Source: a virus
Taxonomy: Duplodnaviria; Caudoviricetes
Strand: one strand, 5' to 3'
DNA length: 53,252 nucleotides
IMG/VR virus record: IMGVR_UViG_3300013132_000065
Location: 1 to 53,252 of that record
Part shown: piece after piece, positions 1 through 53,252 of the stretch
Layout: the number at the start of each line of letters is the position of its first letter
Numbering within the stretch: position 1 is the stretch's first letter
The notes under the pieces: model-generated
What the model saw: only the letters and a program-made list of their open reading frames with translations
Told to the model about the DNA's origin: nothing
The model's database searches: none
Translations under genes and position numbers: made by a program

Positions 1-183
1 CAATATAATGCTGAAGTTTGTTATGGCATCCATGAAGCATATTATGATGATAATGGAAAAGTTGTTTCATGGACAATGAGACCTGTAGAAGTAACAGGTG
101 ACTCAATTCAAGAATTGCGTAAGACTTTAGAACATATGTTAAAGTGTTTGGACAAAGAAGTAATTGATGATCAAGTAGAATGA
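1..183 (+). CDS. 3' end of hypothetical phage protein (partial)
   Basis: Frame 1 is open from the window start (QYNAEVCYGIHEAYYDDNGKVVSWT...) to TGA at 181-183, overlapping the next ATG. Confidence 0.7.
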   Translation, partial: QYNAEVCYGIHEAYYDDNGKVVSWTMRPVEVTGDSIQELRKTLEHMLKCLDKEVIDDQVE

Positions 184-614
184 AAAATAAAGCATACTTA
201 AATAAAATTACACTTAAAGATATTAGGGTTATTTTCTTCCCTAAAAACTTTTATGAGAAGTATAGTTACTTAGGATCAATCCCTTATAGAGATGAAAAAA
301 CTATGCTTCATGCTTTGGTTATTGCCATGGATCATGAAGCAAAACCTAAATGGTGCCCCCGTTGGTTTTTGAGATTTTTGAATCTTTTTGGTAATGATAA
401 TTCAATTGTTAGAATTCGGAACTATACTTTACATCGTCTATATAAAACGTTGACAAAAGGTATTAGATTTTGGGATTACAAGACCAAATGGGCTGACTAT
501 GATTTGAGGATTTCTATTTCAGCACCTGAATATCTTTTTGCTTTATCTCAAGCTATTGAATTGTATACTTACAATGAAGGTGAACGGCTAGCAGAAGAAG
601 TATGTGAAGAGTAA
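180..614 (+). CDS. hypothetical protein
   Basis: 144 aa ORF, ATGA-coupled to the upstream gene. Confidence 0.7.
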   Translation: MKNKAYLNKITLKDIRVIFFPKNFYEKYSYLGSIPYRDEKTMLHALVIAMDHEAKPKWCPRWFLRFLNLFGNDNSIVRIRNYTLHRLYKTLTKGIRFWDYKTKWADYDLRISISAPEYLFALSQAIELYTYNEGERLAEEVCEE

Positions 615-640
615 TACGGTATTAGATGGTATTTATTTAT

Positions 641-1327
641 ATGAAATTAGATATAAATAAAATCAAACAGATACCGTTGCAAGATACGCAGTTTTTTAAA
701 GAAGACACGGCAAAGACGCAGATCGTACTGCATCATACAGCCGGCAATTCTTCCGGTGTCAGTACTATTAAGGCATGGGATAGTGATGATCGTGGACGTA
801 TAGCAACATGCATTGCAATATCTGGCGCAGGCCAATCGCAAAATACATATGATGGTGAAATCTGCCAAGCATTTTCATCTAAACATTGGGCATATCATCT
901 CGGTATAAAACAAGATGTATTTAGATCTCGCGGCATTGCATATCAAAATTTAGATAAGTGCTCTATAGGTATTGAACTTTGCAATTGGGGGCCTTTAACA
1001 AAAAAAGGCAATAAGTTTTATAATTACATCAATCGCGAAGTTCCGGCTGACCAAGTATGTGTATTGAATACGCCATATAAAAAATACAAATACTATCATG
1101 CATATACAGATGCACAGATTGAATCGACCCGGCAATTGTTAGTATATTGGAATCAAGTATATAGCATTGATATAACATATAAAGAATCTGATATGTGGTC
1201 TGTCTCCAATCAAGCACTCCATGGCGTTAACGGTTTATATACCCATAACTCATACCGTACGGACAAGACAGACGTATCACCACAACCAAAACTAATTGCA
1301 ATGCTTAAAGCATTATGCAATGCATAA
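641..1327 (+). CDS. N-acetylmuramoyl-L-alanine amidase (Amidase_2), probable endolysin
   Basis: Zn-amidase motifs IVLHHTAG, SIGIEL, YTHNS..TDKTDVSP; start at 641 (MKLDI) preferred over 626. Confidence 0.85.
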   Translation: MKLDINKIKQIPLQDTQFFKEDTAKTQIVLHHTAGNSSGVSTIKAWDSDDRGRIATCIAISGAGQSQNTYDGEICQAFSSKHWAYHLGIKQDVFRSRGIAYQNLDKCSIGIELCNWGPLTKKGNKFYNYINREVPADQVCVLNTPYKKYKYYHAYTDAQIESTRQLLVYWNQVYSIDITYKESDMWSVSNQALHGVNGLYTHNSYRTDKTDVSPQPKLIAMLKALCNA

Positions 1328-1481
1328 AGATCCACAGAAGTTCAGTTGGCTAGATAAACTCCTAATAGTTTCATTGATACTACTAGCATTTAGTTACGTG
1401 GTAAGATTCATATTTCGAATCCCAGTATACATGTGGTTTTATATTGTATTGATTGCAATTATAATTTTCTATTCGACGTGA
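1320..1481 (+). CDS. small protein with two hydrophobic segments, holin candidate
   Basis: MHKDPQKFSWLDKLLIVSLILLAFSYVV...WFYIVLIAIIIFYST; overlaps the amidase stop. Confidence 0.45.
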   Translation: MHKDPQKFSWLDKLLIVSLILLAFSYVVRFIFRIPVYMWFYIVLIAIIIFYST

Positions 1482-1626
1482 GGTGTTAGCCTCGTCCAGC
1501 CTTCCGGCAGCCAGACTCAGCGAGCCGCTAACGCAGCCATCCCTATTTAATGTTAACATAATCTATATGCTAGCCGTAACGGTGCGCATGCGCCATATAT
1601 ATGTCTATACTAAAACAAGGAACACA

Positions 1627-2781
1627 ATGAGACATTTCATGATTTTTGCCCTGCTATTCATGGCAGCGTGCCGCCCAGAACCCGTTACACCAGAACCAGA
1701 TCCACGTGGCACTAACGTGCAAGTTATAGGTGATATCACAACAAACAGTGTTTGGCAAGCGCATAACACATATGAATTAGTAGGCAGAGTTATAGTGCAA
1801 GCCGGTGCAACATTAACTATAGAACCGGGTACCATCATTAAGGGTGCGCCAGGTACAGGTGCCGCGGCATCAGCATTGATTGTAGCACAAGGTGCACGTA
1901 TACATGCAGTCGGTACCGCGGAGCTTCCTATCATATTTACTTCTACGGCAGATGATATTACACCGGAAGATGTGCAAGCCGGCGTATATGTTAGTCCGAA
2001 CTTGTCTAATACCATTACGGGCTTATGGGGAGGAGTGATAATATTAGGCAATGCACCTATATCAGCATCAACCGATATAACACAAATAGAAGGAATTCCA
2101 ACATCCGAAATAGCAGGTAGATATGGAGGTACCGATGCAATGGATTCATCCGGCATACTGCAGTATGTATCTATTAGGCATGGTGGAACAAATATTGGAT
2201 CCGGCAATGAAATTAACGGCTTAACGCTAGGAGGCGTTGGATCAGGTACTGTTATAGATAACATTGAAATTATAGCCAATCAAGATGATGGAATTGAATT
2301 GTTTGGAGGTAGCGTAACGGTTACCAATATAAGCATATGGAATGTAGGCGATGATGCCATAGATACAGATCAGGGATGGAGTGGTGAACTACGCAATTTC
2401 ATAGTGATATCACCCAATGGTCATGCGTTAGAATTGGACGGCCCAGAAGGGTTAGGCGAAGCAATGCATACCATATCGCAAGGATTAGTGATTGCCAATT
2501 GGAACGGCATGCTATCGCAAGATCTAGTAAATATGGATGACAATAGCAGAGTATCATTGCATGATATAACATTTACGCATGTAACAAGCAACAATAAGAT
2601 TAATCGAGTAACGGCTAATGCAGGAAGCATTGTATTTGAAAATATAGCAATAGATTGCACTGATTTAAATGCGCATGTAGCAAGCACATGGATACCGAAA
2701 GGTATAATGATAGGTAATGCAATGCATGTAAATGTAATGCCATGGTGGCAATGCGCAATGCTAGCATGCATACCGCAATAA
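1627..2781 (+). CDS. lipoprotein with right-handed beta-helix repeats (Bacteroidota-type surface lipoprotein)
   Basis: Signal peptide and lipobox MRHFMIFALLFMAAC; motifs GATLTIEPGTIIKG, GTAELPIIFTS, WGGVIILGNAP, DDGIELFGG, GDDAIDTDQG. Confidence 0.75.
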   Translation: MRHFMIFALLFMAACRPEPVTPEPDPRGTNVQVIGDITTNSVWQAHNTYELVGRVIVQAGATLTIEPGTIIKGAPGTGAAASALIVAQGARIHAVGTAELPIIFTSTADDITPEDVQAGVYVSPNLSNTITGLWGGVIILGNAPISASTDITQIEGIPTSEIAGRYGGTDAMDSSGILQYVSIRHGGTNIGSGNEINGLTLGGVGSGTVIDNIEIIANQDDGIELFGGSVTVTNISIWNVGDDAIDTDQGWSGELRNFIVISPNGHALELDGPEGLGEAMHTISQGLVIANWNGMLSQDLVNMDDNSRVSLHDITFTHVTSNNKINRVTANAGSIVFENIAIDCTDLNAHVASTWIPKGIMIGNAMHVNVMPWWQCAMLACIPQ

Positions 2782-3086
2782 AGAGCATAGCCAGAATATA
2801 TAGCCTATTACTGTATAAGAGAACGTTATATGTGGTATAGTAGTTATGCAGTATATTTGATATAGCGGATGAGACATATCCGTGTAATGAAGGTATACAG
2901 ATAATTTTAAAAGATATTAATCTGAAACATGTAGTAGCGTATTTTAGGTAGCACATGTATACGAATATCTGGGGGGTAGCGTAAGAAATTTTTCTGGCAA
3001 AAAAAAATTTTCTATAATAAAGCCAATTAAATTAGGATTTACGAAAAGTTTTATTACCTCTTGACCTTTTGAAAAGTTTATTTTGG

Positions 3087-3118
3087 CTTGTGCGTACGAG
3101 AAAATGTTATTACCTTTA
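3087..3118 (+). promoter_or_regulatory. Bacteroidota sigma70-type promoter
   Basis: CTTG-N20-TACCTTTA, close to the -33/-7 consensus TTTG-N19-21-TAnnTTTG. Confidence 0.55.
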
Positions 3119-3204
3119 TGCAGGCCAATCCAGGCGTACGGGGCTTTGCGATTATGCTGCGTACATTACGAGCAAAACTTTCTGGAAACTTTTCTGCAGA
3201 AAGC

Positions 3205-3237
3205 TTAGGATTCGAAAGGAATGTTACCTTATCTTTA
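3205..3237 (+). promoter_or_regulatory. Bacteroidota sigma70-type (early) promoter
   Basis: TTAGG-N20-TATCTTTA upstream of the ATPase; similar copy at 4091. Confidence 0.65.
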
Positions 3238-3274
3238 AGTATAAGAAAAGGAAATAAACCAAACCAAAACAAAA

Positions 3275-4072
3275 ATGGGACGTCCTAAAGGTAGCCGGAA
3301 TCGTAAAAGCGTAGTAGAGATGGATAACACCAAGATGTGTTTCAAGACATTCCAGCAAACCAAATCGCCGGCGAAGATGTTTGGTGATATGACCAACCTT
3401 GCTAAAATGGTTGCAACAGGTATTTCACCGTCATTGCTTGTAACGGGTATGCCTGGATTGGGTAAGACATATACTATTACCAATACGTTGCATGCAATGG
3501 GGTTGGAAGAGGGTATTGATTTTATTCATGTAAAGGGTCGTTCAACGGCCGCAGGATTGTTTATTACGCTTTTCGAGAATAGCGATAAGCTTATTATTTT
3601 TGATGATTGTGATAGCATCTTTAAAGATGCGGATGCCGTTAATTTGCTTAAAGGTGCGTTGGATAGTTACGAGCGCCGAGTAATTAGTTGGATGGCTGCA
3701 AAGCCGCTTAAGGATACCGACGGTGAACCAATGCCTAGGTCATTTGAATTCCGAGGCCGAGTTATTTTTATTAGCAACCTTCCAATTGCCAATATTGATA
3801 GTGCGATCCGAAGCCGAGCATTTGCGCAAGATATTACATTGACCGCAGATCAATTGATCCAGCGTATGACGGATCTCCTTCCAATGGTAGAGCAGCAAAT
3901 CAAAGATATGTCGATCAAGCAAGATGCATTGGAAGCACTCCGTGAAGCGCATATTAAATATGCCGGTGTAGAATTGAACTTCCGTAGCTTGATCAAAGCA
4001 ATCCGGATTCGGCAAATGGGATTTGATAACTGGAAAGAAATGGTTGCCGAACAAGTAATGGGTGTAGCGTAA
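3275..4072 (+). CDS. AAA+/P-loop ATPase
   Basis: Walker A GMPGLGKT, Walker B LIIFDDCD, VIFISN, AIRSR arginine finger; AT-hook-like N-terminus GRPKGSRN. Confidence 0.85.
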   Translation: MGRPKGSRNRKSVVEMDNTKMCFKTFQQTKSPAKMFGDMTNLAKMVATGISPSLLVTGMPGLGKTYTITNTLHAMGLEEGIDFIHVKGRSTAAGLFITLFENSDKLIIFDDCDSIFKDADAVNLLKGALDSYERRVISWMAAKPLKDTDGEPMPRSFEFRGRVIFISNLPIANIDSAIRSRAFAQDITLTADQLIQRMTDLLPMVEQQIKDMSIKQDALEALREAHIKYAGVELNFRSLIKAIRIRQMGFDNWKEMVAEQVMGVA

Positions 4073-4090
4073 CAAATAGTTACGGTTTTA

Positions 4091-4123
4091 TTAGGATTCG
4101 AAAGAATATTATCCTTATCTTTA
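4091..4123 (+). promoter_or_regulatory. Bacteroidota sigma70-type (early) promoter
   Basis: TTAGGATTCGAAAG...CCTTATCTTTA, repeat of the 3205 element. Confidence 0.65.
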
Positions 4124-4152
4124 TAAAAAAAGAAATAACCCAAATCAATACA

Positions 4153-4407
4153 ATGACAACCAAGAACTTCGATGTAATGGCCGACGGCCGGATCGCAGGA
4201 CCTAAAGATTATATGTCATGCCGCTTTGATACATTCATGGATCTGATCTATAATGGTCAGAGCGTGTTATATAAAGAGGCAATGCTGCGTAGTCCGGACT
4301 TTGAAACGGCAATTGCAGTATGCCTAGAGACCGATTACAATGCATGGAAGAACACCGCGCATCTAGCCAACCGCATGATGCATCCGGCGATCGGCACGGC
4401 TAGCTAA
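4153..4407 (+). CDS. hypothetical protein
   Basis: 84 aa ORF directly after a promoter motif. Confidence 0.7.
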   Translation: MTTKNFDVMADGRIAGPKDYMSCRFDTFMDLIYNGQSVLYKEAMLRSPDFETAIAVCLETDYNAWKNTAHLANRMMHPAIGTAS

Positions 4408-4564
4408 AAAACAATTAGCATAGCAATAGCGCACCATATATATAGCAAGAGCATTATATATACACATAAGCATAGTATATATACGCATATCACCCAGAAC
4501 CAAGGCATACTTATACATACCCTAGGCAAGCACCCCAAAAGCGGGCTAAAACACCCAAAAACCA

Positions 4565-4740
4565 CCCTATATAGGGGAGTATACCGGTTTACCTTAACAT
4601 ACCATGAGCTTCTGGTGCTCTGGGTGGCCTATTACCAATTTCTTTCGTGAACAACGCTTTTTGCCTATAGCCCCTGGTCTTTAAAGATCGAGGCATATGC
4701 CTCCACTACAATTATTGTAGTGCCCACTACACGTGTAGTG
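4565..4740. repeat. chain of palindromes in non-coding DNA
   Basis: CCCTATATAGGG 4565-4576, TCTTTAAAGA 4678-4687, GAGGCATATGCCTC 4690-4703, CACTACAAT-T-ATTGTAGTG 4704-4722, CACTACACGTGTAGTG 4725-4740. Confidence 0.85.
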
Positions 4741-4804
4741 CCATTACTCGAATCCGGCATGCATATTTAATATTAGCAACTAACAATGACAAGCAAACAT
4801 AATC

Positions 4805-5443
4805 ATGACTATAACACGTGCATATATACAACAGCTGGTAACTGAAGAATTAAATAAATACCAATTCAATCGTATCATGGAATCCAAGCCATACTCTGGT
4901 AGCAAGATCATTGTATTTGATCTAGATGATACCCTAGTTATTACTAGAGCTCGTATTATAGTAACTGACCCTAAAACCAATAAAAGATACGCCCTTACCC
5001 CGGAGGAATATAATACATATCAAGTTCAGCCCGATCATCAATTAGACTTCTCCGAGTTTAGATCTTTGAATATATTGAAAGCTGGCAAGCTTATAGACTA
5101 TTACCTTAAGATATTGCAAGAAGCATATCGTCGGGGTATTCCTGTTAGCATTGTTACTGCACGCGATAATCGCAATTTAATCTATCAATGGTTCAAGGAG
5201 CATATTGGATATCCTATTGCGCGTACGCTCATATATGCTGTAACCGATCCCGTACATAATTTCCATGGAACTATTGCAGATCGTAAAAAGATGGCGTTCC
5301 GTGAGTTAATTGATCGAGGCTATACCGATTTTCAATTTTACGATGATGATCCGGAAAATCTACGACTCGTTAAATCAATTGAATCGGACTTTCCAAACGT
5401 ACGCATTGCTGCCCGGAGGGCTTATAAGCAATACTCTCGCTGA
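4805..5443 (+). CDS. HAD-superfamily phosphatase
   Basis: Motif I IVFDLDDTLV, motif II IVTAR, conserved K, motif IV FYDDD; N-terminal LVTEEL leader. Confidence 0.8.
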   Translation: MTITRAYIQQLVTEELNKYQFNRIMESKPYSGSKIIVFDLDDTLVITRARIIVTDPKTNKRYALTPEEYNTYQVQPDHQLDFSEFRSLNILKAGKLIDYYLKILQEAYRRGIPVSIVTARDNRNLIYQWFKEHIGYPIARTLIYAVTDPVHNFHGTIADRKKMAFRELIDRGYTDFQFYDDDPENLRLVKSIESDFPNVRIAARRAYKQYSR

Positions 5444-5449
5444 TTATAA

Positions 5450-6202
5450 TTAACGCTGAGGCTGATATGCACCACCTAGGCCTCGCGAGGCTAATGCATC
5501 AGCTATCATGATAGCTTCACGACTTTGTGATCGTAGGGAGCGTGTACCGGGGCTAAGCCATGGCGAATCCACATGTATTTGGGTAACTGGCAAAGTTTGG
5601 TCTAGTATCCATGTTTCCTTTTCCTGATACCCGCCCGCCGCAGTTAAAAAATCCGGATTCATAAAAGCCAATGCTTTGACTTGCTTATAAGGAATAGTGA
5701 CAACAATGGCCCATCTGCCAGCTGGTAATCTACCCTGTGCAAAGTTCGCTGCTACCAACCAATCTAGCGATACTGATACAAAACCCGGGCTACGAGATTT
5801 AATGTGTTGTGATACGGGGCCTAATCGAAACCAATTGCCGGCGCTGACTTCCGTGATCTGGATCGCGGGATCTTGTATTAATTCCGCGCATTGTTCCACA
5901 GCTAAAGTCATGCCTCTATATACCCGATCGCTGTCAGCTAATCCCGGATCTAACACAGCTGGGAACTTTTGTTTTAAGGGCAATAATTGCTCGATAGCTG
6001 AGATATCAATCTGATCTTTTTCGCCATTCGTAAGGTAAGTATATAACTGCCACCAAAGCGCCTCTTCTTCCTCGGTATTCCTTTCCTTCATGCCGTCATA
6101 CACTTGCGCGATAAATCGATTATAACGGATGTGACGTTGGGGATTAGCCCATAAGAGATCGCCGTATTGGAATTCTCGTAATAATGTTTTCAATCGTATC
6201 AT
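5450..6202 (-). CDS. putative R-S-E ADP-ribosyltransferase, paralog 1 (inverted)
   Basis: MIRLKTLLRE leader; VYRG, FVSVS, QEKE; shares KFPxxLDP and NPxF with its paralogs. Confidence 0.7.
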   Translation of the reverse strand: MIRLKTLLREFQYGDLLWANPQRHIRYNRFIAQVYDGMKERNTEEEEALWWQLYTYLTNGEKDQIDISAIEQLLPLKQKFPAVLDPGLADSDRVYRGMTLAVEQCAELIQDPAIQITEVSAGNWFRLGPVSQHIKSRSPGFVSVSLDWLVAANFAQGRLPAGRWAIVVTIPYKQVKALAFMNPDFLTAAGGYQEKETWILDQTLPVTQIHVDSPWLSPGTRSLRSQSREAIMIADALASRGLGGAYQPQR

Positions 6203-6334
6203 ATACATAAATATATAGCAGCCGTAGATCTAGTGTGTCTTGTGTAAGGCCGTAGGCTTCCGAAGGCCGGGCCCATGGGGGGGTGAAATGCATAGACCAC
6301 ACATTATATTTTATTAATTAAGGAATATTTATTA

Positions 6335-6673
6335 ATGAATATAACTAGGAATCATTCAATGATCAATCAAAAAAATGGTAAGGATAAAATGTCACGGCCA
6401 TCGCGATCAAATCGAGCCGGACTAACTGAATCAGCTTTACGTGCTATAATCTGTGAAGAGTTGCGCCGTGTGATCGCGGAAAGACGGGTATATCGGTCCG
6501 CGGAATACGAAGAAATGCATAGCGCGATTGAAACGATTCTAGATAATCTACGCTTCCTCGAACCGCCTCATATAGTGCCCGCCCGCGATGCACGCGAAGC
6601 AGTCCGCGATGTGCAAAAGGCCTTGCAAGCATTGTCTGAATTGATCGATCGGTACGGCACTGAAGATAGATGA
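6335..6673 (+). CDS. hypothetical protein with IIxEE motif
   Basis: LTESALRAIICEELRR; ATATTTAT at 6325; start could be further downstream. Confidence 0.7.
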   Translation: MNITRNHSMINQKNGKDKMSRPSRSNRAGLTESALRAIICEELRRVIAERRVYRSAEYEEMHSAIETILDNLRFLEPPHIVPARDAREAVRDVQKALQALSELIDRYGTEDR

Positions 6674-7488
6674 TTCGATTACGTGACTTGCTCCTTGAGT
6701 TAGATTACGGTGACAAGCTATTTGCGGATGATTTGATCGACCCGAAACACCCTCGCGAAAAGGCTTGGGGACGATTTATCCAGCAAATATATCGACCGGA
6801 TTTTGAGCCCAACACTGGCGCGGAGCAGGAACTACTCGACCAATTGCAAGCATATATCGGCGTGGGCCACCGCAATGCGAAGCTTGCGAGTGCATTGCAG
6901 CAATTGCTACCACTGCGATCGCGATTCCCTCGTATATTAGATCCAACCGCGGCCAGCATCACGAGTGACGACGAAACGCCCATGCCATGGGCTGAGCCTT
7001 ATCCGGATCTTGCATGGCGCGGCACCTGGGCGCCGATGCCATGGGCAGCTAAGGTAATGGCTCAAAGCAAACATGTTCACAACGTAACCGTGTCCGATGA
7101 ATATTCGCTTCGTCATGTCATGTTTCGAGATGGGAGGGAAGTCGAGGCTACGGTTTTCGAGCGCCCGGGCGTGATTTATAAGTCATCAGGTGAGCGTATG
7201 ATTTCTTTTTCCGATCGGCCCGATGTCGCATTTAGATTCATGCGTGCACGCGCTAAGGATATATATAATCCAAGCAAACCGTCTGGCGTGCCAGTCGCGC
7301 TTGGCATTGCAAAAACGCACCCACGTTTAATCATGAATCCGGATGCTATGAATGCGTTAGGTAGCGATTTTGCGGGAGGTGAATCTGAAATGCTGTTGCT
7401 GACTAATGCGTTTACCCCGGATGTTGTTGTGTTTATAGATCCATATGGGCTTAAATACATAGATAACTATATAGATAACATCCAGTGA
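6670..7488 (+). CDS. putative R-S-E ADP-ribosyltransferase, paralog 2
   Basis: MIRLRDLLLE leader; EPNT, RFPRILDP, AWRG, MISFS, MNPD, GESE. Confidence 0.65.
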   Translation: MIRLRDLLLELDYGDKLFADDLIDPKHPREKAWGRFIQQIYRPDFEPNTGAEQELLDQLQAYIGVGHRNAKLASALQQLLPLRSRFPRILDPTAASITSDDETPMPWAEPYPDLAWRGTWAPMPWAAKVMAQSKHVHNVTVSDEYSLRHVMFRDGREVEATVFERPGVIYKSSGERMISFSDRPDVAFRFMRARAKDIYNPSKPSGVPVALGIAKTHPRLIMNPDAMNALGSDFAGGESEMLLLTNAFTPDVVVFIDPYGLKYIDNYIDNIQ

Positions 7489-7527
7489 GCAGCGTATATT
7501 TATATTAAAATTTAAGTAGAATTTATC

Positions 7528-7953
7528 ATGACCAGAAAACAACAAGCCATGTCAATGCTTCGTCGAATCATTCGCGAAGAAATTGATAAATTAGCGATGA
7601 GAGAATTCGAGATCAGGGAAGCTTCTCATGTAAATGAGGTTTCAGATTTTAACGACCCCGTTTTAGTTGCGTTTAGAGCAGCGCAGCTTCGCAGAAACCA
7701 GGATACCAAAAAAGCGCCGGCTTTAAAGCCAGCTGAAGCTAGGAAATTAAACTCACAGCTTGAAAAGATATATCGCGCGTTAAACGTACTTTATGTTGAT
7801 CGCAATAGAATCTTGAATGACATGGAACAAGAAGCTGAAATGGGCGGCGGTCCTATTGCCGATCGGTACAGTGATGACTTGGAAAAGCTAGAAGGTAAGA
7901 TAGCCAAACTCTTAACTCAACGCAAGGCAATAGAAATTAAATTAGCTCAGTGA
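7528..7953 (+). CDS. hypothetical coiled-coil protein with IIREE motif
   Basis: MLRRIIREEIDK; ATATTTAT at 7496. Confidence 0.75.
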   Translation: MTRKQQAMSMLRRIIREEIDKLAMREFEIREASHVNEVSDFNDPVLVAFRAAQLRRNQDTKKAPALKPAEARKLNSQLEKIYRALNVLYVDRNRILNDMEQEAEMGGGPIADRYSDDLEKLEGKIAKLLTQRKAIEIKLAQ

Positions 7954-7975
7954 AATAACTAAAAAAAGAAATTTT

Positions 7976-8377
7976 ATGAATCATAGCCAAAACAAATCTG
8001 CCAAGCAAAAACTCGAAGAAATAATAACTAAAATTATACGTGAAGAGCTCGCGGAGGGTGGATGGAGTAAAAGCGCGTTGGCTGCATTTTCACGAAAAAC
8101 CAAGCCGGGTAGATACTTTATTACCACATCTAAAGACGCCAAACCCGGCTGGGCAACCTTCCCGACCATGGCCGGTTTTAACGCTTTTATACGGGACGAG
8201 CTCCGTCGAGGGAATGATTTCGCTAGAGGCGCGGAAGTCATTAACATACATGACAAACAAAAAGGTGATCGGGCAGTACTGCAATATTTTTGGTCGCCGC
8301 GCACAGGTGTAGACTATATTCGGCCGACAGTACCTAATGGTAAGCCAGGTGAAGTTAATCCAAAATATGTTTTGTAA
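7976..8377 (+). CDS. hypothetical protein with IIREE motif
   Basis: LEEIITKIIREELAE. Confidence 0.75.
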   Translation: MNHSQNKSAKQKLEEIITKIIREELAEGGWSKSALAAFSRKTKPGRYFITTSKDAKPGWATFPTMAGFNAFIRDELRRGNDFARGAEVINIHDKQKGDRAVLQYFWSPRTGVDYIRPTVPNGKPGEVNPKYVL

Positions 8378-8408
8378 CGAGAATTAATAACATTGATCAA
8401 TTTATGAT

Positions 8409-9242
8409 ATGAGTGTGATACGATTGCGAAAATTATTACAAGAATTTGAAGTTGGAAATTTACTATGGGCTGACTCATCAGATACTAGGCGTTCAGGGTA
8501 TTTTCAGAAATTTCTTAATACAGTTTATGGTGATGAGATAGAGCCTAATACTCCGGAGGAAGCGGCTGCATTAGAACGAATAGAATCTTTTATATTAAAT
8601 AATGATATTAAGACGCCTTCCGGTGTCCGTACATTAAATGAGCCGAAAAAATTTATAAAAGATTTATTAAAACTCAAGCCAAAATTTCCGGCAATGCTTG
8701 ACCCATTATATAATAATCCGAAGTTGAGTAACGATGCTTACATATATCGCGGAATGACAACTGAGTTATCTATAATAATTCACACTATTCAGTATGCTAA
8801 ATCGTTCGAAAGGATTCGGGCACAAAACGATAACCATTATATAAGTGTTAAACATCCCAAAGTAAGTATAAAATCACGTGCAAAAGGATTTATGAGTTTC
8901 ACCACAGGCTCTCAGAAGCTCTCCGGACTCGCCGTAGCTGATATATTCACAGGGCAAAACTTATGGTCAGCGTCCGGTGCAGGCCGTTGGGGAGTTATTA
9001 TTGGAATACGGTATGGAGATATTGCAGATAAGGCATTATTAAATCCGGAGTTTGTTGAAGCTATTGGCGGTTGGGGCGAATCTGAAATATGGTTATTAGA
9101 AGGAAAAATTGTACCTGATGTATTGTATATACGAGATCCATTCATATGGTATGGCACCGACAGTCGCGCGACTGTACCTAATGAAATAAAAAATGCCTTG
9201 AAGGCAAATCCTAACTTTCAACATATGACAGATGTAGTGTAA
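8409..9242 (+). CDS. putative R-S-E ADP-ribosyltransferase, paralog 3
   Basis: IRLRKLLQE leader; EPNTPEE, KFPAMLDP, IYRG, FMSFT, LNPEF, GESEIW. Confidence 0.7.
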   Translation: MSVIRLRKLLQEFEVGNLLWADSSDTRRSGYFQKFLNTVYGDEIEPNTPEEAAALERIESFILNNDIKTPSGVRTLNEPKKFIKDLLKLKPKFPAMLDPLYNNPKLSNDAYIYRGMTTELSIIIHTIQYAKSFERIRAQNDNHYISVKHPKVSIKSRAKGFMSFTTGSQKLSGLAVADIFTGQNLWSASGAGRWGVIIGIRYGDIADKALLNPEFVEAIGGWGESEIWLLEGKIVPDVLYIRDPFIWYGTDSRATVPNEIKNALKANPNFQHMTDVV

Positions 9243-9275
9243 TTGCAATAATTTTACTTAAACACTTCATTACAT

Positions 9276-9283
9276 ATATTTAT
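9276..9283 (+). promoter_or_regulatory. putative phage late promoter ATATTTAT (representative copy)
   Basis: Same 8-mer shortly before starts at 6325, 7496, 10096, 11532, 14991, 17510, 20279, 20513, 23291, 23791, 25629, 29851, 31403, 41663, 49971, and on the minus strand at 6207-6214. Confidence 0.6.
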
Positions 9284-9289
9284 GTATAT

Positions 9290-10066
9290 ATGATACGACT
9301 ACGTCAATTATTACAAGAATTTGAAGTTGGAAAGCATCTATGGGCTGATGAAGATATATATAAATCGGCTCGTTCAAAACAAGCAAAATTCCTTCAAGCA
9401 CTATACCATGGTGCATGGGAACCTAATACTCCGGAAGAGCTAGCGGCCTGGCGTGAGATATATTACTACGTAATGACGAGTAAAAAGAGCCCGAACTTTA
9501 TAAAGATCTTAGACGATCTACTCGCTCTTAAGTCAAAATTTCCTAAAATACTTGATCCAGAATTATCACCGAAAACTAAGCTTTATCGTGGAATGACTTT
9601 AGACGCGGAGCGTATAGTTGAGTTGTTATATGCTAGCAATTCAGTAACTAAAGCGACGGGCTGGCAAAATTTTGATGACGTTCTCGGAGGCACTGTTATA
9701 CGAATTGCGATTGATCGCCGCTTCATCAGGTCACGTAGCGCGAAATTTTTATCAATGTCTACTGAATATACAGTTGCTAAAAATTTTGCCAGGTGGCCTA
9801 TGACACGTGCCGGTATGATGGACGGTTCTAGATGGCCTCTTATTGCGGAAATAAATTATAGTGATATCGAGGCCTTAGCTTTAATGAATCCAAAATTCAT
9901 GAATACTTTTTCTGTGTTAGACGAAGAGGAAATTTGGGTAGTTGCTGACGCGGTACCTATTACAGCTTTATATATAACTGATCCTAGATCAATTGATGCT
10001 CCCACGGAATACAATGAGGCTCAGCGGATGATCGCGAATGCATTAAATCGCAAAAATCCGCATTAA
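9290..10066 (+). CDS. putative R-S-E ADP-ribosyltransferase, paralog 4
   Basis: MIRLRQLLQE leader; EPNTPEE, KFPKILDP, LYRG, FLSMSTEYTVAKNF, MNPKF, DEEEIW. Confidence 0.72.
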   Translation: MIRLRQLLQEFEVGKHLWADEDIYKSARSKQAKFLQALYHGAWEPNTPEELAAWREIYYYVMTSKKSPNFIKILDDLLALKSKFPKILDPELSPKTKLYRGMTLDAERIVELLYASNSVTKATGWQNFDDVLGGTVIRIAIDRRFIRSRSAKFLSMSTEYTVAKNFARWPMTRAGMMDGSRWPLIAEINYSDIEALALMNPKFMNTFSVLDEEEIWVVADAVPITALYITDPRSIDAPTEYNEAQRMIANALNRKNPH

Positions 10067-10124
10067 TCATTAACAACCCGTTTTTTATTGTACATATATT
10101 TATACTAAATAACTAGGAATTGTT

Positions 10125-10475
10125 ATGAAACAGTATAAGTCGAGACTCTTACGTGAGTATATTTCGCGAGAAATTCGTACTCAATTAAAAGAAAATGATA
10201 GCAAGAATTTCGCTTCGGATAGTCAGTCTGATTTAGATATTGGCCATGTCGATGATGAGCCGGGTATGATAAAAGCTGACTTATATCGAATTGCTAAATA
10301 TGCAGTAGAATTATATAAATTAGTATCTCATTTAGAAGAAACGGGTAAAGAGGTTGACTTTCCGCATTGGTGGCAAGCTGATATCATTGAAGCTAAGGAT
10401 CGTATGATCAATGCTAAACACTATGTCCATGGCGAGCTGAATATGCCAGGATTTGATAAAATGTTAGGGCTATGA
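10125..10475 (+). CDS. hypothetical phage protein, possibly head-associated
   Basis: LLREYISREIRTQLKE leader; DDEPGMIK...FPHWWQADI...AKHYVHGE; ATATTTAT at 10096. Confidence 0.7.
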   Translation: MKQYKSRLLREYISREIRTQLKENDSKNFASDSQSDLDIGHVDDEPGMIKADLYRIAKYAVELYKLVSHLEETGKEVDFPHWWQADIIEAKDRMINAKHYVHGELNMPGFDKMLGL

Positions 10476-10783
10476 AAGTTATATATAGTATAGTTGCATG
10501 TATATGCTTATTAGTTAGTTGCACATCATCATCACATATGCAATGTGATGAAGTATATTCATATGATTATAATTGCCCAGAACGCGATTATTATAATTTT
10601 AATGTATACCGCGCGTATTATCCAAATACCGAGACAGTATACTTTGTGCCCTATTATGTGCCAAACACACACGAGCCGAAATGTAATGATCATGCAACGC
10701 CTAGTAGGGAAATTATAACGGGGCGCCGGCCATCTTTATCATCTCACCGTACTAATAAACGCCCTGAGACAAATGAACAATGA
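10472..10783 (+). CDS. small lipoprotein
   Basis: MKVIYSIVACICLLVSC signal peptide and lipobox. Confidence 0.65.
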   Translation: MKVIYSIVACICLLVSCTSSSHMQCDEVYSYDYNCPERDYYNFNVYRAYYPNTETVYFVPYYVPNTHEPKCNDHATPSREIITGRRPSLSSHRTNKRPETNEQ

Positions 10784-11532
10784 GGCTATTACATTTATTG
10801 CATGAGTTTGAATATGGTGAAAATTTATTTGCCGATCCTAGTCATTATAGCAATGTACAGACTACATCTGACTTAAATATCATTGGCTATCGTAACTATG
10901 CAGATATAGAAACTGATACTGAGGATGAGACGCGCGCGTTAGAATTACTCGATGTATTTTATTCTGGTGATTTTGTCAACTTAGATGAAACCGCATTGTA
11001 TAAACTCATCGCACCACTAAAAAAACTTAAATCAAAATTTCCAAAAATATTAGACCCACGTACTAGTCCCGGTATTGGGCAAATGGTGTACCGCGGTGCA
11101 ACTATATCTTTAGATTTAGTTAAAGATATGCCGTATACGGTCGCTGGCAGCAATATTATACTTGAAGTGCCTAAAAATTTTAAAGTACGGCCGCAATCTG
11201 GACGGCCTATACACTCTTTTAGTATTAAACGGTATATGGCAGTTAATTATGCATTAAATCAAACATTAATGTCAGTAGAAAATCCAAGCCGTGTACCAGC
11301 TATAATTTGCGTAGATGTAAATGATCCTAATTTATTATTTTCAACTCGTTTTTCAGAGCTACATAGTATATATAGAGAAGAAGAAGAAGTATTTTATGCT
11401 AACTATGATATTACAGTAAACGAGTTAATTCTAAAGTCAGCAATTATAGAAGATATATATAAAGAACATGCTAATAGCAGTAATCATGTTGTACGCAGTG
11501 TATATACTAAATGGTATAATGCTATCAATTAA
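10780..11532 (+). CDS. putative R-S-E ADP-ribosyltransferase, paralog 5
   Basis: MRLLHLLHEFEYG leader; KFPKILDP, VYRG, IHSFS, REEEEVF. Confidence 0.68.
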   Translation: MRLLHLLHEFEYGENLFADPSHYSNVQTTSDLNIIGYRNYADIETDTEDETRALELLDVFYSGDFVNLDETALYKLIAPLKKLKSKFPKILDPRTSPGIGQMVYRGATISLDLVKDMPYTVAGSNIILEVPKNFKVRPQSGRPIHSFSIKRYMAVNYALNQTLMSVENPSRVPAIICVDVNDPNLLFSTRFSELHSIYREEEEVFYANYDITVNELILKSAIIEDIYKEHANSSNHVVRSVYTKWYNAIN

Positions 11533-11543
11533 TATTTATTAAT

Positions 11544-13280
11544 ATGATAAGTTTAATTCAACTATTACGAGAAATACGTTTATTTGAAAAAAATAAAACG
11601 GTAGATTTTTTCCGAAAAAATCCTAATCTATTAAAACAGTTTACTGTGCCAGACCCAGGAAACAAGAATATTAACGCTGCTGATTATTACCCAAGCCCGA
11701 CGGGGAAGGAGTCGAGACTCAGCCGAGTTGCTTTAGAAATGCTAGAAAAAGCATTTCCACATAAGTTCAATGACCGACTTTTCAAAACGCTATGGGAATA
11801 CGATTATTTGGTTAAAACAATTATCAAAGCCCCAACATATCAAGAGTTGCTAGATAAACACTTAGATGTTTTACCGACAAATGAAAAGGGGGAACCATGG
11901 ATGGATTATATGGATCATGAATTCATGTCCACAAATTACAATAAAATACGGCGAATAGCTCGAGCAGCAGTTGCCAAATCGGCAGGTTTGAGTCATATAG
12001 GTAGAAAGCGTTATGTCAAAGCTATGTATAAATTAGGGCTAGATCCGAATGACGTCGAGGCCGCAATGTCATGGGTAGGTTATTACACAGGCGGCAGTTA
12101 TCGTAAACTTCCTAAGGAGATATTTGAAACACTACAGCAATTATCCGTTGATCCTAGTCGTTTACCAAAATATATATATCGTGGACTTTTTTATGATGGT
12201 GCTAAGATTAAAGATCAAGAAAAGTTTTTAAGTAAATGGAAAGAAGGCTCAATGCCTAAAGAAGCATTACGTAAAGCTACTAGTTTTTCTGGAGATAAAG
12301 GCACTGCAATTAACTTTATGGTGAACCAAGACAAAGTTAAAGATGCTAAATCGGGATATCATATCCTACTAAAATGGAAAGTTCGCCCAGAGGCTGTTGT
12401 CGCTGATTTACGAAACTTACCTGTCGATACAAGGTTTTGGAACCAACATGAATTCATAGTACATCCGGATGTTAAAGACTATGTCGTAGATAAACTTATA
12501 CCATATAAAGATTCTACCGATTATGCCTCCTATAGCGATACACCATATGTTAAATTTCAAGACGCGACAAAAGGCGGATTTGGAGCGTACGGGCTGGATA
12601 AGCCTGATACACTGAAAACATTTTTATTATCACCGTATGATAAATACAGTACTAACGAAAAAATTGCATATAAGCAATTATACAATATGACTGTACAGGA
12701 AGTACAGCAAGAATACACAATGTTTCGTAATTATTATGAAGATGCTTTTCAGAAGATAAAAAATGCAGTACTGCCAGTATATGTAGTTAGCGACGCGCTA
12801 GTTTTTAGCGGCGGTGGAAAAGATTTCACGTTTAGCAAAGTTCATACCGGATCTACGCGAAATACTCTAGAATTTCAAATATTTGTACGTTTAAGTTATT
12901 ATTCCGCAGATAACAGTACAGAACTATTCGGGCCTGAGGTAACTGCAATGTTGCAACGCAATTATATAGATTCGGGTAAATTTAAATCAATGCGTGATGT
13001 ATTTAATGCATTAGAGAATAGTATGAAACAACCAACTGGTTATAGTTCACTTACATTACGCCCAGGCGGCGGTTATTATAGCATGAAATTTGATTTAGAA
13101 CTTCCAAAATCATTTATACTAGATGATATACCAGGTGACCGTTACAACGCCGCCGGCATATCAATTTGGGAAGATATCATGAAGATTTTTGACGGTAAAA
13201 TGATAGCTGATCGATGCCGAGAAATAGTTTCTAGAAACCTTAAAAGACTTCCACCGACAGTAAAAATTTCAGTAAAATGA
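11544..13280 (+). CDS. large multidomain ADP-ribosyltransferase-like protein (QxE type)
   Basis: MISLIQLLRE leader; YYTGGSY, YIYRG, ATSFSGDKGTAINF, NQHEFIV; about 250 aa C-terminal extension. Confidence 0.7.
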   Translation: MISLIQLLREIRLFEKNKTVDFFRKNPNLLKQFTVPDPGNKNINAADYYPSPTGKESRLSRVALEMLEKAFPHKFNDRLFKTLWEYDYLVKTIIKAPTYQELLDKHLDVLPTNEKGEPWMDYMDHEFMSTNYNKIRRIARAAVAKSAGLSHIGRKRYVKAMYKLGLDPNDVEAAMSWVGYYTGGSYRKLPKEIFETLQQLSVDPSRLPKYIYRGLFYDGAKIKDQEKFLSKWKEGSMPKEALRKATSFSGDKGTAINFMVNQDKVKDAKSGYHILLKWKVRPEAVVADLRNLPVDTRFWNQHEFIVHPDVKDYVVDKLIPYKDSTDYASYSDTPYVKFQDATKGGFGAYGLDKPDTLKTFLLSPYDKYSTNEKIAYKQLYNMTVQEVQQEYTMFRNYYEDAFQKIKNAVLPVYVVSDALVFSGGGKDFTFSKVHTGSTRNTLEFQIFVRLSYYSADNSTELFGPEVTAMLQRNYIDSGKFKSMRDVFNALENSMKQPTGYSSLTLRPGGGYYSMKFDLELPKSFILDDIPGDRYNAAGISIWEDIMKIFDGKMIADRCREIVSRNLKRLPPTVKISVK

Positions 13281-13729
13281 TTAAGCTAAAGTTGTTATTA
13301 GAAAATACATATTCATCATGGGTACGGCCGTCAATTGACTCATTAAAGCAAGAATTTCGCGTTGAACATGAACTTAAAGGCCATTCTTGGTTTGCAGATG
13401 AAACAGAATTTCTTGAAGCAGCGCGCCGCGCAAAAGCCATAACTATAACGCCGGCAATTGATAGAAAAATTGATTATCGTAGTGGCACAAAAACATATGA
13501 TCAATTAGTTAGATTGCTACAAGGCTATAAGTCTTGGGGTAAATATCGCAGTGAAGAAAAATTGCAAAACATGTATGCTCGACTACGCGACAATTTAGAC
13601 ATGGATATGCCAATCGTATTAAAGTTTCCTAATGGCAGTATGCGCGTGTTCGGCGGCAATACTCGCATGGACATAGCATTTCAGTTAGGTATCAATCCCA
13701 AAGTATTAATGATTGAAGTTCCTTCATAA
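13277..13729 (+). CDS. ParB/sulfiredoxin-like domain protein
   Basis: MIKLKLLLE leader; PIVLK...RVFGGNTRM resembles the ParB/Srx GxxR motif. Confidence 0.6.
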   Translation: MIKLKLLLENTYSSWVRPSIDSLKQEFRVEHELKGHSWFADETEFLEAARRAKAITITPAIDRKIDYRSGTKTYDQLVRLLQGYKSWGKYRSEEKLQNMYARLRDNLDMDMPIVLKFPNGSMRVFGGNTRMDIAFQLGINPKVLMIEVPS

Positions 13730-13769
13730 TTTTTTTTGAATATCGGTAAATTATTTATATAATACTGAT

Positions 13770-13970
13770 ATGTTCGAGTTTATCGCATTATATTTTTTAA
13801 TTGGAATATTGGCTACAATTTGTTTTGAATTGGCAATAAATCAATTTGAAATTGATATAATTACTAATTCTGACAGACTGTTTGCAATTATCTTATGGCC
13901 GCTGTGGGCGTTAATATTCATAGTCTCATTCGTTACAACGGTTATAACAAATTTTACAAAAAAAAGCTGA
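13770..13970 (+). CDS. small membrane protein
   Basis: Two hydrophobic segments, ILWPLW motif. Confidence 0.65.
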   Translation: MFEFIALYFLIGILATICFELAINQFEIDIITNSDRLFAIILWPLWALIFIVSFVTTVITNFTKKS

Positions 13971-13977
13971 TAAAATA

Positions 13978-14009
13978 TTTGTCTTTAGTATACAATGTTC
14001 TTATCTTTA
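13978..14009 (+). promoter_or_regulatory. Bacteroidota sigma70-type promoter
   Basis: TTTG-N20-TATCTTTA. Confidence 0.7.
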
Positions 14010-14028
14010 TGATAGAAGGATAAATAAA

Positions 14029-14184
14029 ATGAAAAAACAAATTAAAGCAGACAGCATTCAATTAATTGAATCATACCTAGCAGATGAAAGTAAATCAATT
14101 GGCGAGGTTGGTATGAGTGGCACGTTAGTGCATGCACGAAAGACGTTCAAACAATTATTAGAAATTTTAAAAACCTCTAAATAA
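14029..14184 (+). CDS. small hypothetical protein (51 aa, not in ORF track)
   Basis: MKKQIKADSIQLIESYLADESK...EILKTSK*; follows a promoter and fills the gap. Confidence 0.65.
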   Translation: MKKQIKADSIQLIESYLADESKSIGEVGMSGTLVHARKTFKQLLEILKTSK

Positions 14185-14188
14185 AAAA

Positions 14189-14440
14189 GTGATGCAACAT
14201 TTTATTGACTACGCTCTCTCCCGTTATTCATGGAGCTGGTGCCCTGATCTTAAAGTAGCATTTATTCATGAAAAGGATCAAGACGGTAACGATATTGTAG
14301 AAATTACATCTATTTTTACCGAGAGCGGCGATGAGATTACCGATATTGTTCGTTATGAATTATTCAATGACATTGAAATGTATATCTATGATAATCTCGA
14401 ATCATACGCTGATGATCATGTAGACGATGAAGCTAAATAA
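14189..14440 (+). CDS. acidic hypothetical protein
   Basis: 83 aa ORF in operon context. Confidence 0.65.
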   Translation: MMQHFIDYALSRYSWSWCPDLKVAFIHEKDQDGNDIVEITSIFTESGDEITDIVRYELFNDIEMYIYDNLESYADDHVDDEAK

Positions 14441-14449
14441 ATTTCATTA

Positions 14450-14776
14450 ATGAGACATATTTTATATGCTATTTCAGCATTTATATTAATCGTCATCTGT
14501 AGTAATTTAGTAATTTGGATGACAAGTACCCGTGATATATCAGCAATAGTAGTACTTAAAGAAGTGGTTGTATATAAAGTAGATGAGCAGTACATACATT
14601 ATTATTTAATCTATACCGACCAAGGCGTATTTAAACTTGATAACAATACCACATCAAATGGCGTACCATGCAATGATTGGTATAGTTCATTAGAGTCATA
14701 TCAGCGGTATAATATGACTGTACATGGGTATCGTAACGAAATGTTAGGTCTTTATCCAAAGGTTATCAGTTTTTAA
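14450..14776 (+). CDS. membrane-anchored hypothetical phage protein
   Basis: N-terminal TM segment; YLIYTDQGVF...VHGYR...LYP pattern. Confidence 0.65.
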   Translation: MRHILYAISAFILIVICSNLVIWMTSTRDISAIVVLKEVVVYKVDEQYIHYYLIYTDQGVFKLDNNTTSNGVPCNDWYSSLESYQRYNMTVHGYRNEMLGLYPKVISF

Positions 14777-14792
14777 TTAAAAAATATTCGCA

Positions 14793-14981
14793 ATGTCATT
14801 TGATGATTCAATATCGATTCTGTTGAATTTAGGTTGGATTGAAGTTGTAGGTGTTAATCACGAAGGCGAGTTTTTGTATGAATTGACCCCAACTGGGACT
14901 GCAGAGTTGCAAGATGCAATTTATGTATTTGATACGTATTTTTCTAACATATATATGTTACCACCGGACCGAGTTAATTAA
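14793..14981 (+). CDS. small protein, possibly winged-helix-like
   Basis: LLNLGWIEV...YELTPTG. Confidence 0.55.
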   Translation: MSFDDSISILLNLGWIEVVGVNHEGEFLYELTPTGTAELQDAIYVFDTYFSNIYMLPPDRVN

Positions 14982-15031
14982 TTAGTTTGCATATTTATAC
15001 AAAAAATAGTATAAATTTATGGACTAGTTAC

Positions 15032-15397
15032 ATGACGCATAAAGAATTTTTTGTATGGTTATCTGGATTTTTGTCAGCGGTAGAATCTAACACGTTATTC
15101 GAAATAATTAAACGGCAAATGGCCGAGGTTGAAGAAACTAAATTTATCGTATCACATCCAGATATTACCGTAAAACAGCCTGCGATACCAGAACCGGCAG
15201 TCGAAGAAACTTCGGCTGTTACGGACGTTATAGTCGAACCTGAACCTATTGTCGAGCCCGAACCTGTCACTGAACCTGAACCTATTGTTATATCTAATCG
15301 CAAATCACCGTTTTATTCGTCAGCCGCTCCGGATAAAAAAAAAGTAGTTGAGCAGGTTCCGGAACTCAGTAAACCAAGATTATTGTATAGGATATAA
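15032..15397 (+). CDS. hypothetical protein with EPEP repeats
   Basis: MTHKEFFVWLSGFL start; three VEPEPI-like repeats; ATATTTAT at 14991. Confidence 0.7.
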   Translation: MTHKEFFVWLSGFLSAVESNTLFEIIKRQMAEVEETKFIVSHPDITVKQPAIPEPAVEETSAVTDVIVEPEPIVEPEPVTEPEPIVISNRKSPFYSSAAPDKKKVVEQVPELSKPRLLYRI

Positions 15398-15399
15398 TA

Positions 15400-15627
15400 A
15401 TGCCAGCGGTAAGCAAACAGCAACAAAAATTCTTTGGAGTAGTAAAATCAATGCAACAAGGAGATATGCCAGCTCGCGGGGCGGCGGGTAAAGTTGCTAA
15501 AACTATGAGTAAGTCAGATGTGGATAAGTTTGCTAGTACAAAGCACGATAAATTGCCTAATAAACTACGGGAGATGGTGATTAATATAATTCGTGAAGAA
15601 CTAATAAAACTACGAAAAAAAAGGTAA
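15400..15627 (+). CDS. DUF3008-like small protein with C-terminal IIREE motif
   Basis: MPAVSKQQQKFFG...MSKSDVDKFASTKHDKLP. Confidence 0.7.
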   Translation: MPAVSKQQQKFFGVVKSMQQGDMPARGAAGKVAKTMSKSDVDKFASTKHDKLPNKLREMVINIIREELIKLRKKR

Positions 15628-15632
15628 TTATC

Positions 15633-16361
15633 ATGGGTATAATGAATGTCAAGTTTATGCAGTATACAATATTAGTGTTGACTTATTTACTGTTGTTATC
15701 GTGTGATAAACAGGCATATGTACATGATAATACGATCGATCATAGTGTTGAATTAATTCAGGCTTATGAACCTAACTTACCTGAAAGCGTTATACAACAA
15801 GCAAGGGGTAGTCGGCTAAAATCAAATTTTTTATCAGTAACGCCGGATACCGTCTATACATCAAATGATTTACTAGATTTTTTATCGGTATATGGCACTA
15901 TAGTACCGGACATAACACCTGAATTCGTTAATTATTACCAGGATATTGGCTCTGGCCATACTAACGCTAAGTTAGATAACTTAACAATGCCAGAAGATGA
16001 AAATAGAATTTATGAGTGGTTCATTAATAATATACTGGTATACACAGGGTATAACTTGCCGTTAGTTGCAACTGCTAATTTGCTTGAATGTGAAGGTGTT
16101 ATGATGATCAAACTTAAAGTAACGGATCCTGTGACATTGGCTGAGTATGAACGAGAACAATGGTCTTATATAGAATACCTTTTTATTCCGGACAGCGTGG
16201 CATGCGACTGTACTGATTGTCCGTTATATTGGGATGTAATTCCAATACCGCCCACCCCGGGGCCGTATGATTATCAGACAAAACATGCTAAATGGGACTT
16301 AAATTATGATAATGTCATTAATGTTAATGACTTACTTATATTGTTAGCCTATTATAGTTAA
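15633..16361 (+). CDS. lipoprotein with dockerin/EF-hand-like C-terminus
   Basis: LLLSCDKQ lipobox; WDLNYDNVINVNDLLILLAYY. Confidence 0.7.
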   Translation: MGIMNVKFMQYTILVLTYLLLLSCDKQAYVHDNTIDHSVELIQAYEPNLPESVIQQARGSRLKSNFLSVTPDTVYTSNDLLDFLSVYGTIVPDITPEFVNYYQDIGSGHTNAKLDNLTMPEDENRIYEWFINNILVYTGYNLPLVATANLLECEGVMMIKLKVTDPVTLAEYEREQWSYIEYLFIPDSVACDCTDCPLYWDVIPIPPTPGPYDYQTKHAKWDLNYDNVINVNDLLILLAYYS

Positions 16362-16372
16362 CTAGGAGTGAA

Positions 16373-17506
16373 ATGAAAAAAGTATTACTGTTACTATTGC
16401 TAAATATGTTTGCATTTTTTTTGGTAGCACAAGAAGAATGTGGCACTACTACATCTAAAATTGAGTATAATAAAGCTAGCCGACATGCTAAAAGTATGGC
16501 CATGGCTAGATCATCTGGTACTGTACAACTTAAAGAAATTCCTATTGTTTTTCATATTTTTTATTCTGAGTCAATAGCCAATTCGTATGTTCCTCGCGAG
16601 GCCGTGGTTGAGGCATTTTATGACATAAATAGAAATTTTATAGGAACAAAATTTAGATTTCGGTTAGTTGATATTAAATATCAAAACTTAGCTGAATTTG
16701 CGTGGCATAATGATTTCTTAAACGGTAGTACTAATTTACCTAATAAAAATCATGGCAGAATGCATGATTTAGCTAATAGTACTTATTTAGACCCCAATTC
16801 TCACTTAAATATTTATATTTGCCCAAAATTTAGTACAGCCGGGCTTAAAGGGTTTTCATTTACTACTCCATATGCCCCAGTTGTAGGGCAAGGATTAAAA
16901 CCTGCTGACGGCGTTTGGATTAGAACTGATGTATTTGGCGTTAATCTTCCATATTTAGCTCAGTACAATACATTAAACAAAATAGTCGTTCATGAGATAG
17001 GCCATTATTTGGGACTATTTCATACATTTCAAGGCAGTGCCGGGTGTGATCCAGATGTCTTACCTTTAGATTGTGCAACTACAGGCGATCTAGTATGTGA
17101 CACGCCTCCTATAAAATCTTCGGTTATAGCAAATCACTGCAATCCTAGATGTCCTGACAATTGGACGCCTGGGATGCCATGGGAATCTTATACCTATGAT
17201 AACTTTATGGATTATTTAGCCGATAATTGTAGATATAGTTTTACTGCTGGCCAGATTGATCGAATGCACCAGCATGTTATACAACAACGTCCCGATGTTT
17301 ATCAAACTATAACTGTACAACAGCAAGTTGATTTAGATAGGAACTATAGTATAGGTTCATCCGATATGTTATTATTGTTATCTTGTATAAATCAACCTAT
17401 AGAATCTAAAGATTGCTATTTATGTGACTTTGATTTTAATAAAGTAGTAGGCGTATCCGACCTTCAACTTTTACTTTCCTTTATGGGAACTACTTACCCA
17501 AAGTAA
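16373..17506 (+). CDS. secreted M43 (pappalysin/ulilysin-type) zinc metalloprotease with dockerin-like domain
   Basis: Signal peptide, ECG propeptide Cys, IPIVFHI, HEIGHYLGLFHTF, Met-turn NFMDY, FTAGQIDRM; two Dx(D/N)x(D/N) loops. Confidence 0.85.
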   Translation: MKKVLLLLLLNMFAFFLVAQEECGTTTSKIEYNKASRHAKSMAMARSSGTVQLKEIPIVFHIFYSESIANSYVPREAVVEAFYDINRNFIGTKFRFRLVDIKYQNLAEFAWHNDFLNGSTNLPNKNHGRMHDLANSTYLDPNSHLNIYICPKFSTAGLKGFSFTTPYAPVVGQGLKPADGVWIRTDVFGVNLPYLAQYNTLNKIVVHEIGHYLGLFHTFQGSAGCDPDVLPLDCATTGDLVCDTPPIKSSVIANHCNPRCPDNWTPGMPWESYTYDNFMDYLADNCRYSFTAGQIDRMHQHVIQQRPDVYQTITVQQQVDLDRNYSIGSSDMLLLLSCINQPIESKDCYLCDFDFNKVVGVSDLQLLLSFMGTTYPK

Positions 17507-17542
17507 TCTATATTTATACATAGATTTACAAACTTTAATCAC

Positions 17543-18901
17543 ATGAAACAGTTTATCATTATACTAGGATTTTTATCCTTTACGTTAAGTTCCGTAGCAC
17601 AAGAACCTATGAGTTGTGCTATGTTAGGTGATACAAAAAATGTATTGCCAATGGGATTCTTAAAAAACAAAAGTAATCGTAGTAATACTGCCAAAACGAT
17701 TCCGGTAGTAGTTCATATAGTTTATACTGATGCTATAGAAAATACATATGTCCCTGTTGAGGCTATCCAACCTGCTATAGATCAATTAAATGTTGACTTC
17801 GAAGGAACTAATATATTATTTGAACTAGTAGGTTATGATTATACAGATTTATCTACCTATGTTTGGCATGATGCATATGTAAGTGGGCAGGTATGTTTTC
17901 CTACATACCAAAACCAAGCTACCATGTTAGCTAATGACGTGGCATGGGACATTTCAGAATATTGTAACATATACGTTATACCTAAAATGTGCTCTACAAT
18001 ATTAGGCTATGCATATGTAGGATATGGGCCAAATAATGCTGATGACGGTGTTTGGGTACTCACTAAAACTTTTGGTATTGGCGAATGGCCCCACCTGAAT
18101 CCCGCATATAACGAAAATGAAACCTTAACTCATGAGTTAGGACACTACTGCGGTTTATTTCATACATTCAATTTAAACCCAGGCACATGCGGTGCACAAG
18201 ACCCAGATATCCCTTGTGAATACGAAGGAGATTATGTTTGTGATACTCCTCCTACTAAACCTAGTGCTGGTTGTCCCGGTACTACTGGTTATCACTGTCC
18301 TATAACCAATTATGATGGCGGTGTTTGGTTTAATGCTCGTAATCATATGGATTATGGGGGCCAATATTGCAGAGATGAATTCACACCGGGCCAAATAGAT
18401 AGAATGCATGCTATGCTTGAATATCAAAGATATGAATTGTATAGCGATGATTCCGTAATACCATTCTGTCCCGGAGATTTTAATGGCGATGGGAACATAG
18501 GTACGGCTGATTTATTAGTAATATTATCAAACTACGGTTGTATAGGATGTGGTCCTTCACAAGGGGATGCTACTTTAGACTATGTAGTAGGTGTAGCTGA
18601 TATTAATTGGGTACTAGCCAATTGGGGTGAAATTTGCGGTGATGGTATAGGAATGATAGAAGGGGAAAATATTTATTTACCTCAACTACCATACGTTCCT
18701 CAAAAGCCGAAACAATCAATTCCGTTTAAGACGTTAGCAGCGTTACTAGTTCAAGAACCTAAGCCAATTCTAGAAATAAACTATTATGATATCATTGGGC
18801 GAAATATTAATCTGTCAGAATTAGTACAAACACGTGGCATATATGTCGTTGAAATTATTTTTGAAGATGGTTCACGGGCTGTGTTAAAAACGTATAACTA
18901 A
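17543..18901 (+). CDS. secreted M43 zinc metalloprotease with dockerin-like domain and T9SS-CTD-like tail
   Basis: Signal peptide, IPVVVHI, HELGHYCGLFHTF, NHMDY, CPGDFNGDGNIGTADLL, C-terminal YYDIIGR...GIYVVEI. Confidence 0.85.
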   Translation: MKQFIIILGFLSFTLSSVAQEPMSCAMLGDTKNVLPMGFLKNKSNRSNTAKTIPVVVHIVYTDAIENTYVPVEAIQPAIDQLNVDFEGTNILFELVGYDYTDLSTYVWHDAYVSGQVCFPTYQNQATMLANDVAWDISEYCNIYVIPKMCSTILGYAYVGYGPNNADDGVWVLTKTFGIGEWPHLNPAYNENETLTHELGHYCGLFHTFNLNPGTCGAQDPDIPCEYEGDYVCDTPPTKPSAGCPGTTGYHCPITNYDGGVWFNARNHMDYGGQYCRDEFTPGQIDRMHAMLEYQRYELYSDDSVIPFCPGDFNGDGNIGTADLLVILSNYGCIGCGPSQGDATLDYVVGVADINWVLANWGEICGDGIGMIEGENIYLPQLPYVPQKPKQSIPFKTLAALLVQEPKPILEINYYDIIGRNINLSELVQTRGIYVVEIIFEDGSRAVLKTYN

Positions 18902-18927
18902 TTTTCTTTAAAAAAGTATGCCAATAA

Positions 18928-18959
18928 TTTGGATACGATGGATTTAGTTCTTATCTTTA
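18928..18959 (+). promoter_or_regulatory. Bacteroidota sigma70-type promoter
   Basis: TTTG-N20-TATCTTTA. Confidence 0.7.
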
Positions 18960-18997
18960 TATAAAGAAGGAAGAAAAAAATTCAAAACAAATTAGTT

Positions 18998-19159
18998 ATG
19001 GTAAAAACTTTCGGAACCATTGAAGTTGAGTTGACCGGGTCATTGCTTCGAGTACGTGAAAAAGGCGAGCTTGTTAAATCCGAATTGCTTCGGGCTGATG
19101 ACGCCATGTATAAGTTCAATGATATGTGTAAACGTGTAGAAAAATATCTTGCACAATAA
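18998..19159 (+). CDS. small hypothetical protein (53 aa, not in ORF track)
   Basis: MVKTFGTIEVELTGSLLRVREKGE...YLAQ*; TAATG-coupled to the next gene. Confidence 0.7.
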   Translation: MVKTFGTIEVELTGSLLRVREKGELVKSELLRADDAMYKFNDMCKRVEKYLAQ

Positions 19160-19458
19160 TGATCACGCACGAGAGTATTTATCCCCCAGTAATCGTAACG
19201 ATTGCATCTGGTACATATGTATGCCCGGGCTGGCGCCGAGTTCCTGATAATACGACGGTGAATGATATTACATGGACTCCACCGGTGCGCGTAGAGCGAC
19301 CATTGCTTGAAGCAGTGATTGCTAGTAGTGATGGTAAAAGTCAATACACTGTTACAAATCGTAACGATATTTGGAGTTGTTCGTGCACAGGCTTTAAATA
19401 TCATAAGCGTTGCAAGCATATCGATCATGTCAAACAAACGAAAGTTAGCGATAGGTGA
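19159..19458 (+). CDS. SWIM zinc-finger protein
   Basis: WSCSCTGFKYHKRCKHI = CxC...CxH. Confidence 0.8.
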   Translation: MITHESIYPPVIVTIASGTYVCPGWRRVPDNTTVNDITWTPPVRVERPLLEAVIASSDGKSQYTVTNRNDIWSCSCTGFKYHKRCKHIDHVKQTKVSDR

Positions 19459-19753
19459 TAAGGTACGTGCACGTTTTTTAGGCGGGCTCGTGCAATGTAT
19501 CGTAATTGAGGTGATGCCTAATTCGTCATATAAACTACGTATGTACGATGGCATCATTATTCCTAATTGTTTTTGGAAGGACGAAGCAGACCGTAAATCG
19601 CCATGGTATATCGAAGACTTCCTAGGCAATACTGAAGAGTCAAAGTCAACAGTATATCAAAGTACCATGGAACACACTAATGATAAAGCTGAACTCGATG
19701 CTGCCATCAAAAAACAACGAAAATTCATCCGCGGCAAGCATTCGAAAGATTGA
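19427..19753 (+). CDS. hypothetical protein, SH3/KOW-like N-terminus
   Basis: MSNKRKLAIGDKVRARF start inside the 19319 ORF. Confidence 0.6.
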   Translation: MSNKRKLAIGDKVRARFLGGLVQCIVIEVMPNSSYKLRMYDGIIIPNCFWKDEADRKSPWYIEDFLGNTEESKSTVYQSTMEHTNDKAELDAAIKKQRKFIRGKHSKD

Positions 19754-19950
19754 ACCGTACCGATATATACATATATATAAATGTCTAATCGAGAATCGAA
19801 TATGTCAGGCCTGGGTCGAATATCCCATGTTTTGCGATTGTCCTGATCCGGGTAGTCGAGAAAACAAAGCAGAGTTAAAAAGACGATTTGGGTTTACATA
19901 TAGAGGATTTCAATTAGTTAAATTTAAAGTTTTAAGTTCAAGGAGAAACA

Positions 19951-20088
19951 ATGCCTAGAAAAATTTCTGTTAGCGGTTATACGGAACGTGTGCAAAAAAA
20001 GCGTCCCGGTATTCATACAAAATGTAGATCTAGTAAAAATAAAAAATCTAAAAACTACAAAAAAACGTACCGCGGTCAAGGTAGATAA
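19951..20088 (+). CDS. small, very basic protein ending YRGQGR (45 aa, not in ORF track)
   Basis: MPRKISVSGYTERVQKKRPGIHTKCRSSKNKKSKNYKKTYRGQGR*; AAGGAG upstream. Confidence 0.75.
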   Translation: MPRKISVSGYTERVQKKRPGIHTKCRSSKNKKSKNYKKTYRGQGR

Positions 20089-20090
20089 TC

Positions 20091-20279
20091 ATGAACAGGG
20101 AAGATCGTTTTTTATTCATTCATAATGAAATTAATTCACGCAATCTCACTGCTGAGTTTAGGACGCAGATTGCCAAAATGAAATTCCAAGATCATCATCG
20201 TTTCAAGGATATGCTCGAACGATGGGAATATGCATATGAAAAGTTAATTATTAAAACAGAACAATCGAACCATACGTAA
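20091..20279 (+). CDS. hypothetical protein
   Basis: 62 aa ORF in operon context. Confidence 0.65.
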   Translation: MNREDRFLFIHNEINSRNLTAEFRTQIAKMKFQDHHRFKDMLERWEYAYEKLIIKTEQSNHT

Positions 20280-20293
20280 TATTTATTTAAAAC

Positions 20294-20506
20294 ATGATTA
20301 TATTAGAAAACATAGAAACAGGCAATTACCATGAAGGAAATGTGCTTGAATTCTTCGTTAACGAAGAAACGCTGATTGGAGAGGTTTATCTAGACGGCTT
20401 TTTGATTTTTCAAGACATTGATATAATTGACGAAGAACAACTAGAATTGTCCTTCAATAAAAACTTCATCCAGACTGATGTGGATGATTACCAATACGAT
20501 TTTTAA
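20294..20506 (+). CDS. small, highly acidic protein
   Basis: 70 aa, D/E-rich; ATATTTAT at 20279. Confidence 0.65.
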   Translation: MIILENIETGNYHEGNVLEFFVNEETLIGEVYLDGFLIFQDIDIIDEEQLELSFNKNFIQTDVDDYQYDF

Positions 20507-20536
20507 TTATTTATATTTATAACAAAGGAGTATGTT

Positions 20537-20722
20537 ATGACATCACAAGAATTATTTACTAACATGGAAGCCCATTGGAATGAGTTCGCGGAAAATCACA
20601 ATAAGTACGTTGATAAGGGTAATAAGGCAGCTGCTACCCGCGCTCGTAAATCTATTGGCGAACTTAAAAAACTTATTACAGAATACAGAAAAGAGTCAGT
20701 TGCTGAAAGCAAAAGAACCTGA
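20537..20722 (+). CDS. histone H1-like Hc1-family nucleoid protein
   Basis: KGNKAAATRARKSIGELKKLITEYRKESV signature. Confidence 0.75.
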   Translation: MTSQELFTNMEAHWNEFAENHNKYVDKGNKAAATRARKSIGELKKLITEYRKESVAESKRT

Positions 20723-20726
20723 TACA

Positions 20727-21122
20727 ATGAAACCTAACCGTAAATACAATATTAGAGCTATCATACGAGAGGAGCTTAATAACATTATCCGTGAACAGGA
20801 TGGTAAGTATGGACGTCTTCTCGATGCTGAAAATTTCGACCCGATTGATCCTGAAGTCTATGTACAAGGATTTGGTACAATGACACGGTCTTCGCTTCAT
20901 ATGGATATTGCAAAACGTTTGATAAGTATTGCACGTACTGCTAAACAGGCAGCGTCGAGCGGTACTAATTCATATGATAAATTTAAGGTATTGCAATCCG
21001 AGTTAGGTGATAAATCACAAATTATGCAGCTGATTAAGGCTGAACTTGATGTGGCTAATGAGCTCGAGACTATACGTACTCGAGGCGGACGCCGTACAAC
21101 GCCAATTCCTAAGCAAAATTAA
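20727..21122 (+). CDS. hypothetical protein with IIREE motif
   Basis: MKPNRKYNIRAIIREELNNIIREQ; start at 20727 inside the 20580 ORF. Confidence 0.7.
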   Translation: MKPNRKYNIRAIIREELNNIIREQDGKYGRLLDAENFDPIDPEVYVQGFGTMTRSSLHMDIAKRLISIARTAKQAASSGTNSYDKFKVLQSELGDKSQIMQLIKAELDVANELETIRTRGGRRTTPIPKQN

Positions 21123-21167
21123 TTTTGTTTTAAATAAAAAAGTTATTATATTTTCAAAAAAAAAGTT

Positions 21168-21374
21168 ATGAGTTATTATCTAGCAAAAGTTAAAGTAGCC
21201 ACTGATACTCCCAAAGGAGTTAAATGGCAAACAGAGTCTTATCTTGTCAATGCCGCGACGGTCACACATGCCGAAGCCCTCATCAATGAAGAGTTTCAGC
21301 AAGGCGGTGTTGATTTTGACGTAAAGTCGATTTCAAGTAGTTCAATTATTAAGGTCGTTGAGTCAAAAAAATAA
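21168..21374 (+). CDS. DUF4494-like protein
   Basis: KWQTESYLVNAATVTHAEALINEE...VKSISSSSI pattern. Confidence 0.6.
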   Translation: MSYYLAKVKVATDTPKGVKWQTESYLVNAATVTHAEALINEEFQQGGVDFDVKSISSSSIIKVVESKK

Positions 21375-21380
21375 TTTAGT

Positions 21381-21761
21381 ATGACTAAATATTTACCCGG
21401 CGATCATGTTGTCATTTTTAATGATAACAGACTTGAGGTTGGATTAGTTACAAATGTACGTAAACGTAAAAATGCTGTAGCTGGATATGACGTACGTACG
21501 GAACGCGGTTCTGCTCTCCCAATTGTTCCAATTGGAAAGTCTAAGTCAAAAACAGCATTGTATATTGATGCGGAGATGACGGCTATCTGGACGCAGTCTG
21601 GCGGAAGTACTAACCTGTACATTGATAAAAATGTTGGCCATACGCGCGCGAATTATAGTAACACGATTGCATTACGGCTAGATGGCGATGATGGTAAAGT
21701 AGGGCATTTTGAAAAATACCACGACTTTATCTTCCCAACTATTGGCGCTAGATCATATTAA
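21381..21761 (+). CDS. hypothetical protein, SH3/KOW-like N-terminus
   Basis: YLPGDHVVI...VGLVTNV. Confidence 0.6.
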   Translation: MTKYLPGDHVVIFNDNRLEVGLVTNVRKRKNAVAGYDVRTERGSALPIVPIGKSKSKTALYIDAEMTAIWTQSGGSTNLYIDKNVGHTRANYSNTIALRLDGDDGKVGHFEKYHDFIFPTIGARSY

Positions 21762-21763
21762 TC

Positions 21764-22063
21764 ATGAATAAGTTTAAGCAGTTAGTACTAAAGCATTATC
21801 CAAATGCATATCTAGATTATTCAGAGGACGGATATACAGTTCTCTCAGATGGCATATTCCTAGCGGAAGAATATTTGATGCCAAACACATATGATCCGGA
21901 TAAAGCATGGGAGTATGCGGCCATGTGTTGTAAAATTACACAAAATTTCAACCGTACGCATCCGCTACGAATGGACCTATCATCTATTGAACAAAAAATT
22001 GGGCGTATCAATCAACGAAAGCGAAAATCGTATGTTAGAGCAGCTAAGACAAAAACTACATAA
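21764..22063 (+). CDS. hypothetical protein
   Basis: 99 aa ORF in operon context. Confidence 0.65.
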   Translation: MNKFKQLVLKHYPNAYLDYSEDGYTVLSDGIFLAEEYLMPNTYDPDKAWEYAAMCCKITQNFNRTHPLRMDLSSIEQKIGRINQRKRKSYVRAAKTKTT

Positions 22064-22775
22064 ATCATTTGATACGTTTGTATCAAAATTAGAAGCTTCA
22101 CAACAAATGCCAACGATTAAAGAAGACCAAAAAGTCATAAATGGGACTATAGATGTAATGCCCGTTGAAGATCTTCGTGATGACATGATCGCTGCATCTG
22201 ATTATTTACAATTTTCAGCTGAGGCTGTCGGATATGCTAGTCGAGAACAGCAATTTAATATGTATAATGCCGTCGGATCACATATCAATGTAATGGAGGC
22301 ATCTATTATAGATTTCGGTGCTGGTCGAGGTGATTTTGCTAGATGGATTTGTTCTACTTATAATACATCTCCGGCTAATATCAATTACATTGGATTGGAT
22401 TTCAATGAAAATTTAGTGACAGCGTCGCGCGATTTAGGTGATGAAGTTGATGTACGTAATATCGACTGGTTTTTGCTAGATAGTGATATGCGCGCAGATT
22501 GGTGTATCAACGTAAATTCTAGTAATCTGCGATATGATGCAAATGTCAACTTGTCAGACCGCGAATATCTTGAAAAGACTATTGACGTAATGGTTGAACA
22601 TGCTGATATCGGAGCAATAATTTCACTATCATCGGATGTATCAAATGTTCAAGATGGCTTGATTAATTGGAATCCGGGTGATATATTTAATTGGGCAGTA
22701 AAAAAATACGGTACTGTTGCATTAGATCATTCATTCTCAGAACACGTTTTTGTTTTAATTATTTATAAATCTTAA
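22032..22775 (+). CDS. class I SAM-dependent methyltransferase
   Basis: Motif I IIDFGAGRGDF, YIGLDFN; start MLEQLRQ at 22032. Confidence 0.7.
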   Translation: MLEQLRQKLHKSFDTFVSKLEASQQMPTIKEDQKVINGTIDVMPVEDLRDDMIAASDYLQFSAEAVGYASREQQFNMYNAVGSHINVMEASIIDFGAGRGDFARWICSTYNTSPANINYIGLDFNENLVTASRDLGDEVDVRNIDWFLLDSDMRADWCINVNSSNLRYDANVNLSDREYLEKTIDVMVEHADIGAIISLSSDVSNVQDGLINWNPGDIFNWAVKKYGTVALDHSFSEHVFVLIIYKS

Positions 22776-22785
22776 AAAAATCTCA

Positions 22786-23061
22786 ATGAGTATTAACAGC
22801 AGATATGCAGTCGACCAAAAAAAGGTCCGTCGTTATGGAAAACACTATGGTTCAATCGACTTCGAATGTAATCACGAAGTTACGGCAGATGTTTTTAGCC
22901 AAATGCCGGATCGTCCGGTCATTGGTACATTTACAATTGCCGGCAAAAATTTCGATCTTACATGGGATGAAATGGAGTTAATTGAAGATACGATGCGAAT
23001 CGCAAGGGAGACAACCCTCAAACGGTATCGCTTAGGTATGATGGGAACACTAAGTCGATAA
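22786..23061 (+). CDS. hypothetical protein
   Basis: 91 aa ORF in operon context. Confidence 0.7.
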   Translation: MSINSRYAVDQKKVRRYGKHYGSIDFECNHEVTADVFSQMPDRPVIGTFTIAGKNFDLTWDEMELIEDTMRIARETTLKRYRLGMMGTLSR

Positions 23062-23062
23062 A

Positions 23063-23275
23063 ATGGGCTTTCACCGGCGCACAATAAACATTGATATATT
23101 ACGTACCGTATATAAAAATGAAGGCGTCGATGGAATCGATCGATTGATCAATGGAAGATATGATGTATTATCTATTAACGATACACCGTCGATGGAAATA
23201 TATCATATCTTCCAATCTCATTTTGATTCCGACACGTTCAAATGCCAATTGATACGTAATATTCTTACGGTATAA
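23063..23275 (+). CDS. hypothetical protein
   Basis: 70 aa, MGFHRR start. Confidence 0.65.
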   Translation: MGFHRRTINIDILRTVYKNEGVDGIDRLINGRYDVLSINDTPSMEIYHIFQSHFDSDTFKCQLIRNILTV

Positions 23276-23352
23276 TAATATTTCATGCAAATATTTATTC
23301 AAAAGAGGGTATATACCACGGCCGCTGTCACTCTCTTAACTTATTAATATAG

Positions 23353-23757
23353 GTGATAGCAATGAAATTTCGTGACATACAGTTGCATGAAGATGATTTT
23401 GATGTATTTGTAACACTCAATCCATCGCAGAAACTAGAGTTTATTGATGAAATCAAACGTAACGGTACTGTGGATGCAGATCGTTATGCAGATGAAGCCG
23501 AAAATGATGTAAATGTCAGTGTGTTTCAATATCAGGAAGTTGTACATGGCGACGAATTCATGAATATCATGCAATATGATAATATTTTACGATTAAACTC
23601 GACGAGTCTTAAAATGATACGTAAGTTTGTACATAAACTATGGATGGATGGATTAATTATGAATCATATCAATATTAAAAAATCCAAGTTAGATACACAT
23701 CGTTACTTACGAGTATATAGATTAATCGAGCAATACAACCCTATTTGTGAAAACTAA
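23353..23757 (+). CDS. hypothetical protein
   Basis: 134 aa ORF after ATATTTAT at 23291. Confidence 0.65.
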   Translation: MIAMKFRDIQLHEDDFDVFVTLNPSQKLEFIDEIKRNGTVDADRYADEAENDVNVSVFQYQEVVHGDEFMNIMQYDNILRLNSTSLKMIRKFVHKLWMDGLIMNHINIKKSKLDTHRYLRVYRLIEQYNPICEN

Positions 23758-23807
23758 TACATTTCGGTTGTAATTTTCAAAAAAACCAATATATTTATAT
23801 TATATAA

Positions 23808-24306
23808 GGTTGATACTGCGGGTCGGCCTTATTATAAATTATTTTTTTAACCATCTAAGGAGGTAAACAATGAGTAGACATCCACTACATGCTTTCGATC
23901 TCTTAGTAAGAGATATGTTTAATGCAAATTCTGAATTTGCATCCGCGTTTCAAACAAAAGTACATCATCCCGTCGATATCCGAGAAACTGATTCCGGATT
24001 GCTTATTGAAATCGCAGTAGTCGGCGCTGACCGAGATGATATTGAGCTAATAGCCCAAGGCGATACAATTAGAGTTGCATATCGTAAAGATAGTCGCGAT
24101 GAAGCTGATTTTATTCAGCGTGGTATTGCAAAACGTAATTTTGATATTGGCTGGCGCTTAGCTAGTAAATTTAATGTTGAGAAGACTTCGGCTTCTCTAG
24201 ACAAGGGACTTCTTTCAATTGAAGTTCCATATAAAAAAGAAGAAGCAACTTTTAAAGTTACAATTCACTAATTAGTTACAACCCACGGCCGACCCGCAAA
24301 TCAGCC
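23808..24306 (+). repeat. inverted repeat bracketing the Hsp20 gene
   Basis: TGCGGGTCGGCC 23817-23828 and GGCCGACCCGCA 24287-24298, extended by GGTTGAT/ATCAGCC. Confidence 0.85.
23870..24271 (+). CDS. small heat-shock protein (Hsp20/alpha-crystallin)
   Basis: HPVDIRET, IEIAVVG, QRGIAKRNF, ASLDKGLLSIEVP; AAGGAGGT upstream. Confidence 0.9.
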   Translation: MSRHPLHAFDLLVRDMFNANSEFASAFQTKVHHPVDIRETDSGLLIEIAVVGADRDDIELIAQGDTIRVAYRKDSRDEADFIQRGIAKRNFDIGWRLASKFNVEKTSASLDKGLLSIEVPYKKEEATFKVTIH

Positions 24307-24340
24307 CCTATTTCTTATTTTAAGAACGATCTATGTAGGC

Positions 24341-24535
24341 ATGAAGCATGAACAATATATAGAGTACCAAAATCAACTCTACATTGTAGATCGTATAATT
24401 AGTACATCTAAGTTTAAAGGTGAGCTCAATGCAGATATATTAAAGCAATGGTCAAATTGTGATACTATTCTGCAACGAGAAAATCAATTTTATTTTTGTA
24501 AGCTAGTCCCGGACGCTGAAATTATTTCTGGCTAA
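24341..24535 (+). CDS. hypothetical protein
   Basis: 64 aa ORF. Confidence 0.65.
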   Translation: MKHEQYIEYQNQLYIVDRIISTSKFKGELNADILKQWSNCDTILQRENQFYFCKLVPDAEIISG

Positions 24536-24538
24536 AAG

Positions 24539-24570
24539 GTTGTGCATATCAACTTTTTTACTTATCTTTA
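24539..24570 (+). promoter_or_regulatory. Bacteroidota sigma70-type promoter
   Basis: GTTG-N20-TATCTTTA ending 3 nt before the uvsE ATG. Confidence 0.6.
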
Positions 24571-24573
24571 AGT

Positions 24574-25629
24574 ATGAATAATTTAGTACAGGTTGGTTAT
24601 GCATGTGTCAATATGACGCTCACCAATCGTCCCAAACACCTAGGCGGTCGCGTTACTACATCACGCAGTTGTCGCAAAGCCAAATGGCATCCGACGCGTG
24701 ATTTGCATACAATTGGCGAGCTTGCAGTAGCAAATGCCAACGATTTGCTTTTGTATTTGCGTTGGAACGAAGACAATAACATTCGCCTATTTAGACTAGG
24801 TTCAGAGTTAGTGCCATGGCATGACCAATTCGAATTGCATGAGCTGCCGCAATATGACGAATTAGCTAGCCTGTTACGAGCAGCCGGTGACTATGCCAAA
24901 TTACATGGTCATCGTATTACAACTCATCCTGGCCCGTTTCATGTACTAGGTTCTCCTTCTCAAGACGTGGCTGACAAGACTATTATCGGTCTCGAACGTC
25001 ACTCTGACATCTTCGACCTTATGGGCTTCGACCCGTCGCCGTATAACAAGATCAATATTCATATCGGCGGCGCATATGGCGATCGCGAGAGCACTGCCGC
25101 GCGATGGATTGCCAATTGGCGTCGTTTGTCTGACTTTTGCAAGGCTCGATTAGTTATCGAGAATGACGACAAGCCAAGCATGTATAGTGTTGCGCAGTTA
25201 TATGAGCTGTTTCATCATGAGATTGGCATTCCTATTACATTCGACTACTTCCACCATTCATTTCATACCGGCGGTTTATCCGAACGCGAGGCCCTCGAGC
25301 TAGCTGGTTCAACGTGGCCACGTGACGTAGTTCAATGTACACATTACAGCGAGTCGCGCCGCGACGAATATAGTAACGAATTGCAGCAGCTATGTATGCG
25401 GCAAGGTATTACATTCGACGATATGCCAAATTGGCCGACATTTGCTGCAATGTACAAACAATTTCAGAAGATCAAGGCACCGGCACATTCTGATTACATT
25501 ACAGGTACGATCAACAGCTACGGCAATCGTATTGACGTCATGGTCGAGGCCAAAGCCAAGGAATTAGCAGTTCTTCAATACAAGCATGCCCAAAAAGCCG
25601 CGCAAACAAATGATTTAATTCTAGTATAA
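24574..25629 (+). CDS. uvsE: UV-damage endonuclease (UvsE/UvdE)
   Basis: GYACVN, FRLGSELVPW, THPGPF, INIHIGG, IENDDK, FDYFHH, HYSE, AHSDYI, MVEAKAKELA. Confidence 0.93.
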   Translation: MNNLVQVGYACVNMTLTNRPKHLGGRVTTSRSCRKAKWHPTRDLHTIGELAVANANDLLLYLRWNEDNNIRLFRLGSELVPWHDQFELHELPQYDELASLLRAAGDYAKLHGHRITTHPGPFHVLGSPSQDVADKTIIGLERHSDIFDLMGFDPSPYNKINIHIGGAYGDRESTAARWIANWRRLSDFCKARLVIENDDKPSMYSVAQLYELFHHEIGIPITFDYFHHSFHTGGLSEREALELAGSTWPRDVVQCTHYSESRRDEYSNELQQLCMRQGITFDDMPNWPTFAAMYKQFQKIKAPAHSDYITGTINSYGNRIDVMVEAKAKELAVLQYKHAQKAAQTNDLILV

Positions 25630-25650
25630 TATTTATTAAAAAGGTTTATA

Positions 25651-25824
25651 ATGAGAGATAGAGAAAATGTATTACGTCTACTAGACGAAGTAGACAACAT
25701 GGTTATGATTTTAGATAGTACTGTCGAACGCGGTCTTCCAATAGATCCTGCAGAAGCTCGATCGCGTTTTCGACAAATGCGTCAAAAATTACAAATTATA
25801 ACAGACCGAGTTTCTGCATCATAA
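25651..25824 (+). CDS. small hypothetical protein (57 aa, not in ORF track)
   Basis: MRDRENVLRLLDEVDNM...DRVSAS*; after ATATTTAT at 25629. Confidence 0.7.
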   Translation: MRDRENVLRLLDEVDNMVMILDSTVERGLPIDPAEARSRFRQMRQKLQIITDRVSAS

Positions 25825-25830
25825 TGAACA

Positions 25831-26883
25831 ATGAAAAACAGAATATTCCCGTTTATCATTGCATTTAGTGCATTATCAGTTTCATTATCAGCGGCGTTTT
25901 ATTCTGTTACAGGATTAAGTAAACTATTTGCAGGTGCTAGTTTTGAGGTACTAATTATGGCATCTTCACTTGAAGTGTCTAAATTAGTTATTGCATCGCT
26001 ATTGTATCAATATTGGCATCAATTAAACAAACTACTACGCACCTACCTAGTATTAGCCTGTACTATTTTAATTCTAATTACTAGTATTGGAATATACGGC
26101 TTTTTATCGGCTGCATATCAACAAACCGCAGCTTCCGCTGGTAGTGTTGATAAACAAATTGAATTAGTTGAAATAAAGCGAGACAATATCAATCAACAAC
26201 TGAGTGTGTATAACGCAGAAAAAACAGATATATCCGCGGCTATTACGGAATTAAGATCTGGCATATCACGCAATGTTGTACAATATACGGATGCACGCGG
26301 TAATCAAGTAACTACTACATCTGCTGCAAATCGTAAAGCTTTAGAACGTCAGTTAGATCAGACAACACAGCGCCAAGCCATACTAAATACAAAAATAGAT
26401 AGTTTGAATACTATTTTATTTGATTATGAAACGCAAATAACAGACTTAAAAATTAATGGTGATACCGCCGGCGAACTAGGACCTTTAAAGTATTTATCTG
26501 GGCTTACGGGTGTTACAATGGATAAAATTATTAACGTACTATTACTCATAATAATTTTTGTATTTGATCCTTTGGCTATATCATTAGTAATAGCGGCAAA
26601 TTTTGCATTCGCACAACTTAAAAAGAAAGATGATGTTATCACGGACAAAGATGACCAACGTGTAGCATTGGTTGAAATGATGCAAACGGACGAAGATAAC
26701 GGATTATATGAAGATGAGCCTGCAGCAACAGCTGACGTTGTAGCCGAGGGTGATATAGATTCTGCTACAGATACTATTACTGATGATGATCGTTTTTGGT
26801 TAGAGGCGATGGCTAAGAAAGAACAGGAATCTACTAAAAAAATTAAAGACCGATATCGAAATTCTTATTGGGCTCAACACTAA
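25831..26883 (+). CDS. membrane protein with coiled coil
   Basis: Three N-terminal TM segments, coiled coil, GELGPLKYL, IIFVFDPLAISL. Confidence 0.75.
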   Translation: MKNRIFPFIIAFSALSVSLSAAFYSVTGLSKLFAGASFEVLIMASSLEVSKLVIASLLYQYWHQLNKLLRTYLVLACTILILITSIGIYGFLSAAYQQTAASAGSVDKQIELVEIKRDNINQQLSVYNAEKTDISAAITELRSGISRNVVQYTDARGNQVTTTSAANRKALERQLDQTTQRQAILNTKIDSLNTILFDYETQITDLKINGDTAGELGPLKYLSGLTGVTMDKIINVLLLIIIFVFDPLAISLVIAANFAFAQLKKKDDVITDKDDQRVALVEMMQTDEDNGLYEDEPAATADVVAEGDIDSATDTITDDDRFWLEAMAKKEQESTKKIKDRYRNSYWAQH

Positions 26884-26892
26884 ACTAGTTTC

Positions 26893-27411
26893 ATGAAAAA
26901 AACTAAATACGATTTTAAAACACGCACACGTAACAATAAACGTTACATGATTTGCCGTAACAGTATTGAAAGTACTACTCATTGGTCATGGGAACATCTT
27001 AAAGATAAGCCTAGATGTAATCGTTGGGAGGAAGTTGGTAAAGATACTGTTGCGGTATTATGCAATGTATGTACTCAGCTAACAGTTCCGCCGCCCGAAC
27101 CTCGTCGTGGGCATGTATCAAAAGGCCGGCCACGCGGATGGCAATTTATGCAAGAATTTGTAGATGCCGATGGCAATGTATTTCATAAAGGTATAGAACA
27201 ACCAACGCTTAAAGGCACATTACAGCCAACAGAAGCTAAAGAACCGCCAAAAAAACTATCTCGTAAAGAGAAAGAGGAACTTAAAGATAAGATATTGCAG
27301 CAAATTGCATTTACTCGAGGTGAAGTAAAAAAAGCTAAGTTTAAAAAGGATATTAAGGCCGGCAATACTAAAATGCGCAGACTGCAACGAGATCTGAAAA
27401 AACTTAACTAA
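26893..27411 (+). CDS. basic hypothetical protein, possible Zn-binding site
   Basis: C...C...CNVC; RPRGWQFMQEFVDADGNVFHKG. Confidence 0.7.
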   Translation: MKKTKYDFKTRTRNNKRYMICRNSIESTTHWSWEHLKDKPRCNRWEEVGKDTVAVLCNVCTQLTVPPPEPRRGHVSKGRPRGWQFMQEFVDADGNVFHKGIEQPTLKGTLQPTEAKEPPKKLSRKEKEELKDKILQQIAFTRGEVKKAKFKKDIKAGNTKMRRLQRDLKKLN

Positions 27412-27414
27412 TTA

Positions 27415-27446
27415 TTTGTGATAAAAATAATTTGTTAATATATTTG
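27415..27446 (+). promoter_or_regulatory. consensus Bacteroidota sigma70 promoter
   Basis: TTTG-N20-TATATTTG, exact -33/-7 consensus. Confidence 0.7.
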
Positions 27447-27451
27447 AATAT

Positions 27452-28045
27452 ATGAGTATATACAATGATACGCCTCAATCTAACAAACAACTTGTTAGTT
27501 TAGAGCAAGTACCTATCACTGATCAGTTATCATCGTTACTTGACTTAAATGATAATATCATTTTTTTAAGCGGTGAAATTGACGAACATGCACTAGCCCA
27601 GTTTATTATGAAAGTACGTATTTTAGACTTTCATAACGCGCCTGAGTATATAAATGTCGTAATCAATTCACCTGGCGGCGACTTACTTGATGCGTTAGGT
27701 ATTATTGATTTCATGGAATCATCTTCTATTAAGTTTAATACAATCTGCCGCGGCGCAGCGTATTCAGCTGCAGCAATGATTTTATTAGCTGGCACGGGCA
27801 CCCGTGTTGCTAGCAAGCGATCATCTATTATGTTACACCAACCTACACAAGATCTTGGGTGGATGACAACATCTGATTTAACTAATATATCAAAGTACAG
27901 TCAGTCTCAATTAGTAGTAATTTATGAACTATTAGAACAACGTACGAATAAAGACACGGTATGGTGGGCCGATAAATTACGTACTGATTTCTGGCTAAGT
28001 GCACAAGATGCATTAGAATTAAATATAATTGACCAAATAATTTAA
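27452..28045 (+). CDS. clpP: ClpP-family serine protease subunit
   Basis: INSPGG, GAAYSAAAMIL (Ser), IMLHQP (His), RTDFWLSAQDALELNIIDQI (Asp). Confidence 0.88.
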   Translation: MSIYNDTPQSNKQLVSLEQVPITDQLSSLLDLNDNIIFLSGEIDEHALAQFIMKVRILDFHNAPEYINVVINSPGGDLLDALGIIDFMESSSIKFNTICRGAAYSAAAMILLAGTGTRVASKRSSIMLHQPTQDLGWMTTSDLTNISKYSQSQLVVIYELLEQRTNKDTVWWADKLRTDFWLSAQDALELNIIDQII

Positions 28046-28047
28046 AC

Positions 28048-28782
28048 ATGAGTTTAACAATAGACCAGATTGCTGAAAATTGGAAAACATACCGTGAACG
28101 CGTTAACGCATGGTTTCCGGAGCGCGCTGAAGCGCTAAACAAAATGTATGATGTCCTCGAGGACCGTATGATGATGATGCCAGCCTCAAGTATTGATCAT
28201 TATCATAATGCATTTGATGGCGGATATGTAGATCACGTACTACGTGTTATGGACTGTGCATCTAAACTGTATTCAGTATGGGGCGAGCTAGGTGCTAGTT
28301 TAGATGGATTTACCGAGGAAGAATTAATGTTCGCTGCAATGCATCATGACTTAGGAAAAGCTGGATTTCCTAATGATGGTGGACAAATTTATGTTGTTAA
28401 TGAGTCAGAGTGGCATCGTAAAAACCAAGGTAAAATGTATTCACATAACCCTAACAACCCATTTACAATGGTACCCGATTTAGGGCTATGGATGTTACAG
28501 AATTTTAAAATTTATGTAACTTGGAATGAATATCAGGGTATACGTATCCATGATGGACTATACGATGACGCAAATAAACCATATTATATTTCTAGGAATG
28601 CTGAGAGTAAGTTACGTACTAACTTACCGATGATTTTGCATCATGCAGATTTGTTAGCAGCACGTATTGAATATGAAATGTGGCGTGATAAATCAGTTAC
28701 AAAATCAACGTCAAAAAAGAAACCTACCGGACCTAAGCCATCAATTGATGCAACTAAATTGTTTGAAGACTTGTTCGGTTGA
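28048..28782 (+). CDS. HD-domain phosphohydrolase
   Basis: HNAFDGGYVDHVLRV, MHHDLGK, IRIHDG, LHHAD. Confidence 0.85.
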   Translation: MSLTIDQIAENWKTYRERVNAWFPERAEALNKMYDVLEDRMMMMPASSIDHYHNAFDGGYVDHVLRVMDCASKLYSVWGELGASLDGFTEEELMFAAMHHDLGKAGFPNDGGQIYVVNESEWHRKNQGKMYSHNPNNPFTMVPDLGLWMLQNFKIYVTWNEYQGIRIHDGLYDDANKPYYISRNAESKLRTNLPMILHHADLLAARIEYEMWRDKSVTKSTSKKKPTGPKPSIDATKLFEDLFG

Positions 28783-28797
28783 TAAACGGAGAATTTA

Positions 28798-29082
28798 ATG
28801 TTAGTAGGATTAATTATTGTAAGTGTTTTATTAGCCGTTGCAATTAGTATTATCATAATGCAATTGATACGGCAGGAAAAATTAGAAGAATATGTTCAAG
28901 ATCTTGAAGACTCAAATACCGAATATTATACATTCTTTAAGACATTACGAGCTCGTATAGGTGATTCGAATGCCGCGCTCCGAGCTGTAGATAGACGCGG
29001 CGCTTTCCAGTCTGACGATGAGGTTGGATTTATTTTCGCTGAAATGCGCCGTATTATAGAAGAACTTGATAGGAGTTTTTAA
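28798..29082 (+). CDS. membrane-anchored coiled-coil protein
   Basis: N-terminal TM segment; FQSDDEVGFIF. Confidence 0.7.
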   Translation: MLVGLIIVSVLLAVAISIIIMQLIRQEKLEEYVQDLEDSNTEYYTFFKTLRARIGDSNAALRAVDRRGAFQSDDEVGFIFAEMRRIIEELDRSF

Positions 29083-29837
29083 TGAACTCTGCACAAGATT
29101 TTTATGATTGGCTCAAAACTCATGAACCTGATGATGATGGTATTAAGCGCGGTCGAAAGCCGTCTAAAAAGCAATATTTTACTATAGTAACGGAGAATGC
29201 AATCGTTGCTTATAATAATGAATCAGATGAACATGAACGTAATAAATTATATAGAAATCATATACATCAGCCATTTGATAAGCTTGTAGAAAATATTTAC
29301 CATACATTTAAATTTAGTTATTTTGATATACCGTACGAAGATATTAAATGCGAAGTCATTGCATTTCTTAATGAAAAAATTCATAAGTATAAAGCCGGTA
29401 AAGGTAAAGCATTTTCCTACTTTTCTATCATTGCAAAGAATTATTTAATAATTCAAAACAATCAGAATTATGCAAAGCTTAAATCTAGAGTAGACGTTAA
29501 TGAAATTGATGATTCGCGTGATTTAGATCGAGAAGTATCGACAAGCGACCAACAAGGTCAATTGCGTGATTTTACAAATCTATGGTGTGAGTGGTATGAC
29601 GTAAATCTATCATCTATATTCACTACTAGTAGAGACATAATTGTAGCGGATGCTATTTTAGAATTATTCCGCATGCGCGATAACATCGAAGATTTTAATA
29701 AAAAGGCCCTGTACATTCTCATCCGAGAGCGTACGGGGTTACGCACACAAAATATTACCAAGGTTATTAATATAATGAAGCGTGACTTTGAAAAAATGTA
29801 TGTAGTATATCATCAGCGCGGCCGAGTGCGTTCATGA
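29082..29837 (+). CDS. phage late-transcription sigma factor (T4 gp55-like)
   Basis: Region-2-like LVENIYHTFKFSY...EDIKCEVIAFLNEKIHKY...KAFSYFSIIAKNYLI. Confidence 0.65.
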   Translation: MNSAQDFYDWLKTHEPDDDGIKRGRKPSKKQYFTIVTENAIVAYNNESDEHERNKLYRNHIHQPFDKLVENIYHTFKFSYFDIPYEDIKCEVIAFLNEKIHKYKAGKGKAFSYFSIIAKNYLIIQNNQNYAKLKSRVDVNEIDDSRDLDREVSTSDQQGQLRDFTNLWCEWYDVNLSSIFTTSRDIIVADAILELFRMRDNIEDFNKKALYILIRERTGLRTQNITKVINIMKRDFEKMYVVYHQRGRVRS

Positions 29838-29873
29838 ACTTGATATTTAGATATTTATTTTAAAGGGACTATT

Positions 29874-30269
29874 ATGGGGCCAAACGATTTTGAACTCTTT
29901 AAAGGTACTACATTTTCAGATTTAATGAAAGATGTGTATCATAATTCCAAAAAAAAATCTAGGCAAATAGATTCTTTAATACAACAATTAGAACCGTTAG
30001 TTAAAAATGTTAGTGATGCAACGCTAATAGTTCCTATGATAAAGGACTATATAGAGGTATCTGTTAAAAACGATGATGCATTAGTTAAATTGGCATCAAT
30101 TGTTCAACGATTAGTTAATACCAATTCTAAAGAAGATAACTCTGAATTTGGGTTATCAGATGAAGAACGTACTAGACTTTTACAGGAGGCAGAGGATGAG
30201 GTAAAGTCATTACGATCTAATCAACCTACACTTAACGAGGATTCGAGTGGAGTACGCACAGGTAGTTGA
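29874..30269 (+). CDS. hypothetical helical protein
   Basis: 131 aa; ATATTTAT at 29851; first gene of the structural operon. Confidence 0.75.
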   Translation: MGPNDFELFKGTTFSDLMKDVYHNSKKKSRQIDSLIQQLEPLVKNVSDATLIVPMIKDYIEVSVKNDDALVKLASIVQRLVNTNSKEDNSEFGLSDEERTRLLQEAEDEVKSLRSNQPTLNEDSSGVRTGS

Positions 30270-31401
30270 TGAAGGTAACGGCGGAGTATATAATCGTACG
30301 ATCATTGATTACAATGGCGAACGACGAGATCGTATGCCTGGCGAAATTTTAGTACGTAAACAAAACAAACGTACTAGTACTCCATCAGAGTTATATGTAG
30401 TGCCAATATTTGACTTTATTACACGCGTGCCATTAAATGGTGAATTGGTCATAATTTTTCAGCTACCAAATGGCAATGCATCAACTAAATACGGCGATTT
30501 ACGTTGGTTTTATTTAACAACGCCGGCCATGCATGGCAGCCGAAATTTAAATATGTTACCATGGATAATGAATACTGTAGTACCGGGTTCAATGTTAGGC
30601 TCGGTCGGCGGAATTGCAAATGCCCAAGAACCAAAACAAAATACATTTAAAGAAAAGACCGTACCCGATCTTCAACCATATGAAGGTGATTTAATTATCA
30701 ATGATAGGTTCGGCTCTTCTATTAGATTTACAGCCGGCATAGATAAATCTGCACGCGCAGGTGATGGTTCTGTGTTATATTCTGCTTTACCGCCATGGGA
30801 TGGGCCCGCGGGCGACCCATTAATGGTCATTACAACTGGCAATTCAACTAATTCATCTAAATATGCAATTGAAAACTTTGATACTGATGCTGGTAGCATT
30901 ATTTTATCAACGTCTCAAAAGATTGATATATCAGCTGCGCATGACAATTTAGGTAAAGGCATTACGCCGATACGTAATTACAATAAGCCGCAAATATTAC
31001 TAAATAGTGACAGAGTCATTATAAATAGTAAAACTGATGAAATTGTATTATCAGGTAAACGAACTGTTTCTGTAGTAACGCCAAATTGGGCATCGGATAT
31101 GGATCGTTTTTTTAGCATGGTCGGCGATATGCATAATGAGCTAAAAAGTTTACAAACTGAAGTATCAGCACTTTCAGCACAAGTAAATGCATTAGCATCG
31201 ACGGCCGTCACATACGGCACGACTCAATCGACTATAATTGCAGCGGCCCCTATATTTGCGCCTTTAGCACCGCCAAATGCTACATTAATAACATCGGCTA
31301 CGGGCGTTGTAACGCAGACGTCATTAATAACGGGTAAACTGCTTCAAATTAAAACAAATCTAGGTAAAATTGATACAATTTTATCAACTCTAAAACAATG
31401 A
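30247..31401 (+). CDS. probable baseplate hub/central spike (gp5-like) protein
   Basis: PLNGELVII, YEGDLIINDRFGSSIRF, QILLNSDRVIINSK; lies before gp25- and gp6-like genes. Confidence 0.5.
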   Translation: MEYAQVVDEGNGGVYNRTIIDYNGERRDRMPGEILVRKQNKRTSTPSELYVVPIFDFITRVPLNGELVIIFQLPNGNASTKYGDLRWFYLTTPAMHGSRNLNMLPWIMNTVVPGSMLGSVGGIANAQEPKQNTFKEKTVPDLQPYEGDLIINDRFGSSIRFTAGIDKSARAGDGSVLYSALPPWDGPAGDPLMVITTGNSTNSSKYAIENFDTDAGSIILSTSQKIDISAAHDNLGKGITPIRNYNKPQILLNSDRVIINSKTDEIVLSGKRTVSVVTPNWASDMDRFFSMVGDMHNELKSLQTEVSALSAQVNALASTAVTYGTTQSTIIAAAPIFAPLAPPNATLITSATGVVTQTSLITGKLLQIKTNLGKIDTILSTLKQ

Positions 31402-31424
31402 CATATTTATTATAAAGGAAGTTT

Positions 31425-31850
31425 ATGAAAACCGAATCATTTCTAAATACACTACGTAAAATTATCCGAGAAGAAGTACGTAATGCTGTACGACAAGAAT
31501 TGAATGAGGCTCTTAACACAAAAAAGCCTTATAAAGAAGTTATTAACCATGGCGTAAATTTACAGCGCGAAGCAACAAAGCCAGCTGCTAGAAAACAATA
31601 CGTTAAAAACGAAATGTTAAATAATATTCTAAATGAAACATCGACTATCAATGATGGCGGATGGGACACATTAGAATTTAAATCAGAACTAGCTCAGGCA
31701 TATGGCATGAATTCTACAAATATAATTCAAGATATGTCTGGCAATGCATTTGATGTTAATGATTTAAAGAAAACTGACGCCGGCGCCGCTGTGGCAAATG
31801 CACTTACTAGAGACTATTCGTCATTAATGAAAGCTATCAATAAAAAATAA
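31425..31850 (+). CDS. hypothetical protein with IIREE motif
   Basis: LRKIIREEVRNAVRQELNE; ATATTTAT at 31403. Confidence 0.75.
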   Translation: MKTESFLNTLRKIIREEVRNAVRQELNEALNTKKPYKEVINHGVNLQREATKPAARKQYVKNEMLNNILNETSTINDGGWDTLEFKSELAQAYGMNSTNIIQDMSGNAFDVNDLKKTDAGAAVANALTRDYSSLMKAINKK

Positions 31851-31862
31851 GGATAACTAGTA

Positions 31863-32399
31863 TTGGCACGGACAATTTATAGATATGAACCAAATCGACA
31901 GACGCCGGATAAAGGAATAGGCATTTTATTGCCATTTAATAAAGCTGCCGTCGGTCGTTCTACACAAGAAACTTCATATCAGTCCGGAGTTGATGGTAAA
32001 GGCGTATTTAATACATCGTATACAACTGAAGCACAGTCTATTAGCAATTTACAGAATTTGTTATTGACAGTGAAAGGTGAGCGTCTAATGCAGCCTGACT
32101 TTGGTACTCGAATCAAAGAATATTTATTTCAACCAGCAACACCACAAGTAGCTGATGAGTTGTCAGATTCTATATCAGCTGATATTAATTTTTGGTTGCC
32201 TTATATCGTACTTAATAATGTAGATGTCATTATTAATGAACATAGAATCGACATACGTATACGATTCCGCGCATCTCAGACTGGCGCTAATTTAGTTATC
32301 AACTTATTTGCACAAGAAAATGTAATACTTACATCTGAAGCTGTTATTGATGATTCAGTAACATCTGGTAGATTAGTTGAGGTATTTGGAGGATTTTAA
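31863..32399 (+). CDS. baseplate wedge protein, gp25/GpW-like
   Basis: NLQNLLLTVKGERLMQPDFGT...INFWLPYI. Confidence 0.85.
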   Translation: MARTIYRYEPNRQTPDKGIGILLPFNKAAVGRSTQETSYQSGVDGKGVFNTSYTTEAQSISNLQNLLLTVKGERLMQPDFGTRIKEYLFQPATPQVADELSDSISADINFWLPYIVLNNVDVIINEHRIDIRIRFRASQTGANLVINLFAQENVILTSEAVIDDSVTSGRLVEVFGGF

Positions 32400-34276
32400 T
32401 GACACTAGTAAAGAAAGATGTAAAATACCTTAATAAAGATTTTGCACAATTTAGGCAAAATTTAATTAACTTCGCTAGGGCATATTATCCTAACACATAC
32501 AGCGATTTTAACGAATCATCGCCTGGCATGATGTTTATGGAGATGGCATCGTATGTAGGCGATGTATTATCATATTATACAGATACGGCATTTAGAGAAT
32601 CGTTATTAACTAGTGCAAACGAAGAGGCTAATGTAATACAATTAGCACAGTTATTTGGCTATAAGCCTAGGCTAAACTCTCCGGCAATCGTAGAATTAGA
32701 CGTATACCAACTAGTTCCGGCAATTGGTACTGGTGCAAATGCTCGGCCCGATAACCGATATGCATTAACAATTCAGCCAGGTATGCAGGTAACAGGCAAT
32801 GATAATATTGTATTTCGTACATTATCTTCTGTAGATTTTACCTCATCTAGTTCATTTGATCCGTTAGATATAACTGTATATGAAATTGATGGATCTGGGA
32901 ATGTGCAGTATTATTTATATAAAAAGAAAGTCCGTGCAATATCAGGCAATGTAAAGTCTCAATCTTATACATTTACTGATCCAAAGCCTTACGATAAAAT
33001 TGTTTTATCTGACACAAATGTGTTAGAGATAATAAGTATTGTCAGCGATGAAGGCTCTACATGGCGCGAAGTAGATTACTTAGCACAAGATACGGTTTTT
33101 GAAGACATTGAAAACATCCCGTTTAATGAGCCAGGTCTATCACAGTATAGAAGTTCTGTGCCATATATACTAAAATTACGTCGTACGCCACGTAGATTTA
33201 TTACTAGAATACGTGAAGACCAGCGTACTGAGATACAATTTGGTTCTGGCATTAGTTCAGATTCTGATGAAGAATTGATTCCTAACCCAATTAATATTGG
33301 TAGTGGGTTAGATTATTTATCACGTACGACTAATAACAACATTGACCCGTCAAATTTTTTATATACTAGTACATATGGACTAGCACCTAACAACGAAACA
33401 TTGACTGTTACATATGCAGTAGGTGGCGGTGTTCAAGACAATGTAAGTGTTAATACATTAACATCGATTATATCGATTGATTATAATACTACTACGCAAA
33501 TATATGGTGTTGATTTAAACTTTGTTAAATCATCAGTCGCCGTTAATAACATTTCTGCAGCAGGTGGCGGAAAAACTCGCGATGATATTGATAATATACG
33601 CCAAAATGCTATGGCAGCATTTGCTGCACAAAATCGTGCTATAACACGTGAAGATTACATTGCTCGGTGTTATGCAATGCCGGCAAAATATGGGTCAGTT
33701 GCAAAGGCATACATAGTAAGTGATACTCAAATTGATACATCAGATAATGATTATCCGCGTGAAACGATATCTAATCCGTTAGCATTAAATTTATATACAT
33801 TAGGATATGATTCTAACGGTAATTTCGTATCATTAAATGACGCCGTTAAGGAAAATTTACGTACGTACTTGTCAAATTATCGTATGTTAACAGATGCAAT
33901 TAATATTAAAACTGCATATGTCATCAATATAGGCGTAGAGTTTGATATCATAGCTAGGCCTAATGCTAACAGTAATGAGGTCATTTTACGTTGTATTAGC
34001 CGGCTCAAAACATTACTAAACAATAGCCGAATGCAGATTAACGGCAGTATAAACATATCAAACTTAATGACTGAATTAGATAAACTAGATGGCGTACAGA
34101 GCGTACCTAGGTTAGAAATTACAAATAATTATGACCCGTCATACGGCTATAGCGGTAATGTATATAGTATTTCTGGCGCTACTAAAAACGGTATCATCTA
34201 CCCTAGCCTAGACCCTAGTATATTTGAAGTTAAATATCCCGACTCGGATATACGTGGACGGATTGTAAAGGCATAA
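32399..34276 (+). CDS. baseplate wedge subunit, gp6/J-like
   Basis: YLNKDFAQFRQNL, SYVGDVLSYY, IQFGSG, QNRAITREDY. Confidence 0.85.
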   Translation: MTLVKKDVKYLNKDFAQFRQNLINFARAYYPNTYSDFNESSPGMMFMEMASYVGDVLSYYTDTAFRESLLTSANEEANVIQLAQLFGYKPRLNSPAIVELDVYQLVPAIGTGANARPDNRYALTIQPGMQVTGNDNIVFRTLSSVDFTSSSSFDPLDITVYEIDGSGNVQYYLYKKKVRAISGNVKSQSYTFTDPKPYDKIVLSDTNVLEIISIVSDEGSTWREVDYLAQDTVFEDIENIPFNEPGLSQYRSSVPYILKLRRTPRRFITRIREDQRTEIQFGSGISSDSDEELIPNPINIGSGLDYLSRTTNNNIDPSNFLYTSTYGLAPNNETLTVTYAVGGGVQDNVSVNTLTSIISIDYNTTTQIYGVDLNFVKSSVAVNNISAAGGGKTRDDIDNIRQNAMAAFAAQNRAITREDYIARCYAMPAKYGSVAKAYIVSDTQIDTSDNDYPRETISNPLALNLYTLGYDSNGNFVSLNDAVKENLRTYLSNYRMLTDAINIKTAYVINIGVEFDIIARPNANSNEVILRCISRLKTLLNNSRMQINGSINISNLMTELDKLDGVQSVPRLEITNNYDPSYGYSGNVYSISGATKNGIIYPSLDPSIFEVKYPDSDIRGRIVKA

Positions 34277-34277
34277 C

Positions 34278-35429
34278 ATGTATAAATTGTATTATATTGA
34301 CCGCGATGCTACTATATATGAACGGTACCCTGAACGTAATACCGGCGGTGACGCTATTTTAGAATTAACAAAAATTGTATGCGGTTCACGTGATGATAAC
34401 CGTAATATAATAGCTGATACATATAATACTAGAATTTTATTAGATTGTAGTACACAGATATCATCGTTACGCAATGATGTAAACTCTGGCAGAATGCCGG
34501 CATTTGCTAATCATCCGTTATCATCATCGGCGTATATATCACTACGATTGGCAAATGGCGATTCAGTTCCTAGTAATTTTTCAATTGAAGCATATCCACT
34601 ATCAGAATCTTGGTCAGCTGGCACAGGCGTATATGATTCGATACCCGAATCTAGACTTGGCGCATCATGGTATTATCGTACCGGCACTGACGTAAATTCA
34701 ACCTTAGCTTGGAATACGGGGTCTGCGGAATCTTCACAACAAGAGAGTGTTACACGAAATGGCGGCGGCACGTGGCTAACCGAATCTATTTACAAAGCTG
34801 TACAGTCGTTTACTAACAACCAGACAATAGATGTACGGCTAAATGTTACTAACATTGTTAATGCATGGATATCATCTGACATAACTGATCATGGATTAGT
34901 TATTAAATGGCCTCATGAGGTAGAAATATCTGATCAAGTAGCCGGCAGTTTAAAGTTTTTTAGTCGCGAATCGAATACAATTTTTGTACCTAGGCTTGAA
35001 GTAGGTTATAATGACACCGTATTAACGGGCACAGGGTCATTTGCATCAATAACTAGTAATACATATGTACCATATTTCACAAATCTACGTGCTAAATATC
35101 ATGAAGCTGACAAATCAAAATTACGCTTAAGCGTTCGTCCCGAATTTCCTATCCGTACATATCAAACATCATCAGTTTATTTAGACAACTATCGGTTACC
35201 GGTAACATCATATTGGAGTGTAATTGACTCGGTAACGCGTGATACTATCATACCATTTAATACAGGTTCTACTCAAGTATCATGTGATGCCAATGGAAGT
35301 TATATTGCATTAGACTTTAATTCATTTATGACCGAACGTTATTATAATATCGTTTTGCGTATTGAGCGTGATAACGGCAATGACATACAAATTCACGACA
35401 ATAAATACTATTTTAAAGTTGAAAGATAA
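34278..35429 (+). CDS. virion structural protein (DNRLRE-like beta-sandwich)
   Basis: DATIYE..NTG, RILL, NVTNIVNAW, HGLVIK, FFSRES..PRLEV; operon context. Confidence 0.6.
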   Translation: MYKLYYIDRDATIYERYPERNTGGDAILELTKIVCGSRDDNRNIIADTYNTRILLDCSTQISSLRNDVNSGRMPAFANHPLSSSAYISLRLANGDSVPSNFSIEAYPLSESWSAGTGVYDSIPESRLGASWYYRTGTDVNSTLAWNTGSAESSQQESVTRNGGGTWLTESIYKAVQSFTNNQTIDVRLNVTNIVNAWISSDITDHGLVIKWPHEVEISDQVAGSLKFFSRESNTIFVPRLEVGYNDTVLTGTGSFASITSNTYVPYFTNLRAKYHEADKSKLRLSVRPEFPIRTYQTSSVYLDNYRLPVTSYWSVIDSVTRDTIIPFNTGSTQVSCDANGSYIALDFNSFMTERYYNIVLRIERDNGNDIQIHDNKYYFKVER

Positions 35430-37678
35430 TGGCAAATCGTTATACACAATCACCTAAGCCAGAACAATCGCCAGTAAAACTAGATAAGCTTTTACTTGAT
35501 ATTATGCGAGACGAGTTTCCTGACGATCTATTATATCAAAATGGTCAACTTACACCTCAGCCTAACGAAGAATTACTACAACAAATAATTTTACCAGAAT
35601 ATACGCCAGCAAGTCGTAACAATAAAAAAGTATTAACTGTCACATCAAAACGCACTGAACATGCTAATTATGTATTAACTAAGTCCGTACCCGGCGTAGA
35701 TGATGAAACGTTAGATGATTTATTAGATGAGGAATGGAATTATTTTACTGACACTCCAGGCACTGCAACGGATAGAGAATCAAATATATTTTTAATCCAT
35801 CCTCGGCAAGCACTCAAACCATTAGACTATCATGATGCCTATTTAACTAAAGGCCCTCAGTTATTAGGCTCTACTGATACGGTTGATGATATTTTTTGTG
35901 TCTATTTTATACGCAATGGCGTCGCATATCCAATACCTAATTACAAAACGCTTGAAGTCATGTTAGTTGAGCGCGGATTGACATATAATAACATTCAAGT
36001 TGCATCGGATACTCAATTACGAGAATTTGATTTAGTTATGGATGGTAATACTGATATTGTTAATATCCGCGTAACACCTGATGCAGAGTTTGAGGCTCGT
36101 AGCTTAGCAAATCGTAGTAGTGAGTGGGATTATCAAATACGGTATGAAAGTGGATATAGACCACGTGAGCCATTTAAACGAGATCCGGGAGATTATTTTA
36201 ATCCTATCCTACGTACGTATTTTGATACTGCCTTTCGTGGCCAAAGCCTTAGAGAATCATTACGAGAGCGGTTTGAAGGATCAATGGTTGTTTTGAGCTG
36301 GCCAATCGGTGTTACATCAACGACTGAGTTTGACAATGCCGTTGTACGTAATGATAATTCACAATTAAATGATCTAGTGAATAGTGTTCGTATAATGACT
36401 AATGGCTATTGGAAGCAAGTTACTGACGGCCCGGTATTTCGTGCATATGCATATCGAAACAATTTTGATGTATCCGGATATCGCGATCCGTCCGGCCGGT
36501 ATGGTCAGCAAGGGTATATTAATTTACTAGTTGAAAATGGCGGGATTACTGTATTAGCTGCGGAGAATATAACAAATGATTTGCAGGGCGATGACGTAGC
36601 ATGGAATGCATTTCCGCATATTGCAGAAATCGATCGTATGGATGCTACTGAATACGAGCAGTATATTGATTTGTATAGTGGAACCCCATTCGCGAATGAA
36701 TATTTAAGACCTTATGAGCCAGCTGGCAGTGTTAAATACTATGATAAAAATTTATTATCTAATTTAGCAGAACAGGCTTCACAGCAATCACAATTAGATA
36801 ATGTTCTAGATGTTATAAACGATAAATACGAAGATTTAGCTGCATTAGCATCGGATATTTCAACACTAATTGATAGTAATAACTTGAAATGTTCAGATCG
36901 GTTGTCACTCACATTAAATGATTTATTCCAAGTGCCGGTGTCTACAGATCGTTGGTTATTTGTTAAGCGTAAATCAAATGACCTTAAGGTTAAAACAACT
37001 GAGAATAGTTTATTTCGTTTAATAGAAAAAACTCAAAAAATTACAGCTAATTTATCACGTGATGATGAAAATCTCATTGCCGGCAAATGGTCATGTGTGC
37101 CAATTGATAATTCTGATCTCGATGGTAATTTTATAAACTTTAATAAGTTTGAATTGCCGCGCGATCGTAACGGCCGCGATAGAGTAGCAATGAAAGACGA
37201 CAATTATCTAATTGATAGTGTTATAACTGCATTTTCGCATATCGAGGTAAATGAAAGATATGACGGGCGCGATAAATTTGTAACCGAGGCTGAACGACTA
37301 GATGAGACACGTTATAACGCATCTCGCCAGCTGGCAACTGTTATTAAAACATTCGAACAGATTCAGGAACGTTTACGTACTAGTACTACATTAGAACAAT
37401 TTCAGTCAATCTTAAATGACTTAAATGAAGTTGAAAAGGCATGTAATATTGCACAGGAGGTGGTAGATGAAATTGACGACTTTAATTCTAATTTAGACCG
37501 TGTTGCAAAAAAATATGTAGCTAATATGTATAATTCAATACAAACATTACGTAAATTAGTTTATGAACGTAGTGGTTCTGGAAGTAAATACGGAATATTA
37601 TGGCCGGCTAGTGCTATAACAATTATGACAAAATATTTGCCCGGTAAAATTTACAATAACTATCAGCCCGAGGTATAA
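35429..37678 (+). CDS. large hypothetical protein, probably structural
   Basis: 749 aa, translationally coupled within the baseplate operon. Confidence 0.6.
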   Translation: MANRYTQSPKPEQSPVKLDKLLLDIMRDEFPDDLLYQNGQLTPQPNEELLQQIILPEYTPASRNNKKVLTVTSKRTEHANYVLTKSVPGVDDETLDDLLDEEWNYFTDTPGTATDRESNIFLIHPRQALKPLDYHDAYLTKGPQLLGSTDTVDDIFCVYFIRNGVAYPIPNYKTLEVMLVERGLTYNNIQVASDTQLREFDLVMDGNTDIVNIRVTPDAEFEARSLANRSSEWDYQIRYESGYRPREPFKRDPGDYFNPILRTYFDTAFRGQSLRESLRERFEGSMVVLSWPIGVTSTTEFDNAVVRNDNSQLNDLVNSVRIMTNGYWKQVTDGPVFRAYAYRNNFDVSGYRDPSGRYGQQGYINLLVENGGITVLAAENITNDLQGDDVAWNAFPHIAEIDRMDATEYEQYIDLYSGTPFANEYLRPYEPAGSVKYYDKNLLSNLAEQASQQSQLDNVLDVINDKYEDLAALASDISTLIDSNNLKCSDRLSLTLNDLFQVPVSTDRWLFVKRKSNDLKVKTTENSLFRLIEKTQKITANLSRDDENLIAGKWSCVPIDNSDLDGNFINFNKFELPRDRNGRDRVAMKDDNYLIDSVITAFSHIEVNERYDGRDKFVTEAERLDETRYNASRQLATVIKTFEQIQERLRTSTTLEQFQSILNDLNEVEKACNIAQEVVDEIDDFNSNLDRVAKKYVANMYNSIQTLRKLVYERSGSGSKYGILWPASAITIMTKYLPGKIYNNYQPEV

Positions 37679-37680
37679 CA

Positions 37681-40600
37681 ATGAGTTTAGATAGATTTTC
37701 AAACCGAGAAGAAATTTTACGTAATGATGGCGTGACTACAGGCATTTCATGGAAATTAAGTGATGTAGATTTACTACAACTAGATTTAAAAAATGTAACT
37801 TTGTCTGAAACAGCTGATGTTGAACTTCATGCATATGTACGAGATTTAGGCGATTATGTTGTCGGCGGAATCATTGACGAGTTTGGTTTTGAACAAAATA
37901 CCATATGGATTGACCATGCAAATGCCATGGCAAAATTTGGCATTACGCGCGGCGAATTTGAAATTGTTATCAATGTACATAAACCAGTATTAGGAAATGC
38001 TAGTGAGCCAATTGTATTTATTAAAGAAATATCGCCGGATCGTAGAGAACTACATTTAAAATTAATTCCGACAGATGATATTTCATTAGATGGTGTTGTT
38101 GACAATTACCTTAAGGAATACGGTGCACCTGATGCTTTTGCGTTAGCATTAAATTTCGGTGAAAATAGAATTTATAAAATCATCAATCAGCGTGACTGGC
38201 GCGAATCGGATGATGTCGTAGTTCGTTTATATACACCACTACCTGACAATATAGATGTAAATGACACTGCATGGATTGTTGAAGAACTTATTGATCCATT
38301 TGTTGATAACATCTTTTTATATGAAGAGCCGCCGGCACCGACAACATACACATTACGTGGTGCAAACTTTGACGCAGATTCGCAGTATAATACAGTTACT
38401 GAGACAGAGTTTAAATCATGGAATACATTACTAGCTAGTAATCTAACAACATCTCAGCAAGTTGTTGATAAATACTTTTCTGGTTCATTATCTGGAATTC
38501 AACTAGGTATTGATTATTCAGGCTTTGATAATTTTGTATTTTATTCTTCCGCTAAAGAACGTTTAGATAATTTTATTTATAAATTAGAATTAATTGAACA
38601 TTACAGTTCTAGTATTAGTACACTGCAAAATGCATCTGGCACAGATTCTAATTCACTAATCAATAATATTTCTATCAATCGCGATCGTATGAATTCAGTG
38701 ATTGGCGGATTTGATGCTTGGGAGCGTTGGCTGTATTACGAACCCACTAGTAGTTTATCTACACATGGAATATCAGGATCATACATAGGTGCTCAAGGAT
38801 ATACTGTAACGCCATGGCCTAAGTATCTAAATAACGGCTCTTATAAAAACCATACATCAGATAGTACAATTGGCACGAATTGGTATACAACATTAACATC
38901 ATATGCTGAGTTATATGACCAACAAAACGATTCTGCGCTAGTAAAAACAATCCCGGAACATATTAGAACTGATGCAAATAATAGTGAGTATGAGTTATTT
39001 GTTAATATGATCGGGCATCATTTTGATATTTTATACACATATATAAATGCCTTAACAAAAACATATAAGCCGGAAGAACAGCCGAAGCTCGGTGTTAGTA
39101 AAGAAATATTATATAATGTTGCTGAATCACTAGGCTGGAAATTAGCGAATGGTAAGCAGGCATCATCGTTATGGCAGTATGCATTAGGTACTAATGCATC
39201 GGGCTCATATGCTAGTACCGGGTCTTTATTTTCTAAAACAGATGAGGAAATAACTACGGAGGTTTGGCGCCGTATTGTAAATAATTTACCTTATTTACTA
39301 AAAACAAAAGGCACAGAACGTTCTATTAAAGCCTTAATGAATACATACGGCATTCCACAGACGTTACTGTCAATTCGCGAGTATGGCGGGCCGACAGTTA
39401 GTGATGATGCCCCGATATTGATTGAAGATAAATTTAATTATGCATTACACTTAGATGGTAATTCATATGTACGATATGACACTGATTACTATCGTAGAGA
39501 TTTATTTAATCATATTCAAGGAACTGTTCCAATTCCCACTGATAAAGTAGTTCCGTTTTCTCGCGAGATACGATTCAAGCCGGCTACAAAAACAACTATG
39601 CAGCTACTAAACACAGTATCGCGAATAACTGTTACTGAAACATATGCTAGTAGTATTATATTGCAGCATACAGCTTCATATTCCGGAAGTAGTGAATACG
39701 GCCGGATTGTTTATTCGCATGCGCAGCATCCATATGGTTTATTTGTTGTATCAGGTAGTACTCCATGGTTACCATTATATAATGGAGAATTTTGGAACTT
39801 GCATTGGTACTGGTCTGGCAGTGCAAATGTATATAACAATAATAACTCTACCTTATTTAATGGTAAAATTAAAATCGATATATACCAAAAATCTAATATT
39901 CGTAATACTATTATTAGAACCGGTAGTTTGCAAGTCGGGCCATTTTTAGATATTTCTGCTAATTATGTATATCCGCATTTAGGATGGGGCACATCTTTCG
40001 ATGACAGCTACCTTTTCACTGGATCGATATATATAGGAGGCATAACAGGGAAATCAGATACATATAATGTATTTAACAGCATTGACACAACACTGCTAAA
40101 ACAATCCAATGGCTATATACCGTCTAAATTTAATGGATACATACAAGAATATCGCGAGTGGATGGAGCGATTAGATGATAATACCCTTAGACAGCATACG
40201 CTCAATCCAACATCATACATAGGCAGTTTATCAGCTACATCATCATATACTACATTAGTACGTCATTATCCATTTGGCACCGACCTTAAAGCGGTGAATT
40301 TATCTGTTAATGGCACTATTATTTCATCATCGCATCCAAACCAAACTATTAAAGATTTTTCTAATCCGTCAGGTGATGCATTTAATTCGAACGCACGTGC
40401 ATATGGATTTTCTACACCAGTAAATGCGGAGCGTGGTAATTTTGAGCCCGTAGAAGAACGATATTATATTAAATCAATCTCTGCCGGCGCGAATACGCCT
40501 AGATCTCAAAAAATTAGACTCGAAGACAATTATTTAGTTCGAGCACTATCCCCTACAAATACTGGGGAACGCTCAACATTTGATTATGCTCCGGTTGATA

Positions 40601-41649
40601 CTAATAGATTAGGGCTATTTTATTCACATGCTGATCAAGTTAATAAAGATATATTCAATCAATTTGCCGGACTTTCGTTAGACGATTACCTAGGTAATCC
40701 GGAAGATGAGTTTGAATCTATCTACCCTGAGCTAAACTTTATATCTAAAGAGTATTGGAAAAAGTTTTCAGATCGTAACGATATTAATGCTTATATACGA
40801 GTATTTAGTCAGTTTGATTTTACGTTATTTAATCAAATCAAGCAGTTATTGCCTGAACGTATTGATGATGTAATGGGCTTAATAGTCGAACCCAATGCAC
40901 TGGAACGTGCAAAGGTTCAAATAACAAAGCGTCCGGAATTATCAACACCGCAGTATGATATTTTACTAGAATCACCAGTACCTGACGCATCGGGTGAGTA
41001 TATTTTATACACAGCTAGTATTTCACCTTCGCCGGTATTGTCAGAAACAGTTACATTATATCATGTCAATGATAACGGTTATGCAGATACCGGTAATTAC
41101 CTCATGGATATCGATAGAGGAATTGACTTTGTATTACCATCGACATATAAGCACATATATACTGTATTTCCATATCAACAAGACCCCGTCTCAGCTGCTA
41201 GTATGGGTTTGCCGTTTGAAATTACCGGGTCTGAACATCCGTTAATTACCTCACCGTTAGGTAGTGTAATTGACTCATATCGTACTAGTAACGTATACAA
41301 ATTGGTAATATATCATTATTCGAGCAGTGTTGCCGGCAACAAATATATACGTGACAAGTATACAGCTGTTAGTAGATCACTAGGCTTGTATTATTCTAGA
41401 AGTTTAGATGTTGCTAACTACTATGATGATGTATATGAAAACAGCGAAAATATACGGTTCAGTGGCACACGTATTACATGCCCGGGTATAAATCAAAATT
41501 CTACTATATCAGCTATAGGGTTTAAACCAGTAATTGAAGTTTATGAAACAAATGCTAATCAATTAATATTTAATCAAACGCCAGTTCCTGATCCACGTGG
41601 CACTTCAACATCGCCTAGAATTGCTCCCGGAAACATAATAGTTAGATAA
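37681..41649 (+). CDS. large baseplate wedge/tail protein (gp7-like)
   Basis: IKEISPDRRE, NMIGHHFD, NNLPYLLKTKGTERSIKALMNTYGIP; 1322 aa. Confidence 0.65.
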   Translation: MSLDRFSNREEILRNDGVTTGISWKLSDVDLLQLDLKNVTLSETADVELHAYVRDLGDYVVGGIIDEFGFEQNTIWIDHANAMAKFGITRGEFEIVINVHKPVLGNASEPIVFIKEISPDRRELHLKLIPTDDISLDGVVDNYLKEYGAPDAFALALNFGENRIYKIINQRDWRESDDVVVRLYTPLPDNIDVNDTAWIVEELIDPFVDNIFLYEEPPAPTTYTLRGANFDADSQYNTVTETEFKSWNTLLASNLTTSQQVVDKYFSGSLSGIQLGIDYSGFDNFVFYSSAKERLDNFIYKLELIEHYSSSISTLQNASGTDSNSLINNISINRDRMNSVIGGFDAWERWLYYEPTSSLSTHGISGSYIGAQGYTVTPWPKYLNNGSYKNHTSDSTIGTNWYTTLTSYAELYDQQNDSALVKTIPEHIRTDANNSEYELFVNMIGHHFDILYTYINALTKTYKPEEQPKLGVSKEILYNVAESLGWKLANGKQASSLWQYALGTNASGSYASTGSLFSKTDEEITTEVWRRIVNNLPYLLKTKGTERSIKALMNTYGIPQTLLSIREYGGPTVSDDAPILIEDKFNYALHLDGNSYVRYDTDYYRRDLFNHIQGTVPIPTDKVVPFSREIRFKPATKTTMQLLNTVSRITVTETYASSIILQHTASYSGSSEYGRIVYSHAQHPYGLFVVSGSTPWLPLYNGEFWNLHWYWSGSANVYNNNNSTLFNGKIKIDIYQKSNIRNTIIRTGSLQVGPFLDISANYVYPHLGWGTSFDDSYLFTGSIYIGGITGKSDTYNVFNSIDTTLLKQSNGYIPSKFNGYIQEYREWMERLDDNTLRQHTLNPTSYIGSLSATSSYTTLVRHYPFGTDLKAVNLSVNGTIISSSHPNQTIKDFSNPSGDAFNSNARAYGFSTPVNAERGNFEPVEERYYIKSISAGANTPRSQKIRLEDNYLVRALSPTNTGERSTFDYAPVDTNRLGLFYSHADQVNKDIFNQFAGLSLDDYLGNPEDEFESIYPELNFISKEYWKKFSDRNDINAYIRVFSQFDFTLFNQIKQLLPERIDDVMGLIVEPNALERAKVQITKRPELSTPQYDILLESPVPDASGEYILYTASISPSPVLSETVTLYHVNDNGYADTGNYLMDIDRGIDFVLPSTYKHIYTVFPYQQDPVSAASMGLPFEITGSEHPLITSPLGSVIDSYRTSNVYKLVIYHYSSSVAGNKYIRDKYTAVSRSLGLYYSRSLDVANYYDDVYENSENIRFSGTRITCPGINQNSTISAIGFKPVIEVYETNANQLIFNQTPVPDPRGTSTSPRIAPGNIIVR

Positions 41650-41688
41650 TTATTACCTACATATATTTATTAAAAAGATGGGAAAAAC

Positions 41689-42360
41689 ATGGGATATTTA
41701 AACAATAGTACTATAACAATCGATGCGATTCTAACAAAAAAAGGACGTGAATTGTTAGCCCGCGGTAGAGATGAATTTAAGATTACTCAATTTGCATTAG
41801 CAGATGATGAAGTGGATTATGATCTATACAATCCAGATCATCCTCTAGGAACTGCATACTATGGAGCTGCGATTGAAAATATGCCTATTGTAGAAGCGTT
41901 GCCGGATGAAACACAGATGTTAAAGTATAAACTCGTTACCTTGCCTAAAGGTACAGCAAATATACCAGTCGTGAGTATCGGCCAATCTGCAGTTTCGTTA
42001 GAAAATAATCAATCATATGTAATACGACCACAGACCGTAAACTTCCAAGGCGGTAATCGTACATTTGGCTATACTGCAATTTTATCAGATTCTGATGCGG
42101 GTACGTTATCAGCGACTGTAGCAGCTCCTAATGTTAATGCCGCAGCCTCTGCACCTCAATTTATCGGTGACTCGGAAGCTGCACAAAGTATCACAGTAAC
42201 AGGTCTAGAGTTTGAGTTTGTAGCAAAACCGCAATTATTATCATCTAAAACAGCAACAATACTTATCATTGGAAATGAAACAGGTGGACGTGCTACATTA
42301 AACGTCACAGTTAACCGTGTACAAGTAGCAACGGTTGCTCCAACATCGGCTACAAGATAA
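41689..42360 (+). CDS. tail/baseplate structural protein
   Basis: DAILTKKGRELLA, ITQFALADDEVDY; ATATTTAT at 41663. Confidence 0.65.
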   Translation: MGYLNNSTITIDAILTKKGRELLARGRDEFKITQFALADDEVDYDLYNPDHPLGTAYYGAAIENMPIVEALPDETQMLKYKLVTLPKGTANIPVVSIGQSAVSLENNQSYVIRPQTVNFQGGNRTFGYTAILSDSDAGTLSATVAAPNVNAAASAPQFIGDSEAAQSITVTGLEFEFVAKPQLLSSKTATILIIGNETGGRATLNVTVNRVQVATVAPTSATR

Positions 42361-42374
42361 AAGGATAGAAATCT

Positions 42375-43601
42375 ATGGCAATTAATAATCGTTCAGTAGC
42401 ACCAGTCTCGAGGTTTGCTACAAGTCCGGCTAATTCGAACAATGTAAACGCTCGGGTAAATGATCTAGCTAGACAATTAGCAAATGACATTTTAAGTGAA
42501 AGAGAGCAAGCTGCACTACGATCGAGAAATGGTCGTATATTTACGCCTTTCGCGGTTCCCGATGATGTATTATCAAATCAAGTTGAAACGGTAACTAAAG
42601 GATTATTTTCTGATAATGCCGGCAGTATGACATCGTTTTTTACTAGTTCTACTGCAACGACAACGCAACGGTCATATTTTTATGAATTATATGATAAGAG
42701 ATTAAGTACAAATCCAACTGCCACTCCTATGCTGTCAATTGCATACGGACATTATTATGGGTCTGGGTCTGTCGATCTTACAGGCAATTTAAATAATGAT
42801 ACGCCGGCACGTGCTATTTACAAACAATATGCACAATTATTATTACCACCGAATGACCGTAAATTTACATTTAATGGTGTTGATAGTGATTATATTTATG
42901 TATTAAATTTTAATAGAGCACGATTCCGCGAAAAGTTAGATCCAGGTAATTTTGAAATTACATTAGCTCAAATGAATGGCCCGGGCTCGCCGGCGACTAC
43001 AGGTACCGGATATCGACAAATTATTGATGATTCATCTATTTCATCTGCAACCGAAGGTGAAGCAGGTCAAATATATAATTTAATATCTGGTTCTATTGAC
43101 GGTGGTACGAAAATATTTAATCGGTCTAGTCCTACATATTTCGGATTATTTTATCCACAACATGGTATAGCTATTTTAAACGGTGTACAAGTAAATAAAC
43201 CATTAGCTAATGGTGGGTTAAATTTTGGTACAGCTACCGGCAGCCAGGTTGAGGGTAACAATCGTCAACGGCTGTATTTATCATTATCAGCGTCAGATGC
43301 TCGTACACCGGCTGCTATTAATGGCGGAATACAGGGTAGATCTGCAGAACAAGTTAAATCTACATATTATTTCGTACGCGTTAAAAATGCTGAGTACAAT
43401 TACTCGAATAATCCTACATTTGCTTCTGGTTCATTAGGACAATTAGCATATAGTTCATTTGTCAATGATCCACGTACGTATATTACAACAGTAGGATTAT
43501 ATAACGATCGTCGCGAGTTGTTGGCGGTAGCTAAACTAAGTCAACCACTACTTAAATCATTTACTAGAGAAGCATTAATTAAAGTTAAATTAGACTTTTA
43601 A
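42375..43601 (+). CDS. tail/baseplate structural protein
   Basis: C-terminal YITTVGLYNDRRELLAVAKLSQP...VKLDF. Confidence 0.65.
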   Translation: MAINNRSVAPVSRFATSPANSNNVNARVNDLARQLANDILSEREQAALRSRNGRIFTPFAVPDDVLSNQVETVTKGLFSDNAGSMTSFFTSSTATTTQRSYFYELYDKRLSTNPTATPMLSIAYGHYYGSGSVDLTGNLNNDTPARAIYKQYAQLLLPPNDRKFTFNGVDSDYIYVLNFNRARFREKLDPGNFEITLAQMNGPGSPATTGTGYRQIIDDSSISSATEGEAGQIYNLISGSIDGGTKIFNRSSPTYFGLFYPQHGIAILNGVQVNKPLANGGLNFGTATGSQVEGNNRQRLYLSLSASDARTPAAINGGIQGRSAEQVKSTYYFVRVKNAEYNYSNNPTFASGSLGQLAYSSFVNDPRTYITTVGLYNDRRELLAVAKLSQPLLKSFTREALIKVKLDF

Positions 43602-43611
43602 TTGAGATGTC

Positions 43612-45351
43612 ATGCCAGCAACGCCTACAGTCTTTCATGGCATTAGATCAAATGATTTTCAACGCCGGCCGTTTCGAGCGTATAAACGATATCGTTTAAC
43701 GAATACGACTTATTCAGGATCCGGTGCTGCTTTTCAACAAGCGTTATACACATCAAATAGAATTGATTTATTTGATACAACTGTAACGTATCCGACGAAT
43801 TCATATGATGATTCAAATCAGCATGTAATCTGGAAATGGATAGATCATCGATATTACAGACATCCGTATGATCCCGCTAAATCATTTGAATTAACCAATC
43901 GCGATAAAAATATAAAGCGTTTAGATATATCAGCATCGGTTATTACATTACCTTATTTAAACGTGGGCGAACGTATTAAACCCGGTTCTATATCAATATC
44001 TGCTACCCCTGTTAATACAGCAATAACATTAGCTGATGACTATCAAGGCAACTTACGTGATCCATTAATTAGGACAGCTTCGTTTGCAAATGACAAACGT
44101 AATGTTTTTTATTTATCATTCAACGATAAATTTAGAAAATTTCCGTACGGCTTGGGTGTTTATGATACTAGTAGCATTCAATATATATTAAATAAACAAG
44201 AACGTAGCGATGCTACAATACAGAATGTTGAGTTAATTAACGGTATTACCGCAAAAAATTCATCTAAAACTATCGGACGCGCTGGTAAATTTACAACAAA
44301 TGCATTTATACGTATACCACATGATGATATTTTTAATAGATTTCAGGCATGTGATGAATGGACAATATCATTTTGGTATAAAACTGAAGCTGAAAATGAT
44401 GCACAAGCTACGTTAATTAGTAAGATCGGTGAGGTTACAGAACGTAAGTTAATTACATCGAATGGACAAAATGTAGTACGTGATGTTATTAAGCCTATAG
44501 CTAGTTTACCAGCTATACATAACGGTAATTGGTCTTCATATAGAATGCCATTTTATTTAGGTGTACGCCAGTCGGGAGCGGGTGAATATGTTTATTTTAG
44601 ATCAAGTAACGGATCGCGTGATATTGTAGTTAGTTCTAGTTTACTAACTTCGGAGACATGGCGACATGTCGCGGTTAGAAATTCTGGCTCTATGTGTAGG
44701 TTATATTTAAACGGTGTTGCTAGTAGTAATTCGAGTTCATTACCAAATTTAACATCTAACATGTCTAACGTTTTAATAGGAAAGGGGTCTACGTTAGTCA
44801 ATAACAGTGTCGATATTAGTATGAGCGAAATTAGATTCTATGATTATGCCGCGAGTGCTACGGAGATTACTTCATTAGCTAACAATCATTTTTTATCAGC
44901 ATCATGTTTACAGACCAATGTCGTAGGTAATGCATTTTATCGTAACGGTCAAATTATAGTATCATCGCCATTACCAAGATATAATTCCGGTTCGGGCTTT
45001 TTTGGAAAAACGTGGTCGCTTTCATATCAAGGGCAACATACAATATATGAAAATGAAGTGTTAGTACGTATACCCGCAGATCAATTAAATGTATCAACGA
45101 ATCCATCTGCTACATATCAGCCAGCGACTGTATTAAATAGTGCATGTGATACAGGCGATTCACCTAACAATAAGTTAACTCCGGGCGAGTTACGTAAGCC
45201 CATGTTCCTCGATGGTACAGCTAAACCGTATATTACAACGATCGGTTTATATAATGATACGGGTGAATTGCTAGTAGTTGGTAAATTAGCGACACCAGTG
45301 CAAAAGCGAGATGATATTGATATGAGTATTGTCGTACGCTGGGATTACTAA
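43612..45351 (+). CDS. structural protein with LamG/concanavalin A-like domain
   Basis: WTISFWYK, WRHVAV, LYLNG, SEIRFYDYA; C-terminal YITTIGLYND..ELLVVGKL..P...VRWDY. Confidence 0.75.
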   Translation: MPATPTVFHGIRSNDFQRRPFRAYKRYRLTNTTYSGSGAAFQQALYTSNRIDLFDTTVTYPTNSYDDSNQHVIWKWIDHRYYRHPYDPAKSFELTNRDKNIKRLDISASVITLPYLNVGERIKPGSISISATPVNTAITLADDYQGNLRDPLIRTASFANDKRNVFYLSFNDKFRKFPYGLGVYDTSSIQYILNKQERSDATIQNVELINGITAKNSSKTIGRAGKFTTNAFIRIPHDDIFNRFQACDEWTISFWYKTEAENDAQATLISKIGEVTERKLITSNGQNVVRDVIKPIASLPAIHNGNWSSYRMPFYLGVRQSGAGEYVYFRSSNGSRDIVVSSSLLTSETWRHVAVRNSGSMCRLYLNGVASSNSSSLPNLTSNMSNVLIGKGSTLVNNSVDISMSEIRFYDYAASATEITSLANNHFLSASCLQTNVVGNAFYRNGQIIVSSPLPRYNSGSGFFGKTWSLSYQGQHTIYENEVLVRIPADQLNVSTNPSATYQPATVLNSACDTGDSPNNKLTPGELRKPMFLDGTAKPYITTIGLYNDTGELLVVGKLATPVQKRDDIDMSIVVRWDY

Positions 45352-45374
45352 AAATAGTTACAGGGAAATGAGTT

Positions 45375-45782
45375 ATGGCATGGAAATCAAAATCTAAAAT
45401 ACGACGCAATGCAATTAAACATGGATATAGATCCGGGTTTGAATTAAAAGTTGCTGAACAGTTAAATGAAGAATCTATACAATTCGGATATGAAGATACG
45501 GTTATAAATTATATTAAACCTGAAACAAGACATAAGTATACGATTGACTTTAGTCTACCTAACGGCATTTTAGTTGAAACTAAAGGTAGGTGGACACTCG
45601 AGGACCGTAAAAAACATTTGCTAGTAAAAGCTCAACACCCGGAATTAGATATACGCATAGTATTTCAGAGCGCATCTACTAAAATATCTAAAGGCTCAAA
45701 GACTACATACGCGGACTTTTGTATAAAACATAATATCATATGGGCAGAAAAAAAAGTACCGGAAAGTTGGTATAACTCTTGA
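45375..45782 (+). CDS. T7 gp3-type endonuclease I (Holliday junction resolvase)
   Basis: YRSGFE, YTIDF, ETKGRW, DRKKHLLVKAQHPELDIRIVF, KGSKTTYADFC. Confidence 0.92.
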   Translation: MAWKSKSKIRRNAIKHGYRSGFELKVAEQLNEESIQFGYEDTVINYIKPETRHKYTIDFSLPNGILVETKGRWTLEDRKKHLLVKAQHPELDIRIVFQSASTKISKGSKTTYADFCIKHNIIWAEKKVPESWYNS

Positions 45783-45901
45783 CCTTATGAGATTTTGTTA
45801 ATAAATTCGTTATTAATTAATTTTCATTTAAATATGAAACATGTTTGAATGAAACATTGATGTTTGTAAATGATCAATGCTATTAAATATTAATACAAAA
45901 C

Positions 45902-46828
45902 ATGAGCGTGCAGTCTGTCATTACATTGTTAAATTCTGTTTTAGGTAGTGGCAAGCACACTTCGGAGGATGATATTGCATATCACTGTCCTTTTTGTAGT
46001 CATCATAAACGTAAGTTAGAGATTAATATACGATCGCAACATTGGCACTGTTGGGTTTGTAATACGTCCGGACGTAAGTTAGGTATTTTATTTCGCAAAC
46101 TAAATGTATCGCGCGATAAAATTGCAAAATTAACAACATTACTAGATGATGTTCAGCCTAGACCTTCGAAGACTAGTACCGATACGCCGATTGTTAGTTT
46201 ACCTAATGAATTTAAGCCATTGTGGGTAATCAACCAAGTATCACCTGAATTTCGTAACGCCGTTGCATATCTAAAGTCACGTGGTATCACAATATATGAT
46301 ATTCTTAAATATAGAATAGGATACTGCGAAGATGGTATGTATAGTGGTAAAATTATCATACCTAGTTACGATGCTAGCGGTAATTTAAATTATTTTGTAT
46401 CACGTGCATACTATGCAAACGATCGGATCAAACATAAAAATCCTGCTATATCAAAAGATATTGTCGGCTTTGAGCTGCATATAAACTGGCATATGCCGAT
46501 TGTGCTAGTCGAAGGAGCATTTGATGCAATTGCTGTTAAGCGTAATGCCATACCGCTGTTTGGTAAAACTATTTCAAATGCATTGAAGCGTCGTATTATA
46601 GAAAAGGGTGTCCGAGACATTTATATATGTTTAGATGATGATGCTAAAAAACAGTCGATTGAGGCAGCTGAATATTTTATTGCTAACGGGGTCAATGTAT
46701 ACGTTGTAGATATTTCAGGTAAAGATCCATCTGAATTAGGGTTTGCTCGTATTACACAATTAATTAATAGTGCATGTCAATTATCTGCACATAGACTAAT
46801 GGAAGAAAAAATCTTATGCGCACTATAA
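45902..46828 (+). CDS. DnaG-type DNA primase
   Basis: Zn finger CPFC...HCWVC; TOPRIM LVEGAFD, CLDDDA, KDPSE. Confidence 0.9.
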   Translation: MSVQSVITLLNSVLGSGKHTSEDDIAYHCPFCSHHKRKLEINIRSQHWHCWVCNTSGRKLGILFRKLNVSRDKIAKLTTLLDDVQPRPSKTSTDTPIVSLPNEFKPLWVINQVSPEFRNAVAYLKSRGITIYDILKYRIGYCEDGMYSGKIIIPSYDASGNLNYFVSRAYYANDRIKHKNPAISKDIVGFELHINWHMPIVLVEGAFDAIAVKRNAIPLFGKTISNALKRRIIEKGVRDIYICLDDDAKKQSIEAAEYFIANGVNVYVVDISGKDPSELGFARITQLINSACQLSAHRLMEEKILCAL

Positions 46829-49800
46829 ACATTGGATTAGATCATATTGATCGTATTTATCACATTGCTGATGTACATATTCGTAACGTAAAACGACATA
46901 AAGAGTATGAACAGGTCTTTAAAAAGTTATATAGCTATATAAAAAAGACAAAGACAGCAAATTCAGTTATTTATCTAGCCGGCGATATAGTGCATGCCAA
47001 GACTGACATGTCGCCAGAATTAGTGCATCAGGTAGCAGAATTTTTCCGTAAATTAGCTGATATCGCGCCAGTGTTATTGATTACAGGAAATCATGATTGT
47101 AACTTAAATAACTCGAGTCGATTAGATGCCCTATCTCCCATTGTTACAGCCGTAAAACATCCTAATATACACTATCTTAAAGACAACGGTATATACTTGA
47201 TATCAGGTATACACTTTAATGTTATGTCCGTGTTTAACAAGCCATCTGATTATATTAAAGCAGATGATTTTACTGGCGAGTATAAGATTGCATTACATCA
47301 TGGCGCTGTTAATAATGCATCAACAGACGCTGGATTTTCGTTAAGTAACACACATGTAACTACTGAAATTTTTAATGGATATGATATATCACTGCTAGGT
47401 GATATTCATAAAATGCAGTTTTTAAATAATGATAAAACTATAGCATATGCTGGTTCATTAATTCAACAGAATCATGGTGAAGGATTAAAACATGGTATTT
47501 TAGTTTGGGATATTGCAACTCGTACGGCTGAATTTGTAAAAATAGAAAATGTTTTCGGGTATTATACATTTATCGTAGATCAAGGCAAGATTCAAAACCC
47601 GTCTGCAGACGTGCCTAAAAAACCTAGGTTACGTATTAAAGTAACAGACACTGATACGGCTGATTTAAAATCAATTATATCAGAAATAAAGCAGTTATAC
47701 TCGGTGCAGGAAATTGCAATACAAAAAGTAAATGCGCTAAATACATCTAACATACAGCAAAAAATTAATTTTGGTGATGTGAGAGATGTTGAATGGCAAA
47801 ATAACAATATTACTGATTATTTGTCTAACGAGTTAGCTTTAGAAGATGCTACACTAGATGTTGTACGCCATATAAATCGTTTAGTACACTCTAGATTACC
47901 AGAATCTGAGTTAACACGAAATGTTATATGGACACCTAAATATTTTGAATTTTCTAACATGTTTAGTTACGGCGAAAATAATGTCATTAACTTTGATAAT
48001 ATTCATGGAACTAATGGATTATTTGCACCAAACGCTAGCGGTAAGTCTACATTATTAGATGCGTTAGCATTTTGTTGTTTTGATAAATGTAGCCGTACTA
48101 CTAAGGCTATTCATGTATTAAATAACAAAAAATCATCATTTGTATGTAAATTTTGTTTTGACTTAAACGGTAAACATTATGTGATTGAGCGTACTGGCAT
48201 AAAAAATAACAAAGGGCATGTTAAAGTAGATGTTAACTTTTGGCATGAAGAAGCAGATGGAACTATTGAATCATTAAACGGTGACCAGCGTGATAGTACC
48301 AATAAAATTATACGTCAATTTTTAGGTTCATATGAAGACTTCGTGTTAACAGCACTATCATTACAAAACAATAATTCCGGATTTATTGATAAATCACAAC
48401 GCGAACGTAAAGATCTACTGTCACAGTTTTTAGACATTGATATATTTGAATTGCAATATCAAATTGCCGCGGAAGACATACGAGAAACCGCATCAATTAT
48501 CAAAGAGTATAAAAGGCAAGATCATTCATCTATATTAGCCACTAATGAACAATTGATTATGCAGTTAGAAACGCCGTTACAACGTATGCAAGATGAGCGT
48601 GATCAACATATGACAATGTTTAGTGATTTAACAGATATTATTGTAAACTTAACAGGTGAATTAAAATATATAGACGCTGATATTTCTAGCATTGATGACT
48701 TGCGTGTTGAATATGAACAACTGCAATTGCATATAGCATCACTACAAGACACACTGCAACACAAGCAAGATTATCATCATCAAGTAACTACAGAACTAGT
48801 ACAAATAGATAATGACCTTAAAACGTATGATATTCATGAGTTGCAACGATTAGCTAATGAATATGAAAGAGTTGAACTAGAAATAAGCAAAATAAAACAG
48901 GAGCTTGTTTTAGCAGAACGCGTCATTGACCATGCTAACAATATTGTTTCAAAACTAGATAAACATCAATGGGACCCGAACTGCCAGTACTGTATGGCAA
49001 ACCCATGGTTGCAAGAATCTAAAGAAACGGCAGATAAATTACCAAGCCTTATTAAGCAACGTGATGTGTATCGGCAACAATTAACTGATTTAACATCATT
49101 ATTTAATAGACTAGCCGCGGATAAAATATATGATAAGTTAAATGAGTATAGCACGTTACAGACAAAACAGCAACGTGTAGAAAATGATATGCAGCGCGCA
49201 CAAAATGAGATTGATGCAACAGTTAACAAGATTACTGCGCAAGATGAGTTATTGAAAACAGTAATACAACGATTACGAGCTGCAATTGAACGTAAAGATG
49301 ATATTGAATTTAACAAGCGTAAGCGTGAAGAAATCTCGGATGTACGGTCTGAACAAGAGCAGCTTAAGCAGGAAATTGAATTGTTAGATGATAAACTCAT
49401 GACAATATCAGGTAAACTTCAAGTTGCAAAAAATTCACGTGATGAGGCTATTAAATCAATCGCTAGACTAAAAGACTTAGAAATACAATACAAAGGATAT
49501 GAATATTATTTGTTAGCTGTAAAACGTGACGGCGTACCATATCAATTGATTTCTCGAGCATTACCGCAACTTGAGGCTGAGATAAATAATATTTTAAATC
49601 AAATTGTTGATTTTAGTGTTATGTTAGAAACAGATGGTAAAAATATCAATGCATATATTGTATATGATGATAATAACTATTGGCCAATTGAATTGACCTC
49701 CGGAATGGAAAAGTTTATTGCAAGTCTAGCTATTAGGGCATCATTAATTAATATTACTAGTTTACCACGTCCAAATTTCTTAGCAATTGACGAAGGCTTT

Positions 49801-49971
49801 GGTGTATTAGACTCTGATAATCTTAATAGTATGTATTTATTGTTTGATTACTTAAAGTCACAATTCGGATTCATTATGTGTATTTCGCACATTGATGCAA
49901 TGCGAGATGTTGTAGATCGCCTAGTTGAAATCAAAAAAGTAAATGGATATTCGCAAATAAATTATGCTTGA
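46816..49971 (+). CDS. fused Mre11/SbcD nuclease - Rad50/SbcC ATPase (gp47-gp46 fusion)
   Basis: ADVH, GDIVH, GNHD, GDIH; Walker A APNASGKST, hook CQYC, signature TSGME, Walker B AIDEGFG, ISH. Confidence 0.92.
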   Translation: MRTINIGLDHIDRIYHIADVHIRNVKRHKEYEQVFKKLYSYIKKTKTANSVIYLAGDIVHAKTDMSPELVHQVAEFFRKLADIAPVLLITGNHDCNLNNSSRLDALSPIVTAVKHPNIHYLKDNGIYLISGIHFNVMSVFNKPSDYIKADDFTGEYKIALHHGAVNNASTDAGFSLSNTHVTTEIFNGYDISLLGDIHKMQFLNNDKTIAYAGSLIQQNHGEGLKHGILVWDIATRTAEFVKIENVFGYYTFIVDQGKIQNPSADVPKKPRLRIKVTDTDTADLKSIISEIKQLYSVQEIAIQKVNALNTSNIQQKINFGDVRDVEWQNNNITDYLSNELALEDATLDVVRHINRLVHSRLPESELTRNVIWTPKYFEFSNMFSYGENNVINFDNIHGTNGLFAPNASGKSTLLDALAFCCFDKCSRTTKAIHVLNNKKSSFVCKFCFDLNGKHYVIERTGIKNNKGHVKVDVNFWHEEADGTIESLNGDQRDSTNKIIRQFLGSYEDFVLTALSLQNNNSGFIDKSQRERKDLLSQFLDIDIFELQYQIAAEDIRETASIIKEYKRQDHSSILATNEQLIMQLETPLQRMQDERDQHMTMFSDLTDIIVNLTGELKYIDADISSIDDLRVEYEQLQLHIASLQDTLQHKQDYHHQVTTELVQIDNDLKTYDIHELQRLANEYERVELEISKIKQELVLAERVIDHANNIVSKLDKHQWDPNCQYCMANPWLQESKETADKLPSLIKQRDVYRQQLTDLTSLFNRLAADKIYDKLNEYSTLQTKQQRVENDMQRAQNEIDATVNKITAQDELLKTVIQRLRAAIERKDDIEFNKRKREEISDVRSEQEQLKQEIELLDDKLMTISGKLQVAKNSRDEAIKSIARLKDLEIQYKGYEYYLLAVKRDGVPYQLISRALPQLEAEINNILNQIVDFSVMLETDGKNINAYIVYDDNNYWPIELTSGMEKFIASLAIRASLINITSLPRPNFLAIDEGFGVLDSDNLNSMYLLFDYLKSQFGFIMCISHIDAMRDVVDRLVEIKKVNGYSQINYA

Positions 49972-49999
49972 TATTTATTATAAATACCAGGAATAATGA

Positions 50000-52900
50000 A
50001 TGTCAGAATATACGTTCCGCGAACGGGCAGTACGGCCTAAAGTAGCATATATAGGTTATAAAGATTATTCTTATGATGTACAGGATGATAGCTTAACATC
50101 ATCGGACTATTTTGAGATAGTTGAGTTTCCTAGCAAATTAACGGCTGGAAAGAACTTAATTAAGTTAAGAGGTAATCGTGAGAATTTAGTAGATAATAGT
50201 AATATCAATGTTGAGATATTAGATTATAACAACGATCCTGTCTTTTATAAGCCTATAACATATGTAGAACGTGACGGCACACGCGTTATTGCAATTTACA
50301 TTTATCCAGAAACTGCTCCGGGCCCAGCACGTATATTTTTAACAGGCCGGGCATTACGAGATTTAAATGGCCGCCAATTACGATTTAGCCAAGATTATAA
50401 CGACCCGGACTTTTTAAACAAACCAAATTTAATTTGGGCACGTTCAATTGCAATTGCACCGAACGAACCTAATAGTACAGAAATAATATTTGTACGTCAG
50501 CCAAAAGTAACTATTACAGAGTCTGTACAACCGTATTTACAGCCGGTTACTACAAACAATGTTTTTACTAAAAAATTAGCAACAGGTATTGCATCTAATT
50601 TATCACAAGGATTTGGATATCAAACTGCTGCTCCGGTTAGTACATTATTACCAATTGCACCCGCATCATTAACAAATGATGGCAATAATATTACACAGCC
50701 TATAGTTTCGGCGAATGTTTTTACTAGCAATATTAATGTCGGTGATACTATTGAAACATCTGGTGCAACAGTTACTAGTAGTCCAACTTCTATAGTAGTT
50801 GGATCTGGTATTAACTTTTCATTAAGCCCTACATCTACTAGCACCGAGCAGTTTAAATTTTCATCATCCATGGCTAATGGCGTTTTAGTTATTACTAATC
50901 CATTAGTTCAAGCCGATCCGAATGCATATGTATTTGGTACCGTACAAAACGGCTTTGATGTTGCAGTACCAATTGGTGTGAGTGTTGTACCAACCAAGAT
51001 GGTACAAGTAAACAGCAGCGGCCAGGTACGTTTATATGGCACGTGGACTTTTGGTATCAAATCTATAACAAATGCTACGACAGCACGTGTTGTGCAAATT
51101 GATGGGTACACTAGCAATAACTTTAATACCAATGATGTGCCATTATGGCGATTCCGAGGCGGAAATGCAACACAAACCTCCGGCTTCCCTAATATGAATA
51201 CAGAAGCGGCATTTACCGCCGGCGGCTACGGAGTTATATCTAACAGAATTTTATCTGCTAATAATTTTACGGCTAGTTTTATTGAACCATATGTAGTAAC
51301 ACAAACAGAAAATTCAGCGTCATTTGCAGATATAATATTATCGGATATAGAGCCCGAAACAGGCGATGTGTTTAAAATAAAGACATTGTATAAGCCATCC
51401 GGTATGTTTGGTGATTTTATTGATCTAGGTGATTCTATTTTAGAAGAACAAGAGTTATTGATTGATACTCAGTCATTTGAGACTAATGTTACGGTAGGCG
51501 CTGCTTATGAGCATTATGGCCGATTTGAATCTTTGTCAGAAATCAATCAGTATTGGGAAGTATACAAACAAAGTGAAATAGGCGTATATGGCACTTTATA
51601 TGAATTAAATTTAGTGTTATTTAATTTTAGAACAACAGATCTGTTTTATGATTCTGAAAATTTACTCGGAGGTACAAAATTAAATTTTGAAGGTTCGATA
51701 ACCGCGCCAAATATTAATTCATACTTATTAAATCAAGGTACATTATTTAGAATAAAGTCAGCATATCAACCAAAACTATATGCTAATACAACATATAAAG
51801 TTAGAGCAAAATTATTACTTCATAGCACGGATTCATTATCAGTTGATCCTAGGATACCATTTCCACGGCTAGATGTTTATATATCAGGTTCTCAGCCGAC
51901 ATTGTTATCAGAAAATATTATTGTAAATGGCAATGCCTTTTTACCAAACAATTGGCAAGAAACTTTAACAGGTGATTTTGCAAATCGTTCTATAGCCGGA
52001 TACCATTTAGGTACTGTAACATGTGCCCCAGTCATAAATACGCGTGTTGATATAGAATTTGTTTTTCAAGTCAATGAAGATGTGCCTAAAGCCAATATTG
52101 GATTTATGTTAAGATCTGGCGATTGGACTATAGCTGATATAGAACTTAAATCATATAAAGAATCTGGATTTTCACCAAATTATGTGCGTATTGGTAAACG
52201 CGTGCCGACAGAACACTTAAAGACGCCACTTACATTTAAGTTTCAATATTATGATTATACGGGTAGGCTAGCTAACCAACAAACTGCAGCATACGGCGTC
52301 GTTTTTCAAGGCGATAATTTTTATATCGATGGTGTTAATAATATTTTAACGGGTTCATTGTTTTTAGGTAATACAATTGGCACTGGCGTTGAAATGGCCG
52401 GCGTAAATTCTGCATTTATACGGTCTGTAGGATATTACGGATATTCTGCATCATTAGCAACGGGTAATGGTAAAAATGGAGGATTTTTAATTTATAGTGG
52501 CTCTGTATTACCGCAAGAAAAAAATAAATTTTCCGGCAATACGTATAAAGGTGTTGGTATGGAACTTGTATCAGATGATGATTCAGGCCATTTAATATTT
52601 CATACCAATCCATCTATTCTAGACATTAAAGCACGATCATTTTTCATTGGTAACACTAATGCGCAATTTATATCAGGTGCAAATTCTAATATAGAAATTT
52701 CATCATCATTATTTCATTTAGACCCTGTTAACAATAGGCTAGTAATAGGTGCCGATGCTGTTATTAATGCAACACTAACGACGGATGAAATTATAACACC
52801 CGCGACTATCGCCGGCGCACCTAGTACAGTTGCAAACGCATCATCATCTATATTATCTAACGGATATGCTAAATTTGTATCTGCTTCAATAGGTGGCTTT

Positions 52901-53252
52901 AATGTAACGCCGTCGCAAATAAGATCTACAAATAATAATGTCGTGTTACGGTCAAACGGACAGATCACAGGCTCTGAATTAAAATTAACACGTACCGTCA
53001 ACGGCACACCTTACACATATGTGGATACGGTTGCGGGTGTAGCAGACTTTTCAAATGTTGGTAGAGTTTTATATGTACCAACATCTATGGGACATTTTAG
53101 TGGCAGTACTGCGGTAGACATGGCCAGCGGGTTTAAAACATTAGAATTATCAACACAGCCTAATATAACAGGTTCTGTGTATTTTATACCATTAGTCGGT
53201 GAAAGTAAACTATCAATATCATTTAATTGGCGATTAGGCATGACTGACATTA
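50000..53252 (+). CDS. large virion/tail-fibre-like protein, truncated by the window end (not in ORF track)
   Basis: ATG at 50000 (MSEYTFRERAVRPK...SDYFEIVEFPSKLTAGKNLIKL); no stop seen in the portions translated; S/T/G/N-rich; ATATTTAT at 49971. Confidence 0.75.
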   Translation, partial: MSEYTFRERAVRPKVAYIGYKDYSYDVQDDSLTSSDYFEIVEFPSKLTAGKNLIKLRGNRENLVDNSNINVEILDYNNDPVFYKPITYVERDGTRVIAIYIYPETAPGPARIFLTGRALRDLNGRQLRFSQDYNDPDFLNKPNLIWARSIAIAPNEPNSTEIIFVRQPKVTITESVQPYLQPVTTNNVFTKKLATGIASNLSQGFGYQTAAPVSTLLPIAPASLTNDGNNITQPIVSANVFTSNINVGDTIETSGATVTSSPTSIVVGSGINFSLSPTSTSTEQFKFSSSMANGVLVITNPLVQADPNAYVFGTVQNGFDVAVPIGVSVVPTKMVQVNSSGQVRLYGTWTFGIKSITNATTARVVQIDGYTSNNFNTNDVPLWRFRGGNATQTSGFPNMNTEAAFTAGGYGVISNRILSANNFTASFIEPYVVTQTENSASFADIILSDIEPETGDVFKIKTLYKPSGMFGDFIDLGDSILEEQELLIDTQSFETNVTVGAAYEHYGRFESLSEINQYWEVYKQSEIGVYGTLYELNLVLFNFRTTDLFYDSENLLGGTKLNFEGSITAPNINSYLLNQGTLFRIKSAYQPKLYANTTYKVRAKLLLHSTDSLSVDPRIPFPRLDVYISGSQPTLLSENIIVNGNAFLPNNWQETLTGDFANRSIAGYHLGTVTCAPVINTRVDIEFVFQVNEDVPKANIGFMLRSGDWTIADIELKSYKESGFSPNYVRIGKRVPTEHLKTPLTFKFQYYDYTGRLANQQTAAYGVVFQGDNFYIDGVNNILTGSLFLGNTIGTGVEMAGVNSAFIRSVGYYGYSASLATGNGKNGGFLIYSGSVLPQEKNKFSGNTYKGVGMELVSDDDSGHLIFHTNPSILDIKARSFFIGNTNAQFISGANSNIEISSSLFHLDPVNNRLVIGADAVINATLTTDEIITPATIAGAPSTVANASSSILSNGYAKFVSASIGGFNVTPSQIRSTNNNVVLRSNGQITGSELKLTRTVNGTPYTYVDTVAGVADFSNVGRVLYVPTSMGHFSGSTAVDMASGFKTLELSTQPNITGSVYFIPLVGESKLSISFNWRLGMTDI

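Follow-up and report, generated by a model that had tools for sequence, protein, structure and literature searches.

We assign a probability of roughly 0.55 to the reading that positions 5450-13729 of the window (the whole 53,252-nucleotide stretch analysed here) form an effector-protein locus of a large (about 190 kb), uncultured T4-like myovirus, whose products would be packaged in the phage head and injected by way of a T4-like capsid-targeting propeptide. We observe homology to the Mod enzymes of T4, invariant catalytic residues, a portable leader that varies in step with the phage, and, in relatives, an S77 protease. The leader is common to ADP-ribosyltransferase (ART) genes and to unrelated neighbouring genes, a finding that is new here and that shifts the reading from an ART family to a locus of probably head-packaged effectors.

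Organization of the locus

The region contains 12 genes, including six of ART type. An earlier, sequence-only reading had picked out six ORFs with an ordered R-S-E triad; all six lie where it placed them, and their motif strings (given in brackets below) can be read in the translations, as can ExxxGxxL[WF]A, Ex[ND]TxxE and L[KR]x[KR]FPxxLDP in the first five.

5450..6208, minus strand: ART paralog 1 (VYRG/FVSVS/EKE); family HMM E 4e-66; GC 0.456
6335..6673, plus strand: small ORF, 112 aa; type-2 N-terminal motif (..IICEEL..); homolog in related locus L011
6670..7488, plus strand: ART paralog 2 (AWRG/ISFS/ESE); family HMM E 1e-55; GC 0.495
7528..7953, plus strand: small ORF, 141 aa; type-2 N-terminal motif (..RRIIREEI..)
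7976..8377, plus strand: small ORF, 133 aa; type-2 N-terminal motif (..KIIREEL..)
8409..9242, plus strand: ART paralog 3 (IYRG/MSFT/ESE); family HMM E 8e-63; likely start GTG at 8415
9290..10066, plus strand: ART paralog 4 (LYRG/LSMS/EEE); protein chosen for the structure model
10125..10475, plus strand: small ORF, 116 aa; type-2-like N-terminal motif (..RLLREYISREI..); homolog in L011
10472..10783, plus strand: ORF, 103 aa, without the leader; N-terminus resembles a lipoprotein signal, as read from the translation
10780..11532, plus strand: ART paralog 5 (VYRG/HSFS/EEE); family HMM E 3e-55
11544..13280, plus strand: ORF6 (IYRG/TSFS/QHE), 578 aa; leader MISLIQLLRE; predicted ART domain with R213, S247 and Q301-x-E303
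12042..12506, plus strand: predicted ART domain of ORF6 (residues 167-321), from alignment to the ART family profile
13277..13729, plus strand: 150-aa protein with leader MIKLKLLLE; probably ParB/sulfiredoxin (Srx)-like
31425..31850, plus strand: gene with type-2 N-terminal motif (..RKIIREEV..), just upstream of the baseplate gene cluster

ART paralog 1, alone among the window genes in lying on the minus strand, has a likely start at 6202 that yields the N-terminus MIRLKTLLRE; if this start and the GTG at 8415 are the true ones, as is probable, the same N-terminus occurs on every protein. A full-length alignment of the five paralogs shows 21-36% identity and has R98, G99, S145, E196 and E198 among its invariant columns, and a family HMM searched against the 53-kb window at E ≤ 1e-3 matches exactly these five ORFs. 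Judged from the sequences, the pattern shared by the first five ORFs is beyond chance.

The clustering of multiple family copies that had been proposed is borne out by related phages, in which such arrays recur with 1-4 copies per locus across 22 related loci. The description of the array as expanded and diversifying holds for its multi-copy character and not for a recent burst, since the copies fall into at least three old lineages, which have orthologs in another phage, and the GC of the array looks foreign on its left side, the locus being mosaic in this respect. ART paralog 2 has its ortholog at L011 1081-1851 (support 100/99) and ART paralog 5 at L011 6832-7590 (support 100/100).

Sequence and fold evidence for ART-type domains

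None of the six proteins is named by any model in Pfam, PHROGs or NCBIfam, and at E ≤ 1 the only Pfam match to the five paralogs and ORF6 is an unrelated DUF (E 0.12). The Mod model PF26816, which is the precomputed family of all six ModB relatives found, has no match among the window proteins at E ≤ 1; ADPrib_exo_Tox (PF03496) likewise gives no Pfam match to window proteins or to the family, and a hit to an ART model (SidE_mART, E 7e-4) is seen for only one of 120 family members. Profile-profile comparison with hhalign pairs the family with the T4 ModA/ModB family alignment at a probability of 79% (E 1.6e-5, 136 columns, 18% identity). The pairing sets YRG against ModB R73-G74, S155 against S99, ExE against E171-x-E173, and the family A and F at +8 and +11 against A107 and F110. 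Reversed alignments reach a probability of at most 0.3%, and 30 column shuffles of each gave maximum scores of 17.5 and 19.8, against real scores of 40.1, that of the Mod pairing, and 51.9. T4 Alt, entered in hhalign as a single sequence, has no match (E 0.35), and an HMM search of PDB sequences returned only 2kxi_A (E 0.79).

In an alignment of 120 family members with a mean column identity of 11%, the sole invariant columns are R100, S155, E212 and E214 (numbered as in ART paralog 4, where the codons lie at 9587-9589, 9752-9754, 9923-9925 and 9929-9931). The ModB paper reports that ModA and ModB bear R-S-EXE, that the R73A variant of ModB is catalytically dead, and that R-S-EXE is characteristic of arginine-specific ARTs (bioRxiv 10.1101/2021.06.04.446905). 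The five paralogs carry R-S-ExE, a signature of arginine-specific mono-ADP-ribosylation, and the larger ORF6 carries R-S-QxE.

ORF6 is undetected by the five-paralog family HMM at 1e-3 in the 53-kb window. Within its own family of 31 sequences, Y212, R213, G214, S247, A255, F258, Q301 and E303 are invariant, and in profile-profile comparison that family aligns with the ART family at a probability of 88% (E 3e-6, 143 columns), with R, S and QxE in register. This comparison shows that ORF6 carries a predicted, distant ART domain with QxE, flanked by about 150 aa on the N-terminal and about 260 aa on the C-terminal side. The profile matches to ModA/ModB and between ORF6 and the ART family support the view, put forward in the sequence-only reading, that all six genes encode putative R-S-[E/Q]xE ART-type domains; they also support the six predicted ARTs as distant relatives of T4 ModA/ModB. 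The Mod enzymes, which that reading had already named, are by profile-profile comparison the closest characterised relatives.

The AF2 model of ART paralog 4 (pLDDT 87, pTM 0.84) is helical over residues 11-95 and forms a putative alpha/beta ART core over residues 97-230. R100 lies in strand E97-105, S155 in strand E154-157 just ahead of helix H160-173, and E212/E214 at strand E214-217. Of 318 Foldseek matches in BFVD, 7 reached E ≤ 1e-3, including one named RNA polymerase ADP-ribosyltransferase; named ARTs make up 7 of the best 50 matches, with Alt-type ARTs among them. Against PDB, none of the 232 matches of the full model and none of the 211 of the domain-only model reached E ≤ 1e-3; ART toxins came third for the former (cholera toxin A1, E 0.05) and first for the latter (pertussis toxin S1, E 0.031). 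By ESM Atlas features the top named cluster is EspN/DUF4765 (0.90), followed at 0.86-0.88 by NarE, DRAT, Enterotoxin_a/Scabin, Pertussis_S1 and ADPrib_exo_Tox, and by ESM Atlas structure the TM-score normalized by the query is 0.53-0.56 to NAD:arginine ART clusters.

Comparison with T4 and other phage systems

Like ModA and ModB, the window proteins have the order R-G ... S-x-[ST] ... A..F ... E-x-E with identical spacing from S to A (+8) and from S to F (+11), and the homology extends to the helix before the Arg (E-x-x-T-x-x-E). Sizes are similar (200-280 aa), and in both cases adjacent paralogs occupy a phage genome. The window proteins differ in having some 30 residues inserted between the R and S motifs, in copy number (six here, two in T4) and in an N-terminal leader that is absent from ModA and ModB. 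T4 Alt, which is packaged in the head and whose propeptides are cut by gp21, is also an ART of the R-S-E clade, Alt-type predicted structures are the named viral matches in the fold search, and the route proposed here would resemble that of Alt, with a propeptide ending in h-x-E, protease cleavage and injection (parts of PMC5694885 and PMC9026906). However, Alt is a single-copy protein of 682 aa with a six-residue leader (ITE-6), to which the family has no sequence match (E 0.35).

The leader also invites comparison with internal proteins. T4 IPI, IPII and IPIII, as described in PMC3012670 (section 6), carry a Glu-ending leader of about 10 residues on unrelated, fast-evolving proteins in variable loci; their cargo is small basic proteins, whereas here the presumed cargo is mostly enzymes (predicted ARTs and the ParB-like protein), the window leader is MIRLxxLLxE, and the phages are only distantly T4-like. 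SPN3US gp53 and gp54 are diverged ejection-protein paralogs that share an identical N-terminal propeptide with protease motifs (PMC5694885, section 14), but they belong to another phage group, whose protease is of S80 type, their propeptides are much longer, and they are not ARTs. Head delivery is likewise predicted for the MuF-fused and polyvalent-protein ARTs of Iyer et al. (2017, 2022), as summarized in PMC9503650 (section 3.7.1). Long multidomain members with an embedded ART occur in the present family too; the window ARTs, unlike the MuF and polyvalent forms, are separate small genes with a short leader and no giant-protein or MuF fusion.

A leader shared with unrelated neighbours

A 10-residue leader, M-I-[RKS]-L-x-x-L-L-x-E, heads 7 of the 12 locus genes, namely the six ART-type genes and the gene for the ParB/Srx-like protein, and none of the 40 other window genes, as counted with regexes derived from the same window. 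It is kept as a peptide through synonymous codons and not as DNA. In the 22 related loci we found 34 leader ORFs (16 ART, 18 other), against none in reversed-sequence controls. With the leader cut off, the 52 distinct leader ORFs fall into 17 BLAST clusters, so that the leader heads at least 17 sequence-distinct families in related phages. Its sequence co-varies with the phage: in genome G001, ARTs, the ParB-like protein and others all begin MK[YH][IL]K.[YF]E.F..E.

The core of the G001 leader (Y-E-Q-F-L-x-E) resembles the capsid-targeting sequence (CTS) of IPII and IPIII (Y-Q-E-F-I-A-E, from the T4 record). Across 33 sequences, L8 and E10 of the leader are invariant, and L4 and L/I7 are found in the listed N-termini. 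These positions coincide with functional positions of the T4 CTS, in which, according to PMC9026906 (section 2.6), 4 and 7 matter for targeting and 8 and 10 for processing. In the AF2 model of ART paralog 4, leader residues 1-10 have a pLDDT of 54, compared with >90 just after. The strict leader stands at the polypeptide N-terminus in 2 of 26 proteins with an internal ART module; many internal modules nevertheless retain a leader-like h-x-E stretch just upstream, and because of this, the leader may in part serve the structure of the ART domain.

Relatives and head genes

The closest isolate is a Microcystis cyanophage, with Flavobacterium phages next; the mention of Bacteroidota phages in the earlier reading is not supported. 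The ART family is absent from the Microcystis phage and from the one Flavobacterium phage record searched, and a literature search found no paper on the cultured relative Mel-JY01, a phage that bears the leader (ORFs 60276-61105). The window, 28% of a genome, has no head genes and no prohead protease; the link to packaging is therefore drawn from relatives. Peptidase_S77 (T4 gp21) scores above the Pfam cut-off in three of four searchable related records. In G001, two small ORFs with the leader of that phage sit between the portal and prohead protease genes, the position of core genes 67 and 68 in T4, and the capsid proteins of G002 and G004 show ..VTE and ..VKE at the place aligned with the maturation site of T4 gp23 (..LTE65). 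A shared upstream motif, ATATTTAT, also precedes peptidase and Hsp20 genes and so gives no evidence of late expression.

Proposed route and alternatives

In the mechanism that we favour, the leader would act as a T4-type capsid-targeting propeptide: it would direct the protein to the core of the prohead, a prohead protease of gp21 type (S77) would cleave behind the Glu, and the mature enzyme would then be injected together with the phage DNA, in the manner of T4 Alt. Each ART would bind NAD+ where the invariant Arg, Ser and [E/Q]xE residues line a cleft, and would transfer ADP-ribose from NAD+ to host macromolecules.

A competing account, which we consider rather unlikely, holds that these are active Mod-like ARTs made in the infected cell and left unpackaged, as ModA and ModB are, with the decapeptide acting as a helix in the structure, a signal for translation or stability, or a junction for the shuffling of cassettes by recombination. 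It draws on the closest characterised relatives being ModA and ModB and not Alt; these act later in infection and are not among the T4 head-packaged proteins named in the introduction of PMC9503650. The scarcity of strict N-terminal leaders among fusions (2/26), the leader-like stretch upstream of internal modules and a window that is devoid of head genes point the same way, and mosaic GC with copies from at least three lineages fits cassette exchange. Conservation of the leader as peptide rather than as DNA, however, argues against this account, as do its presence on 17 sequence-distinct families, its co-variation with the phage, its occurrence on both G001 ORFs between portal and protease, and the agreement of its conserved positions with those functional in the T4 CTS.

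The remaining alternatives concern catalysis. It is improbable, in our estimate, that the ART fold here serves a chemistry other than simple protein-arginine ADP-ribosylation, such as NAD+ glycohydrolysis directed against NAD+-derived defence signals, nucleic-acid modification, or attachment of NAD-capped RNA as by ModB. In C3-like enzymes, QxE goes with a different acceptor specificity, and QxE replaces ExE in ORF6. ModB itself RNAylates proteins (bioRxiv 10.1101/2021.06.04.446905), the conserved neighbour is a ParB/Srx-like, nucleotide-handling protein, and one of the long family members also contains a fused 5'-nucleotidase domain (NT5C, E 1e-3). Yet five of the six carry the full R-S-ExE that the ModB paper describes as arginine-specific, and no result points specifically to NADase activity or nucleic-acid targets. 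That the proteins are non-enzymes, ART-fold or ART-like structural internal proteins in which R, S and E are kept for folding, we regard as very improbable. Curated family models and PDB fold searches all fell below significance, which speaks for it; but just the four catalytic positions are invariant among 120 highly diverged sequences, R, S, Q and E are likewise invariant in the ORF6 family, and the Mod profile match stands far above its shuffled controls.

The preferred reading, of packaged and injected effectors, can be extended to other phages, here more tentatively and at slightly less than even odds. M-I-[KR]-L-x-x-L-L-x-E and its lineage variants (e.g. MKYIKxYExFLxE) would be a portable capsid-targeting and cleavage tag that marks a hypervariable 'injectome' locus in a broad, mostly uncultured lineage of T4-like S77 phages. 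The cargo would be mostly NAD+-using enzymes, with as many as six Mod-like ARTs in one phage, possibly H-Y-E-type ARTs as well, and the ParB/Srx-like protein. If so, injected effectors could be recognised in phage metagenomes by the tag alone, and the ART paralogs would amount to a first strike on several targets that arrives together with the DNA.

Conserved neighbours

Some gene neighbourhoods recur in the related loci. ART paralog 5 lies directly upstream of the ORF6 gene both here and in L011, and in 5 of the 22 related loci the gene immediately downstream of an ART gene encodes a homolog of the ParB/Srx-like protein. Homologs of the ORF at 10472..10783 lie 3' of ART-fusion genes in L008 and L019. 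Within the locus, the stop of the small ORF at 6335..6673 overlaps the start of ART paralog 2; outside it, the only gene with a type-2 motif is that at 31425..31850.

Conservation across the ART family

The sequence-only reading had proposed six diverged ADP-ribosyltransferase (ART)-like genes with the ordered motifs [YW]RG, SxS/T and [EQ]xE, and all six ORFs are present, with each quoted motif string readable in the translations. They belong to a locus of twelve genes (5450–13729), listed here with one further ORF of the window; "leader" and "type 2" denote two N-terminal motifs, M-I-[RKS]-L-x-x-L-L-x-E and h-h-[RK]-E-E-h, the latter at residues 8–40.

5450–6208, minus strand: candidate ART 5450; the sole minus-strand gene
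6335–6673: small ORF with type-2 motif
6670 (start): candidate ART 6670
7528–7953: small ORF with type-2 motif
7976–8377: small ORF with type-2 motif
8409 (start): candidate ART 8409
9290–10066: candidate ART 9290 (ART 4)
10125–10475: small ORF with type-2 motif
10472–10783: the only locus gene with neither leader nor type-2 motif; by eye, a hydrophobic stretch followed by Cys makes its N-terminus resemble a lipoprotein signal peptide
10780 (start): candidate ART 10780
11544–13280: ORF6, 578 aa, R-S-QxE
13277–13729: 150-aa leader protein with an invariant GNTRMD motif
31425–31850: small ORF with type-2 motif

The first five ART-like ORFs align end to end at 21–36% identity, with invariant columns that include R98, G99, S145, E196 and E198. 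A word-indexed search with the five-sequence profile returned 42 relatives, none of them named and none with Pfam domains. When a 33-row alignment (the five window ORFs and 28 of the 42 relatives) served as the profile for an exhaustive search, 602 representative proteins (clusters) were found at E ≤ 1e-3, 241 at E ≤ 1e-10 and 98 at E ≤ 1e-30, with multidomain members reaching 1,612 residues. Finally, 115 proteins from both searches were aligned with the five window ORFs, excluding long fusions and some fragments. Mean column identity in this 120-row alignment is 11%, and R100, S155, E212 and E214 are the sole invariant columns. That the invariant positions are exactly the four proposed catalytic residues is the strongest single internal evidence for an ART assignment.

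Library searches were largely silent. Neither Pfam nor PHROGs nor NCBIfam had a relevant match for the six ORFs or the 150-aa ORF. When 120 family members were scanned singly with Pfam, one matched SidE_mART (E 7e-4) and the best 25 of 32 families included no further ART family; in ten long fusion members, Pfam found no ART family. In an HMM search of PDB sequences, the five-sequence profile found nothing and the 120-sequence profile only 2kxi_A (E 0.79), which we take to be NarE.

Predicted fold

The AlphaFold2 model of the 9290 protein (pLDDT 87.3, pTM 0.84) is helical over residues 11–95, followed by an alpha/beta core at residues 97–230. Specifically, R100 is part of a strand, S155 is in one with a helix after it, and E212/E214 open a late strand; residues 1–10 have a pLDDT of 54, compared to 92 for the block that follows. 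At the level of fold, ARTs are found among Foldseek matches to predicted viral structures, but the PDB yields no match at E ≤ 1e-3. Of 318 viral-structure matches, seven reach that threshold; one of these comes from a Vibrio phage and is named "RNA polymerase-ADP-ribosyltransferase", and another, of 1,390 residues, has a head-morphogenesis domain. Named ARTs account for seven of the best 50. Against the PDB, none of the 232 matches of the full model and none of the 211 of the domain-only model (pLDDT 85.2) reach it; cholera toxin A1 ranks third for the former (E 0.05, probability 0.38) and pertussis toxin S1 first for the latter (E 0.031, probability 0.54). ESM Atlas comparisons, which are leads only, placed EspN/DUF4765 as the top two named clusters by features (0.90), followed by NarE, DRAT, Enterotoxin_a/Scabin, Pertussis_S1 and ADPrib_exo_Tox (0.86–0.88), and by structure gave a TM by query of 0.53–0.56 to NAD:arginine ART clusters. 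Taking all evidence together, we put the probability that these proteins are ARTs at roughly 85–90%, an assignment that is solid at the sequence level.

Relationship to T4 ModA and ModB

T4 modA, modB and alt were taken from the annotated T4 record. As single sequences they matched the family weakly (probability 18% for ModB, 9% for ModA and 0.2% for Alt), with the R and S motifs in register, and a usable match came from the ModA/ModB family alignment only. This Mod alignment, comprising ModA, ModB and six ModB relatives, all with PF26816, has R73, G74, S99, A107, F110, E171 and E173 invariant. Its profile–profile alignment with the 120-row family has a probability of 79% (E 1.6e-5, 136 columns), and each invariant Mod residue falls on its counterpart. 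In controls, reversed alignments gave probabilities of at most 0.3%, and thirty column shuffles of Mod versus the family reached a top score of 17.5 compared to 40.1 for the real pair. The R73A mutant of ModB is catalytically inactive, and R-S-EXE, the motif of arginine-specific ARTs, is present in ModA and ModB (bioRxiv 10.1101/2021.06.04.446905). A large family of probable phage ARTs, named by no curated library, is now tied to the experimentally studied T4 Mod enzymes; the six in the window phage are three times T4's Mod pair.

The family HMM misses ORF6 at 1e-3, and with filters off just a YRG...SFS...A..F stretch aligns (9.7 bits). An ORF6 alignment was considered separately, built from the window protein and 30 of 43 family matches; Y212, R213, G214, S247, A255, F258, Q301 and E303 are invariant, and the S-to-A and S-to-F spacings are identical to those of the other families. 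The ORF6 family matches the ART family with a probability of 88% (E 3e-6, 143 columns), with QxE over ExE, and shuffles gave a top score of 19.8 compared to 51.9; against the Mod family the probability is just 13%. Because of this profile match and its controls, we read ORF6 as a larger protein with an embedded, distant ART domain (approximately residues 167–321) that carries QxE. In C3-like enzymes, QxE accompanies non-arginine acceptors.

A survey of 21,191 viral proteomes places RSE-clade Mod and Alt/VIP2 among the commonest viral ARTs (PMC9503650, section 3.7.1), so it is no surprise to meet an ART of the Mod type in a large myovirus. We did not find this family as such, or ART arrays of five to six copies, in the searchable literature, and the words "paralog" and "expansion" do not occur in PMC9503650.

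Copy number and history of the array

The sequence-only reading had suggested comparing copy number among related contigs and had described an expanded, diversifying family. Across 22 related IMG/VR loci, with counts bounded by 10-kb flanks, the family HMM detects one to four ART copies per locus: four in L011, three in L003, two in three loci and one in 17. The window, with five copies and ORF6, has the highest count seen. The age of the lineages speaks against a recent burst of duplication. In a tree of 30 ARTs (four long fusions excluded, one duplicate removed), the window copies occupy at least three well-supported lineages. The 6670 protein pairs with L011_1081 (100/99), and 10780 with L011_6832 (100/100), each of the latter two lying directly upstream of an ORF6 gene; 5450, 8409 and 9290 form one clade with two L003 copies (100/99). 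In addition, GC content is 0.42–0.50 per gene from 5450 to 8377 compared to 0.37 for the window, and this part of the array looks to have been acquired from a higher-GC phage. Given the multiple lineages and the GC contrast, the array is best described as old and mosaic.

The window corresponds to an entire IMG/VR viral record (53,252 bases), rated by CheckV as 28% of a genome, and carries phage genes for an amidase, a primase, an endonuclease and a baseplate wedge protein. Megablast of 5000–14000 found no near-identical DNA among annotated phages. Two conserved window proteins are nearest to those of Microcystis phage Mel-JY01 (190,001 bp; 52.5% and 42.0% identity), followed by an uncultured 484-kb phage and then Flavobacterium "immuto" phages (39.8%), and with the nearest proteins split in this way we assign no host phylum. 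Mel-JY01 and Flavobacterium phage immuto_3-5A gave zero matches to the ART family profile, and an HMM scan of the whole Mel-JY01 record with the ART, ORF6, 150-aa and Mod profiles gave nothing below E 0.05. By tblastn, ART 4 matched just two Vibrio phage records (E 0.03, 20% query coverage), with no annotated feature there. Elsewhere in the window, 16373–17506 and 17543–18901 encode neighbouring Peptidase_M43 (zinc metallopeptidase) paralogs (E 1e-12 and 1e-17), an unusual phage cargo, and 23870–24271 encodes an Hsp20/alpha-crystallin small heat-shock protein (Pfam E 1e-8; phrog_432 E 9e-16).

A shared N-terminal leader

The leader opens all five ARTs, ORF6 and the 150-aa ORF at 13277; in the first and third ORFs it would lie exactly at the N-terminus if they start at 6202 and at GTG 8415, respectively. 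Its codons differ synonymously, which indicates that the peptide is conserved. Among the 52 window genes, it occurs on 7 of 12 in the locus and 0 of 40 others, and the type-2 motif, within the first 45 residues, on 4 of 12 and 1 of 40; for both combined, Fisher p is 2e-9 with regexes derived from the same window. Applied to the 352 kb of the 22 related loci, the strict regex picked out 34 ORFs in 11 loci (16 ART, 18 non-ART), against none in reversed sequence. Fuller related phage records carry the leader on nine ORFs, seven of them contiguous (G002), and on four (G004). With 13 residues trimmed, the 52 distinct leader ORFs form 17 BLAST clusters. The leader changes with the phage: the variant of a third record, G001, is MK[YH][IL]K.[YF]E.F..E, and opens two ARTs, a ParB-like protein and four other ORFs. 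In Mel-JY01 (PP395634), adjacent ORFs at 60276–60926 and 60923–61105 start MIKLKSLL[QK]E, with no ART family member, and cluster with a leader ORF of L016/G001; we found no literature on this phage or on the four leader strings.

One leader ORF of G002 (10392–11360, 322 aa) contains a second, internal leader copy starting at a Val (GTG) codon. Either two leader-tagged genes have fused here, or two separate genes have been read as a single ORF. This protein, with 6492–7310 of G002 and 4466–4864 and 5797–6765 of G001, also has [FY]H[GFA][TG] ... Y[FW]S strings; two of the four have sub-threshold Pfam matches, to ART-PolyVal (E 0.018) and Tpt1/KptA (E 0.023). Such leader proteins may be ARTs of the H-Y-E clade, in which case leader loci would be rich in NAD+-using enzymes.

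Proposed capsid targeting and alternative explanations

The leader could be a T4-like capsid-targeting propeptide that loads a changeable set of enzymes for injection. The internal proteins of T4 are a diverse set with only the capsid targeting sequence (CTS) in common (PMC3012670, section 6); T4 propeptides are 10–20 residues long and are cut by gp21 always after Glu, with Alt cut at ITE-6 and LTE-619 (PMC5694885). Residues 1–10 of IPIII are sufficient to have it incorporated; targeting depends on residues 4 and 7, and processing on residues 8 and 10 (PMC9026906, section 2.6). In T4, an Asp at position 10 prevents processing while leaving targeting intact (PMC9026906). The leader is likewise ten residues long with conserved positions 4, 7, 8 and 10. 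T4 IPII and IPIII start M-K-T-Y-Q-E-F-I-A-E in the T4 record, compared to a core of Y-E-Q-F-L-N-E in the G001 variant. A Peptidase_S77 (gp21-type) protease lies above the Pfam cut-off in three of four searchable related records; that of G002 is encoded at 100872–101483. A search of the window found no head module and no such protease, which counts against packaging. In G001, two leader ORFs, the first of 86 aa, separate the portal gene (phrog_213, E 5e-72) from that of the head maturation protease (phrog_207, E 2e-38), after which comes the gene of the major head protein (phrog_138, E 5e-42); T4 has this same arrangement, 20-67-68-21-23. In T4, gp23 has a propeptide of 65 residues (PMC9026906) and is matured at ..LTE65, a site whose aligned counterparts in the G002 and G004 capsid proteins are ..VTE and ..VKE. 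Directly upstream of the major capsid gene, scaffold-position ORFs (G002, 3515–4393; G004, 1048–2076) start M-K-D-L-L-K-E-A-I-A-D-A-K, in G004 after an internal Met; this start echoes the leader's end as T4 gp22 (MLKEQLIAE) echoes the T4 CTS.

Protein fusions provide a test of whether the leader is separable, with mixed results that we count against packaging. The ART module is internal in 26 of 184 family proteins, and only two of these 26 begin with the strict leader; three more, by eye, begin with the G001-type leader. Just upstream of many internal modules lies a leader-like "..L.L.E-G.YG" stretch, suggesting that some of the leader residues may be an element of the ART module itself; alternatively, these leader-like junctions may themselves be protease sites. 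The ARTs might also be ordinary intracellular enzymes like ModA and ModB, their nearest characterised relatives, which act later in infection and are not listed among T4 head-packaged proteins in the introduction of PMC9503650; this would make the family a useful annotation, but an expected one. Section 3.7.1 of the same survey places ~44% of phage ARTs in head-packaging-like contexts, mostly MuF fusions, polyvalent proteins or genes adjoining head genes. On balance, head packaging of the locus products via the leader is plausible, and we lean slightly towards it. If the propeptide reading is correct, T4 capsid targeting, known mainly from T-even phages, would extend to distant environmental relatives including a cultured cyanophage; the searchable literature yielded no short CTS-like leader common to Mod-like ARTs and many families outside T-even phages. 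Were packaging confirmed, the leader would be a sequence tag for injected effectors of uncultured phages.

Neighbouring genes and upstream motifs

In 5 of the 22 related loci, the gene immediately after an ART gene encodes a homolog of the 150-aa protein. In the Atlas, this protein falls beside ParB/sulfiredoxin clusters, with a feature score of 0.94 to one whose members carry ParB_N in 63% of cases and a structure TM of 0.45–0.50; PDB sequences gave no meaningful match. Homologs of 10472–10783 come after long ART fusions in two related loci, L008 and L019. Four type-2 small ORFs sit between the ARTs, and N-termini resembling theirs occur beside the prohead protease gene of G004 (3686–4000 and 2181–2732) and of G002 (101483–101872). 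The type-2 motif may be a second kind of head-core tag.

The motif ATATTTAT occurs 21 times in the window compared to 18.4 expected, which is no enrichment; every site has the sense orientation of its local gene, 16 of the 21 fall between genes, and 14 precede a start by at most 100 nt. Promoter-like examples are as follows.

6325, 7496, 9276, 10096, 11532, 17510, 29851, 31403, 41663, 49971: ATATTTAT sites

We considered ATATTTAT as evidence of late expression and rejected it, since the motif also precedes the two M43 peptidase genes and the Hsp20 gene and is therefore silent on expression timing. Another motif, TTATCTTTA, lies at most 40 nt upstream of an AAA-ATPase gene (3275), an ORF at 4153 and the endonuclease gene (24574).
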